DNA from: an uncultured delta proteobacterium
GTDB lineage: Bacteria > Desulfobacterota > Desulfobacteria > Desulfobacterales > JAFDCJ01
Direction: 5' to 3'
Length of the DNA stretch: 64,000 bases
Assembly (NCBI GenBank): GCA_963769935.1
Contig: CAVYNY010000020.1
Coordinates: 1-64,000 of the forward strand
In this document: positions 1 to 64,000 of the stretch, piece by piece
Layout of the letters: every line of letters begins with the position of its first letter
How positions within the stretch are numbered: the first letter of the stretch is position 1
Position numbers and translations under genes: made by a program
The notes under the pieces: model-generated
Seen by the model: the letters and a program-made list of their open reading frames with translations, nothing else
What the model was told of the DNA's origin: nothing
Database searches by the model: none

Positions 1-215
1 TAATGTTGACGTTTTAAGCAACTAAAAACTTATTTAACACTTTTTAATAATTAATTAACTAATTTTAAGCTCACTCTGATGATATAGTATTACAGCGTTT
101 TAATTTATCCTTAATCTGGCTAAAAAAGGGAAGATGCTTTCTAATTGTAGGAAGCTCTTTTCAAAATGATAACCAGTAGTGTTGCTAACAACCTAGGGAA
201 TATAATTTTTAAAAT

Positions 216-2179
216 ATGATCTCCAGATCATCTTTAATTCGACTTCTTTCCTTGGAGTATTAATAATAAGTCTTATTGTTATTTTTAGCTGGGGAGCAGA
301 TTTCAAATTTTTCCTGGGAGTTTTCCCCGGTGCACCCAACCATGAAATTCAATACCGCCTTGCTTTTTCTACTTTCGAGTTTAGGCTTGCTGGTGACTAC
401 CATGGAGGATGAAAAATTCTCTTATTTAAATTATCTTTTAGGTTCACTTATTATACTTCTTAGCCTTACCACTCTTTTTCAATACATTACCGGGCTGGAT
501 TTTGGGATTAGATAATTTTTTATTTCAAGATGACTTTACTTTTAATTATCCTGGAAGGATGGCAAGGGCTACCGCATTTGCTTTAGCTCTTTTTGGGTTA
601 GCACTTATAAGTTCCAAGTTAAGCGGAAACCTTTCAGTGAAAATTACTAAATATTCGCTGGCCGTTATAGCCTTAATTGCTATCCTGGCAACCTTAACCT
701 ATTTCCTGCAGGCATTTTCATCTTATAAAGTTTTGATTTTTAATTCACTGCCTTTCATACGGCTTTAAGCTTTTTTATCCTTTCACTTGGCCTTTCTCTC
801 TAGTGATCCAAATAATAGTTATGTAGATTTGCTTTCGGGTGAAGAAACGGGAAGTAAACTGGCACGAAAGTTATTGCCTTTCCTAATATTGCTTCCGCTC
901 GCATTAAGTTTACTGTTATTATACATCATTTCCAAAGCAAGTTTTAATACCGAGTTAGGAATCACTATATATACTATATTCTATGCTATTTTTGGAATAT
1001 TTTTCACTTCCTGGGTGGCCTATAAATTAAATCGATCAGGATTCCGAAAGGCTTAAGCTCGAAAAATCCCTGCATAAAATAACAAGGAATTAAATAGAGA
1101 CCATTCGATTAAAAAAAGAGCTTGTAAGAACTTCTCCGGAAACCATAATGATCATTAATCTCAATGATTATAAAGTTCGTTATATCAATAGGGATATTAA
1201 TCCTGAAAGAGGGATTAAGTAAAGAACGTATTCTAGGTACGGATATTATCGACATTCTCCCATTCATTCATCCAAGGGATCGGGAAAGCGTTATCGACCT
1301 GCATAAGAAGTTATTGAAATCTTCAGATGATGATATTCATGATATTGAAATAAGGTTAAAACTTAATAGAACAGACTGGGAATGGTTTAGTGTTCGTGGG
1401 AAGGTTTTTAGAGGACGCAATGAGAACTGGATAGATGAATATGTTCTTCTTGTTAGAAATATTAATAAACAAAAACCACTCAAAGGCTTTATTGAATGTG
1501 AAAGTTTTCTATCCAGGGTGAACTTGCCAGGATGCTGGCTCATGAACTTAGAAATCCCATTGCCAGTATTGGTATGGCCACAGAGGTATTGGGGCATAAA
1601 GTAGGTAGCACACAAAAAAAAGAATTAAAGAACTATTTTGAAATTCTTGGCAGAAGTGCAAAGACCTTAGATAAACTGGTAACCAATATATTGAATTCGG
1701 CTAATTATTCACCCTGTGTATTAAAGGAAGAGGATCTTGCTTGCATAATTGATTCCAGTAGAAAAAGCCTCAGATAGGATATATCTTTCAGGTGTCACCA
1801 TCATTAAAAATTATAAGAAGGAGTTATCCTATTCTGGCGATAAGGAAAACTCGAAATGGCTTTAGTAAATATTCTAGTAAATGCAAGTGAAGCGGTAGTC
1901 CCGGATGAAGGAATATTGAAATTGGAATTGAAGATAATACAAACGATTTCAATTGAGCATAAGTGATAATGGTCACGGTCTGGAAATGACCAGATAGATA
2001 AACTCTTTGATGCGTTTTATACTAATAAGGAAGCCGGTGCAGGCATTGGGCTGAATTCAGTAAAGAATATTATGGAGGAGCATGATGCAAAAATTGAAGT
2101 GTGCAGCAAACCCAATCTGGGCGCGAACTTTAAATGTTTTTTCCTAAAATGAAAGCCTGAGGAAAAAAGCAACTTATGA
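216..2179 (+). CDS. Membrane-bound PAS-domain sensor histidine kinase, broken by several frameshifts (end approximate)
   Basis: Consecutive ORF pieces give hydrophobic helices (276-1056), a PAS-like segment (IHPRDR...WEWF), the H-box MLAHELRNP (1532+), and HATPase boxes readable in the DNA (N-ASEA, DNGHG, FDAFYTNK, GAGIGL). Confidence 0.8.
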
Positions 2180-2402
2180 ATCTCTTTAAAATTAAATCAG
2201 GTAGGTACATAAAGTAAGCAAAGATCTATATTTTTCACCCCGGTATCTCTTCTTTTCAAATTCACAATAACGGCATGTATCTCCAGGTTTTAAAATGATA
2301 AATTTAAGCAGTATTCATTTCTAAATATTTCATTTAAATATCAAAAATAAGAAGACGGAAAAAGGAGGAAATATCCTAGCCAACTGATTGTAAGTTAAAT
2401 AA

Positions 2403-2431
2403 AATTCCCGCTGAAGATTTTAACGGGAATT
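2403..2431. terminator. Hairpin between convergent genes, probable intrinsic terminator
   Basis: AATTCCCG...CGGGAATT inverted repeat with an A-run on the left, which would be a U-tail on the minus strand. Confidence 0.55.
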
Positions 2432-2490
2432 CTGGTAAACTTATTTTTTTGTTGAATCATAATGGGTACTCGACGCAAACTCTATAAATT

Positions 2491-5400
2491 CTATTTTATA
2501 AACTGAGTTTGATAAGTCTGATTATCAATCGTGACATTCAATATATATACACCTTCTATCCAGGAGGAATGATCTATATTCCACATGAGATTCGAGGTGC
2601 CGGCCATTATTGAAAAACTTTCTGATGCCATCTGTTGACCTGAAGAGTTATATACCACGGCAAGCAAAGAAGTGTCTCTTAAAGGTGCCATGAAATACAT
2701 CCCAACACCACTATCAACAGGATTAGGGGAAACATAAAGATCTCCGATTCAGAAGCTAATGCCATACCAGAAGCGCAATTAACCCCTGATGCATTTTGGT
2801 TAGTACTAACTTCCAATCCATTAGAATCGTTCCAGTAAACCACTATCTGAGTTTTACCTTTGCTAACGGTTCCACTTACAATTTGAATTGATTCTCCGCC
2901 TGCGAGGGTGAATGTTCCTGCTGAGTCTCCCGTAGATGAATTCTTTCTTAGTTCCCATCTGCCGCTAACTTCACAGTTGCCCGGATTTGAAATATTCCAG
3001 TATACAGTAGTATTTGTTGAACATTCTTCGGTAACCACTATTGTATCTACACCCTGACAGTTTGTAAGGGGACCATCTGTTCCATCACAATTCTGATCTA
3101 TTCCATCTACAGTATCATCCACTGCTCCGGGATGGACAGATGCCATAGTATCGTCACAATCTGTATTATCCAATATATAACCTGGATCAGGTGAACAGGT
3201 AGTTTGAGAAATCCCTGGGTCTCCATATTCATCACCATCGGCATCTAAATACCAGGTTTGAACTGCACCCATAGAGACATCGGTATCATCACAATCATTA
3301 GCATTGGAAACATAGCCAGATGGAGCTGAACACTCCTCAACAGTATTATTAGGATCGCCTAACCCATCAGAATCTGTATCGGCATACCAGGTTTGTGGCG
3401 TGCAGCTTCCGGTGACAGTTACAATTACATCATCACTGAATTCGGAAGTGTTCCCTTCAGCATCAGTAGCCGTAGCAACAATTATATCTCCTGAAACTAT
3501 TGGACTACCAACCAGGTTCGTTATTTGAATAGAAAGGTAATTATTACCTTTGAGGCTAACAAATTCATCAATTAGATAAGATCCTATATACTCCTTTCCC
3601 TGCCTATTACCGTCACTCTTGTAAACATCACATTTAATAGGATAAACTGAATAAGAAGGATGTGAATCCAAAATGAAGTTTAAGTCCAGATTTGTACCGT
3701 CATAAGCGGCACTATTTATTTCGGGGTAGTTCTGATAATTGTTCGCGCCGCTGTCAGAATCATTTCTATCATTTCTATCGTTTCGGTTATCCGGTCCTAG
3801 ATCAATTCCTATATTATTCCCAAACATTTTGTTTCCAGAAATCTTATTCCCTATTCCGGCTACTGCAACACCTTGCGTATTCATTCCAATAATATTCATC
3901 AAACCTGGATCTAGATCTCCAATTTGATTATTATTACCAGATATATAGATTCCTGATTTACCGTTAGGTAAAGGTGAAATTTCATCACCCTTAACTCCAA
4001 TTATATTTCCAAAGACTTCGTTGAAGGTTGAATTTGCTATATGAATTCCGTTGTCAGAATTACCTGAAATGATATTTCTACTACCCATTGCTGAACCTCC
4101 AATATGATTATTGGTTCCTCCTCCAATGATTACACCTATCCTATTTGGAATGGATCCAATTCCTTCGATATCAGTTCCTATATTATTAGCTTCAACAATA
4201 TTATTAGAACCACCACTAATTTCGATACCTATGGTAAAATTCCCAGAAATTAAGTTTCCTGCACCGGGTGTTCCAATTAAATTGTTTTGTCCATTTACTA
4301 TAATTCCGGTATCGTTCGGGATTGCAACTTTACCAGAGTAATCTGTACCTATAAAATTATTAACCAGAAGGTTATTATCATATTCTATATATATCCCGGT
4401 AGAATTACCAGATATCAGATTACCATCATACGTATTAGTTTCCCGAGCCCAAATACCATATCCATTAGGGACTTTTTCCGTGCCCTGGCTATTGGTTCCT
4501 ATGTAATTACCCTGTATAATATTCTCAAAACTGGTATAACCAATCTCTACTCCATATCTGGAATTCCCTGATATTATATTTCTATTTTCTGGATCAGAAC
4601 CTCCAACAAGATTATTAAATCCTACTAATACAATTCCATAGCTATTAGTAAGCGGAGTTTCTCCATCTGCCCCAACTCCAATATAGTTAGCCTGAATATT
4701 ATTATTATCTGAATTAACCAGAATACCTATTCCGGATTGAACGAGAGTATCCTTAACCTTTCCGAAATCTCCAATGATCAAACCGGTAATACTACTATTT
4801 GAACTACCTTTTAATAATGAAAGCCCTATAGCATTGGTATTTGTTATGGGAATATTTATTCCGGAGATAACAATTTGAGGTTGATCAAATGTATATCCAG
4901 CTTGAGTAGTACCATTTAACTCTATAGGCGCTATTATAGGTGGAAGTATGTCTCCAGGATTTATTTGATGTGGACCTTCACCCGGAATATTAAACTCAAT
5001 AATATCCCTAGCGAGGGTTTTATTTGCATTTTGTAGTGCAGCTCTAAGAGAACAATCCCCATTAATATCTTCACACTGGTTATCATATAGGTTGGCATCT
5101 GAAGTGTCCTCTATAGTATTAACAATGAATGTATTTTCACCTGAAGTTATAATTTCAAAAGAATTACTTTGTAGTGCTGGTAATCCTTCAACGCTGGCTT
5201 CTAGTTTATATAAACCTGGAGTATCAATTATTAAATCTTCAAAACTTACAGAGCCATTTTCAGCATTCCTCACCATATAGCCATTAATTTGTGCTCCAGT
5301 TTGATTAATATCTATAAGGTCTAAACTAACTTTTGAATCAAAATTGCTAAGATTTCCATTAATATCAAGAATATTGATGTTAATAGGAGCCATAGGCCAA

Positions 5401-7525
5401 CCAGTTTCTCCGTTCTGAACGATTTCTGAAAACTCTAAATGATCTAAAGCTAGGTTTGTATATGCGGTAATAGAAGCACTAAATTCAGAGGTGTTTTGCG
5501 CATTACATTTACTTCTTACCTGAAGCTCATACTGTGTAGAAGGAGACAGATCTTTTAAGGAATAGGAATTATAAAAAATATCTTCCACCAGGTTCCAGGT
5601 ATTGCTACCTGTAATTCGATATCTTAATTCATAAGCGGAAGCTTCCTGAATAGCATCCCATAAAATTTCTACGGAATCACTTTGAACATTTCCAATCTGA
5701 ATATTCTGCGGGATCGATGCCACTGTGCATTCTTCACCTGGAAGTACATTAACAGCATAATCTTCAACTTCACCATCACTGCTATTACCACACGGAGAAT
5801 TATTAATTGAATTGTTATCATATAATCGTATACGTAGCCTTTTTATACCCGGGAAGGTATTACTGGGAACTGTAATATTTGTTGAATATTGAGTAAGATT
5901 TTCTGAAGCCTCATAGACGAGTTCTGTAGTCTCGTCAAAAACCTGATCATTATTCCAGTCTACCCAGATATGTATTCCCTTGGTCACACTGGCACCGGAA
6001 ACAAATACTTCTATATCCTGACTTTCCTGCGGAAAGATACAGGTTGCTATATTAGAATAATCTGAATAAGGATTTTTACCAGAGCTATTTTCGATCTGGC
6101 CCAAAACAACTTTTTATCTATGCTTGCGTTTTCCTGGTTTTCTCCTAAAGCATCACAGAAAGCAAGTGAATTAGAATAATTGGCTACTGCTTTTTTGGTC
6201 TCGAGTATGGTTCTAACATTATTCGCTTTTAAGTCATCCCCTGTCTTAGCACCCAGATATTCCTGATTCGGATCTGAAAAATATGGGATTCGTACAGCAG
6301 AATATCCATCTTTATAGTATCTACCGGAATCATAACTCATAATACTACAGTACATCAAATCATCATCTGATAGCCACCTCCAACCGGCTGACCAGGTATT
6401 ATCTTCCCAGTTTATCCATGAGGTCGGCCCCGCCTGAAAATTTTGTGAACTGTTATGCATTGCTCCAAGATTATGACCTAATTCATGTGCAAATGTGGAC
6501 CCCTGGCTGGCAGATCTAACTCTGGTAAGAGAAAACGGGCTCGTAATTTCACCGTACCTATTATCTAATAAATAGGCCATTCCAGCTACATTTCCAGAAT
6601 CAGTAAAAATAGCTACCATATCGGCTCCAACATTTTTCCTTATATCATGTACCTCATCCATCTTTCCATCATTATCTCTATGTAGATCTTCAAGATGAAC
6701 CATAGAATCTGAAGACTCCTCGGTATAATTAACAGCACCCGAATAGACAAGGTTAAAAATCACTCCTAGGTTACTATTCGCTGCAGCGGTATTTGCAGAA
6801 GCAATTGCTGCAGAGATTGTATTATTAATACCTCCCTCGATTGCGGCCCAATTTGCAGCTTCCGGTGTATAAACAACCATAATATCAATCACTGTCTGTT
6901 CTGTCCCATCATAAGGATTACAAAATGATGTTGCAAAAGTGCTGGAATTAGTATTCGCGTGATCTCCCTGGATATTATCCTGAAAGGTTTGTTTTTTATT
7001 TTGAATGACTTCAGGAGATTTACAGGTCTCCTGGTCCTTTATCTTTTCAGGATCCAAAAGAAACAGATATGTCTCTCCTTTATTAGATTTTCTCGAAATA
7101 TACCGTTCATTTTTTTCCGGTATTTCCATAGTCATTAAGTAAGAATTAGGCGATATACTTAAATAGCCAAAGGAATATTTAAAATCATCAAGTTTTAATG
7201 TAAAGGTGGTTACTCCATTAATATCGGTTGTTTTATTAATTACTGAAGAATTAAAACTTTTATTCTGGAAGAGATCTAACTTAATTTTCTGGCCTTTCTG
7301 TAAATTCTTACTCAGAATATTTGAGTTAATTCGAAAGGTTCTAGCTCGTTTAGCCAACTTAAAAAAAGGATCCTGCTGATGTTTCTGCAATTCAATCTCC
7401 GGTCTGTTTTCAATACCATTTTCATTGATATTTATCGACTGAGCATTAGTAAATGAAAAGACGAACAGAAATAAAAAAATGAATAAAAAAAGATTAAACT
7501 TTTGAGAGAAGTAATTTGACTTCAT
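2491..7525 (-). CDS. Large T9SS-secreted protein: reprolysin-like (M12B) zinc metalloprotease, GEVED, FN3, CSLREA/beta-helix, D-rich metal-binding repeats and C-terminal sorting domain; two frameshifts
   Basis: Signal peptide; HELGHNLGAMH zincin motif with SIMSY Met-turn; DGEVEDY; FN3 (YELRYR...LSPSTQYELQVRS); CSLRAAL; repeated N-x-ISGN/IGT beta-helix turns; WYADTDSDGLGDP and WYLDADGDEYGDP repeats; C-terminus GVYILNVT...TQFIK. ORFs 6047-7525, 2679-6104 and 2491-2700 abut or overlap in different frames. Confidence 0.85.
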
Positions 7526-7812
7526 GCCTACAATTTTTTGGTTGGTTGGTATAAAACAATAGATAGAAATAATCCGGAATCATAGGGAAAACCGAAAATC
7601 TGGGTAAAATTTACCGTAGCATATTAAAAGTAGGCGAGCCCAATATAAATTTCTTTGTAATACTATAAAAGGGGAAAAACACCCTAATTACTTGATTTAC
7701 AGTTTTAAAGGATATTTAAAAGATGATTTAGTATAAATTTAACGAATTGTTTCAACCAAGCACCCCATGTAATATTAACTTTAGCTTAATTGACTAATTT
7801 TAAAATAATCCC

Positions 7813-8839
7813 ATGCGGACTTTTCATTTAGAATTAAATGAGGTTGATGATTTTATTCCGGAACTGGCCAAAAATTTAGGAATAGGATATAAAAATGAAT
7901 TGGGTGAGCACAATCTACAAATACCTGAAGAAATTGGTGTGGGTGAGATCACAGGTATCAATTTCCCTAATGGAATAGGTTTTTACACCTATTACCTCAG
8001 TTTTCAGAAGATATCAAGTTAAAAATTCATCAACCAAGTATCAAACCTCTAAGGTTTATCTATTGCATTGAAGGAGTACTGGAAAGTTATTTTTGCGATC
8101 CAGATGAAAAGGTTTGTATCCGGGACCATCAGCACCTAATTGCTGCTCCAGCTTCGGGTGAATCTCATACTTTGATTTTTGGAAAAGACTCAGATATTGC
8201 AATTTGCTACCTTGAAATTAATCGATTAAAATTTCAAAATTATCTATCTTTCAATTTAAATGAAGTCGAACCGGTTTTTATAAGATCTTTAGTGATGTGG
8301 AAGCAAACAACCGGATTTCTAAAGTGGGAAAATTTAGCCTGAGAACTTCTGATATCATCAAAGAAATAAAAACCTGTGATATCACCGGTTTTCCCCGTGT
8401 GAATTTTATCGGAGCCAAGGCCCTGGAAATACTAAGCTATATGTTAAGCCGCTTTAAACATTCTGAGAAGGATTTTTACAATAAAAATTTAAGCGAGAAA
8501 GACCTAAAAGCTATTCAGAAAGCCGTACAGCATATTAATGACCATATAGCTTCAGCAGGTACGGTTTATGAACTTTCCCAGATTGCCGGTGTGAACACCA
8601 ATAAACTACAGGAAGGTTTTCAAACGGTGTACGGGAAAACGGTCAATGAATATATTCGTGACATACGCTTAACCAAAGCTTTAAATATGCTTTCCTCCGG
8701 AAATAAAAATGTAAGCGAGGTTGTATATGAACTCGGTTTATCCAGTCGCAGCTATTTTTCCAAAATTTTTAAAAACAAATACGGAGTAACACCAAGAACC
8801 ATTCTTGCCCAAAATTCGGTATCGGTAAAAGAGGACTAA
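7813..8839 (+). CDS. AraC-family transcriptional regulator (frameshifted N-terminal half)
   Basis: C-terminal double HTH: ELSQIAGVNTNKLQEGFQTVYGKTV...VSEVVYELGLSSRSYFSKIFKNKYGVTP. Confidence 0.85.
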
Positions 8840-9502
8840 TATTTCAGCAGAACCTCTTTATACTTGGTTAAATCGCAAACCCGAAACCTATATTAAGTAG
8901 GATGCCCGATAAAAGAGGTAATAGAGTATTTTAAATTTCCAAAGCATAAGTTACTTTCTCCCGGCTTTCATAAGAGTAAACGAAAAATAAATCAATATTT
9001 TCATGGATATATCCTGTTCTATACAAAAGAATGGGAAGCTTAAAGTTAAATTAAAAAGGCAGTTATTTTTTTAGAACTTCCATGTTTGAAAATTTAATTG
9101 AAATAAAAGTATCCTCAATTTAAAGTAAAACAACACTCCCTAAATATGCATTTTAAAATTTATAACTCACTGAAAAAAAGGGGAATAATCCCCTTTTCTT
9201 ATATTTAAAAAAGATGTACTTTAGTAATTCAAGTAAATTGAAATCCCCACATAAAGAGCTCCTTTTGTTCCTGTAAACAGGAAATTAATACTCCCCCTTG
9301 AAGAAGAATTATTTATAATCAATTCATCAGTCATTCCATTTTTAAATTCATCAAAGATGGAAAACCGGTTAGAAAAGCGTAGTAAAAACTGTCTGGGGAG
9401 ATCCATTCATCAATCAACTTCACTCGTTTTCTTTTAAATTTTTTGAATTAGCCGTTCGACATTCCCGGATTTTCATCTTTTTTCAACACTCTATCCAATC
9501 TG

Positions 9503-9529
9503 ACCCCGACCTCATCAGTCGGGGTTTTT
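9503..9529. terminator. GC hairpin with T-tail
   Basis: ACCCCGAC-CTCATCA-GTCGGGGT followed by TTTT. Confidence 0.45.
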
Positions 9530-9611
9530 AGTACTTTTATTAGCCAGGTCTAATTCGTTAAGTTTTTTATTGTTCGTATCTTCATGGCCATTACACAACA
9601 AAACATATATA

Positions 9612-11771
9612 ATGAACCTACAAATCACGAAATGCCTGGCTGTGGTAACTCTAGCAGTAATCACCAGCTGTGCAAACAGCCCTGAAGCCTTAAATAAACC
9701 TGATACCATGAAAAATCCTTTACTGGAAAAATGGGATGGCCCTTATCAGGGCGTCCCCTCCTTCGACGAAATGCAAGTAGAAGACGTCAAACCAGCGATC
9801 AGAAAAGGAATGCAGCTTAAACTTTCTGAAGTAGATGAGATCACCTCTAACACCAATCCTGCAACTTTTGAAAACACAATTGTTCCTCTTGAGGAATCGG
9901 GAAAGGAGCTTGAAAGAGCTTTTGTTTATTATGGAATTTATAGCAGTAATATATCAAGTCCTGAATTCCGTGAGGTTCAAAAGGAATTAGCCCCGGAAAT
10001 ATCAGAATTCAATTCAAAGATCAGCCAGAACGAAGACTTGTTCAAAAGGATCAAAGCAGTCTACGAAAACTCTCAAAAAACACCTTTGCAAGACGAAGAA
10101 CAACGTGTAATTAACCTCATCTATGAGGAATTTGCTATGGAAGGAGCTAATCTGGATGAAGAAGCTAAGAAAGAATATGCCGAAATAAATAAGGAGCTTT
10201 CAGGTCTATACACTCAATTTTCGAATAATGTACTGGCAGACGAGGAGAATTATGTGACCTATCTTGATAAAGCTCAACTTGGAGGACTTCCGGAATCCTA
10301 TGTGAAATCTGCTGCACAGGCTGCCGCAGATCGTGGACAGGGAGGTAAATATGCCGTAACCAATACCAGATCTTCCATGGATCCTTTCCTTACCTACTCC
10401 TCAGAAAGGGATCTGAGAGAGAAGGTCTGGAAGAATTATTATTCCAGAGGAGACAACAGCGACCAATTTGATAACAATAAGATAGTTGCCAAAATACTGA
10501 AACTGCGTGACCAAAGAGTGGAGTTAATGGGATATGATAATTATGCGCAATGGCGACTACAGAACCGCATGGCAAAAACACCAGAAAATGCTATGGGACT
10601 TTTGATGAAAGTTTGGCCGGCAGCTCTTGCTCGTGTAGAACAGGAAGTGGCCGATATGCAGAAGATAGCTGATGAAGAAGGAGCTAATATTACCATTAAA
10701 CCATGGGATTACAGATATTATGCTGAAAAGGTAAGGAAAGAGAAATACGATCTTGATAGTGAGGAAGTAAAGCAATATCTGGAACTTGGTAATTTAACTC
10801 AGGCCCTATTCTTTACGGCCGGAGAACTGTTTAATTTTGAATTTACTCCTGTAAAAGAAGGAACGGTTCCTGTATTCCATGAGGATGTTAAGGTTTGGGA
10901 AGTAACCGATAAGGATTCGGGAGAAATTATTGGTCTATGGTATCTTGATCCCTACGCGCGAAAAGGGAAACGATCAGGTGCCTGGGCAACCACATATAGA
11001 AGCTATACCAAACTGGAAGGTGAGAAACCTGTCCTTGCCTCCAATAATTCAAATTTTATAGAACCTGCTCCGGGTGAACCCGTTTTGGTCTCCTGGGATG
11101 ATGCCGAAACTTTTTTCCACGAATTTGGACATGCTCTGCATTTCCTCTCGTCGAATGTAAAATATCCTACTTTAAATGGAGGAGTTAGGGATTATACTGA
11201 ATTTCAATCACAACTTCTGGAAAGATGGCTTTCAACAGATAAAGTGATCAATCAGTTTTTAAGGCATTATAAAACAAACGAGGTAATTCCAGATGAACTG
11301 GTAAAAAAGATCAGAAAAGCATCTAAGTTTAATCAGGGATTTGCAACCACAGAATTTCTGGCTTCGGCGATCATGGACATGAAGTATCATACTACCGATC
11401 CTTCAAATATAGATCCCGACACTTTTGAACGTGAAACGCTTAAGGAACTTAATATGCCTGAAGAGATCGTGATGAGACACCGTACACCTCATTTTGGGCA
11501 TGTGTTTTCTGGTGAAGGATACGCCACAGGTTATTATGGATATTTATGGGCCGATGTGCTTACCTCGGACGCTGCAGAAGCTTTTGCCGATGCTCCCGGT
11601 GGATTTTATGATAAAGAAGTGGCTCGGAAACTGGTGAAATATCTGTTCGCACCTCGTAATTCAATGGATCCCGCAGAGGCTTATAAAAAATTCCGCGGTA
11701 GAGAAGCTAAAATTGATGCTTTAATGAGAGACCGTGGATTCCCTATTCCTGAAGATAACGACCAAAAATAA
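9612..11771 (+). CDS. dcp: M3-family metallopeptidase (peptidyl-dipeptidase Dcp-like), lipoprotein
   Basis: HEFGHALH zinc motif, GKRSGAW, HFGHVFSG-GYATGYYGYLWA; lipobox-like AVITSC. Confidence 0.9.
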   Translation: MNLQITKCLAVVTLAVITSCANSPEALNKPDTMKNPLLEKWDGPYQGVPSFDEMQVEDVKPAIRKGMQLKLSEVDEITSNTNPATFENTIVPLEESGKELERAFVYYGIYSSNISSPEFREVQKELAPEISEFNSKISQNEDLFKRIKAVYENSQKTPLQDEEQRVINLIYEEFAMEGANLDEEAKKEYAEINKELSGLYTQFSNNVLADEENYVTYLDKAQLGGLPESYVKSAAQAAADRGQGGKYAVTNTRSSMDPFLTYSSERDLREKVWKNYYSRGDNSDQFDNNKIVAKILKLRDQRVELMGYDNYAQWRLQNRMAKTPENAMGLLMKVWPAALARVEQEVADMQKIADEEGANITIKPWDYRYYAEKVRKEKYDLDSEEVKQYLELGNLTQALFFTAGELFNFEFTPVKEGTVPVFHEDVKVWEVTDKDSGEIIGLWYLDPYARKGKRSGAWATTYRSYTKLEGEKPVLASNNSNFIEPAPGEPVLVSWDDAETFFHEFGHALHFLSSNVKYPTLNGGVRDYTEFQSQLLERWLSTDKVINQFLRHYKTNEVIPDELVKKIRKASKFNQGFATTEFLASAIMDMKYHTTDPSNIDPDTFERETLKELNMPEEIVMRHRTPHFGHVFSGEGYATGYYGYLWADVLTSDAAEAFADAPGGFYDKEVARKLVKYLFAPRNSMDPAEAYKKFRGREAKIDALMRDRGFPIPEDNDQK

Positions 11772-11793
11772 TTTACGGTTTTTATGAAAAATT

Positions 11794-11824
11794 AAAATGC
11801 CCTGAAGTGTCAGGGCATTTTTTT
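11794..11824 (+). terminator. Intrinsic terminator after the M3 peptidase
   Basis: AAAATGCCCTGA-AGTG-TCAGGGCATTTT followed by a T-run. Confidence 0.75.
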
Positions 11825-11836
11825 AATTTCGAATCC

Positions 11837-12421
11837 ATGCACAGACATTTTAAAATATATAAGCCTTATGGTTATTTGAGTCAGTTTATAACAAATCAAA
11901 AGCCACAGAAAAAGAACAGGTTATTGGGTGAATTATTTGATTTTCCTGAGGGCACTATGTCTATTGGCAGGCTGGATAAAGATTCTGAAGGGCTTCTACT
12001 ATTAACTACCAATGGCAAATTAAGCACGAAAATCACAGCCGGCAATTCTGAAAAAGAATATTATGCACAACTGGATGGAGAAATTTCAGCAGAAGAAATT
12101 GAAAGATTAAGAAATGGCGTGGAAATAAGTGTCAACGGCGAAAAATATCATACACTTCCCTGTAAAGCTTCGAAATTAAGTCATATTCCTGTCTTCCCCG
12201 AAAGAGCCAAAAAAATTAGAGATGAACGCCATGGCCCTACCTGCTGGATCTCTATAATTCTTACCGAAGGTAAATTTAGACAGGTTAAGAAAATGACCGC
12301 CGCAGTAGGCTTTCCTACTTTACGACTGGTTAGGGTAAGAATAGGAGAAGAATACCTCGATAATATGGATTCCGGAGAGGTTATAGAAAAAGAAAAATTT
12401 GACCTAACTCCTTCCGACTAA
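11837..12421 (+). CDS. RsuA/RluE-family pseudouridine synthase
   Basis: YKPYGYLSQF, GRLDKDSEGLLLLT (catalytic Asp), LTEGKFRQVKKM, PTLRLVRVRIG. Confidence 0.92.
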   Translation: MHRHFKIYKPYGYLSQFITNQKPQKKNRLLGELFDFPEGTMSIGRLDKDSEGLLLLTTNGKLSTKITAGNSEKEYYAQLDGEISAEEIERLRNGVEISVNGEKYHTLPCKASKLSHIPVFPERAKKIRDERHGPTCWISIILTEGKFRQVKKMTAAVGFPTLRLVRVRIGEEYLDNMDSGEVIEKEKFDLTPSD

Positions 12422-12458
12422 GGTTATATAAACTCAATCTTGTATGCTTTCCGAATAA

Positions 12459-12502
12459 AGCAATACGTACTCGTCAGGCTACAGGCAGCGCCACGTATTG
12501 CT
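12459..12502. other. Nanopore adapter remnants / chimeric junction 1
   Basis: AGCAATACGTA (12459-12469) and ACGTATTGCT (12493-12502) are the reverse complement and forward 3' end of the ONT ligation adapter (...GTTACGTATTGCT). They sit exactly where AT-rich DNA switches to GC-rich DNA. Confidence 0.85.
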
Positions 12503-13093
12503 GGTTTGCCACGCATCGGCGACGGCCGGCTTGAAGGTGACGACGAGCACGCGCTTGGCGCCAAGCCGTCTGGCAAGCTGGTAGGCGGTGAACGTCTTGC
12601 CAAAGCGCATCTTGGCGTTCCATAGGAAGCGCGGCACGGCGTGCATATCCTCCTGCCAGATGGAGTGGAAGTAGGCGTGCGTCTTGTTGACCGCCTCTTC
12701 CTGTTCGGCGCGCATGGCGAACGTCTCGTGGTGCGTGCCGCTGAAGCGCTGGCCGCTGCGCAGTTCGCTGATGACGGTCTGCACGTCGGCGACAGTGCAG
12801 CGCATCCACTCCAGTTCGACGTTCTCGAATCCCTTGTTGGCGAGCGCCGCGCGCACCTCGTGGTCGCTGAAGAAGCTGCCGTCGTCGCGCACGGCTGGTT
12901 CGTCCAGTTCGATCGTGTAATTCTTGATGGCCGCCGTCTTGAGCTGCTCGGCGACGCGCTGCTTGACGTTGCGCGTGGTTTGCCCCACCTTGAGCAGACC
13001 GGCGTGCGCCGCGTCGTCGATGGCGTAGGCGTAGATGCGCGGTTTGGCCTCCGGCTTGGGCGCTAGGATTTCTTCAATGGAGGGTTTACTCAT
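12503..13093 (-). CDS. GIY-YIG/T5orf172-like nuclease fused to an SF2 helicase (restriction subunit), 3'-truncated by the junction
   Basis: RIYAY...LLKVGQTTRNVKQRV...EW, then MRAEQEEAV (Q motif), LWNAKMRFGKT (Walker A variant) and VLVVTFKP. Its ATG overlaps the upstream stop (ATGAGTAA). Confidence 0.8.
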
Positions 13094-14742
13094 CGTCATC
13101 TTCGTCGTCATCGCCCTCAACAAAATCTTCGCTAATAGATCAGAGATCCATCGGGCGGACAACTTCTCGATGAACGCAATCTCGCTATCCGTGATACCAT
13201 ATTTTGCGTAGAGATCTTCGTCCGTCCATATCCTATTCCACTCTTGTGTTGGAACAAACGTGTAAACCTTGCGCGTTGTGTCCTGGGACGGCTTATGCAA
13301 AAGGATCAAAAGGCGCGTCAGCTTACAGGAAAGATATGACAATACACTTTCGGCTTCGATTTGTGAGTCAAACGGGCCAATCAAAGATAAGTCTCCGAAG
13401 AGATACTGCCAGGCTCACCGATGAATGGCGTACTGAGAATCTTGTGTGGATATGTGTCCTTGTTACCGGTGCCCGGAGCTGCACGGCCTATATAAACCTT
13501 CCAGGTATCAATGAGATCGGTTCCGGTCGATATCGAGTTTCTGGCAATGTATCCCGTACCTCCGTTCCGGTAGACCAGTACATCGGTCGTCATCCCTCGC
13601 GGTCTTCCCTTGAACTTGTCGCAGCCCAAAAGGCTTACGGAGCTAACCAATCGGTCGAAGCGTTTGCTTTCTGGTAGCGACAGCGATGGGTTTCCCGCTT
13701 TCTACTGCAATGACCTTCTTGAGGATTGACATTCCTTCATTGAAGCGGATAAACACATCCACGTCCTCTACTTGAAGTGGGCGATTGGCCGTTGAGACAG
13801 GCCAGTCCTTGAAATGAGTGGTGACGCGGCACTGCCCTGGGATTGTCCCGATCCCAAAGGAAGTAACAAACGCCACCCTTGAGGCCCACGCCTGGGAAGA
13901 CATCCGCTGCGCTGAGATAGTCATCAATTGAACGCAGGCGATCGTCGGCGAGCATAGACTGTCTGAACTCGTCCAACCCCTTACCACCTGCAAACCAACG
14001 GGCACGGAATAACCATCGACAGAAATCGTGGTTCCAATGCTTTCGCTTGCTCAACAAAGAGCTGATAAATGGGATGCCGCGCTCGTTCCATCGCCAGCAT
14101 CGCTCAGCTGATACGGCGGGTTGCCAATGATTACGTCGAACTGCATATCGCCTCCAAACAACTCGGCCATCCGAGTCTTGATATCGTCCGTGTGGATAAA
14201 CGCATAAGCGTGGGTTTCCAGTTCTGCACCGCGATCGAGGGTGCTCTGGCTTGCCCCACAAAACGTACACTTGCCACCGACCCACGTATGCTCCAGCCGC
14301 TCAAACCAAATATTGCCGGCGTCACTGTGCAAACCCGCTGGCAATCGAATGCTTGCCGTTGGCGTGCTTGGAGCAGTAGACGCTGCGCCGCGCCAGCAGG
14401 CTGGTGAGGTGGGTGATGGCGATGCCGTACACCTGCTGCGTCAGGATGTGGTTGACGCGTTCCTCAAGGTCCGGGATCTCCTCGGCCAGCCCCGCGGTCA
14501 GGCGGCTGGTGATTTCGCGCAAAAAGACGCCCGATTTGGTGACCGGGTCGAGGAAGCGCACCGTGCTTGTCCGCCCAGATATTGGCGCCGCCGTGGTCGG
14601 CCGCCCACGCCTCAGCCACCATATCCAGCATGCGGTTGGCCAGCTCCGGCGGCGTGAACACCTCGTCATTGGAGAGGTTGGCAATGCACGACAGGACATC
14701 GGGATTGCGGCCGCGCAGGGTAAAAGCGGCTTTGGTGCTCAT
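13086..14742 (-). CDS. Eco57I-like adenine methyltransferase/specificity subunit, frameshifted
   Basis: [20 protein letters not shown], degenerate motif [13 protein letters not shown], motif [26 protein letters not shown]-terminal TRD-like region; ends ...GDDDEDDDE*. Confidence 0.8.
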
Positions 14743-15429
14743 GCGGCCTCCTGCGGAGCGTCAGCGGCGGCCAGTTCGCGTACGGTCAGCGGCCGGTATT
14801 TTGTGTTGTCGGCGTGAAGATCTCGTGCTTGCCACAGGTGGGCAAAGAGCGAACCCTCCTGCGCCGAAGGTCGAAGAGTGGGTGAGGGTGTCATAGCGGA
14901 AGTCGCGCCGCTGGAATTTGCCCTTGCCCAGGTAACCCCATTCGGCAAAGGTGATCGGCTGGTCGTCGTGGGTGCGCATCGTCAGCGCATCGCCGTGCAC
15001 AAGGTTCTGCGAAAGCACGTAGGATGCGGCCAGATAGAGTTCGTCCGACTCGTCCAGATTCAGATATTCGGCAAAGATCTCCAGCATGTTTGCGCGGCAC
15101 TCGGCAATATTGTCCGCCAGCAGTTCGATGCCATAGATGCACATCAGCGCAAGCAATGCATAGTGCCGCCGCTCGAACTCCGACTTTCCGTACTTGAGTT
15201 CCACGGCGGCGAGCTTGCGCCGCAGGATCTGCACGAGGAAGTTGCCGCTCCCGCACGCTGGCTCCAGGAAGCGCGAGTCAATGCGTTCCGTTTCGTCCTT
15301 TACCAGGTCGAGCATGGCCTCAACCATCCACGCCGGGGTGAATACTTCCCCGTGGTCGGCGACGCGTTGTTTGGATTTGACGTATTTCATGGGCCGATCC
15401 ATTGCAGGCGATGCTTTCTTTGTGGTCAT
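14739..15429 (-). CDS. Short N6-adenine methyltransferase-like subunit (SAM-binding half)
   Basis: KSKQRVADHGEVFTP, intact motif I FLEPACGSGNF, IYGIEL; no NPPY seen; ATGA overlap with the next gene at 14739-14742; one frameshift near the 3' end. Confidence 0.8.
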
Positions 15430-15433
15430 TGTG

Positions 15434-15494
15434 GGCTGACACTCAGCATCAGCGGCGGCGCAAGAGCGCCGTCCGCTGCATGCTGTTGTTAGCT
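15434..15494 (-). mobile_element. attC: Integron attC site (61 bp) with degenerate R' box
   Basis: Minus strand reads AGCTAAC-AACAG-CATGCAGC-GGACGGCGC-TCTT-GCGCCGCC-GCTGATG-CTGAGT-GTCAGCC. This gives R'' overlapping the stop codon, L''/L' pairing with one extra G, a second unpaired A, and R' = GTCAGCC instead of GTTRRRY. Confidence 0.8.
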
Positions 15495-16931
15495 TACTTG
15501 AGCGTATCGAGGGCATCCATGTTCATGCTGTCCCAGAACGATCGGTCGTTCATCCAAAAATCGTGCCACTGTTCACGCCGAGTTTCCATGCCCCGATTTC
15601 ACGGCCTCGCGCAGTTCGTCTGCGCTCCCGATCCAGTGATCTCCAAGGTTTTGAAAGTCGTGGTGCCGAGTTGCTTTCAGGAAAACGGGAATGCGGGGCA
15701 CGTGACGAATAGTGGAGTGTCTGTGGATCCCAGCGGCGCCCATCGGTGATGAAAGCCATCATCAGGACAAGCAACTCTGCTTGCATAACGTGCGGTGAAA
15801 GGGAAGTCCGTGCGACTCCCGGCCTGGCGCTTAATAAGTTCGGCCGCCAGGTGAAGAGCTTGTTTCCTTCGGGAGCGAGAATCTGCAGCGTTTCGGAGTA
15901 GCCGTAGAACGCATGAACGTGTCAAATCGGCTTCCCCATGGGCTTCGTCTACCGGCGAGAAGATAATGGCTAGTTAGGACAAGATTCGAAGGGTGCTCTA
16001 ATGCGACTCAGCTCTTCAGGAGGGCGGCGACGAGTAGAGGAAAGTCTCGTAGACGAAAACACGGTGGCCTCATACCAAATGTCGTTCCAGGTATTGACTT
16101 CCGGCGGCCGCTATTTGAGTTCAATCAAATGCTCGAGCATCGGCAGTAGCGCTTCGTCGAAATCTCATTGATGGATTAGTTCGGATTCGAGCAAGACCCA
16201 AATCCGCGATGGGGCCGCGCACGAGCTTGAGCTTCCCACAGTCCTCCAAAACACGCTGGCCCATGTCTGTGATCTCGGGCCGCTCCCGAATGGTAGCGTG
16301 TCCGCGTATGACGCAACACGCATCGAGAAAGTCCTGACGATAAAGCTTCAGTCCTGGCTTCTCCTGAATGATGGCCTGCTTGAGCGCCGCGAACTTCGCA
16401 ACCGTGGGCTGGCGTGGAACGGTTACATCCGTTGTAACGTAGGTGGGCGCCTTTCCAGGGTCGGCTTCTCGTCGGCCGGCTTGCCATCAGAACGCGAATC
16501 AGTTGCTCCCAGTTGTCGTTCGCAGCCTCGGGGCTGGAGAAGTCGATCCAGATCCGCGATTTGAAGAAGGTTGGCAGGAAGGCTCGCCTGAGTCGTCGAA
16601 TTCGCAGACAACCGGGATGAACTTGGACTGTTGAACTTTCGAGTACGACTTCGCGCGAGATGATCTGTGATTCGGTGCCGACGCCTGCCTTGCGGGCGTC
16701 AGCTTTGGCGGCATACTCCGAATCGGAGAAGACCAGCACGTGGGTCACAGACTCGTCCGTGACCATTTTCTCCATGAACGCGTATTTATCGTCACCTTCG
16801 TTGAGGTCCCAGACATCGAGAACAACGTCAACGCCATCACTCACCATCTGCTCGGCCCACTGGCGGATACGAGCTTGGTGCCCCGGGGATGACCAGCTGT
16901 AGGAGATGAATGCTCGTGGACTCAAAGGCAC
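15494..16931 (-). CDS. SEFIR/TIR-domain protein (frameshifted), integron-cassette gene
   Basis: AFISYSW...GVDVVLDVWDLNEGDDKYAFME...YAAKAD-RKAGVGTE. The C-terminus reads ...SFWDSMNMDALDTLK* with the stop at 15494-15496. Confidence 0.75.
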
Positions 16932-16940
16932 CTCAATCTG

Positions 16941-16960
16941 AGCTAACTATGTATTCGGCG
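16941..16960 (-). mobile_element. Cassette 5' boundary / attI-like simple site
   Basis: Minus strand CGCCGAATACATA-GTTAGCT lies 9 bp before the GTG start. GTTAGCT is the exact complement of the AGCTAAC at the far end of the cassette, and no attC palindrome precedes it. Confidence 0.55.
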
Positions 16961-17258
16961 AGACCCGCCTAATCCGCTACGCATGGTGACTGAAATCGTC
17001 AAGCCAAGGTTCTCCATCCATGTGGCTACCCCCGGTGCGCCCAGTGTTAATGAACTGGTGCTGTACTCGACATCAGCAGATCCTCAGCCTCCATGCCCGG
17101 CCCCGGTACGGATTGGAGCCGGGCTTCTCCCTGGGTGGCTATTCGATCTCGGACGTGTTCAGGACTTCAATCGGCTTGCAGCAGGTCACGGCAACCATTG
17201 TTGCGATGCCTAACACTACTATAAATCTGCGGAGTTATCAAGGGTTTTCGAGACGGGT

Positions 17259-17570
17259 TTAGAACAGCGAGAGCTGCTCAACTCTGCTGATGTCGATCTG
17301 CCCGAGCTCATGGCGGTCGAATATTGCGTCGCGCACCTGGACTGGTCTCTTCTCTTCATCAAGTAGTGTCCGCGGGTTCCTCATCAAGAGCGGTGAACTC
17401 CGATTCCACTTTCACCCCCTTCAAGTGTCCTTCAGGGGGACACATATCCTCTTCGTCCTCATAATCCGGTTCCGAATCCAGTTCTGTTTCAAGAGACTGC
17501 AAGTAGCCCGCCCAATGCCAGTTAGGGGGCATCAATGGCGATTATGACGATTGATTGCCCCCTAATTTGA
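17259..17570 (-). CDS. 3' fragment of an unknown acidic protein ending in QLSLF
   Basis: Manual translation across frameshifts: ...ETELDSEPDYEDEED...RPVQVRDAIFDRHELGQIDISRVEQLSLF*. Confidence 0.4.
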
Positions 17571-17571
17571 A

Positions 17572-17607
17572 CAAGACAGCGACTGAGCCAGTAGCTTAAC
17601 ATAACAT
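17572..17607 (-). other. Probable chimeric junction 2 (degenerate adapter-like sequence)
   Basis: The oxidoreductase ORF loses homology after LVLGTGTG. The minus strand then reads TGTTATGTTAAGCTACTGGCTCAGTCGCTGTCTTG, loosely resembling a miscalled ONT adapter start, and sequence style changes here. Confidence 0.5.
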
Positions 17608-18607
17608 TGCCGGTACCGGTACCGAGCACGAGCGGGTTGCTTGCCTCCATGAGCTGGATGATTAGTTTTTCGTACAGAGCCAGAGAAATCCCGGAGCGTT
17701 CAAGGACCATGTCCTGAGAATAAGGGGCGGTGGCGTTCTCTAAAAATTCCTGAAAGGGTTTGGGAAGATCTTTACCTTTACCGATATCCAGCGCCTGTCT
17801 GATCAGGCCCAGGGCGATAACAGCTTCGCTGTCGGGTTTGCAGGCCAACCAGTGATCGGCATTGGCACCGGTCAAAGACTGATAGGGGCTGATCTGGAAA
17901 AACAGATTTTTGCGGCCGTTTTGGAGCGCGTGCATGGTTTTAAATTTCCACGCATATTCGATGGGGGACAGCCAGGTTTCAATAAAATCCGCACCGAAGG
18001 ACACCAGAATATCGGCCTGGTCCATGTGATAAGACACCAACCCGTCAACGCCGAATACTTTTTCATTGGCTGTTTTTAAAGATTCATAACCGTAGGGCTC
18101 GAACACCAGGGCCGGCTGGGAATTTAAGCTTGCCAAAGCTGCGGTGAACAAATTCAAAAGGCTGTCGCCGACGGTTTCCGTCAGCATGCGCACGTGATTT
18201 TGTCCCTTGCGGGCGGCCTCAGCGGCCCTTATTTTTACTATTGATTCGGCTTTCGAAAAAGAAAGCGGCTGCCATTTGCCGTTTTCTTTAAGCAGCGGGG
18301 TTTTGAGCCGGTCGGGATTGAAAATTGCCTGGACGGCCGCCTGTCCCCGCATGCAAACTTTGCCCTTATTGATCGGATGCAGGGGATTGCCCTCAATTTT
18401 AATGACGCGGCCTTCCCTGTTTTTGGCCAGGATGCCGCACCCGGCCGGGCATTCCCGGCAGGTGGACGCATACCAGGTGGGCTCACCGACCACCATGTCG
18501 TCGGGCGCGTGAACCAGGGGAAACAGGTTTTTTTGGGGAGGGGTGCAGCCAACTGCATAAGAGATGCTGCCCAAGCCGGCAATTTTGAGGAAGGTGCGCC
18601 GATTCAT
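17608..18607 (-). CDS. Tat-exported molybdopterin-oxidoreductase-family subunit (QrcB/ActB-like), 3'-truncated
   Basis: MNRRTFLK Tat motif with lipoprotein-like VGC; STCRECPAGCG...IEGNPLHPINKGKVCMRGQA [4Fe-4S] motif; ADILVSFGADF. Confidence 0.85.
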
Positions 18608-19077
18608 ATCAAAAATGATCTCCTGGAAACAGAACTGTTTGGATGTGCACTATAACGCTTATACTTAAAAGCTGAGGACCACATATTACAAACAATGTGA
18701 ATTAGATAAGCCAATGCTTCATGCAGTACCGCTGATTAATCCGCCTTTGAATAAGGTAATTAATCCGCCCAGGCAAGACTGAGAATTCTCTTCTGTGGCA
18801 ATTGAGCTACTATGGGTTACCCAAAGTAGGTATCGCTATTTTTCAGGGCCGGGCAATTAGGAATTCTTCCAAGCTATAGCCTTATAAAAGAATGCCGGAT
18901 GCTTGTCAAGCCGGTATAACGGCAAAAAATAAGACTGATTGTCGCATTTTAACATAAAATCTTATTATGGCTGATGGGGTGAATCCTTTATAAGGGCTGC
19001 CGGAAGGCAAAATCAACCCTAGCTTGCAGAGCCGGCCGCCACGGCGGACTGCCCTGCACGAATTCAGGAGATTCAAC

Positions 19078-19293
19078 ATGGATGATCGTGAAGATATTTT
19101 AAATACTTTAATGCAGGTTATCGGTGAGGAGGGCTGCGGTGTTGCCTGTGAGGAAGCCACTGTCTTCAAAGATGAAGAAGGATGGAAATTTATGCTGGAA
19201 GGCTTTATGGAGCCCTGGAAACTGGGGCAGACCGTAGCCGAAGCCAAGGCCAGCATCCAGGAATATGCGAAGATGGGCTTTGGGCTGTCATAG
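19078..19293 (+). CDS. Small acidic hypothetical protein
   Basis: AGGAG RBS before ATG; MDDREDILNTLMQVIGEEGCGVACEE... Confidence 0.6.
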   Translation: MDDREDILNTLMQVIGEEGCGVACEEATVFKDEEGWKFMLEGFMEPWKLGQTVAEAKASIQEYAKMGFGLS

Positions 19294-19371
19294 CGCGGCT
19301 ATTGAAGTCGAAGGTGGGGATCCGGAAGCCGGGAATTTACAGAAAAAATACCGCAAATTGTTGGTTGTATG

Positions 19372-19620
19372 GGTTTCAGGTGTCAGTGTTCAGGTATCAG
19401 CACAGGCACCGGACGTCATAGCGGCGGACCTTATTTGTCATTGAGACATAGACTGACAAAGATCCATTTTTACGAAGTGTTTCACCGCTAGAGAGCGCAG
19501 AGATTAATTTAACCTTTCTTGCTCGGCGTTCTCGGCGGGCTCTGCGGTGAACTATTATGTTTCCTTTTCGATCAGACCGGCCGTTGTTTTGGCCGGCGGC
19601 CGGGCTGACACCTGACACCT
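19372..19620. repeat. Intergenic inverted repeat built of short units
   Basis: GGTTTCAGGTGTCAGTGTTCAGGTATCAGC ... GCTGACACCTGACACCT. Confidence 0.5.
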
Positions 19621-19673
19621 TCGGCAAATTAACTCTGCAATTGGCATTGCTGCAAACGGCATTATTTTAAAAT

Positions 19674-22173
19674 TCAATTTGACCCGCCCCCGGCGTTGCG
19701 CATCCTCAGGTTTATCGCCAACCGTTCCAGCGACAATTTAATTACGTCTTGGGCTTTATTCTTTTTATTAAGGTAATCGGCGAAAAAGGCGTTTACTTCA
19801 TCCGCTCGCTGAATTCCGGCTGACGGAACGATTGCGGCAATGACGCGTTCATAGTGCAGCGGATGAAATTGTTCAATTTGATCTAATTTGGCGACATACC
19901 AATCCCACATCAAATCGACGGCATGGGGGTTGGCGCATAAGGCCATTACCGGTAAAAATTTGTTGCGGGCCGGCACCGCGTCCAGGATGTATTGCTGGGT
20001 TTTAATTATCAACCCCTTATCCTTGAAGCAGCCCAGAGCGGTTAGAATGTTCAGGCGTTCATGTTCGATTTGAGACTCTCGCAACCGCCGGCCAAACCAT
20101 TCGAATACCTGCTCATCGCCTGCCAGCGCCCCCACCTGCAGCACGCTTTTCATGATGTCCGGATGGACGGACGCACCGCTCATCAGGGATTTAAATCGGT
20201 CAAAGGCAAAGTCCAGGACCGGCTCGGAACCATAAAGCGCCGCATTCCAGATGATTTGGTCCCGCAGCCTGGCGGTCGGATGGCCTTCGGCCGGGGCCGG
20301 TTCATATCCGATTTTTGCCAACAGGTCTTCGAACCAGGGTGTTGCCCAGGCGGATAATTTCCGCCGCCAATCATCCTTCATTACCAGATACGCTGAAAAA
20401 AGATTTTCCGCCGTGCTGGTCAGCGGCAGATAAGCGTCTTCCGTGTCGTACCAGGCCAGGAAATCAAGATATTCATCCAGCAGCGCATCACCGCCTTTAA
20501 CCAGCGCATACAAATCGTTTTGAAGGCCCCAGCGGTCTTCCGGCGGCAGTGATTTCTCCCGCACCCGCCGGCCGAGTTCAGCCATATTTTTATCGTCGGT
20601 ATATTTGACCCGGTAAAACCCCGTTTGCCGCGCGTTGACTTTGTAAGCCACCGTATCGGCATCCATGTCAATGGCCTGTTCGATGTCGTCCAGGAGCACA
20701 GTCAGCGGGTGCGTGGCCCCTGTTTTAGAAATGAGACTGATGGTAATCGGCACCATCCACTTCTGGTTGAAATCGTTCGGCAGATAGGTAAATCGCTTTT
20801 GTCTCAGCAGCAACCGGCGGCCCGTGCGGCTGACCGTGATCAGCGGATAACCCGGCTGTTCGATCCAGCTTTGCATCATGGCACTTATCGGCTCTTGGGA
20901 TACGGTTTCAAAGGACTCCCAGAGATGGTGGCTGGCGGCGCAACCATATTCATATGTCTTCAGATAATGCCGCAATCCGTTTTTGAAATTATCATCTCCT
21001 ATAAAGCCCTGAATTTGTCTTAATATGCTGCCGCCTTTGTTGTAGATGATCGGCGCGGTGCTGACATTGATGACAACATGCTCGCCGCCCGGAATCTCAA
21101 TAGCAGATGTTTCCTGCAGGGCATCCCGTACCAGGGCGGATCCGGTCTGGCTGTTAAGAAACTGCTGCCACGTGTTCCATTGCGGATAGTAGTGATCGAC
21201 CACGCCGTACCCAAAATAGGTGGCAAAACTCTCATTGAGCCAAATGATATCTCCAATCCGACGGGGTGACCAGGTTGCCGAACCACTGGTGGGCAATTTC
21301 ATGCGCGATGACCTCGCATATTCGCTCCTCGCCGGATTTGGAGATAATCTTCGGATAATGCAGCAGCAGGTTCTCGCGGAAGGTGATTGCGCCCCAGTTT
21401 TCCATGGCTCCGAAGGCAAAATCCGGAATGGCGATCAGATCCAGTTTGGGAAGCGGATAGGGAACGGCGTAATAGGCTTCGCTGAACGCCAGAGATTTGC
21501 GGCCAAATTCAGCTCCGTACCGGGCAAATTGTTTTTTACCCGGCAAGGTCGCCACTCTTACCCGGGGGTCTTTGTCATCAGGGGTGACTTCAAATTCACC
21601 GACGCCAAAGAACACGAGATAGGTCGACATTTTGGGGGTTCGTTCGAAGGTGATGCGTTTTTTTTCATCAGCGAGCGCTTCTTCTTTTTTCAGCGTGCCG
21701 TTGGAGATGGCCGTCAGGTTTTTATCAATGTCCAAAATAATGTCGAATGTTGCTTTGCAGGCCGGACGGTCCAGGCAGGGAAAAGCCCGTCGGGCATCAC
21801 TTTCCTGGAATTGGGTTACAGCGATATATCCGGTTTTTTCCTGATAAGTATATTTGCTGCGGTAAAATCCGGCCATCTTGTCGTTGATCAACCCCTGGTA
21901 GTCGATTTCCAGCTCGATGGTTCCGGACATGGGTTCGGGCAAAAAGACAAGGACTTCTTCCCTCCCGGGGTCCACTCTGAAAGAACAGATCGCCGACTCG
22001 TCAGCCTTGCGCACCCGACAGCTCCAAACAGCAATTTCCAGAACGTTGAGCGCCACCTCGCTGACCGGGTCGGGCGCCTCGAAGATAACTTCACACTTTC
22101 CTGCGAAGTCGAATTTGACCAGGTCGGGTTTCAAATGGATTCGGTAATTTATAGGATTTATTGGCTGCATCAT
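19674..22173 (-). CDS. M1-family aminopeptidase (PepN/tricorn-interacting-factor-like), frameshifted near 21250
   Basis: TQF...ARRAFPC, GAMENWG, HEIAHQWFGNLVT, WLNESFAT, YNKGGSIL; ERAP1-like C-terminal region. Confidence 0.92.
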
Positions 22174-22406
22174 ATCCTCATTTTATTTTAATTTTCAATT
22201 TACCTCCCGATAGGGCGGGATGCTTATGAAGGGAGTTATAAAGAACTCAAGGCCACATGTCAATCAGAGAAGCACGGCTTGTATTTGCAGCCGCGATGAT
22301 TATTTTTTTGGGCAACCCAAAGGGGTATCTGCCTATTGCCTGGCGTCTCAACGTCTGGGCGGACCCAACATTGCAATTTTTACAATCAGGGGAGTAAGGG
22401 GAGTAT

Positions 22407-23336
22407 ATGATGTTGAAAACTACAAACTACGATGTGGTGATACTGGGCTCCGGCCCGGCCGGTTTGCAGGCCGCCGTCCACGCGGCCCGCAAAAAGGTTG
22501 CCGTACTTCTGATGGGCAAAGAAACCAAAAGCAGTCTATTCCATGCCCATATTGAGAATTTTTGCTGCCTGTTCAACGTCAAGGGTGAAGACCTGCTCAA
22601 TGTCGGCCGCCAGCAGGCAATAAATTTCGGTGCCGAACTGCTCGAAGAAGATGTGCTCCAGGTATTGCCTGCTGGAACCATGTTCAAGATTGTCACTGAG
22701 AGCGGGCAAGAGCTGCAGAGCAAATCGCTGATCGTTGCCACCGGAACCACCCGCAACAGGCTGGGGGTAGCAGGCGAAAAAGAGCTGCTGGGCCGCGGCG
22801 TCAGTTACTGTGTGGAGTGCGATGCCAATTTCTACAAAAATGAAGATGTTGCTGTGGTTGGAAGCGCCAGCGCGGCTGTCTCCGGTGCTCTGACGCTGTT
22901 GAATTATGCCGCCGAAGTTCACCTGATCTCTGACAAACTTGACGTCAGCGATGTGCTTAAAAAACAGCTGCAAGACAGCAAGGTTGTCCTCCATGAAGGC
23001 CATCAGGTCAAGCAAATCATTGGTGAAAACAAGGTGGAGGGCGTTGTTCTCAAAGACGACTCGAACATTCCGGTCAACGGCGTTTTTATCGAGCTTGGGG
23101 CCAAGGGCCTCATGGAGCTTGCCACGCATCTCGGCGTTCGGCTCGATGATGAAATGAAATATATTCAGACCAACAAAAATATGGAAACCAATGTGCCCGG
23201 GGTATTTGCCGCCGGAGATATTTGCGGTCCCCCGTGGCAGATGGCCAAGGCTGTCGGGGAGGGGTGTGTTGCCGGAATCGGAGCAGCCAATTATGCCCGG
23301 AAAATGAAATCACCTGAGGAGATAGGAAATAGTTAA
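22407..23336 (+). CDS. Thioredoxin-reductase-like FAD-dependent oxidoreductase
   Basis: GSGPAGLQAA, GRGVSYCVECD, TNVPGVFAAGD. Confidence 0.9.
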   Translation: MMLKTTNYDVVILGSGPAGLQAAVHAARKKVAVLLMGKETKSSLFHAHIENFCCLFNVKGEDLLNVGRQQAINFGAELLEEDVLQVLPAGTMFKIVTESGQELQSKSLIVATGTTRNRLGVAGEKELLGRGVSYCVECDANFYKNEDVAVVGSASAAVSGALTLLNYAAEVHLISDKLDVSDVLKKQLQDSKVVLHEGHQVKQIIGENKVEGVVLKDDSNIPVNGVFIELGAKGLMELATHLGVRLDDEMKYIQTNKNMETNVPGVFAAGDICGPPWQMAKAVGEGCVAGIGAANYARKMKSPEEIGNS

Positions 23337-23365
23337 TAATTATTGGTTATTTGTGGGCCGCAGGC

Positions 23366-26248
23366 CTATCCGCCTGCCGGCGTCGGATTGTCGGCCGGTC
23401 CATTTGACAGCTGCTCAATCAGACGCAGCTTGATATTGTTGGCGGCTTTTTGAGCAGATTCAGCCAGGGGCGATTTGCCCTCGGCCAGCTTCTCCAGAAA
23501 TGATTCAGATTTGGCCGTACCTATATTTCCAAGGGTGTTGACTGCCGACGACAGCACCATGGACTGATCCGATACGGCGGCTTTTTTGAAGCGTTCAAAC
23601 AGACCTTTTTTCTGATTTGATAAGTTGCGGGCAAAGTCTAAAATACTATCTTCCGCTTCGGCATGATTGGGGATATGCGGGATCGTTCCGAGCGCTCTGA
23701 TCAACTGGGCGATTTTGCGATTATGTTTGTCGGCTTCAGCTTTATCATCGGGAGCTTCAGCGGTTATTTGAGCAAGCAGCTTCCTGATTGAATCTTCCGA
23801 AATCAGCGCAAGTTCGCCGAGGCCGTTCATCGCGCGCCAGCGCACTTTATCGTCGACATCCTCCAGGGCGGCGATGACCTGCTTTTCGGTGCCTTCGGCT
23901 TTTTTCCGGATAAGCGCGTTTAAAGCCTCATAACGGACCCGGGGATCTCCATAGTTCAGAAACTTGTGGGCGCGCGCAATATCCTGCTTGTTATCTCCGA
24001 CATATCCCAGCAGCATCAAGGCATTGCGGATTAAATACCATTTTTGTCCGGGAGTGTCCAGCACCCTGAAAATCCAGTCCCGCGCCAGGCCGCCTTTTTT
24101 TATCAAGGCTTCCATGGCTGCTTTTCTCGCAAAACGGTCCTGGCTGTCGGAGAGCGCCTTGCTCAAAATCTCTACGCCCATCATGTCCAGGCGGTTGCAG
24201 ATGTCATTTATCAGCGTGCGTTGCGATGCGTCCACCTTGTCATAGGCTGCCACGATTGCTTCGGTGTGGTCCTTGAAAACAAAAACGAGCGGATTCGCAA
24301 GCCGTCCGGAGGCCGGCTTGAAAAGGTCGGTGGTTGCAACGATTTTATGCATGGCCCGGGTCAGATAAACCACATTCCGCCAGGATGCGGTTTCGGTCAG
24401 AGCCGGCAAAATACGGCGAAAAAGCTTGAGCATGACGGCGGCGTCTTCTTTGGATTTGATGTGCAGAAAGCGGTTGACGTAGCTTTTAATGTGGGCCTGC
24501 ACATCCTTAGTCATTTTATCCGTATTTACAAAATATTGCACGTCAGCCGGAAGCTCCTCAAAAGTCAGGACCCGATTCAAATAAAGTTTTTCCAGAAACT
24601 TTTGGGCCCCTTTCACATCTTCCAAAACCAGCCGTTGCGACACCCATTTTAAGATGCGTTTCACCCCGCTGAAGCGCCGCTGCAGGACGGCGTTATCCTG
24701 AAGTTCTGTCTTCACGGTCCGCAGATGATTGAGTTCTTCAAAAATAAACCGGGAGGTAGGCAGCAGGCTCTCAAGGGGCAAAGCTTCGATGATGACCTTT
24801 TCGATGTCTTCGGCTTGGAGGCTTTTGACGTGTTGGGCGATGATATAGCAGTTGACAATAAAGTCTTTGAGAAATTCAGGATGCTTCAACGGCCGTAAAA
24901 TATCCTGGATGATCTGAAGCTTCATGGTCCGCATGGCCTCACCGGATTTGCTCTTGAACATCGGCAAAACCGTCAGATCCTTGGCCAGGCGCTGGATCGC
25001 CATCTCGACGCGCCAGGGAAGATTTAACTCCAGGGCAATTAAATCGTCTTTGAACACGGTCGATATCTGGGTGATGCCGTGCTCAACCAGGGCCTTGGAC
25101 AAGAGCTCGCCGATTTTTTGCCCTGTGCCGGTGTCAGCCTTGGGGTCGCTCATGATGGTCATAAATCTTTCAAAATGATCGAGGGGGATATCCTTTTTGA
25201 CGGCAAAGCTGACAAGGCTTTTGCGGTTGAAATATTCCTGCAGTTTAGGCACGAAAAGTTCCGCCATTCCCGAGCCGACCAGAGTTCTCACATTAACGGG
25301 TTCATCCAGAATGCCGTTGATCAGGATTTCGGAGCCTTCCCGCATCACGCGGTTCGTTATCATTATTTCGCCGGAATCGGCCAGACATCGCTGGAACGCC
25401 TCATACAGACCCTTTTTCGCCTGCCGGGACCCGGGATGATCCGGGGCATAGTAACCGCTGCGCAGCATAGCCCTGGTAAGATCCATGAGAAATTCAGCGG
25501 CAGGCTTTGCCCGGCGGCTCTCTTCCTCGGTGAGGTGATTTTTGGCGGTGGCCGGTGCGGCGGCCAGGTGAGCGGCGGTCTCCTTTTCTCTGGTTGCCTC
25601 CTCTTGTGCGATGGCACCGCGGATCCACATTATGCTCAGCGCACGGTTTTTTTCGCTACCGGATTCCGGGGTGTCACCCGGGGCAATCTCGACCGGGGCA
25701 GGCCCGGCCGCTTGCCCTTCCGCCGGCAGCCGGGCGGCCTGAGTTTGAATCGCAGAAGAAGCCGGCGTGCCATCGGCCGGCGGCATTGAATCGCCGGTCG
25801 GGTGTACCTGGGCCGTGGCGCCAACCGAGCCGGGTGACGGAATCTCAGGCGATTTCAGATTGCTCGCCGGTTTTTCCCGGCCGGCGTTGGATTTTAGGCG
25901 GGCGTAAGAATCCGGCGCTTTCAAGCCCAATAAGTCCCTGTAATCCGCATTGGTGCTCAGGGCATCATTGAGATCTTTGAGGGCGGCGGCCGGGGTTGCG
26001 AGGCCGACGAGCATTCCGCTCGACTTTTGCAGGGGAGCCGCAGTTTGGGCATCGAGGGCCTTTATGACAACGCCCTCCACGGTAACTTCCTGTTCAACTA
26101 CGGGGATAAAAATTTGCAAAGCTACGCTTGTATTTTCAGGCAGAGGGGCTCTGGCGGGAAGAAAAATCCTGCCCTTGCAAAGCTGAGCGTAGTCGCTCAA
26201 AAATCGTTCCAGAGAAACGTAGTTGAGCTTTATTTCTTTTGTCGCCAA
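23366..26248 (-). CDS. HEAT-repeat protein with possible N-terminal PilZ-like domain and Pro/Ala linker
   Basis: 960-aa ORF; C-terminal HEAT motifs (WYLIRNA, DPRVRYEAL, DDKVRWRA); N-terminal GRIFLP...V-VEGVV...GM-V. Confidence 0.7.
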   Translation of the reverse strand: MATKEIKLNYVSLERFLSDYAQLCKGRIFLPARAPLPENTSVALQIFIPVVEQEVTVEGVVIKALDAQTAAPLQKSSGMLVGLATPAAALKDLNDALSTNADYRDLLGLKAPDSYARLKSNAGREKPASNLKSPEIPSPGSVGATAQVHPTGDSMPPADGTPASSAIQTQAARLPAEGQAAGPAPVEIAPGDTPESGSEKNRALSIMWIRGAIAQEEATREKETAAHLAAAPATAKNHLTEEESRRAKPAAEFLMDLTRAMLRSGYYAPDHPGSRQAKKGLYEAFQRCLADSGEIMITNRVMREGSEILINGILDEPVNVRTLVGSGMAELFVPKLQEYFNRKSLVSFAVKKDIPLDHFERFMTIMSDPKADTGTGQKIGELLSKALVEHGITQISTVFKDDLIALELNLPWRVEMAIQRLAKDLTVLPMFKSKSGEAMRTMKLQIIQDILRPLKHPEFLKDFIVNCYIIAQHVKSLQAEDIEKVIIEALPLESLLPTSRFIFEELNHLRTVKTELQDNAVLQRRFSGVKRILKWVSQRLVLEDVKGAQKFLEKLYLNRVLTFEELPADVQYFVNTDKMTKDVQAHIKSYVNRFLHIKSKEDAAVMLKLFRRILPALTETASWRNVVYLTRAMHKIVATTDLFKPASGRLANPLVFVFKDHTEAIVAAYDKVDASQRTLINDICNRLDMMGVEILSKALSDSQDRFARKAAMEALIKKGGLARDWIFRVLDTPGQKWYLIRNALMLLGYVGDNKQDIARAHKFLNYGDPRVRYEALNALIRKKAEGTEKQVIAALEDVDDKVRWRAMNGLGELALISEDSIRKLLAQITAEAPDDKAEADKHNRKIAQLIRALGTIPHIPNHAEAEDSILDFARNLSNQKKGLFERFKKAAVSDQSMVLSSAVNTLGNIGTAKSESFLEKLAEGKSPLAESAQKAANNIKLRLIEQLSNGPADNPTPAGG

Positions 26249-26649
26249 AATGACCTCTTCAACACCATCGTTATGTAAGTCATCGCGAATGATGGGATGA
26301 GCATTTCGTCAGGAGTTGCGTCCCGCCCCCCCATCAAAAAGTGCCAAAGCATTTTGTCGGACTGATAAGTCGACGCGCACAAAGAGAACTCAGCTTCTAA
26401 AAGGATGGCCAACAAAAAACCGTATATTTTCTGATAATTATAGTCGACATCGGCCGGAATGTCAATTTAACGGTACGCAGGATACCCTGCCAAGCGAAGG
26501 GATGGCTAAATTGGTGGTTGGTAATATTTCTTTCGAGCCACCCATGTTCAGATTAAATAGGTTGACTTAAAAGGAAATTTTGATAGGAATGTATCAGCTA
26601 AATGCCCTTACCAAATATATGAGGTTTGGCATGCTTAAAAAATCGACGA

Positions 26650-26686
26650 CCCCTCTTTTCTTAAACTGAAAAGCGGGGTTTTTTAA
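26650..26686 (+). terminator. Hairpin with T-tail at the left edge of the AT-rich island
   Basis: ACCCCTCTTTTC...GAAAAGCGGGGT followed by TTTTT. Confidence 0.5.
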
Positions 26687-26781
26687 TTTGGGTATATAGA
26701 AGTAAATAAACTGCAGCTTTGAGTTTTTCCGGCAGGCTTGCATCGCAAATGAATATCGGCAACAGGGAGGTGATTTGAATT

Positions 26782-27450
26782 ATGGCAAAGAAAAAAATAT
26801 TTTTAGCATCTTCATCCGAATTGAAAGATGACAGAGTCGCGTTCGAACTTTACATTAATCGAAAAAACAAGGAGTGGCATGATAAAGGTATTTTTCTTGA
26901 ACTGATATCTTGGGAAGATTTTTTAGATGCCATGTCGCAGGAACGGTTGCAGGATGAATACAACAAAGCCATCCGTGAATGCGATATATTCGTGATGCTT
27001 TTTTTTACCAAAGTCGGAAAATATACGAATGAAGAGTTTGAAACTGCATTCGGACAGTTCAAAAAAACCAATAAACCGTTTATTTATACGTATTTTAAGG
27101 ATGCTGCCATAACTACCGGCAGTGCGAATCGGAAAGACTTGATGAGTTTGTATGCGTTTCAAGACAAATTAGACCGCTTAGGCCATTTTTATACTGTTTA
27201 TAAAAACATTGACGATCTGAAATACCAATTTGAACGCCAATTGGATAAATTGGCCGATGGCGGCTTTATTCAATTTGAACCGGAAAAAGATCAGGATGGG
27301 CAGAAACCGACCGCCACTACCAAAATCGGCCGTACCGTCCGCGATTCCGAGGTGGAATCTCTCTCAGAGGGCGGCAATTCTCGAACTGAGGTGGGCCAAG
27401 ACGTAATAGGGTCAAAAATAACGACAAAATCTACGATGAAGGCGAAATGA
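26782..27450 (+). CDS. TIR-like (DUF4062-type) effector domain with two C-terminal pseudo-repeats
   Basis: KIFLASSSELKDDR...W-ED...LQDEYNKAIRECDIFVMLFFTKVGKYTNEEF; GGGAGGTG RBS; tail TKIGRTVRDSEVES / TEVGQDVIGSKITT. Confidence 0.75.
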   Translation: MAKKKIFLASSSELKDDRVAFELYINRKNKEWHDKGIFLELISWEDFLDAMSQERLQDEYNKAIRECDIFVMLFFTKVGKYTNEEFETAFGQFKKTNKPFIYTYFKDAAITTGSANRKDLMSLYAFQDKLDRLGHFYTVYKNIDDLKYQFERQLDKLADGGFIQFEPEKDQDGQKPTATTKIGRTVRDSEVESLSEGGNSRTEVGQDVIGSKITTKSTMKAK

Positions 27451-28304
27451 GTCTCATGTCGACCAATGAACCCATTCCGGTAAGTGAAATCGTCAATTTT
27501 GATGAAATGCTAAATAAATTCAAGAAGATGATATCCGGCCCCAATTCCAAAAAAATTATGATCATCGTTGCGCGGGACGGGCGTGGCAAGACGAGTTTAT
27601 TGCGTAAAATGCAACATCACTGTCAGTCCCTGGAAGTGCCCAGCTGCCTGATAGATCTCTCCCAAACTTATAATTTCCCCCATCTGGAATTGGCCAGAGA
27701 AATTTGCGAACGACTACAGTTGCCAATGACGGCTTTAACGGAAGCCTTCAGCCCAATCAGTGCTCCTGCTGGAAAATCAGGAGTTAAAATGGAAGCATCC
27801 ACTAAAATAGGCGGCAATGTCATTGATTCAACGATTGAAACCAAAAACATTCTCCAAATCGTCCTGAACAACGAGGCCCTTCATAGCGAAGATATTAAAA
27901 GGCGGCTCAGCCGCAGCCTCGCCTCTGATATCACATCGGGTAAAAAAATGATGGTATGTCTTTTTGACACTTTTGATACCGGAACCAGAGTAGTTACGGA
28001 TTGGTTAATAGAGGCCCTTTTGCGTCCTATTCGAGAGCGGGGGATAGATAACCTGATTGTAATTATTGCCGGAAGTGCGTGGCCCCAAAAAATAAGTGAT
28101 GTGGATTGGGAAGCCCATGCAGAATTCATAGAAGGAATGCCATTGATGTCAAAGAATCATCTATTGGAGTTTGCAGAGAGAATCGGATGTGAGTTGTCAC
28201 AAGAAGAACTTGAAACATGCTGGTTGGGCTGCGGAAAAGGCAGGCCGCTGTTAATGAATATGTTCATCAAAACTTTATGCAGTGAGAAAAGATCAAGTGG
28301 TTGA
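27447..28304 (+). CDS. STAND/AAA-like P-loop ATPase
   Basis: Walker A ARDGRGKT, Walker B MVCLFDTFD, sensor LIVIIAGS, C-terminal GxP (GRPL); ATGA overlap with the upstream stop. Confidence 0.75.
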   Translation: MSLMSTNEPIPVSEIVNFDEMLNKFKKMISGPNSKKIMIIVARDGRGKTSLLRKMQHHCQSLEVPSCLIDLSQTYNFPHLELAREICERLQLPMTALTEAFSPISAPAGKSGVKMEASTKIGGNVIDSTIETKNILQIVLNNEALHSEDIKRRLSRSLASDITSGKKMMVCLFDTFDTGTRVVTDWLIEALLRPIRERGIDNLIVIIAGSAWPQKISDVDWEAHAEFIEGMPLMSKNHLLEFAERIGCELSQEELETCWLGCGKGRPLLMNMFIKTLCSEKRSSG

Positions 28305-29727
28305 AAAATTAAAAGATTCAACACCGAATATGGATGACGAAGAACTTTTGGCTGCAATTTTAAATCAGATTATGGATATGGCGGGACAAGATGTTGCAGC
28401 AGCGATTAATTTTTGTGCCGTACCGCATTGGTTCAATGAAAAAATACTTTCATGGTTGCGGGATGAACCTGAAATTTCAAATCGGACACGTTCAATTCTT
28501 GCTCAATTAAATGAATTAGGTTTGGCAATGCGGTACAAACCCAAGAATTGGATGTTTCACAAAATGACACGCGATTTTTTATTGAAAAAATGGTGCCGGA
28601 TAAATCCGGTTGGCTTTAAACAGTTGAATCTAAGGATGGCCGAACTTTTTCAAAATAGTGCCGCAAATAGGTTTGAATTTATCTATCATCTATTGGCCGG
28701 GGGCGACCCAAAGGGCTTTGAACTGTTGGTAAAAGACGTCGCGCAGTCCAATCGGCTTTATTATTTCAGCACCGCGGAAAGACTGCTTGGTTTGGCAAAA
28801 GAACCATGTATCAGGCTATTAAGATCGCAACAGAATCAATTACAGTATTATGATGCAGAGCTGGCGGCGATATCAGGCTATTGGGATGAAGCCCTGCCAA
28901 CACTCAGGCTGCTGAAGCAGAGAAAATTGCCGGAAGATCTTCTGGCAAAAGTTTTTCTTCGCTTGGGGACTGTTTATAACCGAAGAGGACAATGGACCCA
29001 TGCAATTAATAGTTACCGGAAGTGTCTGGATCTTGGGGATAATGTTGAACCGAGCGACAGGGCTTGGGCTTACAGTGGACTGGGACTTATCTATGGCTGG
29101 CAGGGAGAATGGGGGCAGGCTGAAAAATGCCATAATTTCGCGATGCGTGTCGCCGAACAATCAAACGACCAGCTTTGGTTGAGCCGAGCCGTCAATAATC
29201 TCGGTGAAATATTTCAACAAACCGGGCAGCTGGAAAAGGCAAAAGACCATTATCAAGAATCCATCCGCATGAAAAAGGTCTTGGGCGATCGTTTTGGGCT
29301 CTTATGGACCTATAATAATTTAGGCTCCTTATACCTTAAACTTGGTGAACGGTCCAGGGCCTCAAAAGTGCTGAATAGAAGCCTAAACTTGGCACGCAAA
29401 CTAAAGAGCCCTGAAGAAGAAGCGCGAGCCTTGGAGTTTCTGGGAGCGCTTCAAACGCTAAAGGGGAATTTTAAGCGGGCGAATGACTACTACTTGGAAG
29501 CTTTAAAAATATGCGAGAAAGTCAATGAACCGCACATAAAGGCTGATATCCAGTCAAAAATGGGCATCTCATATGAACAGGAAGGAAGGATCAAAGACGC
29601 AATAGCTGCTCTTGCGGAAGCGCTGGCAATTTATAAGAAACTGAAGAGCCTCCAAGCCGTTGAGACTGTAAAAAAAATAAATGAATTAAAGAAGTCGGCG
29701 AGCAAAGCGTCTAAGTCAAATGGTTGA
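28282..29727 (+). CDS. Winged-helix plus tetratricopeptide-repeat protein (STAND sensor part)
   Basis: CAVPHWFNEKIL...WMFHKMTRDFL followed by ~40-aa TPRs (AVNNLGEIFQQTGQLEKAKDHYQES, TYNNLGSLYLKLGE). Confidence 0.85.
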   Translation: MRKDQVVEKLKDSTPNMDDEELLAAILNQIMDMAGQDVAAAINFCAVPHWFNEKILSWLRDEPEISNRTRSILAQLNELGLAMRYKPKNWMFHKMTRDFLLKKWCRINPVGFKQLNLRMAELFQNSAANRFEFIYHLLAGGDPKGFELLVKDVAQSNRLYYFSTAERLLGLAKEPCIRLLRSQQNQLQYYDAELAAISGYWDEALPTLRLLKQRKLPEDLLAKVFLRLGTVYNRRGQWTHAINSYRKCLDLGDNVEPSDRAWAYSGLGLIYGWQGEWGQAEKCHNFAMRVAEQSNDQLWLSRAVNNLGEIFQQTGQLEKAKDHYQESIRMKKVLGDRFGLLWTYNNLGSLYLKLGERSRASKVLNRSLNLARKLKSPEEEARALEFLGALQTLKGNFKRANDYYLEALKICEKVNEPHIKADIQSKMGISYEQEGRIKDAIAALAEALAIYKKLKSLQAVETVKKINELKKSASKASKSNG

Positions 29728-29733
29728 AACCGC

Positions 29734-30960
29734 TTATCTTAATATTATCAGACCCCGATTATGAAGTTGCGCCACTAAATCGATGCCATCCTGCCCGAAG
29801 AGTTTATATATTTCATGCATTTTCGTATCCCCGGTGCACATATCCAATATAGCCTTTGCTTCCCCGCTGACAGGGACGACCTGGCTGTTTTGAATCAGAA
29901 TATAGCCGAAGGGTTCGGGTCTCATTTGAAAGCATTTAACAGGGCGGGCCTCTTTCGGAAGATTAATCTTTTTTCTCTTATCGTGGAGATCGATGGGGAG
30001 CGGATCACGGATGAGAGGGTCTTGCGGCAGTTCGTTTATCATCGCCGCCGCGCGGCAACCTCCATGGCAGCTTGTGTAGACTGAACATCGATCGCAGAAA
30101 GACGGTATAAAACGTCTCCACTTCTGCATTCCCTCGCTGTGCCAGATGACTTGCAGCGAACTGTCCAGCAAGTTTCCGCAATTTGCAGCAGACATGACGC
30201 AGGGACGGACGTTGCCCCAGGGGTCGATCGTCAGGGTTATCGTCCCGGCCAGGCATCCATTGAATAACGTTGAATTATGGAAGCACTTTGGTATGCAGAC
30301 GCTGCTGAAAATGGGAATATCTGAGTCCCTCATCTGATTTGTGATGGCTTGAATAGCGGATATCAGCTGAGGATTGGAGGGGTTTAGCTGATTTTCTTTC
30401 AAGCAGACAAATCTGCTGAAAGTAATGCCTTGCGAACCTAATTTTCGATTGATTCGCACCATCTCCTCTATGCGATCAAAGTTTAACGATGTGATGATAC
30501 AATTGATAAATACGCGAAGATGATGATCCGCCGCGAAACGAATATTTTTGCAAGTCTCTATGAATGAACCCGGTATTCCTGTAAAGCCATCATGGCTTTG
30601 AGCATCCGGGCCATGTAAAGATACCAGGATTTCGGAAAATCCTGAGAAAGCACCGAGCGTACCGACAATTTGCTTCTTGCTAGGCCATCTTGCGTTGGTG
30701 AATAGTGAAAAAGAAAATTCGAGTTTGTTTATCAGGGTAAGTAATTCGGTGAAATTCGGACTGAGTGTCGGCTCCCCTCCTGTTAGATTCAGATGAACAA
30801 CAGCGGGCTTGAGCTTGGATAATATGGTCTGCCAGACATCAATATTGATAATGGTTTGATTATCGTCAACTGCGAATACAGTGCCGCATCCGCTGCAATT
30901 ATTGTTGCAACTAGAGGTGACTTCCAGGTACGCGAAAACAGGTGAGGATGGAATTATCAA
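29734..30960 (-). CDS. Radical SAM/SPASM peptide maturase with C-terminal PqqD/RRE-like domain
   Basis: CNNNCSGC, TGGEP, VSLHG, SPASM cysteines GCLAG...IDPWGNVRPC...CDRCSVYTSCHGGCRA; ~70-aa tail MRPEPFGYILI...AKAILDMCTG...LVAQLHNRGLI; TTG start. Confidence 0.9.
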   Translation of the reverse strand: MIIPSSPVFAYLEVTSSCNNNCSGCGTVFAVDDNQTIINIDVWQTILSKLKPAVVHLNLTGGEPTLSPNFTELLTLINKLEFSFSLFTNARWPSKKQIVGTLGAFSGFSEILVSLHGPDAQSHDGFTGIPGSFIETCKNIRFAADHHLRVFINCIITSLNFDRIEEMVRINRKLGSQGITFSRFVCLKENQLNPSNPQLISAIQAITNQMRDSDIPIFSSVCIPKCFHNSTLFNGCLAGTITLTIDPWGNVRPCVMSAANCGNLLDSSLQVIWHSEGMQKWRRFIPSFCDRCSVYTSCHGGCRAAAMINELPQDPLIRDPLPIDLHDKRKKINLPKEARPVKCFQMRPEPFGYILIQNSQVVPVSGEAKAILDMCTGDTKMHEIYKLFGQDGIDLVAQLHNRGLIILR

Positions 30961-31005
30961 CTTTTTACTAGCATCTAACTAAAGGGCTGGCTTGGATGAC
31001 ACTAA

Positions 31006-31161
31006 GGGCTCACTCAAAAATAACTTCACATTTTATACGCCGATGCATCTCATGCGGCTGCGTTGCGAAAGCTCGGAATATCCAGATATTCCTGCGTTTT
31101 CGCGCCTTGCCGCAAGAGCGCCTCAACGCTTAAAACTGTGAATTAATTTTTTCGTGAACCC
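31006..31161 (-). mobile_element. 156-bp MITE-like element, copy 1
   Basis: Imperfect terminal inverted repeats GGGCTCACTCAAAAATAACTTCACA / TGTGAATTAATTTTTTCGTGAACCC, flanked by TAA on both sides; internal palindrome GGAATATC-CA-GATATTCC; closely similar inverted copy at 36461-36616. Confidence 0.85.
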
Positions 31162-31397
31162 TAAGGAATTGGCGCCGGGCACTGAGCATTTGGGTTTGGG
31201 CACTGGACACTCGGTGTCGGGCACTGAGCCAATCGCCGGGCTTCGGGGTTGGGGCATTGAGAAAAATACACTTGACCGCTGAGATTTTTCTGTTGCCCTT
31301 CTCCAATAGTACCAGGAGTCAGCTCACAATGAAAATTAACTCCTTGCGATGGGTAAAAATCAAGCAAATAGTTTCGTCTTTTATCACGCGCTTTCAT
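31161..31397 (-). CDS. Putative RiPP precursor peptide with four QCPxP repeats
   Basis: GAGGGGG RBS; core QCPNP-EARRLA-QCPTP-SV-QCPNP-NA-QCPAP-IP*; synonymous Pro/Gln codons differ between repeats; directly upstream of and co-oriented with the rSAM gene. Confidence 0.8.
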   Translation of the reverse strand: MKARDKRRNYLLDFYPSQGVNFHCELTPGTIGEGQQKNLSGQVYFSQCPNPEARRLAQCPTPSVQCPNPNAQCPAPIP

Positions 31398-31595
31398 TTT
31401 TCCCCCTCTAGTTTTAAGTCACCTGGAAAAGACAGTTAAATATTTCTGCTAGCACAGTGTCAGAAAATGCCAAATAGGTCAATAATTTTTATGGACCCAT
31501 CCAACACCTCATTTTAAAATAAATAGGATTTTTAAAAACCTAGATTCCGAGAATATTTCGAATTGCTTGTATTGCCTTTTTCCCGACAACCTACT

Positions 31596-31818
31596 AAAAG
31601 GGATTGAAGCGCGGTTTGTTATCGACGGCAACATCTGGACAGGCGCAGGTGTTTCGGCGGGAATCGATCTGGCCCTGGCATTTATCAAGCACGAAGCCGG
31701 TGAGAAAGCTACCGGCAAGGTTCAGTCTTTGGTCGAATATTATCCGGCCGGCAAACGATACGGTAAATTTCATCAGGATTCCAAGGCACCGGGCTATTTA
31801 CAAAGGAGTACTTTATGA
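31596..31818 (+). pseudogene. 5'-truncated DJ-1/PfpI-family gene
   Basis: Only the C-terminal part, RFVIDGNIWTGAGVSAGIDLAL...VEYYP, is present; no N-terminal half upstream. Confidence 0.7.
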
Positions 31819-32360
31819 AAACAGGACTAATTCTGGTTGACATTCAAAACGACTATTTTTCAGGCGGGCGTATGGAGTTGGCCGGCATGCAGGAAGCCGG
31901 CCTGAGGGCGCGGGAGTTGTTGTCTCATTTTCGTGAAAACACCTGGCCGACATTTCACATTCAGCACATTTCCGTTCGGAAAGGCGCATCATTTTTTATT
32001 CCCGATACCGAAGGGATCAAATTTCACGAATGCATCAAGCCCCTGGCCGGGGAACTCGTTATCCAAAAAAATTACCCCAACAGCTTCAGGGAAACTTCCC
32101 TTTTGCAGGAACTTGAAAGACATGCTGTAAAAAGTTTGGTCATCTGCGGTGCCATGAGCCACATGTGCATTGATGCAACCACCCGCGCAGCTTTTGACCA
32201 CCGTTTTGAGTGCACGGTGATTCAGGATGCATGTGCCACCCGGGATCTTGAATTCGGCGGGAAAAAAATTGCCGCCGACGATGTTCACGGCTCCTTTATG
32301 GCCGCTTTGGGATCGGCCTATGCGAAGGTTTTAAGTTTAGATGAATTCAAGCAAAAATAG
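31815..32360 (+). CDS. Cysteine hydrolase (isochorismatase family)
   Basis: LILVDIQNDYF, KNYPNSF, GAMSHMCIDAT. Confidence 0.92.
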   Translation: MKTGLILVDIQNDYFSGGRMELAGMQEAGLRARELLSHFRENTWPTFHIQHISVRKGASFFIPDTEGIKFHECIKPLAGELVIQKNYPNSFRETSLLQELERHAVKSLVICGAMSHMCIDATTRAAFDHRFECTVIQDACATRDLEFGGKKIAADDVHGSFMAALGSAYAKVLSLDEFKQK

Positions 32361-32439
32361 AATCGGAAACCGTGAAAAAATCCAAATCATCCTGTCAGAT
32401 AAAAACAACTTAAAAAAGAATCCATTCCTTTTCGCTCCC

Positions 32440-33087
32440 TTACCGTGATTTGCCGACTCCCACCCGATCACAGTAGCGCTGAATTTTGCATTGGCTGCAA
32501 AAGGGCGAGATCGGTTTGCAGATATTCTGCCCGTATGTGACCAAAAGATCGTTAATTATCAACCAGTAGCGTTTTGGCAGCTTGTCGCGCAGTGCCGTCT
32601 CCGTTTTTTCCGGGGTTTTGGTCTGAACGTAGCCCCAGCGGTTGGTGATGCGGTGCACGTGGGTATCAACACAGATTCCCGGCTTGTTGTAGCCCATTGT
32701 GACTACCAAATTGGCCGTCTTGCGCCCGACTCCCGGCAATTTCAGCAACGCATCAATGTCATCCGGCACCCGTCCATTGTATTCCGATAGTAGAATCAGG
32801 CAAATCTTTTGGATATTCTTCGCCTTGGTTTTATAAAAGCCCACCGGATAAATCGCCTTTTCAATCGTCGGCGTGAGCAGCTTTGCCATCGTCCGCGGCG
32901 TTTCGGCCAGCCGGAACAGCCTGGCACTTGCCTCACCGGTGGTCTTATCCTGAGTGCGCAGCGACAGCAGGCAGGAAATTAGAACGGTAAAGGGACTCCG
33001 GGAATAGTGCCCCACGACGGGGACCTCCCACTTTTGAACTTCTTTCTTCAGGATTTGAATTATCTTATGAATATCTTGATCGCGCAT
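32440..33087 (-). CDS. nth: Endonuclease III
   Basis: HhH LLKLPGVGRKTANLV, VDTHVHR, CKPISPFCSQCKIQRYC [4Fe-4S] motif. Confidence 0.95.
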   Translation of the reverse strand: MRDQDIHKIIQILKKEVQKWEVPVVGHYSRSPFTVLISCLLSLRTQDKTTGEASARLFRLAETPRTMAKLLTPTIEKAIYPVGFYKTKAKNIQKICLILLSEYNGRVPDDIDALLKLPGVGRKTANLVVTMGYNKPGICVDTHVHRITNRWGYVQTKTPEKTETALRDKLPKRYWLIINDLLVTYGQNICKPISPFCSQCKIQRYCDRVGVGKSR

Positions 33088-33560
33088 GAATGCCTTCTAT
33101 AAATGAAAGCCGGTTGAATCGCAAGTTGTCTTTGATGCTCGGAAGTCGGGATGCATGGAGGCTGGAAAAACCTAAGACTGTCAGTTGTCCGTCGTCCGTG
33201 GTCCGTTGTTATCGTACAACGACATAAATCATTTAAATATTTTTCCAATGAACCACGGACAGCATTCAACTGACCCAATGAGCGCCGGCTCAATTATTCC
33301 TTGACATTATAGACCAATCCGGTATTAACGATTCTTGACTGGCGGATTTATTGCTGTTGTTGAAATCTATACCACTTTGTCAGATCGGCCTATCACGTAT
33401 CTTATCGAGATTTGATCCTGCGAAAAGAGGTATTCGCTTTTTGCCGAATATATTTTAACTGCGGGTCATACCGGGCATTCATCCTCTCATATGTTGGAAA
33501 TAATCTGGTTGATCAGAAAAAGGATCAACACTTGAATTGACAATTCAATGGGAGCACGCC

Positions 33561-34685
33561 ATGCCGTCATACCTCGTAAAGCCGGGTGATACCCTGTCAA
33601 AAATTGCCACCGGCACCTTGGGCTCGGCCGGGAAATGGCGCATCATCGCCGAGATGAACGGCATTGTCAATCCGAGCAAAATTCGGATCGGGCAGCGCCT
33701 GCAGTTACCGGGCGAGGTGATGGAAGTGCCCGGTGTTGTCAACACGGCCGAAGGTGTAAAGCGAGTCGGCAAGGAACGGGTTCGAATATGTACCGAACAT
33801 AATGTGGTTTACGCAACTCCTCTGGTAAAACCGGAAAAGATCTTTGTCGGCCGGCTGTATCGCAAGGGGTTGCATCGGATGGGCGTGCAGGAACCGGAAG
33901 CATTTATTGTCAATCATCACGAGAAGCTGCAGGAGGTCGGCCTGACCGATTCGGAAGTAAATGTGATCCTGGCGACTTCTGAAAATGCCGTTAATATGGA
34001 CGCCGTCGATACCTGGGAAAATCAATTTATCAGTTTCGGCATGTTCCAGTGGACGGCCGGCCTGCCCGGAAAGCCTGGTGAACTCCCCGCGCTGCTGCAG
34101 CTTATAAAGATCGGCTATCCGGATAATTTTCAACATTACTGGGCCCAGTTCGGTTTGGATGTGGCTGAGGTGGGTCACAAATTAGGCTGGTTCACCTATC
34201 GCGGGAAGAAATTAGTCTCAACTGCCGATAAGGCCTTGCTGCGGGAGCATATCTGGGCCTATCGTTTTGCACGGGCAGGTGCTGATATCGAAGTCCAGGC
34301 GGCCCAGATCCAGCACGCTGTTAACCGCATTCACCAGTTTTATTTCGTTAAGTCTTCCAAACTATATGGTTATGCCTTAGCCGACCTGATCTCCTCTGAA
34401 TACGGTGTTGCCCTGCTGTTGGACAATCACGTCAACTGCCCCGGTTATGTCCGCCGCTGTGTGGCCGAAGCTTTGAAATTGAGCAGCTTGACGGCGGCAG
34501 ATCCGACCGGGTGGGAGGACGAGGAAGAGCAACTGGTAATAAAAAATTATTTGGAAATTAGGGAAACCTATGGCAAGCGGCCCATGAGCAATGCCAGACA
34601 ACGGGCCGCAGTCATCCGGGGATATGTGGCCGATGGGATCATTTCGGCCGGCAGAGGATCCTTTGTTTCCAGTTGGCAGGGGTGA
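33561..34685 (+). CDS. LysM-domain protein with a possible lysozyme-like C-terminal domain
   Basis: YLVKPGDTLSKIA...IAEMNGIVNPSKIRIGQRLQLP; later ISFGMFQWT motif. Confidence 0.75.
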   Translation: MPSYLVKPGDTLSKIATGTLGSAGKWRIIAEMNGIVNPSKIRIGQRLQLPGEVMEVPGVVNTAEGVKRVGKERVRICTEHNVVYATPLVKPEKIFVGRLYRKGLHRMGVQEPEAFIVNHHEKLQEVGLTDSEVNVILATSENAVNMDAVDTWENQFISFGMFQWTAGLPGKPGELPALLQLIKIGYPDNFQHYWAQFGLDVAEVGHKLGWFTYRGKKLVSTADKALLREHIWAYRFARAGADIEVQAAQIQHAVNRIHQFYFVKSSKLYGYALADLISSEYGVALLLDNHVNCPGYVRRCVAEALKLSSLTAADPTGWEDEEEQLVIKNYLEIRETYGKRPMSNARQRAAVIRGYVADGIISAGRGSFVSSWQG

Positions 34686-34833
34686 CTCCCGGGGCGATTA
34701 CGATCGAATACCGTTGAATTGAAATATTCTGAAATTTTATCCTTTTCGCTTTGAATAATCCTCTTTCATGATTATGCTTTCCTTATTCGGATTGGCCGGA
34801 TTCAGCTGAATATTCAGAAAAGCAGGAGGTGCT

Positions 34834-35307
34834 ATGAGTGATCAAGTTGTTTACACATCGAAGGCTAGAATTGAACGGGTAAAAGGACCTTTACGCCGGG
34901 CCTATTTGCCGTTGGTGAAAGACCCGGTTAAATTTGGCGTGCATTCCGAAATAGCCGAGCATTACGGTGTGGATCCAAATGTTCACGAGCCACACGCCAC
35001 AACCCTGGACTATGTGGTTGCCGCGGCCGCCGGCTGACTGACCGGCACGTTTGGCGGCGCGCTGGAAGCGCGCAAGATTCCGGCCGGTGAAGGATATCTC
35101 AGCTCAGAAGCACGCGGCGAAATCGAGAAAGACGGCAATGTCCTGGTAATTAAAAGAATCCGCGTAACCTATCATCTTAAATTAAAACCGGATCAGCGAG
35201 AAACCGCCGAGAGGGTGCATGGTTTTCACGCCGAAAAATGTCCCGTGGCGCGTACGATCAAGGACTGTGTGGATATCGCCACCGAATTGGTCATGGAAGA
35301 CGTATGA
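34834..35307 (+). CDS. OsmC-like selenoprotein (in-frame TGA at 35035-35037 read as Sec), 157 aa
   Basis: The frame stays open after TGA: LDYVVAAAAG-U-LTGTFGGALEARKI...CPVARTI. TGA falls at the first catalytic Cys position of OsmC/Ohr; AGGAGG RBS. Confidence 0.85.
35057..35073 (+). promoter_or_regulatory. Bacterial SECIS-like hairpin
   Basis: GCGCGCT-GGA-AGCGCGC stem-loop; the G-containing loop starts 27 nt after the TGA. Confidence 0.7.
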
Positions 35308-35456
35308 TGCCGGTTAAGATGGTTAAGATCGTGTTGATCGCTGGGATCGTTCGGATCGTTGAGATGGTAGGGTTGGTTGAGATTGTTTGGATGGCTGGGG
35401 TAAGGATTTATTACCCGTCATATCGTTGACTTTAAAAACCAAAGGAGGGCTAAAAA

Positions 35457-36038
35457 ATGGCTGCTAAGAAAATACTAATGATTGTCGGAGACTTTGCGGA
35501 GGACTATGAAACGATGGTTCCTTTTCAGGCGCTGCAAATGGTCGGGCACACGGTCCATGCGGTATGTGCCGGCAAAAAGGCCGGCGAGACCATCAAAACC
35601 GCTGTCCATGACTTTGAAGGAGATCAGACTTACACCGAAAAACCAGGGCATAATTTCGCACTCAATGCTACTTTTGATGAAATTAGGGCGGAAGATTATG
35701 ATGCTTTGGTGATTCCCGGGGGACGAGCGCCGGAATATATTCGCCTGGACAAAAAGGTGTTGAGCATGGTGAGCCATTTTGCCCAGGCCAATAAGCCGAT
35801 TGCATCAGTATGCCACGGCGCGCAGGTCCTGGCAGCTGCCGGGGTGCTTAAGGGAAGGCGCTGCTCGGCCTATCCGGCAGTCGGCCCGGATGTAAAAATT
35901 GCCGGCGGGGAATACATGGACATTGCAGTGGATCAGTCTCACGTAGACGGCAATTTGGTCACCGCACCGGCCTGGCCCGCCCATCCGGCCTGGCTGGCAA
36001 ATTTTCTGAAAGTACTGGGGACCAAGATTGAACCCTGA
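35457..36038 (+). CDS. DJ-1/PfpI-family protein
   Basis: [39 protein letters not shown] nucleophile elbow. Confidence 0.92.
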
Positions 36039-36262
36039 TGATTGCAGACGTTCCGCCATTCTGAGCGCCAATGCTTTTGGCGGACAATGGAGCCTGGAAA
36101 AAGCTGCCGGCACGAATCGGCGACCGTGTAACTGCTGCGAATCAACCGGGGGCCGACGGTCATTCTTCGATCCATTCATTACCCCGGAGGGATCTAATTC
36201 ACCCGGAAGCGAGCATTTGCGGCGGTTATTTACTGTGCCGCGAAGTTTTACGGGAGGAAAAA

Positions 36263-36460
36263 ATGAGCGAACTGATCGAAGTCACGCTGGAAAGACAGAT
36301 CGCGCAAGTCGTTTTAAATCGGCCGGCAGCGTACAATGCCTTTGAAACCCAAATTGAAAAAGAGCGGGCGGCACTTGAAGCCTGCGCCGATCATCCTGAC
36401 GGTCTGGAAGGATTGGCGGCCTTCTCGGAAAAGCGCAAACCGCAATACGGCGTCCACTAA
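36263..36460 (+). pseudogene. Internally deleted enoyl-CoA hydratase/isomerase remnant
   Basis: Crotonase N-terminus (IAQVVLNRPAAYNAF) joined directly to the C-terminus (DGLEGLAAFSEKRKPQY); GGAGG RBS retained. Confidence 0.75.
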
Positions 36461-36616
36461 GGGTTCACGAAAAAATTAGTTCACAATTTTAGGCGTTGCG
36501 GCGCCCGTCTGGCAAGGCGCGAAAACGCAGGAATATCTGGATATTCCGAGCTTTCGCAACGCAGCCGGGCGGGATGCATCGGCGTATAAAATGTGAAGTT
36601 ATTTTTGAGTGAGCCC
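36461..36616 (+). mobile_element. 156-bp MITE-like element, copy 2
   Basis: GGGTTCACGAAAAAATTAGTTCACA...TGTGAAGTTATTTTTGAGTGAGCCC; starts right after a TAA stop; same length as copy 1. Confidence 0.85.
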
Positions 36617-36660
36617 TATACGCATCTGATTCCTTTCAGGTGACGTGCTGATCTAAAGGA

Positions 36661-37407
36661 ATGCGAATTATGCAGGCCCCTTACCGGGAAATTGCCGAGC
36701 TGCTGCAAAAGCGAAGAGAATGTGTGGCGCTGACCGGTGCCGGCATATCGGCCGAAAGCGGGATACCGACGTTTCGATCAAAAGGCGGATTGTGGGAAAA
36801 ATATGATCCCATGGTGTATGCCTCGGCCGAGGTTTTCAGACGCGATCCTTCAAAATACTGGATGATCCGGGGGGAATTTATTCGCAATTACGGCAAATAC
36901 AAACCGAATCCCGGCCATCTTGCCTTGGTGGAACTTGAAAACATGAACATCCTGCGGCATGTCATTACCCAAAACATTGACGGTTTGCACAAAGACGCCG
37001 GCAGCCGGAGCGTGACCGAAATTCATGGGAGTCTCAGGGAAATTAATTGTCTGAGCTGCGGTAAAGCCTACCTGGCACCCCATGTGCCCGCAGGCGATCC
37101 GCCGTATTGTGATTGCGGCGGGGTGCTCAAACCCAATACCGTTTTATTTGGTGAGCAGCTGCCCCCGGGCGAGCTGGAAAGGGCCTATCATGAATCCTCG
37201 ACCTGCAAATCCATGCTGGTAGTCGGAACCTCGGCGGTTGTTCAACCGGCGGCCTCATTACCCTACCTGGCCAAGCAAAGCGGGGCTGCGGTGATAGAAA
37301 TAAACCCTGAAAATGCTTTCCCCGGGGCGGACTATTACGTTAAGGACAAAGCCGGGACGGCACTTCCAAGAATCGTCGAAGAATTAAAAATGATGTCTGC
37401 CGGCTAA
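36661..37407 (+). CDS. cobB: NAD-dependent protein deacylase (sirtuin)
   Basis: GAGISAESGIPTFR, ITQNIDGLH, EIHGS, Zn cysteines, VGTSAVVQPAA. Confidence 0.93.
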   Translation: MRIMQAPYREIAELLQKRRECVALTGAGISAESGIPTFRSKGGLWEKYDPMVYASAEVFRRDPSKYWMIRGEFIRNYGKYKPNPGHLALVELENMNILRHVITQNIDGLHKDAGSRSVTEIHGSLREINCLSCGKAYLAPHVPAGDPPYCDCGGVLKPNTVLFGEQLPPGELERAYHESSTCKSMLVVGTSAVVQPAASLPYLAKQSGAAVIEINPENAFPGADYYVKDKAGTALPRIVEELKMMSAG

Positions 37408-37922
37408 TGTGGCGTCAGATGGTCCAAAACCAGGCGCTTCAGCTCCCGGACTTCTTGGGCGATGCTTTTTTGATCCGTCGTGTAAACAATGTCCGCCGCC
37501 CGGAAATATTTGTCGCGGGATTTTTCCCATATCATCCGGATATCTTCTTCAACGCTGGTGCCGACGTTCACGCGGGGCCGATCGGCCTTTTTGACGCGCC
37601 GGATCAATTCCTCCAAAGATGCCGTCAACAGGATGACCAGTCCGCTTCCCGCGATGACATCCATGTTCCACTCATAGCGCACAGTTCCGCCCCCGAGACA
37701 GATGATCGCACTGTCAAGTTCGGCAAAACGTTTGCAGATCGAGTATTCCAGTTCACGAAAAGCCAGCCAGCCTTTCTGCTGCACCAATTCGTGAAAGGAG
37801 TACCCCAGGATCCGATCCATTTCCCGGTCAAGGTCGTAAAATTCCAGCTGAAGTTGCTGCGCCAGATGCTGTCCAATGGTCGTCTTGCCGGAACCAATCA
37901 TGCCGCAAAAGTAGATATTCAA
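37404..37922 (-). CDS. Shikimate-kinase-family protein
   Basis: GMIGSGKTT, DLD, GW-AFRELE, LGGG, DRP. Confidence 0.85.
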   Translation of the reverse strand: MNIYFCGMIGSGKTTIGQHLAQQLQLEFYDLDREMDRILGYSFHELVQQKGWLAFRELEYSICKRFAELDSAIICLGGGTVRYEWNMDVIAGSGLVILLTASLEELIRRVKKADRPRVNVGTSVEEDIRMIWEKSRDKYFRAADIVYTTDQKSIAQEVRELKRLVLDHLTPH

Positions 37923-37937
37923 TGGAAATGCCTAAAA

Positions 37938-39443
37938 TTATGGTGACTTATCCGTTTTTATCTGCCGCTTGAATTCGTTTAACCCCTGATATACATCGCG
38001 ATTGGCTTCAATGTAGTTTTCAAACAGCCGGGCCAGTTTTGTATATGTCCGGGTGCGTTCGGGATTGGGCGTGAATCGTTTGGCCACTTTTATCCATTCA
38101 CCGGCGATTTCCGGCAGCGATCGGGTATTATCCAGTCCGGCCTGACAGAAAATGGCCGTCCCCAGGCACGAAGCCTCGGTGATCGACAGCTTTTGGACTT
38201 CCAGACCGGTTACATCCGATCGAATTTGGTTCCAAACATCTATATTTGCACCACCGCCCGCAATGTTCAACTTGCGGGGGTCCAATCGGCTTTGGGATAA
38301 GATGTCGAGCAATTTCAAAATGCGCAGCGCACAACCTTCCATGACGGCCCGCAGCAGGTGGCGCCGTTTGTGTTCGGGCGTCAGTCCGATAATTCCGCCG
38401 GTCAGATATTCCTGCCAATAGGGAGATCGCTCGCCGGTCAACCCCGGCAACACCAACAGGCCGTTTGAACCGGGGGGCAGGGCGTCTATTTTTTCTTCAA
38501 GTGCGCCGACGGAAGTCTGCAGCAGTTGCTCAAAATATTGCAGGGCGCCGCCGGATAAGCCCAGGGGGCCGCCAACCAGATAGGTTCCCGGCAGCATGCC
38601 GGAATTGATACTGAGCGCTTGGTCGGGGTCGGCCGGTGCCGACGTACAGCACATCATAAACACATCCGTTGTACCGGACACCAACACGGCGTGGCCCTGG
38701 TCAAGGACGCCGGCGCCGTACATGGCCGTGGTGCCATCGGAGCTGCCGGTAATTACAGGGGTGCCGGCGAGCAGGCCCAGTTGTTCGGACGCCTTGACGC
38801 TGAGCGTGCCGGCGATGGTCGCGGCCGGCGCAAATGCCGGAAAGAGGGTCTCTTTTAGGTTGACGGCATCCAAAACATCAGCTGCCAATTTGCCTTGGTA
38901 TAGGTTGTATACTCCGGAATAATCAAGATGGGTGACGTCCGTCCGGATGCTATCGGTCAGGCGCCGAATGATGTCATCTTTTAAGCCTATTATGCAGTTC
39001 AGCTTTTTGGCCGTGTCCGGTCTGTGTTTGGCAAGCCACATAAGCTTGGGTGCCAGGAGCAGCGGACTGGGTTTGCGCCCGGTTATCGCAAAGAATTTCT
39101 CATCGGAGAAAAGTCGCCGGATTTCTTCCGTCTCGGCCGTCGCCCGGTTATCCGCATAGATGATGGCCGGCATCAGCGGGCTGCCCGCTTTGTCCAGAAA
39201 AACATAACCGAGCATCGCACTGGCACCCACGGCATCGAAAGTGATGCCGGGATGCTTTTCAATTTCGGCCCTAATTACCTTGCAAACTTGTTGCCAGAGT
39301 CGGTCGGTATCTATTTCAGCAAATGACGGCAGCGGATGAGCTATGCTGATTTGACATCGGCTCTGAGATACAATTTCTCCGTTGTCTGAAACAACCGCCG
39401 CCCGGCAGCCTGAAGTACCGACATCGATTACCAGATAACTCAT
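37938..39443 (-). CDS. FGGY-family carbohydrate kinase (xylulokinase-like)
   Basis: IDVGTSGCRA, GTT, LPGLTGERSPYW, RAVMEG, GGGAN...WNQIRSDV. Confidence 0.9.
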   Translation of the reverse strand: MSYLVIDVGTSGCRAAVVSDNGEIVSQSRCQISIAHPLPSFAEIDTDRLWQQVCKVIRAEIEKHPGITFDAVGASAMLGYVFLDKAGSPLMPAIIYADNRATAETEEIRRLFSDEKFFAITGRKPSPLLLAPKLMWLAKHRPDTAKKLNCIIGLKDDIIRRLTDSIRTDVTHLDYSGVYNLYQGKLAADVLDAVNLKETLFPAFAPAATIAGTLSVKASEQLGLLAGTPVITGSSDGTTAMYGAGVLDQGHAVLVSGTTDVFMMCCTSAPADPDQALSINSGMLPGTYLVGGPLGLSGGALQYFEQLLQTSVGALEEKIDALPPGSNGLLVLPGLTGERSPYWQEYLTGGIIGLTPEHKRRHLLRAVMEGCALRILKLLDILSQSRLDPRKLNIAGGGANIDVWNQIRSDVTGLEVQKLSITEASCLGTAIFCQAGLDNTRSLPEIAGEWIKVAKRFTPNPERTRTYTKLARLFENYIEANRDVYQGLNEFKRQIKTDKSP

Positions 39444-39489
39444 AGGCATAGATCCGTTAAGGCCATGGACCGATTTAGCGAAAATCATG

Positions 39490-39707
39490 AAAATTCCAAG
39501 CACCAAAAATCAAATTTCAAAAAAATCCCAATGACCCAAATTCAAAATTCCAAACAAATGAACCGTCAAATATTGTGATCAATGGCTTAACCGAATGTTC
39601 AACAGGGTTTCAAAAGCGATGCGCCACAATTGGGGTGAATGTTTTGGTCATTGGCTATTGAAAATTGAGATTTATTTGGAATTTGGTGCTTGAGATTTGA
39701 GATTTTA
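39490..39707. repeat. Long imperfect intergenic inverted repeat
   Basis: AAATTCCAAGCACCAAAAATCAAAT...CAATGACCCAAA versus TTTTGGTCATTGG...ATTTGGAATTTGGTGCTTGAGATTT. Confidence 0.7.
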
Positions 39708-39748
39708 TAGCTTCCGAATTTTATCCGGCATCCAGTATCCAAAATTTC

Positions 39749-40684
39749 TCATTTCGCGCCCGTCCTGGCAGCTTCCACGATGGTTTTCATAGAGGGCGGG
39801 TAGCCCCAGGTGTCGCTGCTGCATCCATTGGCCAGAAAAAAGCGCGTTGCACCGCCGAGGGCAACGCCTTCCTTAACATGGTTTTTTAAAAATTGCCGGG
39901 TGGTGCGGGCGACGATTTTTTGGTTGATGCCGCCCATCACGCAGCCTGAAATGCGCTCTTTGACCCATTGCAGGGACGGGCCCTTGGGGCCCCGGTCCCA
40001 CCAGTTGAAGATGTTAACCGGAAAATCCAGTACATCTTCGAAAAACAAATCTTCGCCGTGGATATGGGCGGTATTCATTTTGCCCAGCCCGGCTACAGCC
40101 GAAAACACTTTCATGGCCGGCGGTTTTACAAACCGCAGAAAATTTTCCCGGCTGATCAAATCCCTGCCGGCATACAGCGACATGAAAATGCCCGCCGTTC
40201 CGATTGCCAGTGATTTTTGGCAATAGGCAATGAGGTTGTCGGCAATCACGTCCAGTGCCGCCAGCATTGCATCCGGTTCAGCGGCCATCAAGGCTTCGAT
40301 GTTTTCGCCCGCCATATTGCGGCGCAGGCTTTGCCAGGGATCAAAGACCGTATCGAGAAAATACGCTTGGCCTCGCAGCTCTGTGTTGATGTATTTAAGG
40401 GCTTTGAACTGTTCCTGCCAGTCGCATTGCTCCACATCAAAGTGGGTGATGCGTTTGAGGTCTTCTTTGGTCTTGACCGCCTCCAGGCCCTTTGGGGGCG
40501 GATAAAAATAGTCGTTCATCACCTTCAGGTAGTCAAAGTCATAATAATTAAAGAACTCCAATGTCAACTTGGCAAATTGGTCGCCGCCGGCATGCTGAAC
40601 CCCGAAATGATACCAGAGTGTAACCGGCGGACGATCCACTTCTTCACCGTTTAGAACACGATCGACTCTTTCAATTTTGTCCAT
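39749..40684 (-). CDS. Uroporphyrinogen-decarboxylase/MtaA-like family protein
   Basis: VDRPPVTLWYHF, HIHG, GGINQ, FFLANGCS TIM-barrel signature. Confidence 0.8.
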   Translation of the reverse strand: MDKIERVDRVLNGEEVDRPPVTLWYHFGVQHAGGDQFAKLTLEFFNYYDFDYLKVMNDYFYPPPKGLEAVKTKEDLKRITHFDVEQCDWQEQFKALKYINTELRGQAYFLDTVFDPWQSLRRNMAGENIEALMAAEPDAMLAALDVIADNLIAYCQKSLAIGTAGIFMSLYAGRDLISRENFLRFVKPPAMKVFSAVAGLGKMNTAHIHGEDLFFEDVLDFPVNIFNWWDRGPKGPSLQWVKERISGCVMGGINQKIVARTTRQFLKNHVKEGVALGGATRFFLANGCSSDTWGYPPSMKTIVEAARTGAK

Positions 40685-40704
40685 TACTTCTATCCTTTCA
40701 TTGG

Positions 40705-41415
40705 TTATGCCACTCCCAGATACGCCTTTTGCATCAGCGGATTGTCCAGCAGATTTTGGGCGGTGTCATGCAACACAATTTCGCCTGTCTGAAGAACATA
40801 TCCCCGTCCGGCGATCGACAAGGCCATGTTGGCGTTCTGTTCGACCAGAAGCACGGATACCTTCTGGGCTTGGTTGATTTGTTGAATAATTTCAAAGATT
40901 TTATCTACAAACAGCGGCGACAGCCCCATCGAGGGTTCGTCCATTATCAGCAGTTTGGGGCGGGCCATCAGGGCTCTGGCCATGGCCACCATTTGCTGTT
41001 CTCCGCCGCTGAGGGTGGAGGCCAGCTGATTGTAGCGATTTTTGACGACCGGGAAGAGATCGCAGACGCGTGCGATGTCCTGCAGGATCTCTTTCTTATC
41101 TTTCCGAACATAGGCGCCCATGCGCAAATTTTCATGAACCGTCAGGTAAGGGAAAAGACGCCGTGCTTCGAGCACCGGTGAAATGCCCGCCCGCACAATC
41201 GCAGAGGGCGATTGCTTTTCGATCCGCTGTCCCAGAAATTCGATGGTGCCCCGCCGCGGCCTGACCAAGCCCAGAATAGTCTTCATCGTCGTGGACTTTC
41301 CGCAGGCATTGCCGCCCAGCAGCGAGACGATTTCACCGGCTTCAACACTCAGTGAGACGTTGCGCAATGCCTGGATGGGGCCGTAAAACGTGTCGATGTT
41401 ACTCAGTTTGAGCAC
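40705..41415 (-). CDS. Branched-chain-amino-acid-type ABC ATPase (LivF-like)
   Basis: GGNACGKST, LSGGEQQM, LLIMDEPSMGLSP, LLVEQN. Confidence 0.92.
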   Translation of the reverse strand: MLKLSNIDTFYGPIQALRNVSLSVEAGEIVSLLGGNACGKSTTMKTILGLVRPRRGTIEFLGQRIEKQSPSAIVRAGISPVLEARRLFPYLTVHENLRMGAYVRKDKKEILQDIARVCDLFPVVKNRYNQLASTLSGGEQQMVAMARALMARPKLLIMDEPSMGLSPLFVDKIFEIIQQINQAQKVSVLLVEQNANMALSIAGRGYVLQTGEIVLHDTAQNLLDNPLMQKAYLGVA

Positions 41416-42182
41416 GGTGACGCCCTCCCATATAGGCTTCAATGACATTCTGGTCGGCAGCAATTTGAGCCGGTGGGCCCTCGGCGATCTTCTCACCGTG
41501 GTCCAGCACGACAATGCGATCGGATAGCGTCATGACGACCTTCATTTTATGCTCAATGACCACTACGGTATGCCCGCGATTCCGGATCAAGCGGATCAGA
41601 TCGACGATACCCTGGGTTTCATGGGGATTCATTCCGGCGGTCGGTTCATCCAGTAAAATCAGACGGGGTTCGGATACCAGCGCCCGGGCAATTTCAAGAC
41701 GCCGGCGATTCGCGTAGGAAAGCATATCGGCATCCTGCGTCAACCGCGGCAGAAGTCTTTCACCGAACAAGTGAAATCACCTCCCGACATTTTTCCCTTG
41801 AAGCCATCTCCTCCCGGCCGACCCGGGGAGGACGAAAAAGGGCGCTGAAAATCCCCGTGCGGCCTTTATAATCGTTGCCCACCATGACATTGTCCATGAC
41901 CGTCATGCGATTAAACAGGCGGATGTGCTGGAAGGTGCGCGCTATTCCGCAGCGGGCCACTTCATGGGGCTGCAGGCCGACCAACTCGTTCCCCTGAAAT
42001 TTAATTGAGCCGGTGTTCGGCGGCATGGTTCCCGTAATGCAGTTAAACAGGGTCGTCTTGCCGGCGCCATTGGGCCCGATCAGGCTGATGATATCCCCCG
42101 CATTAATTTGCACGGAAACATTGTGAAGCGCCGCAAGTCCCCCGAATTCCTTGGTTACATTTGTGATTTCCAGCAAAGCCAT
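41399..42182 (-). CDS. ABC ATPase (LivG-like), frameshifted
   Basis: GPNGAGKTT, GIARTFQ, LSYANRRRLEIARAL, LLDEPTAG. Confidence 0.9.
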
Positions 42183-42321
42183 CGAAACGCTTCCGAGTTT
42201 TCAGGTTTATAATGACCCCGGCAAAGAATTGCCTAAATTGCCTAAAATGCACTAAAATGCCTAAAATTAATGCTGTTAATCGTTTAATGGGTTTATTGAA
42301 TTCAGCTCCAACTCAATCAAC

Positions 42322-43342
42322 TTATTCAGCGTCATCGTCAGGCAGGAATTTATCCCCCCTGGTGTAGACCGTCTTTTGTCGATCGTCAAACCAGGGCAGC
42401 CTCAGGCTGTAGTTTTTACCGCCCAGCAGACCCTGGCGGCGTACCAGCATCATAACGACCAAAATACCGCCGTAAACCAGCATGCGGTATTCCTGCATAA
42501 AGCGAAACACTTCCGGAATAATAACCAGCACAGCGGCACCGACCACCGGGCCGATCAGGTTGCCCTGCCCGCCAAAAGCCAGCATGGCAAGCAGAATGAA
42601 CGACTCGTATATATAAAAGCTGTCCGGGCTGACAAATTTGACGAAATGAGCATAGTAACTGCCGGCAATCCCGGCATAAAATGCCGCCAGCACAAAGGCC
42701 TGAATCTTATATCTGGTTGTGTTCACCCCCATGGCTTCGGCGGCCAGCTCGTTTTCACGGATTCTCACCAGCGCCCGGCCGAATCGGCAGGACATGAGGC
42801 GCTGCATGCTGCCGATGGTCAGCAGCACCAGAAAAAAGATCAGGTAGTAGTATTGCACCCGGGATTCAATCGCGTAGCCGAAAATACTGGGCGATGGAAT
42901 ATCCATGATGCCCAACGGACCGTTGGTAAAGCTCATCCAATTTTGCAGCACCAGAAAAAAGATCATGTTAAAGCCCAGGGTAGCCATCGTCATGTAAATC
43001 CCCGAAAGTCGCAAGCGTGGGTTTGGCGATCAGGTATCCGCAAACACCGGCCACCGACCCCCGCGCCCAGCATGGCCAGGGGAAACGGCAGCCCCGCCTC
43101 CATGACTAATTTGGCCGACGCATAGGCGCCGATGCCGTAAAACGCGGCATGGCCGATGGAAAGCAGACCCACGTACCCGTTTAACAGGTTTAAGCTCAGG
43201 GTCAGGATAGATATAGATGCCGATGAAAATCAGTACCTGAATGTAGTACTGATTGCTGATAAACAGGGGCATGAGTGCCATTATCGCGACAATGGCGAGA
43301 TAGGGCAAGATTGGCCAGGATCTGTCGCAAGGCGTGTGTCAT
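42322..43342 (-). CDS. ABC permease (LivM-like), frameshifted
   Basis: GLLSIGHAAFYGIGAY, FGRALVRIRENELAAEAMGVN. Confidence 0.88.
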
Positions 43343-44250
43343 CAATCCCCCCGGGCCTGAATAAGCTCCCTGCCGCCGAACAATCCTCCCGGCCGGAAGA
43401 GCAGGATCAGAATCATAAACAGGAAGGAAAATAAATGACGAAAATTGGAGGCGCCAAATTCCACCGAAAACGTTTCGACAATACCGATGATGCAGGCCGG
43501 CCACCACCGCTCCGGGCAAGCTGGTGAGCCCGCCGACGACGCTTGCGCTGAATGCTTTCAGACCATAAAGCCCACCCATCGTTGGATAGAATAAATTGTA
43601 ATAAACACCGACCAGAACGCCGGCCACGCCGCCCAGCATGGAGCCGATGGCAAAAGCGACCATAAAGATACCGTTTACGCCGACGCCCATGGCATAGGCG
43701 GCTTCATAATCCTGGGCGGTTGCCCTGATCACCATTCCGAGCTTGGTTTTGTTGATCAGGAGATACAGCAGCGCCATCAGCAGCACGGTCACTCCGAGAA
43801 CCGTCATTTGCAGGTAACTGAAATATAGATGCCGCCGATTTCGATTTCGCCATAATCCATTTTGTCCAGAAGGGAATAGGGAATAGCTTGCGTTTCGGGA
43901 CCCCAGATCAGCTGGGCCAGGTTGACCAGCAGGATGGAAATGCCGATGGTGACCAGCAAAGAGGTGGCATGCGGGGCATCCCGCAGAAAGTGAAAAGCCA
44001 GAATTTCGATGATAACGCCCAACAGGGCGGTGGCGGCCATGGCCACCGCCAGCGCCAGAAAAAAACTGGGGTGCAGCAGCCTTATCACTTCAAAGCCGAC
44101 ATAAGCCCCGATCATGTAAACTTCCCCATGGGCAAAGGTCACCATGCGCAGCGTTCCGAATATCATGGTAAATCCCAACGCCAGCAGGGCGTATACACTG
44201 CCCTGGGTGATTCCATTGATCAACTGCTCAAAGAGGATTTGAATGTCCAT
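43342..44250 (-). CDS. ABC permease (LivH-like), frameshifted
   Basis: NGITQGSVYALLALGFTMIFG...FAHGE, TKLGMVIRATAQD. Confidence 0.88.
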
Positions 44251-44344
44251 CGGGGTTCTGACACATTCAAAATGCGAAAGCACGAAATTTTTTACATCGT
44301 CTTCGTGCTTCCGCGATGAATTCCGTTAGGATGCGGGTGGTCAT

Positions 44345-45478
44345 CTACGGCTGATACAGGACCCACTCGCCGTTTTTGATTGTGATCCTGACCAGCTCTT
44401 TTTCCGGATCATGACCGTTGGCGTATGAAATGGATCCGGTAGCACCTTGAAACCCCCGCAGGGACTCCAGGCCATATTTGACTTGGGAGCGATCCTCGAC
44501 GCCCACTTTATGCAGCGCAGCAACCATCAGATTGGCGGCATCATAGGCCAGAGCGGCGAACTGATTCGGCTCGGTACCGTAATGAGCCTGATATTCCCGG
44601 GTAAATTCCTGGGCCGCGGGCCTGGGATCCGCACTGAAATAATTGGCCGGAATAATAATGCCTTCAACGGCATCGCCGCCCAGTTCGATCGTCTTCTGGG
44701 AGAAAAGCGAACTGTTGGCCATCACCATGGGTTGAAATCGCATGCGTTTGGCCTGATTCAAAATGGCAGCGGCATCCGCATAAAAAGTGGGCAGATATAT
44801 CAGATCCGGCTTGAGGCCTTTCAATTTCGTCAAAATTGCCGTAAAGTCTTTTTCACCGGGCACAAATGCCTCTTCGGCGACAATCTCGGCGCCGAGGTTG
44901 CGTGCCTCCTGGGTGAAGTATTTATTGGCGTCCACTCCCCAGTCATTGTTGATATAAATTGTGGCGAGTCTCTTTTTGCCGAGATCTTTTACCGCCCACC
45001 TGGCATTATAAGGCCCTTCATATCCCTGGGTGGCCACGACGCGGAACATGTTGCGGCCCTTCTTGGTAAAGTCCATATGGGAAGCTGTGGGTGAGAGCTG
45101 GGTCATGTCGGCCTTTTCATAAATCGGGGCGGCCGCCATGCAGCTGGAGCTGCTGAAGTCCCCGATTTCGGCAATAACATCGGGATCGGAAACAAATTTT
45201 TCCGCGATCAGCACGGATTCTTTGGGATCGCCGCGGCTGTCTGAAACTACCAGCTCGACCATTTTGCCGTGAATGCCGCCCATGCGGTTGACCCGGTCGA
45301 GGACCATCGTGACCGACCGTTTGAAATCATTGCCGTATTCGGCCCAGTCTCCGGTCAGCGGTGCCGACAAACCGATTTTTACGACATCCTGGGCTGCCGA
45401 CGCGTGGAAGGCCCCCGCTGTTGATAGGCTCAGTGCCAACAGACCAAGTCCGAGGTATAATAAAGTCTTTCTGATCAT
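44345..45478 (-). CDS. ABC substrate-binding protein (LivJ/K-like)
   Basis: Signal peptide, KIGLSAPLTG, GGIHG, FRVV, NNDWG, AYDAA. Confidence 0.9.
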   Translation of the reverse strand: MIRKTLLYLGLGLLALSLSTAGAFHASAAQDVVKIGLSAPLTGDWAEYGNDFKRSVTMVLDRVNRMGGIHGKMVELVVSDSRGDPKESVLIAEKFVSDPDVIAEIGDFSSSSCMAAAPIYEKADMTQLSPTASHMDFTKKGRNMFRVVATQGYEGPYNARWAVKDLGKKRLATIYINNDWGVDANKYFTQEARNLGAEIVAEEAFVPGEKDFTAILTKLKGLKPDLIYLPTFYADAAAILNQAKRMRFQPMVMANSSLFSQKTIELGGDAVEGIIIPANYFSADPRPAAQEFTREYQAHYGTEPNQFAALAYDAANLMVAALHKVGVEDRSQVKYGLESLRGFQGATGSISYANGHDPEKELVRITIKNGEWVLYQP

Positions 45479-45796
45479 AACTGCCTCCTTTGCTAGAATT
45501 TTATCTGTAATTTTCTGATATTTTTATTATTTATATGAGCGGACAGATGTCAAGCAGATTTTCATTAAAAGTGTTTTTCCTCACTTTTTCACTACCCTGC
45601 CAATTCCGTTGCAATATATTCAATTTTTGATATAAAAAGTCTTCGTATATTCCAATATCCCATGGAATTTATTTACGGCATCCGCTTTCGGATTATCTGT
45701 GACCTGGCGCAGAGGACCAGGGTTTTCAATGCCAGAAAAAAGGGCGGTGCCGAAATTGGCTAAATAATAGTTTCTTCAACTCGGAATAAATCAAAT

Positions 45797-46840
45797 ATGG
45801 TGGATTTCGATCGCAATAAAATCACCCAGGTCTTTCTGGGGATCCTGGTGCTGGTGGCCGTCGGTGTTGTGCTGAAATATGCTGCTACCGTCATATTGCC
45901 GTTGATTATAGCCTGGCTGCTGTCCTTTGTAATTGCACCGGTGGTAAATTTCATGACAGCCAGAAAGGTTCCGACAACCTTGGCGGTCTTTATCGTCCTG
46001 ATTGTCCTGCTGGGGATTATTTATTTGTCGGGGACCTTTCTGTATACCCGAATCTCGGCTTTTGCGGCGGCCTATCCCCGATATCATTCACGGATGACGG
46101 AATTGATCGGCGCTGTATCGAGTCGATTGAATTTAAGCTTCGATCCGCTGGCCGGCTTTAACTGGGGACAGAGTATCGGCCAATTTTTGATGACATTGTC
46201 CGGGTCCATTTTTGCATTCGTTTCCAAGCTGGTGCTGGTGGTCATATTTCTTTTTTTTATTCTGCTCGGCAAGCCCTTTTTTAAATACAAAATATTAAAA
46301 TCGTTTTCGGATGACAAAGCCAACCAGTTCAGCCAGATCACATTTTCGATTACGGCCCAGATTCGACGCTATTTATCGCTGCAATTTTTAATCAGTTTTG
46401 TAACCGGGTGTCTGGTGTGGTTGGCGCTGGTAATGATCGGTGTGGATTTTGCGGTGACCTGGGGGGCGCTGGCTTTTTTTCTAAATTTTATTCCGACCGT
46501 CGGGTCTATCGCCGCATCCCTGCCTCCTATTCTTTTAGCCCTGGTTCAATTTTATCCGAGCATCTGGCCCGGCGTCCTGACGCTGCTGTCGATTTTGACG
46601 ATCCAGCTGGGTATGGGCAACGGCATTGCCCCTAAAGTTTTGGGGGATCAATTAAATCTCAGTCCGGTGGTGATTCTGCTGTCTTTGTTATTCTGGGGTT
46701 GGCTTTGGGGAATTGTCGGCGCCCTGCTTTCGGTCCCGATTACAGCGGCCTTGAAAATCGTGTGTGAAAATATTGAACCCCTCCAGCCGATCAGCGTGAT
46801 GATGGGTTCCGGGAAAAGTTACCGGCCTAAATTCAGGTGA
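45797..46840 (+). CDS. AI-2E family transporter
   Basis: Hydrophobic profile, LNFIPTVGS, LNLSPVVILLSLLFWGWLWGIVGALLSVP. Confidence 0.9.
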   Translation: MVDFDRNKITQVFLGILVLVAVGVVLKYAATVILPLIIAWLLSFVIAPVVNFMTARKVPTTLAVFIVLIVLLGIIYLSGTFLYTRISAFAAAYPRYHSRMTELIGAVSSRLNLSFDPLAGFNWGQSIGQFLMTLSGSIFAFVSKLVLVVIFLFFILLGKPFFKYKILKSFSDDKANQFSQITFSITAQIRRYLSLQFLISFVTGCLVWLALVMIGVDFAVTWGALAFFLNFIPTVGSIAASLPPILLALVQFYPSIWPGVLTLLSILTIQLGMGNGIAPKVLGDQLNLSPVVILLSLLFWGWLWGIVGALLSVPITAALKIVCENIEPLQPISVMMGSGKSYRPKFR

Positions 46841-46912
46841 GAAGTCGAAGATATTCTTGTAAGGATAACATCAAACTCTATGCGCATTGCTCCATGCGCT
46901 TTGCTTTTTCGC

Positions 46913-47524
46913 CTATTCCCAGCCGGCTTCCTTTTTCAATGATTTCAGTGTCAAAATAAGGCAGGCTTTCAGCGTGTCGTTGACCCCATGGCCGCTTACG
47001 GCGCTGGCCGAAAAAGCAGGGGCTTTAAGCTGTCGGTTGTACGCATGCTGCATCTCCTCGACCGACATCAGAGGTACCCCCTCTTTGGCCAGATCTCTTT
47101 TATTCCACTGCATGACCAGCGGAAGCTTCATAATATTCAGACCATAGCCTTTTATATTTTCGGCCAGATTTTTTAAGGATAGGATGTTTTTTTCATGACG
47201 GATTTTAAGGGAGTCGGCAACAAAGACGACGCCATCCACACCTTTTAAGACGAGTTTGCGGGTCGAATTGTATTTCACCTGGCCGGGTACCGTATAAAGC
47301 TGAATTCGGACATCACACCCTTTGATTTTACCGGCTTCCATGGGGACAAAGTCAAAAAAGATCGTCAGATCTCCTTTGGTTTTGATGGAAACCATTTCAT
47401 CGGTCATTAATTTGCGGCTGTTTTTGAATACATATTCCAGGTTGGTCGTTTTGCCGCATCTACCCGGTCCATAGTAGACGATCTTGCACTCAACTTCTCT
47501 TTTTTTCAGATTAATTATCGCCAT
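46913..47524 (-). CDS. mglA: MglA-family small GTPase
   Basis: KIVYYGPGRCGKTTNL, LYTVPGQV, LKGVDGVVFVADS, NKRD. Confidence 0.88.
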   Translation of the reverse strand: MAIINLKKREVECKIVYYGPGRCGKTTNLEYVFKNSRKLMTDEMVSIKTKGDLTIFFDFVPMEAGKIKGCDVRIQLYTVPGQVKYNSTRKLVLKGVDGVVFVADSLKIRHEKNILSLKNLAENIKGYGLNIMKLPLVMQWNKRDLAKEGVPLMSVEEMQHAYNRQLKAPAFSASAVSGHGVNDTLKACLILTLKSLKKEAGWE

Positions 47525-47835
47525 AATTGGTGCAGTTCCGGGTATATTTGTTGTAATTTATCATAATTAGCCCATTATAGAAAGCTGAAAATGATGTGTC
47601 AAGCTGCAAGACTATTTCACTGGTAAAAATTGCCGAATATTTCTACCAATCTGAAATAATTTATATATTTCTGTATTATGGCCAGGCTTTGGTCAGCGCT
47701 CCGCAGATAGCTGAGGCGCCGTCCAATCCTTGCCATGTCGCATGAAACTGCAGCGGGAGCCCTTCATTCAGCTGTTAAGTAATTATCGGCAACTTTGATG
47801 TTGACATTAACTTTTAATTTGCAGATTTTTTAAGA

Positions 47836-47871
47836 AAAAAGGGAGACAAGGTCTACGCTCATCTCCCTTTT
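47836..47871 (-). terminator. Intrinsic terminator downstream of the aminotransferase
   Basis: AAAAAAGGGAGA...TCTCCCTTTT. Confidence 0.6.
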
Positions 47872-47934
47872 AGGGAAGCCGGCTTCAGAGTGTTTCAAAA
47901 TGCGGCCCGGGGGGTGGGTTTGGCTTAAAAACGC

Positions 47935-49323
47935 TTAATTTTTCTTATATTCACAACTTCTGGCTGCCGGCACATCGGTTTCGACAGCTTCTTTGTCGCC
48001 GATTTCCAGTGATTTATCCAGGATGTGGATCGCTTCATCGATTTGGTCTTCGGTTATGATCAGCGGCGGGGTGATCACAAGCGTATCATACCAGGAGGAC
48101 AGATACAGTCCGTTTTTCATGGCATCGCCGGATATTTTACCGGTCATCAGGGCTTTGCCGCTGAACTTTTCGGCTTTGGTGTCAAAGGGTTCTTTGGTCT
48201 TGCGGTTCTTTACGATCTCAAGGGCCCAGAAGTGACCGACTCCTCTGACGTCTCCAATGCAAATGTGCCTGTCGGCCAGTTCATATAGTTTTTGCTTTAA
48301 ATGTTCACTGGCTTTTTGAGGCATCCCGGAGTCAAATAATTTGACGTGTTCGGAAATAGCGGCTGGAATGGCGGAGGCCGCCAGCGCATGATAGGCAAAG
48401 GTGTGACCATGGCAGAAGACTTCTTCTTCAAAGAAGTCTGCCACTTTCTGCGTAGAGGCTGTGATCGCTACCGGGGTATACGCCGCGCTGGCGCCTTTGG
48501 CCGTTGTCAGAATGTCAGGCAGAACATCCCAGTGCTGAATGGCAAAGGTTTTGCCGGTGCGGAACCAACCGGACATGACCTCGTCGCAGACAAATAGCAC
48601 ATCGTGTTCATCACAAATCCGGCGTATGATCGGATAGTATTCCGGCGGCGGTATCATGCGGCCGTTGGTGCCCACAATCGGCTCCACGATAATAGCGGCC
48701 ACATTGCCCTCTTCTTTGATCATATAATCAAGGTAGCGGGCACATTGTACATTGCATTCCGGATACGTAATGCCGAACGGGCATCGGTAACAGTAATTGT
48801 CCGGTGCAAATACAACTCCATCCACGACGGTGCGGGCCAGCTCTGCATACCAGCGGCGCGGGTCGCCGGTAATGGACTGCCCCACCGCGGTAGCCCCATG
48901 GTAGGAATGGTAGCGGGAAATTACCTTATAAGCCGGAAATTTGAATTGTCTTAACATTTTCATGGCCGCTTCGTTGGCCGCGGTTCCACTGGTGGAAAAA
49001 AAGAATTTGCTGAGTTCTTTCGGAAAAACGGATCGCAAAGCCTCGACGGCCTCAATAATGATCTCCGTGGCAAAACCCGGCGCAACATAGGGCAGTTTTT
49101 CAGCCTGCTTGACGATGGCTTCGATTACAACCTTATTTTTGTGACCGAGGTTCGAACACATCAGCTGGGATGAGAAGTCAAGATAGCGTTTGCCGGTGTG
49201 ATCATAAAAATACACGCCTTCGGCGTCGGTGATCAGCAATGGGGTCGACCATGCTTTCTGACGATTCCAGGTGCCATAGGTATGGGCCGTCATTTCTTTG
49301 ATTCTGTCCTTAATGTCAGTCAT
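47935..49323 (-). CDS. Class III aminotransferase (probable beta-alanine/omega-amino-acid:pyruvate transaminase)
   Basis: YLDFSSQL, SYHGAT, DEVMSGW-RTG, PDILTTAKG (PLP Lys), HGHTF; context with mmsA and pyrimidine catabolism. Confidence 0.88.
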   Translation of the reverse strand: MTDIKDRIKEMTAHTYGTWNRQKAWSTPLLITDAEGVYFYDHTGKRYLDFSSQLMCSNLGHKNKVVIEAIVKQAEKLPYVAPGFATEIIIEAVEALRSVFPKELSKFFFSTSGTAANEAAMKMLRQFKFPAYKVISRYHSYHGATAVGQSITGDPRRWYAELARTVVDGVVFAPDNYCYRCPFGITYPECNVQCARYLDYMIKEEGNVAAIIVEPIVGTNGRMIPPPEYYPIIRRICDEHDVLFVCDEVMSGWFRTGKTFAIQHWDVLPDILTTAKGASAAYTPVAITASTQKVADFFEEEVFCHGHTFAYHALAASAIPAAISEHVKLFDSGMPQKASEHLKQKLYELADRHICIGDVRGVGHFWALEIVKNRKTKEPFDTKAEKFSGKALMTGKISGDAMKNGLYLSSWYDTLVITPPLIITEDQIDEAIHILDKSLEIGDKEAVETDVPAARSCEYKKN

Positions 49324-49366
49324 ATTTTTTGCTCCTTGTTGATTTCGGTTATCCGGCCGCCGCGGT

Positions 49367-49795
49367 TCATAGAGCCGCGAGCTTTTCACGGTGAGCTTTA
49401 TGTTTTTTGCCGATTGTTTTTAAAGCGCGGGACACCTCCGGCTGCGCTTTGATTTTTTCAGCGGCCTCGGTATAATAGCGTTCGGCTCTGTCTGCCAGCC
49501 GCCTGGCCGTCGCCAGAGCATCCTTCACACCCATGCGGCCTGCCTCGCCGCATTCCTCGCAATAAGGCGCACGCGTAAAATCTTTTATAGGTTCTAAAAT
49601 CATTTCGGTGACGTTTTCCCGTCGGGTGCGTTCCACAGCTTTTATATTCTTACCGGCGTCGGATGCAAATTGCTCAAACATCTCTTTGTATTCGGCGCAG
49701 GCCGGATTGCCGGCGATCGCTGCAAAGAAAGTCTGATCCTGTTTTTCCAGCTCTGCGGCGAAATTGAGTACACTTCCAAAGTTCTCAAGAGGCAT
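49367..49795 (-). CDS. Ferritin/rubrerythrin-like helical protein
   Basis: FAAELEKQDQTFF...RRENVTEMILEPI...AERYY pattern; AAGGAG RBS. Confidence 0.6.
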   Translation of the reverse strand: MPLENFGSVLNFAAELEKQDQTFFAAIAGNPACAEYKEMFEQFASDAGKNIKAVERTRRENVTEMILEPIKDFTRAPYCEECGEAGRMGVKDALATARRLADRAERYYTEAAEKIKAQPEVSRALKTIGKKHKAHREKLAAL

Positions 49796-49814
49796 GGTTG
49801 TCTCCTTTGCAAGA

Positions 49815-50005
49815 GTTGCGTGTTCGTTACGTGTTGCGAGTTGCGTGTTACGAGGTGCGAGTTGCGTGTTGCACGGTGCTGTGTTACGCATTGCGCATAA
49901 GGGTTGCAGGAATATTACGGGTTTCCAGATTGCTCGCTTAGCAATATAAGTGTAAAAGAAGTCGTCCTTTAACCCGTAACCCAAAGCCGTAGACCCGTAA
50001 CGCGT
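49815..50005. repeat. Heptamer tandem repeats with degenerate inverted partner
   Basis: (TGCGTGT/TACGTGT/TGCGAGT)n at 49815-49880 and CCCGTAA-like units at 49972-50003. Confidence 0.65.
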
Positions 50006-50007
50006 TC

Positions 50008-51489
50008 TTAAAACCAGCGCTGAATGACCACCTTGGTATCCGTAAAGAAATTAAAAATTTCCTGACCATGGGCTTTGGTGTCGCCAAAAAAAGAGTTGCC
50101 GGCACCGCCAAAGGGAAAGAAACTCATCGGGGCCGCAATGCCGATATTTATGCCGACCATGCTGGGCAAAACCCGATATTTAAATTCACGCGCGGTCGCA
50201 CCATCACTGGTATAGATACAGGCTGCGTTGGCAAAGCCGCGGGTATTAATCAGATCGATAACCTCGTCCAGATTTTTGGCTCGAACCACGCTCACGACGG
50301 GTCCAAAGATTTCTTCTCTGGCAATGGTCATGTCCGGTTTGACGTTATCAAAAATGGTCGGCCCGACGAAAAACCCGTTTGGGAATTCCGGCACCGTAAA
50401 ATTCCGGCCGTCCATTACCAGATCGGCACCTTCTTCGATTCCCTTTTCAATGTAGCCCAGAACTCTTTTTTTGTGCGCGGCGCTGACCACGGGTCCCATT
50501 GCCGTTTTTTCATCCAGCCCGCTGCCGACTTTCATATTTTTCGCGGCGGCACTGAATTTTTCAAGCAGTTCATCGGCAACGTCTCCCACCGGCACCAGCA
50601 CCGAACCGGAAAGGCAGCGTTGCCCGCTGCAGCCATAAAAAGAGGTAATCAAAGAGGGCATGCCGGCTTCCAGATCGGCGTCGGGCGTAACCGCCACGAT
50701 GTTTTTGGCGCCGCCCAGAGCCTGAACTCTTTTGCCGGTCGCACCACAGCGCTCATAGATATATTTTGCCGTGGGTGATGATCCGACGAAAGAGATGCCT
50801 TCGATATCGGGATGATCCAATAAGGCCGTTGACGACATCCCGGGAACCGTGCACCATGTTGACAACGCCTTCCGGGAAGCCGATTTCATCCATAATCTCA
50901 AAAATTTTGGTCTGGGTCATGGGAACCTGTTCGGACGGTTTAACGATATAGGTATTGCCGGTTACAAGGGCATAGGGCAAAAACCACCAGGCCACCATGC
51001 CCGGGAAGTTGTAGGGAACGATTGCAGGCGAAGACGCCCATGGGTTGACGGTGACCCATAGCAGTCAATGTCTTTGGCGATATCTTCAAGGGTATACCCG
51101 CACATCAAGGTGGTGACACCGGTGGCATGCTCTACATTCTCGATCATGCGCCGCACTTCCCCCCGCGCTTCGTCGATGCATTTGCCCTGCTCGGTAGTCA
51201 GAACCCGGGCGATGTCTTCAAAATTTTCTTCAAAAGCATCTTTGAGCCGGAACAGGTAGCGGGCACGGGATAGTGGCGGTGTGGTGCGCCAATTCCAGTA
51301 AGCATCCCTGGCAGCCTTGACCGCTTTGTTCACATCGTTTGCCGTTCCATAGGCTACCTGGGCTATTTTTTCACCCAGGGCCGGATTCCATACGTCACCG
51401 ATTGTTGTGGAATCGGATTCAACCCATTCACCGTTAATGTAGTTTTTCATTAACGGCAGTGATTTTTCTTTGATTGCTGGCAGCGACAT
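50008..51489 (-). CDS. mmsA: CoA-acylating (methyl)malonate-semialdehyde dehydrogenase, frameshifted
   Basis: KPSEQVP, SFVGS, GKRVQALGGAKN, GCSGQRC, EEIFGPV, GINIGIAAP. Confidence 0.9.
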
Positions 51490-51817
51490 ATCGTTTCCTC
51501 CTTTGTCGGTTTGGTTTAGTTGGTAAGTGGTAATGATATATTCTGTTTTCAAGGGGCGCAGGTGAATGAACAGACTGCTGACATTACCAATTTTGAGTCA
51601 CTTTAGGCAATTGAAATTTCCGTGTCAAGATAATTTTTGTATTTTTCTGCGAAAAATACAAAAATTATGTAATAATTATTCGAAAAAAATTAAATCATGA
51701 TTTAATAAAAACGGTATCGGGCAAATAATGGTTGAAATATTTTTTTCTCGATGGTAGAAAATTAGAAATGACAAATGTTGAATCATTCGTCAATCATCAT
51801 TCCAAAGAGGGTGTAGA

Positions 51818-52303
51818 ATGAAACGCAATAACTCAATCGGCAAAAAGAAAATGCTGGATCAACTCGATTGTCAGATGATCGAATTGCTGCAAAAGGACGG
51901 CCGTGTTTCGAACACCGAAATTGCCAAAAAAATAGGCATTTCAGAAGCAACCGTCCGGACGCGTCTGAACCGCTTGATAGATGAAGGATATATTCAGATC
52001 GTGGCGGTGAGCAATCCGATAAAGCTGGGTTTTAAAATTGTGGGGAATATTCGCATTCATGTTGAAATCAAAAAAATGGGTTTGATCATAAAGGAGCTGA
52101 AAAAATTAAAGCCCTTGTGGTTTATTGTCCAAACCACCGGCGGGACGGGAATCGATACGGAATTTGTGGCAAAATCCCTGGATGAGCTAAATGAGCTGAT
52201 TTTTGACAAGATCAACAAAATCGATGGGGTCATCAAGACGGAAACATCTTTGTTCCTGAATTATATCAAAAGGCAGTACGACTGGGGGACGGCGCTGTAT
52301 TAG
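51818..52303 (+). CDS. Lrp/AsnC-family regulator
   Basis: LDQLDCQMIELLQKDGRVSNTEIAKKIGISEATVRTRLNRL. Confidence 0.92.
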   Translation: MKRNNSIGKKKMLDQLDCQMIELLQKDGRVSNTEIAKKIGISEATVRTRLNRLIDEGYIQIVAVSNPIKLGFKIVGNIRIHVEIKKMGLIIKELKKLKPLWFIVQTTGGTGIDTEFVAKSLDELNELIFDKINKIDGVIKTETSLFLNYIKRQYDWGTALY

Positions 52304-52527
52304 GAACAGGGGTTGCATTTACCCCTTATTATCCGACGAACACATAAGAGACACTATCGTCAAATGGCAAAGCGCAGAGAGCAAAGCGCATAGCGTTTGA
52401 AAAACGGATTTTTTTACTTTTCTTTACCCGGTGCCCCATGCCCTGTGCGCTCTGCCTTTTCGCATGCTAAGAATTTTATCGACTCTGAGCGGTATCAGGT
52501 AAAGGTTTATTTTTTCACTATTTCGCG

Positions 52528-52839
52528 TCAGGCGCCTCCGATCCCGTATTCCGGCTCCCCCATCGCACCCCAGACCTCTTTCCATTTGCCTCGCATTTGA
52601 GTCATCGTATCATCAATCGCGGCTTCATCGGAAGACCATTCGGACGGGCACGCCTTTTCAAGGGACTTTATCCGTGCATTGAGTTCATCCACCATCGAAT
52701 TCAATTCCCGTACCATCGGGGCAACTCTATATTTTTCACTGTCCGGCAGCGACTCGGTTTTGCGAATCACGTCGTACAATTTGGCTTTCCAGCCGTTCAG
52801 CTCTATTCCAATGCTGTCACAATAGGATTTGACATCCAT
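52528..52839 (-). CDS. Hypothetical helical protein
   Basis: AAGGAG RBS; MDVKSYCD...WKAKLYDV...CPSEWS. Confidence 0.65.
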   Translation of the reverse strand: MDVKSYCDSIGIELNGWKAKLYDVIRKTESLPDSEKYRVAPMVRELNSMVDELNARIKSLEKACPSEWSSDEAAIDDTMTQMRGKWKEVWGAMGEPEYGIGGA

Positions 52840-53254
52840 AGTTTTCTCCTTTTGAGAAAAGTCAGTTATTATCTGCCGGTTTTCAACGGGCGATTCGGCC
52901 GCCGGCAGATTTTTACTTAACTTAATTCTTCCAGGGGGTATGTCAATCATGGACGAATATGACAATTGGTTAATTGGTTGAGCATACCCGGCAATACCGC
53001 AATTAACAGCTTCAAGTCCGGGCAAAGTCAGAAGCATTCCGACAGAACTTGGAATTCCGACAGAACTCGGAATTCTGATAGTGCTTGAAGGGTGACCAAA
53101 ATAGAGGTTTTGTCCTTCCTATCATATTGTTTCATATTAGTAATATTATAGATGGCTTAGTTGCCTTGAACCCAGTGAGAAACCCGTAAAAGCGATTGCG
53201 GGCAGGAACTTGCAATTCCTATAACGCCTGCTGAAATTTCCTAATTTTATTAAA

Positions 53255-53289
53255 TATCAACAGGTTATAAGATTGGCAATCTCTTTGCA
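53255..53289 (+). promoter_or_regulatory. Sigma-54 promoter with adjacent IHF site
   Basis: TGGCAA-TCTCT-TTGCA (53274-53289) fits the -24/-12 spacing; TATCAACAGGTTA (53255-53267) fits WATCAANNNNTTR. Confidence 0.7.
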
Positions 53290-53386
53290 TCATACACGCT
53301 AAGATCATTTAATCGGCCCGGTGCCCGGGATCCGATAGTTTCAAAACTTGATCTCAAAAACAATTCAAAAGCAAGGAGAAGTTAAG

Positions 53387-53671
53387 ATGAGAAAAAAGAG
53401 CATTATCGGGATGAGTATATTGGTCGTATTCATGGCAGCGCTGTTTGTCGGCGCCGTTTGGGCCGCCGATTCCATGACGATTGTTGGAACCGTCAGTGAC
53501 GACGGCAATATTGTCGATGAAAGCGGGAAGGTCTATGCGATCGGCGAAAATGACAAATCAGCTGAAGTTTCCGAACAGTCGGGCAAAAAGGTTGAGGTGA
53601 AAGGCACGGTGGAAGAGGGCACCGGCGGAAACCAGACGATAATGATCGAAAGTTATAAAGTCGTCGAATAA
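53387..53671 (+). CDS. Small secreted beta-rich protein
   Basis: Signal peptide ending AVWA; GKKVEVKGTVEE; AAGGAG RBS. Confidence 0.75.
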   Translation: MRKKSIIGMSILVVFMAALFVGAVWAADSMTIVGTVSDDGNIVDESGKVYAIGENDKSAEVSEQSGKKVEVKGTVEEGTGGNQTIMIESYKVVE

Positions 53672-53697
53672 CGCTGCGTTTTAAGTGCGTTAGGATT

Positions 53698-53728
53698 ATG
53701 GGGGGGTTAAATTCCCCCCATTTTTTTT
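53698..53728 (+). terminator. Intrinsic terminator
   Basis: ATGGGGGG...CCCCCCAT followed by a T-run. Confidence 0.75.
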
Positions 53729-53960
53729 GCTCCTATTTTCCCCAACTCGGATCCGCCAGAGGCGGAGAACCAAAAAAGAAATTAATCACGAAAGCACGAA
53801 GGGACGAAAACACGAAAAGGAAAGAAGATAATTTTCGTGCTTTTTTATAGATTTCGTATTTTCGTGATAAAAATATTTTTTCATAAAATGCAAATAAGTC
53901 ACAATTGAGAAATTAATTCGCTATGAGGGTGCACGGAAATTGCATTCAGCGGTCGAGGCC

Positions 53961-55070
53961 TCATAGGGTGAACGGACGGTCGGCTCCCGCGACCACCATA
54001 TCCCGAAATGTTTCAGGATTCCGTCGGTAGATTCCGATAGCGGTCTTAAACCCCATGGTTCTGACAGCGTCGATTCCCTTTTGTAGATAGCGGTACCTTG
54101 GCAGGCTGCACTTGGCGTGAACGGATCTTTTAATTTCGGCCGGGGGAAAACCGGCTATGTATCTGGACACTACCCGCGGGAAGAAAATTTCGACCAACCC
54201 CCCAACCATGGCCTCTTCAACTGAGATCCAGTCGTCGACAATCTGTTCAACTTCCCGGTGTGATTTTTTTTTAAGAGCGTACAATTGTTTCCGGATAGCC
54301 GCTTCCGTGTTGCGGCGGAGGGCAATGTGCAGGGTCTCTTCGATGGGGACGGTCAGGGCATTGTAGGGCAGCTCCGCACTGTTCTGCCAAATGGTATACC
54401 GATTCGGCGTAAATTTTACCGTTCCGTCATCTTGAATTTCCAACATCGATGAATACGATCCGATTTCACCAATATATTTCCTGCCGCGCAGGGAGACTTT
54501 GACTTCTTTCTCGTGTTTTTCGTTGAAAAATGAATAGGTCCCAACATATTCTCGCGCCAGATTATGTACCAGAAAGACCGTCACGCCCTTGTCATGAGGG
54601 ATTTCGGGCTTGGGATGATCCAAGGTTTCGATGTTCGTATAGGGATTATCGAGTTTGGTTTCACCCAATATGAAATCAATCACATCATGACAGTATTCTT
54701 CGTATAAAGCTGCATATTCTTCCCGGGTTTCCGGTACGTACAGCAGCCGCTGTTCAAAATCATCCAGCTTCCACTGCAAATGCTTCCCGCCGAGGTCCTT
54801 TCGAATTTTTTTGATCAATTCCCTGCGGTTATTGAAATATGCCAGAGTGCTTTGGTGGTCGACCTGATCAAATCGTTTCACAAAATCATTAAAAGGGTAT
54901 ACCGGGGTGGAGCGGTCCTCCAGCCGCATGAGTTCGACCAGGCGGGAATAGTCTGCACAAGGCTGGCGGGGGGACAACAGGTTGCAGGAAAATAAAAATA
55001 GGGCACCCAAAAGGATGGCCGCAATCTGAAAAATAATTTTTTGATTAAACCGTTTCCGATCTCCGTTCAT
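53961..55070 (-). CDS. Hypothetical lipoprotein
   Basis: 369-aa ORF with lipobox-like LFSC. Confidence 0.65.
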   Translation of the reverse strand: MNGDRKRFNQKIIFQIAAILLGALFLFSCNLLSPRQPCADYSRLVELMRLEDRSTPVYPFNDFVKRFDQVDHQSTLAYFNNRRELIKKIRKDLGGKHLQWKLDDFEQRLLYVPETREEYAALYEEYCHDVIDFILGETKLDNPYTNIETLDHPKPEIPHDKGVTVFLVHNLAREYVGTYSFFNEKHEKEVKVSLRGRKYIGEIGSYSSMLEIQDDGTVKFTPNRYTIWQNSAELPYNALTVPIEETLHIALRRNTEAAIRKQLYALKKKSHREVEQIVDDWISVEEAMVGGLVEIFFPRVVSRYIAGFPPAEIKRSVHAKCSLPRYRYLQKGIDAVRTMGFKTAIGIYRRNPETFRDMVVAGADRPFTL

Positions 55071-55670
55071 GCGAATGCGCGAAAAACAACCTCCACTGGA
55101 ATAATTTCAGTCCCCAAACTATCTTCGTCCATATTCGTCGAAAACTTAATTTAATTTTAACGAAATTTTGATAAAAATTAAAGCTTCCGGCTCTCCCGTC
55201 TTTATTCCAATATTTCATGGGTTCTCTGGCGGCCAATACCACCCTTCTCTCCGAGCTGCGGGCTTGCGAGCCGGAAGCTGGGGTGAAGTCAAAGCCTGGC
55301 CCTTTGGGCCAGGCTTGCCGGAAATTTCTTAACCTGTCCATCTGCAGCCGGCTTCTCATCCGGACCTATACCATTTTCGCCGGCCAGTAGGTCCTGAGAT
55401 TCATTTTTGCTTGACTTTCATATGATACCTCCCATATATAGCCAGGTTATTAAGAAAGCTGCTGCAAGGACGCCAGCGAAATATTTTCTCTCATTCCAAG
55501 AGCTTTCATCATAGCCGTCAACGTTTTTCTTGTCCGGATCGAACGCACAACTGGCGGTCCGGTGAGAAAAGATGCAGAAATTATACTAAATCCTACTACC
55601 GGCGCTTTTGCCAACGATTTATTTTTCAATTGCTTTTGCCCATAAAATTGAGGAGGAAGGAGAAGAGCAC

Positions 55671-57311
55671 ATGGACATTATCAGAGAGGTTGACGGCAGA
55701 TTTGAGCTGACTCAGGAGCTTCCACGGAGCCAGTTCTACAACAGGGACCTGGCGCCGGTTAGCTTGGAAAAGAGAACCTGGGGCTACTATGAGTATTTTT
55801 CCATGTGGGTGGGCATGAGCGTCTGCGTACCCACCTGGATGCTCGCCGCCAGCATGATCGCAGCAGGATTTGACTGGCTCACGTGCGTGTTCACCATTTT
55901 TCTGGGCAATGCCATCGTCCTGGGCCCCATGGTCCTGGATTCCTTTGCCGGGGCCAAGTACGGTATCCCCTTTCCGGTGTTCCTGAGGTCGAGCTTCGGA
56001 CTTTTCGGCGCCAACATTCCAGCCTTGATCAGGGGGGTCATCGCTTGCGGATGGTTCGGCATCCAGACAATGATTATGGCCTTTGCCATCGATGGAATTC
56101 TGGTGGCACTTTTCCCCTCCTACGCAAACATGAAGGGCATCGTTCCGTTCTTCAGCCTCCAATCCCATGTAGTGTTATCTTTTCTCGCGTCGTGGCTGAT
56201 GACGGTCGTTATTTGTTACGTTTCCCCGCCCCATAAAGCATCGCCGGGCATCAAATGGCTAAACGACCTGTCTTCACCGATTCTCATTGTGATCGGTGTC
56301 GGGCTGCTTATTTGGGCGGTTTCCAAGTCCGGAGGATGGGGACCCATTTTAACGCAGAAACGCACGGCCTCCTGGTCGGCGTGGCCTGCATTTCTGACGG
56401 CCATGGTTGCATACTGGTCGACGCTGGCCATCAACATCCCGGACCTGACGAGATTCGCAAAAAATCAGAAGGTGCAGTACCTAGGGCAGACATTCGGCTT
56501 ACCCCCGACCATGACGGCCTATTCGTTCATCGGCGTCGCAGTCACCTCCGCCACCGTCGTCATTTACGGATCGGCGATCTGGGATCCGGTGCAGCTTATG
56601 ATCAAGACGGGCATCCCCTTTTTCATTTTTGTCGGGCTCGTCTTTGTAATCCTGGCAACCCTTACCACCAACATTACCGCCAACATGGTCTCCCCCATAA
56701 ACGACTTCATGAATCTAATGCCCAAAATCCTTAATTGGGAACGGTCAACCATTGTGATCGCCCTGATCGGCGTGCTCATGCAGCCGTGGAGATTTTTAGC
56801 GGATCCCAAAGCCTACATATGGACATGGCTGCTTGGATATGGTGCCTTCACGGGAGGAATTGCCGGAGTCATCATTTGCGATTACTGGATTGTAAGAAAA
56901 CAGAACCTGAAGCTGCACGACATTTACATCAGGGAAGGCTACTACAATTTTGCCGGGGGCAAAACGAGCTGGATTGCGGTCATTTATGCGCTGATTCTGC
57001 TGGCAGCAACGATCGTTCTCTGGGCAAGCGGTGCTATCCTCGGGGAAGGCTGGCCTTCGACGCTTACCACACTGGTACTGGTGCTCGGCCTGATAGCCGG
57101 TATTGTCATGTATATCAGCAAAACCAAGGGAGTGAATTTTGCCGGAGTGCTGGCGCTGTTCTCAGGTGTGGTGGGCTCCCTCGTTCTTTCCCAGATCAGC
57201 ACCGTTTTATCCCAGTGGACGTGGTTTACGGGGGGGGGCATCGGTTTCATTGGCTATTATTTGCTGTACAAATACTGGTATGAAAAGCATTTTCCGGCCG
57301 TCCCCGATTGA
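55671..57311 (+). CDS. NCS1-family nucleobase:cation symporter
   Basis: NRDLAP...RTW, WVGMSVCVP, KYGIPFPVFLRSSFG, WSTLAINIPDLTRF, QPWRF. Confidence 0.93.
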   Translation: MDIIREVDGRFELTQELPRSQFYNRDLAPVSLEKRTWGYYEYFSMWVGMSVCVPTWMLAASMIAAGFDWLTCVFTIFLGNAIVLGPMVLDSFAGAKYGIPFPVFLRSSFGLFGANIPALIRGVIACGWFGIQTMIMAFAIDGILVALFPSYANMKGIVPFFSLQSHVVLSFLASWLMTVVICYVSPPHKASPGIKWLNDLSSPILIVIGVGLLIWAVSKSGGWGPILTQKRTASWSAWPAFLTAMVAYWSTLAINIPDLTRFAKNQKVQYLGQTFGLPPTMTAYSFIGVAVTSATVVIYGSAIWDPVQLMIKTGIPFFIFVGLVFVILATLTTNITANMVSPINDFMNLMPKILNWERSTIVIALIGVLMQPWRFLADPKAYIWTWLLGYGAFTGGIAGVIICDYWIVRKQNLKLHDIYIREGYYNFAGGKTSWIAVIYALILLAATIVLWASGAILGEGWPSTLTTLVLVLGLIAGIVMYISKTKGVNFAGVLALFSGVVGSLVLSQISTVLSQWTWFTGGGIGFIGYYLLYKYWYEKHFPAVPD

Positions 57312-57961
57312 TTAACCCGATGGCCAATTTTTTTTTAATGAACCCATATGTGAGGATTTTCCTTATATTAGCGTGCTTTGGAATTTTTCACAGCCTCACG
57401 GCCAAAGAGAGAGTAAAGGAGGCGATTCGCTCGAAACTAGGCATGGGCGACCCGGCATACGCGGTTGCCCGTGCATCGATCTCACTGTCGGTGCTTGTTC
57501 TCTCGATTGTGGCTCTATTTAACGGTGCGAACACCACGAAGGCGCTTTTTAGCCCGATCCACGGCCTGCCGGCAATCGTTCCGACGATGTTTGCCTTTTG
57601 GATCGCGATGATGGCGCTAGGGCAGGTCGCCAAGGGGCGCTGCCTGCCCCAGTTTTTTGGTTTGCAAGAATACCCGAAGCTTTTTTTCTTTTCAGGTGCC
57701 TACAGCATATGCCGGCATCCCATGTATACAGGCTGGCTGATCGCAAGCTGGGGGATTGTCATGAGCAAGCCTTACCTGCTCACCCTGTTTTATAACATAC
57801 TTATTACCTTATTCGTCGTCCATGAATCTCGGCAGGAAGAAAAACGGATGACCGAGCTGTTCGGCGACAGGTACCTGGTCTACAAAAAGAAAATACCGTT
57901 TCTGCTCCCCTATGGCTTTCTTAAAAAGGAAATTCGGGAATATGGCGCTCCAAAATTTTAG
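57308..57961 (+). CDS. Isoprenylcysteine-carboxylmethyltransferase-like membrane protein
   Basis: GAYSICRHPMY, EEKRM..LFGDRYLVYKKKIP. Confidence 0.8.
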   Translation: MINPMANFFLMNPYVRIFLILACFGIFHSLTAKERVKEAIRSKLGMGDPAYAVARASISLSVLVLSIVALFNGANTTKALFSPIHGLPAIVPTMFAFWIAMMALGQVAKGRCLPQFFGLQEYPKLFFFSGAYSICRHPMYTGWLIASWGIVMSKPYLLTLFYNILITLFVVHESRQEEKRMTELFGDRYLVYKKKIPFLLPYGFLKKEIREYGAPKF

Positions 57962-58006
57962 ATAAAAGCGAATCCCCGCCGAATGGACAAACAGGCTGCA
58001 GGCATG

Positions 58007-58876
58007 TTAACCATGCGTTCGAGTCAATTCGGTATACATATCGGGGCGTAGATCCCGGAAAAACTGCCAGCCGTCCCGCACCTCCCGGATTTCTTCCAGA
58101 TTCAGATCGGCCATGACGACCTCATCCTTGTCCTCGCTGCCTTTGACAAGCATTTCCCCCCGGGGATTGACAAAATAGCTGGACCCGTAGAACCTTCCAA
58201 ATTCCCATGGCTTCTCAAGTCCGATGCGGTTGTTGGCTCCGATAAAGACACCGTTGGCTACGGCCTGGGCCGGCTGCTCCAGCTGCCATAAGTATTGGGA
58301 TTTTCCGGCGGTGGTGGCTGAAGGGTTAAATAAAATTTCAGCGCCCTTCAACGCCAGCAGCCGGGCACACTCCGGAAAGTGCCGATCATAGCAGATATAA
58401 ATGCCGATCTTGGCATAGGTGGTCTCAAAAACCGGAAATCCCAGATTGCCCGGTTTGAAATAAAACTTCTCCCAAAATCCCGGCCACGTATGCGGAATAT
58501 GAATCTTTCTGAATTTACCCAGATAAGTGCCGTCGGCATCAACGACGGCGGCTGTGTTGAAATAGACACCATCCATCTCCATCTCATAAACCGGTATAAT
58601 CATCACCATCTGGTATTTGCGGGCATATTCACTCAGTCGTTCTACGGTCGGTCCCGGAACGGTTTCGGCCGTCGCGTACCACTTGATGTCCTGTTCGGCG
58701 CAGAAATACGGTCCGTGAAAGATTTCCTGGAGACATAGAATTTGAACGCCTTTTTTTCCCGCTTCATCGATGAGCGGCAGGTGCTTTTGGATCATGGCCT
58801 CCTTGATTTCGGCGGGCGTACCTTCATGCCTGGCATTGGCGGCCTGGATATGGGCGCATTTTACGATTCTGGACAT
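58007..58876 (-). CDS. Nitrilase-family beta-ureidopropionase
   Basis: CLQE, FRKIHIPH, FWEKFYFKPGN, ICYDRHFPE (E-K-C triad). Confidence 0.88.
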   Translation of the reverse strand: MSRIVKCAHIQAANARHEGTPAEIKEAMIQKHLPLIDEAGKKGVQILCLQEIFHGPYFCAEQDIKWYATAETVPGPTVERLSEYARKYQMVMIIPVYEMEMDGVYFNTAAVVDADGTYLGKFRKIHIPHTWPGFWEKFYFKPGNLGFPVFETTYAKIGIYICYDRHFPECARLLALKGAEILFNPSATTAGKSQYLWQLEQPAQAVANGVFIGANNRIGLEKPWEFGRFYGSSYFVNPRGEMLVKGSEDKDEVVMADLNLEEIREVRDGWQFFRDLRPDMYTELTRTHG

Positions 58877-59317
58877 ACATTCCCCCTTTCCCGAAATCCG
58901 CTGTCGTCATTTTTCCTTTTCGGGCCGGCAGCGGTTAAATTTTGCAATGATTTTTTAATTTTGAAGCAGTCAACGCTTTCAGTGTTTTACTACCTGTTAT
59001 GTCTTTTTATTTTCATGTGGCCGGTGTTAAATAAAATGATAAATATGCGCAGCATAAAGTAACTAAGCCGCCGAGCCTGCGGTCGAACGACTTTCTTCGA
59101 TTTTCAAAGAACCATTCACTATCCTGAATACACTATTTTTCAGGGCGGATTAATTAGCAGTCTTATATTGGCAACCATTAGATAGGTCAAGTCTTTTATG
59201 AGATCGCCGAAATTTTATGAACATGCATTATTATTCGAATTGTTAATAATTGACAATTACCCCTGAAACGTCTAAACTTTATGCCTTATTTAATGAAAGT
59301 CAAAAGGAGGAAAATCC

Positions 59318-60670
59318 GTGAGCAATGCTGAAAAGTTTAAGCAGATGCGAAAAGGGTTTGACCTGATCCAGGCGGTAGCCGAAGCCGATCGCTGTCTGCT
59401 CTGTCATGATGCCCCTTGTTCCCAAGGCTGCCCGGCTGATACCCGGCCGGCTGAATTCATCCGCAAATTGCGTTTTAAAAACATTACGGGGGCAATTCGC
59501 ACAATTAAACAAAACAACATCTTAGGGGGCGCCTGCGGTGTGCTTTGCCCGACTGCCCGCCTGTGCGAGGAAAAGTGCAGTGCGATGTTCAAAGCCCAAA
59601 ATCGTCCGGAAGGAGCCGACCGGCCCATCCAGATCGGCAAAATCCAGCGATTTTTAATTGAACATTCATGGCAACGGGGGGTTAAGGCTTTCAGCAAGCC
59701 GGCAGAGCGCGGCGAAAAAATCGCCGTGGTGGGCTCCGGACCCGGCGGATTGAGCTGTGCTGCCGAACTTGCCAAAGACGGGTATCAGGTCACAGTCTTT
59801 GAGGCCAAACCGGAACCCGGCGGGGTCCTGCGCTACGGCGTGGTCTCTTACCGCTTTGATAGGAATTTTCTCGAGCATGAGATGGCAGATATCAGGGAGC
59901 TGGGTGTTAAATTCAAATGCAATTCTGCTATCAGTGGGAAAGAGAGTGCGGAGGCCCTCTTAAAAGACGGCTTCGATGCTGTTTTCCTGGCGCCCGGTCT
60001 GTGGGCGGCCGCCAGCCTGAAGTCAAACGGAAGGGACATCGATGGATTGTTTTCCTCCGTGGACTATCTGTCGGCCCTGCGTGACGGGCGCTTTGAAGAA
60101 ATTGAAACGAAAATTCAGGGCAAAACCGTTGCCGTCATCGGCGGTGGGTCGGTGGCTATGGATTGTATCGAGTCAGCCGTGAGACTGGGAGCCAAAGACG
60201 TCTATTTGATCTACCGGCGCTCTTACTCGCAGATGCCGGCGGAATCCGATGAGCGCATCGAGGCCCTGGCAAGCGGGGTTCATTTTCTACTCCTCAATCA
60301 GCCGCTGGATTATTTAACCGATGACCAAAATCGTCTGACGGGATTGAAACTGGTACGCACCCGTCTGGGCGAGCCCGACAAGTCGGGCCGGAGACGGCCG
60401 GAAAATATTGACGGCTCCGAATGGATGATGGATGCGGATGTGGTCATCGAGGCCATCGGCAACATCGCAGCCGAGGAGTCATCCGAATGGTATCCCAATG
60501 TTAATATTGACGCCAAGAGACTTATTCAAGCAGACCCTGCGACCGGCAAAACATCGATTGACGGAATTTTTGCCGGCGGCGATATTGTGCGCGGCCCGGC
60601 CCTTGTGGTTCAAGCGGTTCAGGACGGCAAAGTGGCGGCTGCGGCGATCAAGGATTACCTACAGAAATAG
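59318..60670 (+). CDS. preT: NAD-dependent dihydropyrimidine dehydrogenase subunit PreT
   Basis: EADRCLLCHDAPCSQGCP, GSGPGGL, VIGGGSVAMD, FAGGD; adjacent to preA. Confidence 0.88.
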   Translation: MSNAEKFKQMRKGFDLIQAVAEADRCLLCHDAPCSQGCPADTRPAEFIRKLRFKNITGAIRTIKQNNILGGACGVLCPTARLCEEKCSAMFKAQNRPEGADRPIQIGKIQRFLIEHSWQRGVKAFSKPAERGEKIAVVGSGPGGLSCAAELAKDGYQVTVFEAKPEPGGVLRYGVVSYRFDRNFLEHEMADIRELGVKFKCNSAISGKESAEALLKDGFDAVFLAPGLWAAASLKSNGRDIDGLFSSVDYLSALRDGRFEEIETKIQGKTVAVIGGGSVAMDCIESAVRLGAKDVYLIYRRSYSQMPAESDERIEALASGVHFLLLNQPLDYLTDDQNRLTGLKLVRTRLGEPDKSGRRRPENIDGSEWMMDADVVIEAIGNIAAEESSEWYPNVNIDAKRLIQADPATGKTSIDGIFAGGDIVRGPALVVQAVQDGKVAAAAIKDYLQK

Positions 60671-60880
60671 ATTGAATAGTGAATAATGAAGATTGAATAT
60701 TTGAGGTATCCTATCATTTTATTTTCAGGTGTATATTTAGTCATCCAACTTACAGCATGTGAAAATCGTAAAAGAAGCAAAGATTGCAATTTCTAATGGC
60801 TGCGACAAACAGCATGCAATATAAATAAGACAGACAGAATTCCATAAATATTCAATATACAATCGAAAATATTCAATTCA
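60670..60880. repeat. Heptamer-based intergenic inverted repeat
   Basis: GATTGAATAGTGAATAATGAAGATTGAATATT ... AATATTCAATATACAATCGAAAATATTCAATTC. Confidence 0.65.
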
Positions 60881-60922
60881 TTGGCGTTTGCGAAGCAAAC
60901 TCATCAGATAGGAGGCAAACTC

Positions 60923-62233
60923 GTGACAAACCACGTTGATTTATCCATGGATTTTTGTGGGGTGAAATTTAAGAATCCGTTCCTGCTCTCATCCTCTCCG
61001 GTTTCAAACAGTGCCGAGATGGTGGCCAGGTCCTTCGACGCCGGCTGGGGCGGGGTGGTGTTTAAGACGCTGAATTCGGACCGCTTGCCGATTGTGCACC
61101 CTTCGCCGCGCATGCACTGCATCCATTACGGCGGTAAAAAGGAAATGGCGGTCCAGAATGTGGAGATGATATCCGATCGGCCTCTGAAAGATAACCTCAT
61201 GGATTTTCTCTATCTGAAAAAGAATTACCCGGACCACCCCATCATCGCCAGCATCATGGGTTTTTTTACTGATGAATGGGTGTATCTGGCGAAGACGGCC
61301 GAGGACAATGGGGCCGATATGTTGGAGCTGAACTTTTCCTGCCCGCATATGTGCATCGAGGGCGCGGGGCATAAGGTGGGGCAGGCCTTCAAGCTGCTGG
61401 AAGGATTTACCGAAGCCGTCAAAAAAGCAGTTTCCATCCCGGTGATGGCCAAGATGACCCCGAATATCACCGACATGAATGAACCGGCCATGTACGCGAA
61501 AGAGGGCGGTGCCGATGCGATCTCCGCCATTAATACCGTCAGAGGCATTTCCGGTATCGGCTTAAATGACCATGTTCCAACACCGAATGTATTCGGCAAA
61601 GGCGCCATCAGCGGGACCTCCGGTCCGGCCGTCCGGCCGATCGGCTTGAATTTTATTGCCTCCATGGCCCAAAATGAGCGGCTCGGACTCCCCCTGTCAG
61701 GGATCGGCGGCATCGAGACCTGGATTGACGCACTTGAATATATCCTGGTCGGCGCCTCAACCATTCAGGTCACCACCGGCATCATGCATTACGGGCACCG
61801 GATTGTCGAAGACTTGATCGAAGGTCTGAGCGACTACATGGTCGAACGCGGGATTAACAGGGTCTCTGATCTGGTAGGCAAGGCGTTGCCCCATCTGCAC
61901 GAGACCGAAGCGTTTGAGGTTGATCGGCAGGGAATTACCCAGTATGACCTGGATCTCTGTATCGGCTGCGGGCAGTGTTACATCGTATGCCGGGATGCCG
62001 CCGGCCAGGCGATTGAATGGGATGCTGCCAACCGGAGGCCGAAACTGATAGAGGATAAATGCTTAAGCTGTATGCTGTGCAAATTCGTATGTCCGGTGCC
62101 GGATTTGATTTCTTACAAGGAAATGCCTAAAGGATGGAGCCGACGGGAGACTGCGGTCATGGACCGCAGAATGGAAAAAGATGTAAAACTTGAGCCATTT
62201 ACAAAGGAGGGTCCAAATGAGTGTGTTATTTAA
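60923..62233 (+). CDS. preA: NAD-dependent dihydropyrimidine dehydrogenase subunit PreA
   Basis: NVEMISDRP, ELNFSCPH, AKMTPNIT, INT, SGIGGI, and two C-terminal ferredoxin motifs (CIGCGQC, CLSCMLC). Confidence 0.93.
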   Translation: MTNHVDLSMDFCGVKFKNPFLLSSSPVSNSAEMVARSFDAGWGGVVFKTLNSDRLPIVHPSPRMHCIHYGGKKEMAVQNVEMISDRPLKDNLMDFLYLKKNYPDHPIIASIMGFFTDEWVYLAKTAEDNGADMLELNFSCPHMCIEGAGHKVGQAFKLLEGFTEAVKKAVSIPVMAKMTPNITDMNEPAMYAKEGGADAISAINTVRGISGIGLNDHVPTPNVFGKGAISGTSGPAVRPIGLNFIASMAQNERLGLPLSGIGGIETWIDALEYILVGASTIQVTTGIMHYGHRIVEDLIEGLSDYMVERGINRVSDLVGKALPHLHETEAFEVDRQGITQYDLDLCIGCGQCYIVCRDAAGQAIEWDAANRRPKLIEDKCLSCMLCKFVCPVPDLISYKEMPKGWSRRETAVMDRRMEKDVKLEPFTKEGPNECVI

Positions 62234-63608
62234 ACGCGGAACCGTCGTAAATGCTACCGGCCGTTATCTGGCCGATGTGTTTGCCGATGGCGATAAAATT
62301 AAAGCGATCGGGACCGATCTGAATAATCCGGCGGATGAAGTCATCGATGCCAAGGGCAAATATATTCTTCCCGGGGCGATTGATCCCCACACCCATATTT
62401 CCATGCCTTTTATGGGAACCTATGCCCAGGATGACTATGAAACCGGCACCATCGCGGCGGCCTGCGGAGGTGTCACCTGCGTTGTGGATTTTGATTTGCA
62501 GCAAAAGGGCGAAAGCCTGCTGGAGGCCTTGGAGCGCAAAAAGGCTCTGGCAGAAGGCAAAGCCTGCATTGATTACTCCCTGCATCCGGCCATTATGGAT
62601 CCCAGGCCGGAAGTAATCGCGGAGGTTAAAAAGGCCTGCCGGGAGTACGGGACGCCGAGCTTTAAAATTTTCATGGTATATGACTTCCGGGTGGATGATG
62701 CCATCATGATTAAGCTGCTGGAAGAAACCAAGAAATACGGGGGACTGGTCCAGGTTCATGCCGAAAATGTCTACATCATACAGCACATGAACGAAGTCCT
62801 GGCAAAAGAGGGCAAGCTGGCGCCTTACTACCATGCTGTCAGCCGGCCGAACATCGCCGAGGAAGAAGCCATTTACCGGGCCTCAAAAATGGTTGAGCTG
62901 ACGGGTTCTCGCATTTATGTCGTGCACCTGTCTTCCAAGGAAGGACTCTGGGTAGTAAAGGAAGCGCGCAATCGCGGGGTGAATGTCTATGCCGAAACCT
63001 GCCCGCAGTACCTGCTGCTGGATGATGAACGCTACAAAGAGCCGGACTGGAACGGAGCCAAGTATGTCATGTCGCCGCCCCTGCGAACCAAAGAAAGCAA
63101 TGCGGCGCTCTGGGAAGGCCTGAGGGGCGGCGACCTGCAGGTGGTGGCCACCGATCATTGCCCGTTTGATTTCAAGGGCAAAAAGGATATGTTCGGCAAA
63201 GACGACTACAAGAAAATCCCCAACGGGGCACCGGGGATCGAGACCTTACTGCTCCTGTTGCATTCCGAAGGTGTGGCCAAAGGCCGCATCAGCTTGGAGC
63301 GCATGGTGGATGTGCTGTCTTCCGGCACGGCCCGGATGTTTGGCCTGAAAGACAAAGGCGAAATTGCCGTGGGCAAGGATGCGGATATCGTCGTTTTTGA
63401 TGCGGAACAGAAATTTACCGTTACCCAGAGCAAGCTGCATATGAACGTTGATTATACGCCCTATGAAGGGCTGGAGATCACCGGCATGCCCAGCCTGGTG
63501 TACTCCCGGGGCAGGAAAGTCTCCCAATGGAACGGCAAACAGATGGAGTTTGTGGGAGAAGTCGGCCGTGGCAGATTTGTCAAGCGAGAGCCTTTTGAAG
63601 ACTTTTAA
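62217..63608 (+). CDS. hydA: Dihydropyrimidinase
   Basis: PGAIDPHTH, SFKIFM, VHAEN, VHLSS, ETCPQYL, TDHCPF, IPNGAPG. Confidence 0.93.
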   Translation: MSVLFKRGTVVNATGRYLADVFADGDKIKAIGTDLNNPADEVIDAKGKYILPGAIDPHTHISMPFMGTYAQDDYETGTIAAACGGVTCVVDFDLQQKGESLLEALERKKALAEGKACIDYSLHPAIMDPRPEVIAEVKKACREYGTPSFKIFMVYDFRVDDAIMIKLLEETKKYGGLVQVHAENVYIIQHMNEVLAKEGKLAPYYHAVSRPNIAEEEAIYRASKMVELTGSRIYVVHLSSKEGLWVVKEARNRGVNVYAETCPQYLLLDDERYKEPDWNGAKYVMSPPLRTKESNAALWEGLRGGDLQVVATDHCPFDFKGKKDMFGKDDYKKIPNGAPGIETLLLLLHSEGVAKGRISLERMVDVLSSGTARMFGLKDKGEIAVGKDADIVVFDAEQKFTVTQSKLHMNVDYTPYEGLEITGMPSLVYSRGRKVSQWNGKQMEFVGEVGRGRFVKREPFEDF

Positions 63609-63681
63609 AGCAGAGGACAGAAGACAGATCCAACTAATTTAATCTGATTGTGCTCTCTGGGATCATAAATAGATCTATAAG

Positions 63682-63718
63682 AAAAAAGGTGCAGGAAATC
63701 TATATCCTGCACCTTTTT
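63682..63718. terminator. Bidirectional intrinsic terminator
   Basis: AAAAAAGGTGCAGGA...TCCTGCACCTTTTT between convergent genes. Confidence 0.8.
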
Positions 63719-63821
63719 GTTTTTTCTGGTGGTGTTTTTTGCCATTTTTTTCAGATACTGCAAATTCAGCAGCTCAATAAGCTCTGGCATCTAACGTTGG
63801 TCATCTGCTATCTGTCTTATG

Positions 63822-64000
63822 TTATTTCTCATTCGCAGATTGCAGCATGGCATGCAGCAGCACGTTCGCACCGGCCTCGCAGTCTTCCCACCTGGTATTT
63901 TCGACTTCAACATGACTTCGGCCGCCGATACTGGGAACAAAAATCATGGCGGTCGGGCATACCTGGTTCATGTAGCTGGCGTCGTGTCCGGCGCCGCTGA
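63822..64000 (-). CDS. C-terminus of an M20-family Zn amidohydrolase (N-carbamoyl-amino-acid hydrolase type); runs off the window
   Basis: Manual translation SGAGHDASYMNQVCPTAMIFVPSIGGRSHVEVE...GANVLLHAMLQSANEK*; not in the ORF track. Confidence 0.85.
   Translation of the reverse strand, partial: SGAGHDASYMNQVCPTAMIFVPSIGGRSHVEVENTRWEDCEAGANVLLHAMLQSANEK

What the first reader, a model, noticed from the sequence alone, without database searches (positions are those of the whole stretch)
26782..31397. Candidate new system: NLR-like immune module converging on a radical-SAM RiPP module in one island
Seen: a five-gene block, more AT-rich than its flanks: TIR-like effector > ATPase > wHTH-TPR >< rSAM/SPASM-RRE < QCPxP precursor. 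Only 6 bp separate the convergent stops, and a 5'-truncated DJ-1 gene lies at the right edge. Established: the actinobacterial FxSxx-COOH systems also link a precursor, rSAM, TIR-like and NTPase-TPR proteins, but with an unrelated precursor. Inference: the modified peptide could be the ligand or guarded component of the TPR sensor, making a peptide-gated defence or cell-death switch.
Basis: partly seen in the sequence, partly recalled or inferred. Interest (0 to 1): 0.85.

Follow-up and report, generated by a model that had tools for sequence, protein, structure and literature searches.

The report
Peptide-tagged NLR-like immune cassette
These five genes are a rearranged copy of a recurring bacterial cassette that pairs a radical-SAM enzyme and a small cysteine peptide with an immune-receptor-like ATPase-TPR switch, and the peptide, once likely cross-linked, is predicted to bind that receptor and control a likely cell-suicide defence.

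Summary
All five genes are real, the stops are 6 bp apart, and the RRE is supported by fold. In the wider rSAM family, 29 of 31 clusters with enough upstream DNA have a large NTPase, mostly NTPase-TPR, directly upstream, against 0 of 51 control rSAM loci. Effectors vary: TIR, SIR2, nuclease, caspase, EADs. The usual precursor ends in CxC; QCPxP is a sub-type. In 3 of 4 loci with two NTPase-TPR paralogues, each has its own peptide. The window copy is convergent and split, and its TIR tail matches an ATPase insert. Best model (0.45): the modified peptide binds the TPR and gates a suicide switch; neither binding nor defence was tested. It works like the FxSxx systems but is not a member. I found no description in nine paper searches. 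This scan noted the co-directional cassette three times on other DNA. "Island" is only partly right.

The parts
26782..27450 (+). TIR-like (DUF4062-like) predicted effector, 222 aa. Residues ~170-222 are an exchangeable beta-rich tail carrying two copies of a motif that resembles the ATPase insert.
   Evidence: Pfam TIR_2 E 1e-4, below cut-off; PADLOC PDC-S60 N-terminus E 6e-12; 1699 homologues at E<=1e-40; invariant E84/E85 in 34 aligned rows; tail analysis
27447..28304 (+). Stand-alone AAA_16/STAND-like P-loop NTPase, 285 aa, with a 23-residue internal beta-rich insert. It is the N-terminal half of a split NTPase-wHTH-TPR receptor and is fused to the TIR in 4 relatives.
   Evidence: Walker A and B invariant in 8 homologues; matches positions 11-187 of the family NTPase-TPR profile, E 2.5e-10; Atlas AAA_16 clusters; tree; insert
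28282..29727 (+). wHTH-TPR protein, about 476-481 aa. It is the C-terminal half of the split receptor and the predicted peptide and trigger binder.
   Evidence: TPR_12 E 6e-37; profile positions 277-703, E 5e-37; 74% identical to its G475 orthologue
29734..30960 (-). Radical SAM / SPASM / C-terminal RRE maturase, 408 aa, of a family that reaches no NCBIfam cut-off among the models shown
   Evidence: (10 invariant Cys columns)
31002..31160 (.). 159-bp miniature inverted-repeat mobile element with a TAA duplication, inserted right after the precursor stop codon; a passenger, not part of the system
   Evidence: 77 of 86 BLAST hits in G000 are >=120 bp; absent in a contig of run X1; hairpin z -5.1
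31161..31397 (-). Precursor peptide, 78 aa: leader YLLDFYP and four QCP repeats (QCPxP sub-type of the family's CxC precursor)
   Evidence: adjacent accession numbers for the homologous rSAM and precursor
31567..31818 (+). 5'-truncated DJ-1/PfpI-like gene remnant at the right edge; not part of the system

Best explanation
The five genes form one conserved system in which the radical-SAM enzyme likely cross-links the cysteine peptide, the modified peptide is predicted to bind the TPR of a split NLR-like ATPase-TPR receptor, and the receptor would then gate a TIR effector that likely kills or arrests an infected cell.

Shown: co-occurrence, gene order, one peptide per receptor paralogue, the RRE fold, the split of the receptor, and the matching TIR-tail and ATPase-insert motif.

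Inferred steps:
(1) The RRE binds the LLxF(F/Y) leader, and the enzyme forms Cys thioether-type cross-links. Cys is the only conserved core residue; the chemistry is untested.
(2) The product stays inside the cell as a tag on the receptor complex.
(3) The tag most likely acts as a lock or guard, whose loss or displacement on infection lets the NTPase oligomerise. A key or licensing role is nearly as likely.
(4) The oligomer recruits the TIR through the shared beta-rich motif, or directly when the two are fused.
(5) The TIR, or the SIR2, nuclease or caspase of other copies, then acts as the toxic output.
For: Co-occurrence: 29 of 31 family clusters with >=3.5 kb upstream have a >=700-aa Walker-A protein directly upstream on the same strand, against 0 of 51 non-family rSAM loci (2 of 51 on another side). 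In the close clade, 5 of 5 rSAM clusters co-locate with the ATPase.

Peptide follows receptor: of 4 loci with two NTPase-TPR genes and one rSAM, 3 carry a peptide after each (L004, L212, L142). In G045 and G416 (different families) the paralogues are 29-30% identical within a locus and 51-53% across genomes, and the peptide ending tracks the paralogue (NSCN versus QC[AG]G).

Substrate logic: of 53 rSAM rows, 33 have an RRE and no fused CxC core, and 13 lack the RRE and carry the CxC core on their own N-terminus. In L035 the peptide is fused to a TIR-ATPase. Tethered cores suit an intracellular tag better than a released product.

Defence context: TIR (L035, L142, L211), SIR2 (L099, L128, L136), Mrr-like (L143), caspase or CHAT (L014, L134), EAD1, EAD7 and bDLD1. 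Upstream ATPases match the model of the validated anti-phage ATPase DS-41 at 63-235 bits.

Adaptor: the TIR tail matches the ATPase insert (1 of 2000 shuffles reach the score). The 4 best-scoring of 120 TIR tails are this clade's. The insert is present in 5 of 5 stand-alone 285-aa ATPases and absent in 2 of 4 whole TIR-ATPase fusions.
Against: No binding, modification, toxicity or phage data exist for any member.

The one-peptide-per-receptor pattern can arise passively from tandem duplication of a segment. L128 has a peptide after only one of its two receptors, and G045 and G416 share one duplication.

The window's ATPase and TPR resemble the family receptor only weakly. Six unrelated NTPase-TPR proteins of the same genome score 47-106 bits on the same profile, against 123 (TPR) and 35 (ATPase). 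The tree placement is FastTree on a long branch. The window copy lacks the second ATPase, the DS-41-like ATPases, the GNAT and profile positions 704-945, and has Ser where the family consensus has Arg in AGR.

TIR identity is below the Pfam cut-off, has no PDB sequence hit, and its model is poor (pLDDT 52). Two of 4 fusions keep the insert.

The RRE-versus-fused count has 7 exceptions, and the RRE-less forms fall into about two groups on the tree, so they are few independent events. A transporter-like gene (by appearance, untested) lies downstream in 3 related loci, and caspase or CHAT peptidases occur in 2.
Confidence: 0.45

Rival explanations
1. The cassette is a conflict system, but the modified peptide is a released toxin or alarm signal that amplifies the response, as proposed for FxSxx peptides. 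It does not bind the receptor.
For: Kaur 2020 (PMC7159879, section 24 read in full) and the 2026 ParA preprint (passages) propose this role for the analogous Fxs systems. The defence context is the same as for the best explanation. Generic proteases or cell lysis could release the peptide.
Against: No peptidase or exporter recurs across the family among the 22 largest neighbour clusters (only some were annotated). There is no HExxH in the rSAM. Cores are tethered to the rSAM in 13 rows without an RRE, or to a TIR-ATPase (L035). Peptides follow receptor paralogues rather than clustering at the enzyme.
Confidence: 0.2
2. The peptide or CxC tag is a metal, Fe-S or redox sensor, or a docking tag that brings the rSAM to the NTPase-TPR complex. 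The cassette is then a stress-signalling or protein-modifying machine, in which the rSAM and GNAT may modify the ATPases or a foreign target, and not a peptide-gated receptor.
For: CDCDCAC and QCPxP repeats are plausible metal or cluster ligands (inference). The tag can be fused to the enzyme. A GNAT acetyltransferase recurs in 12 loci between receptor and rSAM. Some upstream ATPases carry a Trans_reg_C DNA-binding domain. TPR_MalT and AfsR-like hits are present.
Against: The RRE and leader appear and disappear together, as in ordinary RiPP maturases. The closest folds are peptide maturases SuiB, SkfB, CteB and PqqE. The variable slot holds cell-death effectors.
Confidence: 0.2
3. The window copy is a chance juxtaposition or decaying relic: an unrelated TIR-ATPase-TPR module landed beside an orphan RiPP pair.
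For: The orientation is convergent, unlike the family's co-directional operon. The receptor similarity is weak. The rSAM was not found in 22 of 22 congeners searched (77-97% complete). A truncated gene and a MITE are nearby.
Against: The same pairing is kept in 5 of 5 close rSAM clusters at 67-87% identity, through fusion and fission of the TIR. All 7 non-clade hits of the ATPase profile among 8809 ORFs are family-linked NTPases (the database is enriched for such loci). All frames are intact.
Confidence: 0.06

Closest known systems
FxSxx-COOH (FxsA/B/C/T) peptide-processing systems of Actinomycetota (Kaur et al. 2020, PMC7159879; ParA preprint 10.64898/2026.10.19.760177)
   Same: A small variable precursor with a conserved C-terminal motif, an rSAM-SPASM enzyme, a TIR and an ATPase-TPR protein in one neighbourhood; predicted conflict or cell-death role.
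   Different: The core is Cys-based (CxC or QCPxP), not FxSxx. It uses an RRE and leader, and has no zincin/HExxH motif. The FxSxx_TPR score is 33 against a cut-off of 300, with no FxsC hit. No VMAP, vWA or ParA was seen. The hosts are Desulfobacterota, Chloroflexota and Bacteroidota. Peptides duplicate with the receptor.
Bacterial NLR amyloid-signalling pairs (BASS; Dyrka et al. preprint 10.1101/2020.01.06.895854; Bab/Agp preprint 10.1101/2024.11.07.622273)
   Same: A short beta-rich motif shared by the C-terminus of an effector (TIR2 is among the reported ones) and an adjacent NLR-like gene, alternating with all-in-one fusions.
   Different: Here the motif is an internal insert of the NTPase, not an N-terminal one. 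No BASS assignment or amyloid behaviour was tested, and an rSAM and peptide are attached.
RRE-dependent rSAM/SPASM RiPP maturases (SkfB, CteB, SuiB, PqqE; sacti- and ranthipeptides)
   Same: Fold, SPASM cysteines, RRE, and a leader-plus-Cys-core precursor.
   Different: Identity is 17-21%, the RRE is C-terminal, no recurring protease or exporter was seen, and the genes are coupled to NTPase-TPR proteins.
DS-41 anti-phage ATPase (DefensePredictor, PMC13092281) and Avs/STAND receptors
   Same: Upstream ATPases of the co-directional cassette match the DS41_1 model (E down to 2e-69); the NTPase-wHTH-TPR layout is shared with STAND receptors.
   Different: DS-41 is a single validated gene. Scores are below the cut-off of 370, and the window's ATPase scores only 15 bits. 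No PADLOC model covers the core NTPases.

Membership tests
FxSxx-COOH system | Precursor ending in FxSxx-COOH | tested here: not met
   The precursor ends CPAPIP; family precursors end in CxC(x), SCN or QCxG
FxSxx-COOH system | Zincin-like HExxH peptidase domain or gene | tested here: not met
   No HExxH in the rSAM; none among the five genes; no recurring peptidase in the neighbour clusters examined
FxSxx-COOH system | rSAM-SPASM maturase | tested here: met
   Pfam Radical_SAM and SPASM. No FxsB model among the best 25 of 59 NCBIfam hits shown, and none of those reaches its cut-off
FxSxx-COOH system | FxsT TPR protein and FxsC TIR protein | tested here: not met
   FxSxx_TPR 32.6 bits against a cut-off of 300; no NCBIfam hit for the TIR-like protein. 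Analogous proteins are present.
RRE-dependent rSAM RiPP system | CxxxCxxC and SPASM cysteines | tested here: met
   C18, C22, C25, C226, C236, C254, C289, C292, C298 and C302 in 100 of 100 rows
RRE-dependent rSAM RiPP system | RiPP recognition element | tested here: met
   Model residues 336-408 match the PbtF RRE 8t19_A (Z 9.5, rmsd 2.1, 73 aligned). Pfam PqqD in only 1 of 100 members
RRE-dependent rSAM RiPP system | Adjacent precursor with conserved leader and core | tested here: met
RRE-dependent rSAM RiPP system | Enzyme modifies the precursor | not testable with these tools
   Needs biochemistry
STAND / NLR-like receptor | P-loop NTPase followed by wHTH and a TPR sensor | tested here: met
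   Collinear match of the two genes to profile positions 11-187 and 277-703; split over two genes
STAND / NLR-like receptor | Arg of the motif after strand 4 (sensor-1 label recalled) | tested here: not met
   AGS is invariant in the 8 close ATPases; the family consensus is AGR
STAND / NLR-like receptor | Ligand-triggered oligomerisation | not testable with these tools
   Needs experiment
TIR NADase effector | TIR fold with catalytic Glu | tested here: inconclusive
   TIR_2 23 bits against a cut-off of 28; invariant Glu84/85; beta-alpha pattern in a low-confidence model; no PDB sequence hit
BASS amyloid-signalling pair | Motif shared by effector C-terminus and adjacent NLR gene | tested here: met
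   Score 49, reached by 1 of 2000 shuffles; clade-specific among 120 tails
BASS amyloid-signalling pair | Motif at the NLR N-terminus | tested here: not met
   The motif is an internal insert at about residues 110-132 of the ATPase
BASS amyloid-signalling pair | Amyloid or prion behaviour | not testable with these tools
   Needs experiment
DS-41 | NCBIfam DS41_1 above its cut-off of 370 | tested here: not met
   Window ATPase 15 bits; upstream ATPases of relatives 63-235 bits

The most novel reading that the evidence does not exclude
A class of bacterial NLR-like receptors each carries its own ribosomally made, radical-SAM cross-linked peptide as a cognate lock or key: a post-translationally written self-tag that arms or restrains the receptor. 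In this clade the signal is passed to a separate TIR through an amyloid-like motif looped out of the NTPase domain. The RiPP would then be an intracellular immune cofactor rather than a secreted natural product.
Probability: 0.3. Interest if true: 0.9.

Novelty: new variant of a known kind. Interest (0 to 1): 0.72.

Why it matters
The coupling of peptide-modifying enzymes to ATPase-TPR and TIR conflict proteins has been noted for the Fxs systems, but the papers I read call those systems functionally uncharacterised. This is an independent family with different chemistry, which suggests the coupling arose more than once. The window copy is the smallest version seen with an effector (five genes, 4.6 kb), so it can be cloned whole to ask what the peptide does. 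If the peptide gates the receptor, it links RiPP biosynthesis to NLR-type guard immunity and gives a new function for an unexplored rSAM family.

Tried and rejected
Not obtained:
- Longer fused forms of the ATPase and a homologue list for the TPR protein could not be obtained from the protein database, so an intact NTPase-TPR fusion in the close clade is not excluded.
- The fold search of the TIR-ATPase model did not run, and the model itself is low-confidence.

No result:
- A PDB sequence search with the TIR alignment found nothing.
- NCBIfam gave no hit for 8 of 8 family precursors or for the window's precursor.
- The promoter/terminator scan was at chance level (14 against 9.8 +/- 3.1).
- The scan's own notes had nothing by sequence or place.

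Rejected:
- Frameshift artefacts as the cause of the three-gene split: five 285-aa homologues end at the same place, and independent contigs bridge the junctions.
- A strict rule that the insert is lost on fusion: 2 of 4 fusions keep it.
- A recent, genome-specific island: G475 has the block at the same site.
- P0134 and P0136 as precursor homologues: they are repeat-composition hits.
- Viperin identity (PADLOC pVip hits): these cover only the rSAM core, and the SPASM domain and RRE argue against it.
- Expression: contigs from two metatranscriptome runs of one study cover parts of all five genes but also the flanks, and DNA carry-over is not excluded, so they are not used as evidence.

Rows left out of counts:
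- 32 of 63 family clusters had under 3.5 kb upstream and were not counted.
- 40 of 120 metagenome loci had no flanks.
- The genome scan covered 6 of 64 parts.
- Control loci were not dereplicated.
Full report
OBSERVATION. The five ORFs, the 6-bp gap and the lower GC are as described. The host assembly G000 is 8.0 Mb; close homologues are named Desulfobacterales by their sources. Each gene is single-copy in G000. The rSAM has a CxxxCxxC motif and seven further invariant cysteines in 100 aligned homologues. Its AlphaFold model (pLDDT 92) is closest to SuiB, SkfB, CteB and PqqE, and residues 336-408 match the PbtF RRE (Z 9.5, rmsd 2.1). The precursor has two real homologues that keep the leader and the QCPxP repeats. 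A 159-bp mobile repeat lies between precursor and rSAM; it has 77 long matches in G000 and is missing in one contig of run X1. The DJ-1-like remnant is real but incidental.

DO THE HALVES TRAVEL TOGETHER? CLOSE CLADE. The five nearest rSAM clusters (67-87% identity) each have a member on a contig whose length equals that of a contig bearing the ATPase or a TIR-ATPase fusion: 120157, 9329, 9352, 40903, 75568 and 5305 bp. On the 40903-bp contig the accession numbers run TIR-ATPase ...248, rSAM ...250, precursor ...251. This is indirect except in G475, read directly as TIR-ATPase (466 aa) > TPR >< rSAM beside the same HEAT-repeat and thioredoxin-reductase genes as in the window. The block is patchy. 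The rSAM was not found in 22 of 22 congeners. Four of the 7 congener regions fetched hold the closer HEAT homologue (57-60%) and lack the block there. Matches were 6 of 401 genomes for the rSAM profile and 2 of 401 for the ATPase profile, G000 included.

WIDER FAMILY. A genome scan (6 of 64 parts) and a metagenome pattern scan (120 loci, 80 with flanks) gave 85 loci above 200 bits, forming 63 clusters at 85% identity. Of the 31 clusters with at least 3.5 kb upstream, 29 have a Walker-A protein of 700 aa or more directly upstream on the same strand. The two misses are L014 (a 1702-aa protein with a weak TPR hit, and a caspase) and L088. Of 51 non-family rSAM loci from the same scans, none has such a gene upstream. 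The usual order is co-directional: DS-41-like ATPase(s) > effector-ATPase or a second ATPase of about 450 aa > NTPase-wHTH-TPR of 800-1200 aa > optional GNAT (12 loci) > precursor > rSAM. The variable slot holds TIR, SIR2, Mrr-like nuclease, caspase, CHAT, EAD1, EAD7 or bDLD1. Named hosts are Chloroflexota and Bacteroidota, besides the window's own order.

THE WINDOW COPY. The window's rSAM nests inside this family, near L146, whose precursor leader is the most similar. Its ATPase and TPR match the family receptor profile collinearly (positions 11-187 and 277-703), and the ATPase groups with family NTPases in a fast tree. So it is best read as a split, inverted, minimal form. That orthology is suggestive, not proven: similarity is weak, the branch is long, and unrelated NTPase-TPR proteins of G000 score 47-106 bits on the same profile.

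THE PEPTIDE. Family precursors have a leader of the type LL(D/N/S)F(F/Y) and end in CxC(x), SCN or QCxG. Among 53 rSAM rows, 33 have an RRE and no fused core, 13 lack the RRE and carry a (G)DCAC-type core on their own N-terminus, 4 have both (one probably a frame artefact) and 3 neither (one 5'-truncated, one a short match). Leader and RRE are thus lost together, which marks the Cys motif as the substrate; the events are few and not independent. Four loci have two receptors and one rSAM. In three, each receptor is followed by its own peptide, and in L128 only the distal one is. In G045 and G416 the paralogues are about 30% identical, the cross-genome orthologues 51-53%, and the peptide ending follows the paralogue. 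In L035 the peptide is fused to a TIR-ATPase. No peptidase or exporter recurs across the family in the neighbour clusters examined; a transporter-like gene in three related loci and caspase-type effectors in two are exceptions.

THE ADAPTOR. The TIR-like domain belongs to a large family (1699 hits) whose members carry several unrelated beta-rich tails. In this clade the tail holds two copies of a motif resembling a 23-residue insert in the neighbouring ATPase (1 of 2000 shuffles; the four best of 120 tails are this clade's). The insert is in all five stand-alone 285-aa ATPases and missing in 2 of 4 whole fusions. This is the logic of BASS amyloid pairs (Dyrka preprint, passages; Bab/Agp preprint, abstract and outline), but the motif is internal rather than N-terminal. 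Amyloid behaviour is inference.

MECHANISM. I favour an intracellular, cross-linked peptide that binds the TPR and gates an NLR-like suicide switch (0.45; lock slightly over key). The rivals are a released toxin or signal (0.2), a sensor or docking-tag role in a modifying machine (0.2), and chance juxtaposition (0.06). I put a defence or cell-death role for the cassette as a whole at about 0.75. Only gene context, domain content and motif patterns are shown. Modification, binding, oligomerisation, NADase activity and defence are all inferred.

KNOWN SYSTEMS AND LITERATURE. The nearest concept is the FxSxx system (Kaur 2020: passages and section 24 in full; two supplementary files searched without SPASM or radical hits; the figure source data with alignments was not seen and could bear on novelty). 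The ParA preprint calls FxsC and FxsT functionally uncharacterised (passages). Membership fails on precursor motif, HExxH and model cut-offs. DS-41 is a single validated anti-phage ATPase (passages and supplement rows). Kaur 2021 has no 'radical' in its main text, and the 2026 STAND survey showed nothing relevant in the passages seen. Nine full-text searches of an open-access library found no description of this family; subscription papers and bioRxiv supplements are not covered. Three earlier AI notes of this scan describe what appears to be the co-directional cassette on other DNA; they are not independent evidence. The few lines shown do not mention the convergent split clade, the QCPxP precursor, peptide-per-receptor duplication or the tail-insert match.

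VERDICT. A real, conserved system; a new variant of the known peptide-processing plus NTPase-TPR conflict theme, with an untested but directly testable gating hypothesis. Interest 0.72.

Noticed in passing
window 31002-31160: 159-bp miniature inverted-repeat element with TAA/TTA target duplication; 77 long matches in G000, very deep in four soil or sediment runs, and absent at this site in one X1 contig.
   Followed up: partly
P0147-P0265: A large family of TIR-like proteins (1699 hits) with a constant domain and several exchangeable G/V/N/I-rich tails that look like amyloid or RHIM-type adaptors (label recalled); their partner genes were not examined.
   Followed up: partly
L035:7861-9978: A precursor-like peptide (leader plus GDCAC) fused to the N-terminus of a TIR-ATPase in a Bacteroidota locus.
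   Followed up: partly
L107:10773-11267 and 11 other loci: A GNAT acetyltransferase recurs in the cassette, mostly between the NTPase-TPR and the precursor or rSAM; its target is unknown.
   Followed up: partly
L211:9303-11492: A transposase interrupts the NTPase-TPR gene in one of the two cassette copies of G416.
   Followed up: no
L096:17008-18492, L107:17487-19016, L159:1434-2993: DS-41-like ATPases at the head of the cassette carry a C-terminal Trans_reg_C DNA-binding domain, suggesting autoregulation.
   Followed up: no
window 26437-26465 (-): A perfect 12/12 sigma-70 promoter consensus pointing at the 960-aa HEAT-repeat gene (23366-26248), a protein of unclear function with a paralogue on C22.
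   Followed up: no
window 1-12000: A second, much more AT-rich region (GC 0.31-0.41) at the contig start; not examined.
   Followed up: no
G000 C16, C11, C9, C18, C34, C10: Seven 1066-1184-aa proteins with NTPase and TPR regions; the six inspected have Cys-rich N-termini. They are unrelated to this cassette.
   Followed up: no

Follow-up and report, generated by a model that had tools for sequence, protein, structure and literature searches.

Matching motif copies in a predicted internal loop of a split STAND-like ATPase and in the tail of the adjacent TIR-like effector in a Desulfobacterales contig

The window, which is the whole stretch of DNA analysed, comprises the first 64,000 nucleotides of contig CAVYNY010000020.1 from an uncultured delta proteobacterium of the Desulfobacterales. 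The locus under study shows three overlapping genes in a run on the + strand, encoding an effector, an ATPase and a TPR protein, and a radical SAM/SPASM gene on the opposite strand. The genes and their internal features are the following:

26782-27450, + strand: TIR/DUF4062-like effector of 222 aa, with a TIR-like domain (residues 1-163), a linker and a two-repeat tail
27313-27366, + strand: R1, 18-residue motif copy (effector residues 178-195)
27379-27432, + strand: R2, 18-residue motif copy (effector residues 200-217), 22 residues after R1
27447-28304, + strand: STAND-like P-loop ATPase of 285 aa, from a family of 444 representatives (model pLDDT 86)
27570-27593, + strand: Walker A of the ATPase (residues 42-49), with G47 and K48 invariant in 95 aligned members
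27744-27872, + strand: variable slot of the ATPase (residues ~100-142), predicted to lie outside the ATPase core, with exchangeable content in relatives
27795-27848, + strand: R0, single 18-residue motif copy within the slot (ATPase residues 117-134)
27951-27977, + strand: Walker B of the ATPase (residues 169-177), with D174 invariant in 95 aligned members
28297-29727, + strand: TPR protein (TPR_12, E=5.8e-37); the longest frame opens at 28282
29734-30960, - strand: radical SAM/SPASM gene, convergent with the TPR gene and found at the same place in locus L010; candidate member of the system only

The effector stop and the ATPase start overlap in an ATGA at 27447-27450, and the start of the TPR gene overlaps the ATPase stop. 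The receptor is split over two genes, one encoding the ATPase (27447-28304) and the other the TPR protein (28297-29727). In P0168, a relative with ATPase and TPR in a single chain, residues 325-432 resemble the first 150 residues of the TPR protein, which makes it likely that the two genes here encode what is one STAND receptor. These first 150 residues also match the genes that follow the ATPases of loci L010, L193, L194 and L199, and the TPR protein is likely the split-off half of the receptor that carries the sensor and a presumed winged helix. The system is single-copy in the genome and shows a GC content of 0.44, against 0.54 in its left neighbour. Contigs from the RNA libraries of one study cover the effector, the ATPase and part of the TPR gene, which is not evidence of transcription. 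Radical SAM/SPASM-like genes adjoin TPR or STAND genes in the window (29734-30960, - strand), in L010 (7830-8669) and in L200, and in L198 a cysteine-motif gene of radical SAM/SPASM look is located beside such genes; a link of these neighbours to peptide modification is possible. Short imperfect repeats of about 7-21 bases are present at 31150-31260, downstream of the radical SAM start region.

The initial annotation had described a 14-residue motif shared by both proteins, and the three peptides are indeed in frame at 27319-27360 (R1), 27385-27426 (R2) and 27801-27842 (R0). R2 begins 22 residues after R1 (14-residue copies at effector residues 180-193 and 202-215), and R0 (ATPase residues 119-132) is flanked by Walker A (42-49) and Walker B (169-177), both as had been claimed. 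Identity between R1 and R0 is 8/14 in amino acids and 26/42 in DNA, between R2 and R0 it is 7/14 and 22/42, and between R1 and R2 it is 4/14 and 17/42. A recent DNA duplication was ruled out as the origin of the copies, since their DNA identity is just 17-26/42. An unguided search for the best triple of 14-mers, two in the effector and one in the ATPase, returned exactly R1, R2 and R0. The score of this triple was reached by none of 5000 whole-protein shuffles and none of 5000 local-composition shuffles, and that of the best single pair alone by 18 of 5000; chance is excluded as the origin of the three-copy match.

Homologues lengthen the motif to 18 residues with a period of 22 residues, and the 18-residue copy of R2 ends five residues before the effector stop. 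In 17 copies, taken from six effectors and five ATPases, positions 1, 3, 5, 9, 12, 14, 16 and 18 are uncharged in all 17, positions 4 and 17 are charged in 15, and Pro is absent. An alternation of uncharged and charged positions is the pattern of beta-arch motifs and of stacked beta strands. The composition of the 17 copies is S/T 0.29, V/I 0.19, G 0.12, K 0.09, N/Q 0.07, L 0.02 and P 0. A profile built from the effector repeats alone gives R0 a score of 39.7; across the genome, searched as 32,924 six-frame stretches, the runner-up reaches 25.0, and the effector and ATPase genes are the only good matches genome-wide. A generic low-complexity match was ruled out by the shuffles, by this genome-wide profile search and by the decoy tails described below. 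R0 identity among five split ATPases is 0.85, compared with 0.61 in the preceding loop and 0.77 in the core. A strain variant found in two runs of one study shows five amino acid changes in R1 with the pattern kept. No Pfam or NCBIfam match was found on the motif, and neither the effector nor the ATPase shows a Pfam match to the HET-s prion-forming family at E<=0.1. In the searched part of the PMC8086366 supplements, two pieces of the motif of 5-6 letters gave 0 matches and two others gave 27 (a generic piece) and 17.

The TIR/DUF4062-like label given to the effector stands as a weak resemblance, with matches to TIR_2 (E=1.2e-4) and DUF4062 (E=9.7e-4) that are both under the Pfam cut-offs. Residues 5-154 match PADLOC PDC-S60 (E=5.7e-12). 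E84 and E85, presumably the catalytic position, are invariant in 20 aligned relatives, and a non-significant alignment places them opposite the acidic pair of a DUF4062 domain. A PDB sequence search returned no solved relative of this TIR family. The family contains 1864 relatives, and the best 120 of these show a constant TIR-like domain followed by several unrelated tail types rich in G, N, S, T, V and I. Among 159 family loci taken, 65 encode a complete stand-alone protein with a tail of 25-130 residues. The tail matches a neighbouring protein in 45 of these 65 loci; eight have no neighbour on the contig and 12 show no significant match. The match starts within the first 110 residues of the neighbour in 44 of the 45, lies after a detected Walker A in none, and is followed by a downstream Walker A in 23. 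Since the loci are related, the 45 are not counted as independent events. These tail-neighbour pairs have the published BASS layout. Because tails match neighbours in 45/65 loci, the window tail would be a coupling tag by family habit, and what sets the window locus apart is the position of the partner copy. The initial annotation had considered a TIR effector unusual, but such effectors are known for BASS pairs according to the available part of Dyrka 2020 (10.1101/2020.01.06.895854), and only the internal position of R0 is unusual.

Other arrangements were observed in the TIR family. Many relatives (L005, L019, L033, L041, L083 and others like them) show the TIR domain, at least one G/N-rich motif and then a helical domain of ~100 residues, and in the L005/L019 type the effector, too, carries its tag internally. 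Loci L006, L009, L011, L017, L031 and L113 encode long chains in which a G/N-rich motif separates the TIR domain from a fused NTPase region; in chains of the L006/L009 type this motif could recruit further effectors. A protein search with the tail only returned the close relatives and P0303 alone, and P0303 was dropped as an apparent chimera.

The ATPase shows weak Pfam matches to AAA_22 and NB-ARC, the latter at E=0.033 and under the cut-off, and a PDB sequence search gave only weak P-loop matches, including MalT and PH0952. Seven close relatives and a family of 444 representatives at E<=0.001 were found, and these close relatives and the best 150 of the 444, which were inspected, show a variable slot between Walker A and Walker B. 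The AlphaFold2 model made from 95 sequences has a mean pLDDT of 86 and five core strands, none of which is R0; an earlier fold from eight sequences (pLDDT 53) was set aside. Residues ~100-142 of the model show no helix or strand and a pLDDT of 48-61, a low value that may partly or only reflect variable alignment columns. R0 is thus predicted to hang in a loop outside the ATPase core. The possibility of a buried core strand, named in the initial annotation, was rejected, R0 being outside the core strands of this model.

Several types of short beta-prone motif occupy the slot in relatives, and among 50 proteins scanned it holds EAD7 in six and a whole DUF4062 domain in one; the window proteins themselves show no EAD match in Pfam. 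An EAD7 search of the genome that contains the window gave no match, and neither did its controls. Other members of the family carry an N-terminal TIR_2, CHAT, SEFIR, HD-CE, EAD1 or EAD7 domain. The distance between Walker A and Walker B was parsed in 143 of 157 sequences (24 N-extended, 114 stand-alone and five unclassed), and its median is 102 in the N-extended and 129.5 in the stand-alone proteins (p=3.5e-6, uncorrected for kinship); fused effectors go with a shorter slot. By an ad hoc slot composition score there are exceptions both ways: 7/24 N-extended slots score at least 10 and 27/114 stand-alone slots score under 9. A motif-like slot is kept in some N-extended proteins (P0160, P0206 and L010). 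From these sequences the slot appears to be a family-wide exchangeable dock. P0245, P0270 and P0175 show helical-looking slot inserts with no Pfam or NCBIfam match, and these are possibly unnamed adaptor domains.

Absence of the motif from paired homologues, another possibility named at the outset, was not the case: the motif is present there and co-varies in more distant pairs. In nine pairs, the best match of the last 60 residues of the effector was compared with 65 decoy tails and 2000 shuffles. In 9/9 pairs this match falls in the slot and outscores every one of the 65 decoys, and its score was reached by 0, 13, 104, 11, 0, 0, 53, 7 and 0 of the 2000 shuffles, so that two of the nine pairs (104 and 53) are weak by this measure. 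In three of the nine, additional pairs of the window type, the effector is joined to the ATPase solely by the equal size of their contigs. Five distant pairs (L193, L194, L196, L197 and L202), picked by eye from 10 distant loci, show other motifs and other effectors, and in three of them the effector carries two motif repeats against a single one in the slot. Of the remaining distant loci, L195, L198, L200 and L201 gave no pair of matching motifs, and L199 encodes a SEFIR fusion whose slot is empty. Given the slot and tail matching of the nine pairs, the internal position would be used by no fewer than three motif types in combination with three types of effector. The cross-score matrix of tails and slots is block-like; the L202 tail scores 48-50 on window-type slots versus 58 on its own, and for the L196 tail three other slots outscore its own (37).

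L193 and L194 show a small helical effector with two different motifs. These effectors, presumably "Bell-like", have no Pfam or NCBIfam match and fall in unnamed clusters of the Atlas. In both loci a second, motif-less ATPase is located between the effector and the slot ATPase, and the TPR partner of the slot ATPase (L193:1839-5768, - strand; L194:6928-10830, + strand) ends in a FHIPEP (FlhA-like) domain, with E=3.9e-40 in L193. L196, L197 and L202 encode a small protein in which two repeats accompany an N-terminal hydrophobic segment; its partner is an adjoining single-chain ATPase-TPR protein with one copy in the slot. These small proteins (L196:2771-3172, L197:5710-6156 and L202:1376-1708) form a candidate membrane effector type that belongs to no checked family.

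Split and fused forms of the system can be compared at one genomic site. In L010, a locus of a Desulfobacterales assembly that shares the neighbouring genes of the window locus and is 71-82% identical to it in DNA, the TIR domain and the ATPase form one chain of 466 aa; the 210 window bases of the tail and the stop/start region face 91 bases in L010. R0 has drifted in this fusion (profile score 27.5, against 33.6-39.7 in five split forms), and its site is deleted in the fusions P0007 (-0.5) and P0009 (7.2); two probable fusion fragments reach 22.6 (P0005) and 24.2 (P0008). In a second branch, the stand-alone P0129-P0131 keep the motif (19.7-30.4) and the TIR-fused P0133 and P0134 are without it (~3). 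On a tree of 19 cores the fused state must have changed three times, as well-supported branches demand, and shuffles show no clustering of this state either way. Because remnants of R0 persist in fusions, their sequences suggest that fusion came after the tag.

A slot that is merely tolerant of insertions, filled by a local duplication between neighbouring genes, would give a match with no function. This explanation agrees with the many unrelated inserts accepted by the slot, with the R0-like remnants in fused L010 and in P0005/P0008, and with the fused form at the same genomic site, where the tail is thus dispensable. It is nevertheless considered highly improbable: the copies share just 17-26/42 bases and yet keep their uncharged positions in 17/17 cases, conservation is higher in R0 than in the loop beside it, each of at least three unrelated motif types has its match in the adjoining gene, and R0 was deleted after fusion in separate branches. 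A coupling role is supported by the fact that fusions have lost R0 or let it drift, and by EAD7 and DUF4062 as alternatives in the same slot. R0 and R1-R2 are very likely, as judged from these sequence patterns, one shared tag that couples a split NLR-like receptor to a TIR-like effector.

Close relatives of the ATPase were found in none of 22 genomes of the same genus, many of which are incomplete; there are one strong and one weak match in 400 genomes of the order and one weak match in 400 of the phylum. Nothing was found in metagenome contigs scanned with the ATPase as a single-protein query or in viral contigs, and plasmids gave one weak match of unrelated layout. A broad ATPase profile found only weak or long single-chain matches in the class sample, and three phylum samples gave no match at E<=1e-20. 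These samples lay outside Chloroflexota, cyanobacteria and probably actinobacteria, so that partners were seen for a minority of the motif-slot ATPases and for none of the EAD7-slot ones. A phylum sample drawn around L035, a record titled Williamsia, contained the same genomes as the sample drawn around Nibrella, and the label of L035 may be wrong. The unpublished genomes G859 and G861 support none of the statements made here. A role in defence is inferred from the domains, the PADLOC candidate match, the single copy, the absence from the 22 genomes of the genus and the lower GC.

The reading of the initial annotation, in which receptor oligomerisation nucleates a beta-solenoid that activates the effector, is partly supported: coupling is backed by the comparisons above, and fibrils, cross-seeding and activation on oligomerisation are proposed by analogy, since NWD2/HET-S and Bab/Agp work by templating. 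The TPR protein would sense a trigger, probably phage-derived, and free the ATPase, whose ATP-dependent oligomers would cluster the R0 loops. The clustered loops would template R1-R2, each effector adding two rungs, and this stacking would cluster and activate the TIR domains, most likely with cleavage of NAD+ or nucleotides and growth arrest or death. Given coupling, a cross-beta mechanism is probable by analogy with these systems; the whole reading, a coupling tag that acts as an amyloid or beta-solenoid stack on ATPase oligomerisation, is on balance favoured on the same grounds. Several features count against it. Where BASS motifs are biased towards N, Q, G, V and I, the window motif is S/T-rich (0.29) and N/Q-poor (0.07), and K makes up 0.09 of it; a loop tethered at both ends should be sterically harder to stack than a free terminus; pair specificity is not clean, given the L202 and L196 cross-scores; and motif-like slots occur in some N-extended proteins and low-scoring slots in 27/114 stand-alone ones, in family counts that are uncorrected for relatedness.

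The strongest competing explanation is a beta complex of finite size that is not an amyloid, in which the tag couples the proteins without self-propagation: R0, R1 and R2 would form a small closed beta-helix or pair as edge strands, with a 1:1 or ring-sized product much as EAD7 would give from the same slot. The co-variation and fusion evidence fits this equally, the slot can also house a helical adaptor (EAD7), and a finite complex would be in keeping with a loop anchored on both sides, with the low N/Q content and with the charged outer positions of the motif. However, HET-s/NWD2 shows the same two-plus-one copies and a similar period (21 residues, against 22 here), other members of this TIR family have partners with N-terminal motifs, as in BASS, and tested BASS motifs form amyloids in the available part of their description; a finite complex is considered rather unlikely. 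Reversal of the direction, with the ATPase loop keeping the effector tail silent as a guard or antitoxin until activation releases it, is in accord with translational coupling through the ATGA overlap, which fits a stoichiometric complex. It appears very improbable, since an N-terminal TIR, CHAT, SEFIR or HD-CE fusion replaces the tag, an arrangement typical of effectors that are switched on when a STAND protein oligomerises, and since Bab/Agp and HET-S/NWD2, in the available descriptions, are cases of templated activation.

Beyond templated stacking at the window locus, the relatives point with a little better than even likelihood to a widespread, unnamed family of split STAND ATPases in which the loop between Walker A and Walker B is a dock for an amyloid-nucleating tag, for EAD7 or for the effector itself, and empties on effector fusion. 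If true, amyloid templating from an internal loop would double the places in which signalling amyloids need to be sought, and amyloid tags and folded adaptors would be plug-compatible at one site. It would also provide several new motif families and a compact three-gene system for TIR activation by amyloid, as well as a natural experiment on receptor rewiring, with split forms bearing the tag, fused forms without it and EAD7 in the same place.

The closest known systems are the BASS1-10 pairs, which in the available part of their description (10.1101/2020.01.06.895854) likewise show adjacent, collinear, overlapping genes and a short beta-prone shared motif at the effector C-terminus (about 20-25 aa, compared with a core of 18 residues in the window). 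The same source includes TIR2 among the known effectors, some motifs that are double in the effector and single in the receptor, and "all-in-one" fusions. BASS motifs are described there as rich in Q, N, G, V and I and poor in K, P and L; the window motif agrees in G (0.12), V/I (0.19), P (0) and L (0.02) and differs in N/Q (0.07), K (0.09) and S/T (0.29). The BASS receptor motif is described at the N-terminus of a single-chain NB-ARC/NACHT protein with TPR or WD repeats, whereas the window motif is inside the ATPase (117-134, after Walker A), which is under the NB-ARC cut-off and has its TPR on a separate gene; single-chain ATPase-TPR relatives do exist (L196 and P0168). The window host belongs to the Desulfobacterales and is not an actinobacterium or cyanobacterium, as are the BASS hosts described.

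HET-S/NWD2 (HRAM) of Podospora, in the part of PMC4344463 available, likewise contains two pseudo-repeats in the effector and one in the receptor encoded next door, with a period of 21 against 22 in the window, but R0 of NWD2 is N-terminal, the effector is a HeLo pore-former and the receptor is a single-chain NACHT-WD protein. Bab/Agp (BASS11), as far as described in the accessible part of 10.1101/2024.11.07.622273, shows that such tags can drive abortive infection in bacteria, and BASS11 also occurs with TIR, CHAT, EAD7 and NLRs; its motifs are at N- and C-termini and its receptor is a TPR-GreA/B-PIN protein without an ATPase, a comparison with the window made by description only. EAD-coupled conflict systems (Kaur et al. 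2020, PMC7159879; 2021, PMC8195603) have, in the parts available, a homotypic adaptor on the core and on a stand-alone effector, and EAD7 fills the same slot in relatives of the window ATPase; EADs are folded domains, in contrast to the window proteins, which are without EAD. The available parts of both papers describe no EAD or motif inserted between Walker A and Walker B. An internal tag or slot is likewise not described in the accessible portions of 10.1101/2020.01.06.895854, 10.1101/2024.11.07.622273, PMC8195603, PMC7159879, PMC4344463, PMC8086366, PMC12261475, PMC13506858 and PMC13581612, to which Table S2 and Fig. S5 of Dyrka 2020 and the source data of Kaur may be relevant. In the published descriptions found, within these portions, the receptor amyloid tag is N-terminal, and the BASS screen, as described in the part available, covered NB-ARC/NACHT N-termini only (10.1101/2020.01.06.895854). 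Systems of the internal-tag layout are invisible to the published screens because those screens searched protein ends only. The window pair appears, by its sequence, to work like BASS and HRAM and to depart from them in two defining features, the N-terminal receptor motif and the single-chain NB-ARC/NACHT receptor.

Follow-up and report, generated by a model that had tools for sequence, protein, structure and literature searches.

Does the small Cys-containing peptide encoded beside a radical SAM/SPASM enzyme in the window (the whole 64,000-nt stretch analysed here) found a new, free-standing class of RiPPs, as a sequence-only reading had proposed, or is it one part of a larger device? The peptide and the enzyme do belong together, and their conserved association with genes for STAND-like ATPase/TPR proteins and for TIR, caspase or PNP effectors makes them part of something larger, not a RiPP that stands alone. 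We give a probability of about 0.55 to the reading in which the peptide-enzyme module travels with STAND-like ATPase/TPR genes, the core cysteines become cross-linked, and the product stays in the cell as a switch that fires the TIR effector. The features discussed below are collected in Table 1.

Table 1. Features of the window and members of two divergent homologue groups
Feature	Position or identifier	Strand	Basis or remark
TIR/DUF4062-like effector, 222 aa	26782..27450	+	fused to ATPase in relative L100
T[KE][IV]GxxVxxSx[IV] motif, two copies in TIR tail, third in ATPase	27319-27354, 27385-27420; 27801-27836	+	
STAND-like P-loop ATPase, 285 aa; Walker A ARDGRGKT, Walker B VCLFD	27447..28304	+	
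TPR protein, 481 aa	28282..29727	+	putative C-terminal half of a split STAND-type receptor
Radical SAM/SPASM enzyme, 408 aa	29734..30960	-	Radical_SAM and SPASM matches
C-terminal RRE-fold domain, residues 336-408	29737..29955	-	structure model and fold comparison
MITE, 159 nt, recent and polymorphic, inverted ends, active family	31002..31160	.	about 70 other near-full-length copies in the genome (counted by eye); empty-site contig
Precursor peptide gene, 78 aa	31161..31397	-	ORF call; relatives P0123, P0124
Core, residues 47-78, four QCPxP units	31164..31259	-	heptad repeat lineage-specific
Leader, residues 1-46, family motif LLDFY at 31353-31367	31260..31397	-	putative boundary
Ribosome-binding site GAGGGGG	31402..31408	-	ends 4 nt before ATG
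Cluster I Cys-loss clade	L096:7679-9077, L097:2-1394, L013:2913-4299, P0132		
CxxxCxxC-less homologues	P0156, P0158, P0164, P0167, P0179, P0188, P0190, P0191, P0212, P0217, P0246		

The precursor gene and its strong ribosome-binding site are present as first described, and so is the repeat: the four QCPxP units begin at residues 47, 58, 65 and 72 (spacings of 11, 7 and 7), which places the last three in the 7-residue register that had been pointed out. The reported codon variation is likewise found, with CAA and CAG for the repeat Gln and CCC, CCG and CCA for the Pro. In a six-frame search of the 8-Mb genome, QCPxP occurs 60 times, and the only one of 154,432 segments to hold at least two copies is this precursor. 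On a contig of a related strain, 12 codons of the gene differ (7 of them synonymously) and no listed difference touches QC or the motif prolines, both statements referring to the best-supported differences only. The relative P0124, 79% identical, bears five QCxxP units, so that the number of repeats varies by whole heptads. A search with the precursor sequence found 2 proteins among 5 candidates, and relatives were therefore gathered through the loci of enzyme homologues. No family in Pfam or NCBIfam matched the precursor or 12 other candidate peptides, and a precursor profile search of genome G000 brought up no second precursor.

With the MITE in place, 200 nt separate precursor and enzyme genes. 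One contig of run X1 omits exactly the 159 nt of the element, and the stop-to-start distance of 41 nt that results agrees with the ~40 bp predicted for the uninterrupted locus; the MITE is a passenger and no part of the system. RNA-library contigs overlap parts of the locus and carry no expression level or strand. A promoter scan returned an uninformative 14 sites against 9.8 ± 3.1 in shuffled sequences. Nearby, a perfect TTGACA-17-TATAAT promoter at 26437-26465 on the minus strand points to a HEAT-repeat gene (23366-26248).

The enzyme lies above the cut-offs of PF04055, PF13186 and TIGR04085 (45.3 bits for the last). It combines the CxxxCxxC motif (residues 18, 22 and 25) with Cys222, 226, 236, 254, 289, 292, 298 and 302 and with Asp314, and its cysteines are kept in 113-116 of 116 members. 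They follow the pattern CX9-15GX4C...CX2CX5CX3C, from which the final distal Cys of the seven-Cys motif is absent: the family has DPL(M/I) at the position of DPAC in PqqE, whose Cys, the last of the SPASM motif, we take to be a cluster ligand. In alignment, Cys236, 254 and 302 fall on the cluster I cysteines of PqqE and SuiB, with Cys226 a candidate fourth ligand. No named maturase reaches its cut-off in the best 25 of 54 NCBIfam matches. The C-terminal domain, which had been called RRE-like from its sequence, adopts an RRE fold in the model (pLDDT 93 for the enzyme and 91 for the domain alone). When folded alone, its top match is the PbtF RRE (8t19; Z 9.0, rmsd 2.1, 73 aligned residues), with further matches to lasso B1 (Z 8.0), TigE, TbiB1 and PqqD (Z 7.0). 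Inside the whole-enzyme model the domain again has the RRE fold (Z 9.5), and most of the top ten structural matches are RRE-bearing chains. At the sequence level, Pfam PqqD is touched by 1 of the 116 members (E 0.041).

Of 2,999 candidates from the protein search, 391 were homologues of the enzyme at E 1e-40 or better. Those few that are named come from Desulfobacterales and Anaerolineae, the Anaerolineae side of the family resting on proteins and short metagenome contigs. The C-terminal domain alone gave 127 clusters (50% identity) at E 1e-10 or better, which include many fragments and three unrelated repeat proteins. Eighteen homologue loci were obtained, four of them without usable upstream DNA; in the 14 informative ones, the peptide is free and has an LLxFY-like leader at nine loci, the Cys core is part of the enzyme at three, and neither is seen at two (L006 and L014). 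Similar peptides thus do stand beside homologous radical SAM enzymes. The QCPxP motif is not supported as the signature of a class, since homologous cores end differently (SQCGG, GQCAG, YGSCN, CECGCG, DCPACD or repeated DCGG), contain stretches such as CECGCG and QCDCDCAC, or finish in Ser-rich FALSSSG, FALSSGC and YGLSSS. The trait common to the family is a short Cys (or Ser) core, often with QC, and the PxP heptad is confined to the window's lineage. Of the original proposal, the pair itself survives, as do the C-terminal RRE and the probably intracellular product: precursor and enzyme are a genuine pair of an apparently undescribed family. No description of it was found in the literature searched, the supplementary neighbourhood tables of PMC7159879 and of the ParA preprint being places where it may be listed. 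Individual loci show variations on this arrangement: at L007 a GNAT gene lies between peptide and enzyme, two tandem precursor genes with DCGG repeats (L005:5310-5862) sit between an ATPase-TPR gene and the enzyme, and a 60-aa ORF with 10 Cys and a hydrophobic C-terminus (L008:1429-1608) follows a family enzyme that has no RRE.

The sequence-only reading missed the main partner of this pair, namely the TIR, STAND-like ATPase and TPR genes. These three overlapping ORFs run towards the enzyme gene and end 7 nt from its stop; the cassette is convergent and hence not one operon. Their domain matches are TIR_2/DUF4062, AAA_22/NB-ARC (weak, below cut-off) and TPR_12, and together they show the effector - P-loop NTPase - repeat sensor order of STAND systems. 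The Walker A of the ATPase begins with Ala, not Gly. The TIR protein retains glutamates at positions 84/85, presumably where the catalytic residue of TIR NADases lies. PADLOC returned partial matches only (PDC-S60 to the TIR protein, and generic TPR models). A frameshift artefact at the TIR/ATPase junction was considered and rejected, since contigs in runs X1, X2, X3 and X5 cross 27447-27450 without gaps. The motif shared by the TIR tail and the ATPase reaches a score attained by 0 of 200 shuffles, and its three copies are the only matches in the genome to a pattern that was defined after the fact. The tail repeat has no Pfam match, and the fused TIR-ATPase of L100 has no such tail. The 12-residue repeat may be a homotypic, amyloid-like coupling motif of the split effector (cf. 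bioRxiv 10.1101/2020.01.06.895854).

Immediately upstream of the peptide gene, relatives have AAA_16-TPR genes, often with another ATPase alongside, and BLAST finds the window ATPase and TPR proteins weakly similar to these full-length neighbours. Effectors are encoded further upstream: TIR at L181, caspase at L182, and TIR, caspase and DUF4062 at L183. Profiles of the ATPase and TPR genes were built from family neighbours, each tested clade being left out. Where 1.5 kb or more of upstream DNA was available, an ATPase and/or TPR gene was found within 4 kb in each of the 10 family loci and in none of the 38 non-family radical SAM loci (of 69 controls) with the same flank, figures to be read with the 10 loci as about six lineages and with profiles that favour family-type genes. 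Among nine family loci with a short flank, L100 and L014 scored and seven did not. The window ATPase is the top of 23 STAND-like segments in its genome (58.5 versus 35.3 bits, own clade left out), and 3% of that genome lies near a STAND-like gene. In L100, which comes from another family, the genes are again convergent; L099, for which upstream DNA is missing, has no ATPase or TPR gene in 9 kb downstream. In G347, the ATPase-TPR gene that precedes the peptide gene is broken at its end by a transposase (L093:9306-11492).

The association goes beyond neighbourhood. Of the 149 homologues with the radical SAM motif, 16 carry an N-terminal extension of at least 37 residues, and 14 of these 16 contain a CxCAC core that ends 25-26 residues before the first radical SAM Cys. 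Since a full RRE remains in 11 of these 14 core-fused enzymes, loss of the domain and fusion go together only in part. A search for longer proteins gave three matches, one unrelated and two (P0125 and P0126) in which core and enzyme are joined to an ATPase, in the order AAA_16, CVDCAC, radical SAM, SPASM for P0125 and PNP_UDP_1, AAA_16, CDCACDCAC, radical SAM, SPASM for P0126; both end before the RRE. At L098, a gene for an enzyme with fused QCDCG and no matched RRE overlaps the ATPase-TPR stop. Fused and free forms are intermingled in the tree (FastTree, 56 hand-picked proteins, with P0004 and P0006-P0008 assumed to be free). Since ATPase, Cys core and enzyme share one polypeptide in P0125 and P0126, these two fusions are direct genetic evidence of coupling, and the position of their core-enzyme unit, which takes the usual place of the TPR sensor, suggests that it serves as regulatory input. 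It is accordingly very improbable that QCPxP defines a stand-alone class with the TIR-ATPase-TPR genes as chance island neighbours. The two halves do lie on different strands of the window, and clustering of defence genes is known to occur without functional links, but neighbourhoods at 10/10 versus 0/38, a motif limited to one lineage and, above all, in-frame ATPase-core-enzyme fusions largely refute it.

How such a module would work can be outlined from these architectures. The leader would dock on the C-terminal RRE, whose fold is modelled, and the enzyme would then apply SAM-derived radical chemistry to each [S/A/V]QC unit, most likely forming a Cys thioether. The fusions and the lack of a transporter or protease suggest that the modified product, instead of leaving the cell, acts on the receptor. 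Following STAND logic, the ATPase-TPR proteins, with the modified peptide as their on/off ligand, would oligomerise upon infection and activate the TIR protein (in relatives, a caspase or PNP domain). The product is probably intracellular, as had been supposed from the sequence, because the core is often tethered to enzyme or ATPase inside large proteins and no exporter or HExxH peptidase accompanies it. The neighbouring genes indeed include no exporter or processing protease adjoining precursor and enzyme; an aminopeptidase-like gene (by motifs) lies ~7.5 kb off, apparently split into two overlapping ORFs of 313 and 581 aa (19674-22173), a possible frameshift.

The same genes could serve another end if the modified core were cleaved upon firing of the STAND system and set free as a diffusible alarm or antiviral molecule. 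A released alarm is proposed for FxsAB beside TIR/STAND genes in the available portions of bioRxiv 10.64898/2026.10.19.760177 and PMC7159879, caspase domains at some loci could do the cutting, and free peptides end right after the core. We nevertheless hold this to be unlikely: the HExxH peptidase family is unmatched in the genome, no exporter adjoins the genes, and the core is buried in a large protein in 14 homologues plus P0125 and P0126. A bolder version of the intracellular switch, to which we give similarly little credence, is a bacterial NLR-like receptor whose own Cys tag carries a covalent radical-SAM mark that controls it. Continual marking would keep it off, the guard would fire when a phage depletes SAM or halts host translation and peptide without the mark predominates, and the split TIR protein would be recruited via the 12-residue repeat; the mark would be set in cis in ATPase-core-enzyme fusions and in trans, via the leader-bearing peptide, in the window.

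The chemistry is best approached through a clade that departs from the rule. In L096, L097 and L013, Cys236, 254 and 302 were lost together and Cys222/226 kept, and the Ser-rich cores contain 0, 1 and 0 Cys, respectively. The members of this clade probably perform a different chemistry. Because the loss of Cys236/254/302 accompanies Cys-poor cores, auxiliary cluster I appears tied to the core cysteines and a Cys-directed reaction is favoured; the covariation is that of a single clade and counts as one evolutionary event. Thioether chemistry at the core cysteines has, in our judgement, roughly even odds. With eight conserved cysteines in its SPASM region, the enzyme could have both auxiliary clusters fully ligated, as SuiB and anSME do, which would argue against a classical thioether enzyme; CteB, a thioether-forming enzyme, binds the substrate Cys at an open site according to the available part of PMC6231123. 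An anSME-like conversion of Cys or Ser to formylglycine was also considered: one clade has Ser-rich cores, but that clade is also the one without the cluster I cysteines. A triceptide-like reading, prompted by Y-F-S and F-A-L motifs, was rejected, as the FxsB and HExxH tests fail and fused cores have no aromatics.

Eleven more distant homologues have no CxxxCxxC and keep all eight SPASM-region cysteines and the RRE. They are probable catalytically dead, peptide-binding iron-sulfur proteins, and for this reason some of the wider family may do without catalysis. The tandem proteins P0226 and P0267 join an intact radical SAM/SPASM enzyme and another RRE-like segment to a degenerate radical SAM/SPASM-RRE unit. 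Relatives that keep SPASM and RRE without the SAM-binding motif would also suit a peptide that, instead of being a substrate, donates Cys to complete an iron-sulfur site, enzyme and peptide together serving the STAND receptor as a SAM, redox or oxygen sensor, or acting as an effector on a non-peptide substrate. The fixed 25-26-residue spacing of the fused core, the missing canonical last SPASM Cys and weak viperin profile matches (E 1.6e-13) point the same way. These viperin matches, however, reflect the common radical SAM barrel, the cysteines of all three clusters are kept in 149 of 190 aligned proteins, and cores expanded to four or five units are more readily explained by iterative modification than by one ligand, which makes such a ligand role rather doubtful. 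The cross-linked intracellular switch is the reading that we retain.

The distribution of the cassette is patchy, like that of a defence island. It occurs in none of 22 same-genus genomes and in 8 of 401 genomes of the order sample, the window's genome included. It is absent beside the orthologous HEAT gene in all four congeners fetched (one with 3.9 kb of flank) and present beside the HEAT gene in a genome of another family. Its GC content is 42-46% versus 51%. No family member was found in 400 other genomes of the phylum sample, the class sample added no new genome, and the plasmids searched gave none; nor did viral contigs, where the best 80 of 175 loci are weak partial matches (E 4e-12 or weaker). 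At the cassette edge, a 5'-truncated DJ-1/PfpI-like fragment (31567-31818), 72% identical to a stretch in G017, may mark an insertion boundary.

On this reading, the peptide is not a secreted antibiotic but likely a chemically modified switch within a bacterial immune system that is itself predicted. In what is available of PMC7159879 and bioRxiv 10.64898/2026.10.19.760177, a part in bacterial immunity is predicted for peptide-modifying radical SAM enzymes encoded next to STAND/TIR genes, and the system described here is a real, apparently undescribed version of this peptide-plus-STAND theme, with predicted chemistry and immune role. The window version is compact (five genes in 4.6 kb) and its free four-repeat peptide is suited to mass spectrometry, so that the action of the enzyme on QC units and the use of a RiPP-type modification as an NLR-like receptor switch become testable questions.

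The closest parallel is the Fxs system of Actinomycetota, which, in the available part of PMC7159879, comprises the FxsA peptide, the radical SAM/SPASM enzyme FxsB, an HExxH protein, the TIR protein FxsC and the ATPase-TPR protein FxsT. In both, TIR and STAND-type ATPase-TPR genes, linked at the window locus, accompany a radical SAM/SPASM enzyme and a small, variable peptide, and an immune role is predicted for both. Unlike Fxs, the family described here is found in Desulfobacterales and Anaerolineae, its cores are Cys-centred instead of ending in FxSxx (the window precursor ends in QCPAPIP, with no NCBIfam match), its window enzyme has a C-terminal RRE, and core-enzyme and ATPase-core-enzyme fusions are frequent. 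FxsB (TIGR04269) has no match at the locus and at best 38.8 bits in the genome against a cut-off of 370, the HExxH protein (TIGR04267) is unmatched in genome G000 (96.7% complete), and a vWA/MoxR or ParA gene was not seen in any flank that was read. As the FxSxx_TPR model scores 32.6 against a cut-off of 300, the window ATPase-TPR proteins are analogous, not orthologous, to those of Fxs, a system of which the window cassette is not a member although it would work alike.

Maturases of ranthipeptides and sactipeptides such as CteB (SCIFF), PapB, AlbA and SkfB share with the window the SPASM fold, an RRE and a Cys core with repeats, as covered in the available parts of PMC8326336 and PMC6231123, and the enzyme is structurally close to SkfB and CteB (Z 25-26). 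It differs from them by its C-terminal RRE, ~20% identity, eight conserved cysteines with an extra CxPxC, and a setting without exporter or protease. Judged by its scores against the cut-offs for AlbA (73/850), StsB (56.5/625) and SkfB (54.2/300), and by the absence of a match to the SCIFF maturase TIGR03974 at the locus, it belongs to none of the sactipeptide or ranthipeptide maturase families tested. Split and substrate-fused self-modifying forms also exist among fused borosins, e.g. OphMA, which, in the part available of bioRxiv 10.1101/2021.12.24.474128, differ in their methyltransferase chemistry, released products and lack of a STAND link, so that the likeness is one of analogy only. Finally, proteusin epimerases are, from the accessible sections of PMC8326336, radical SAM enzymes with a C-terminal RRE and without auxiliary clusters, whereas the window enzyme has a full SPASM domain. 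With the present family, these neighbours would be joined by a SPASM enzyme whose RRE lies at the C-terminus and by natural forms that modify themselves.
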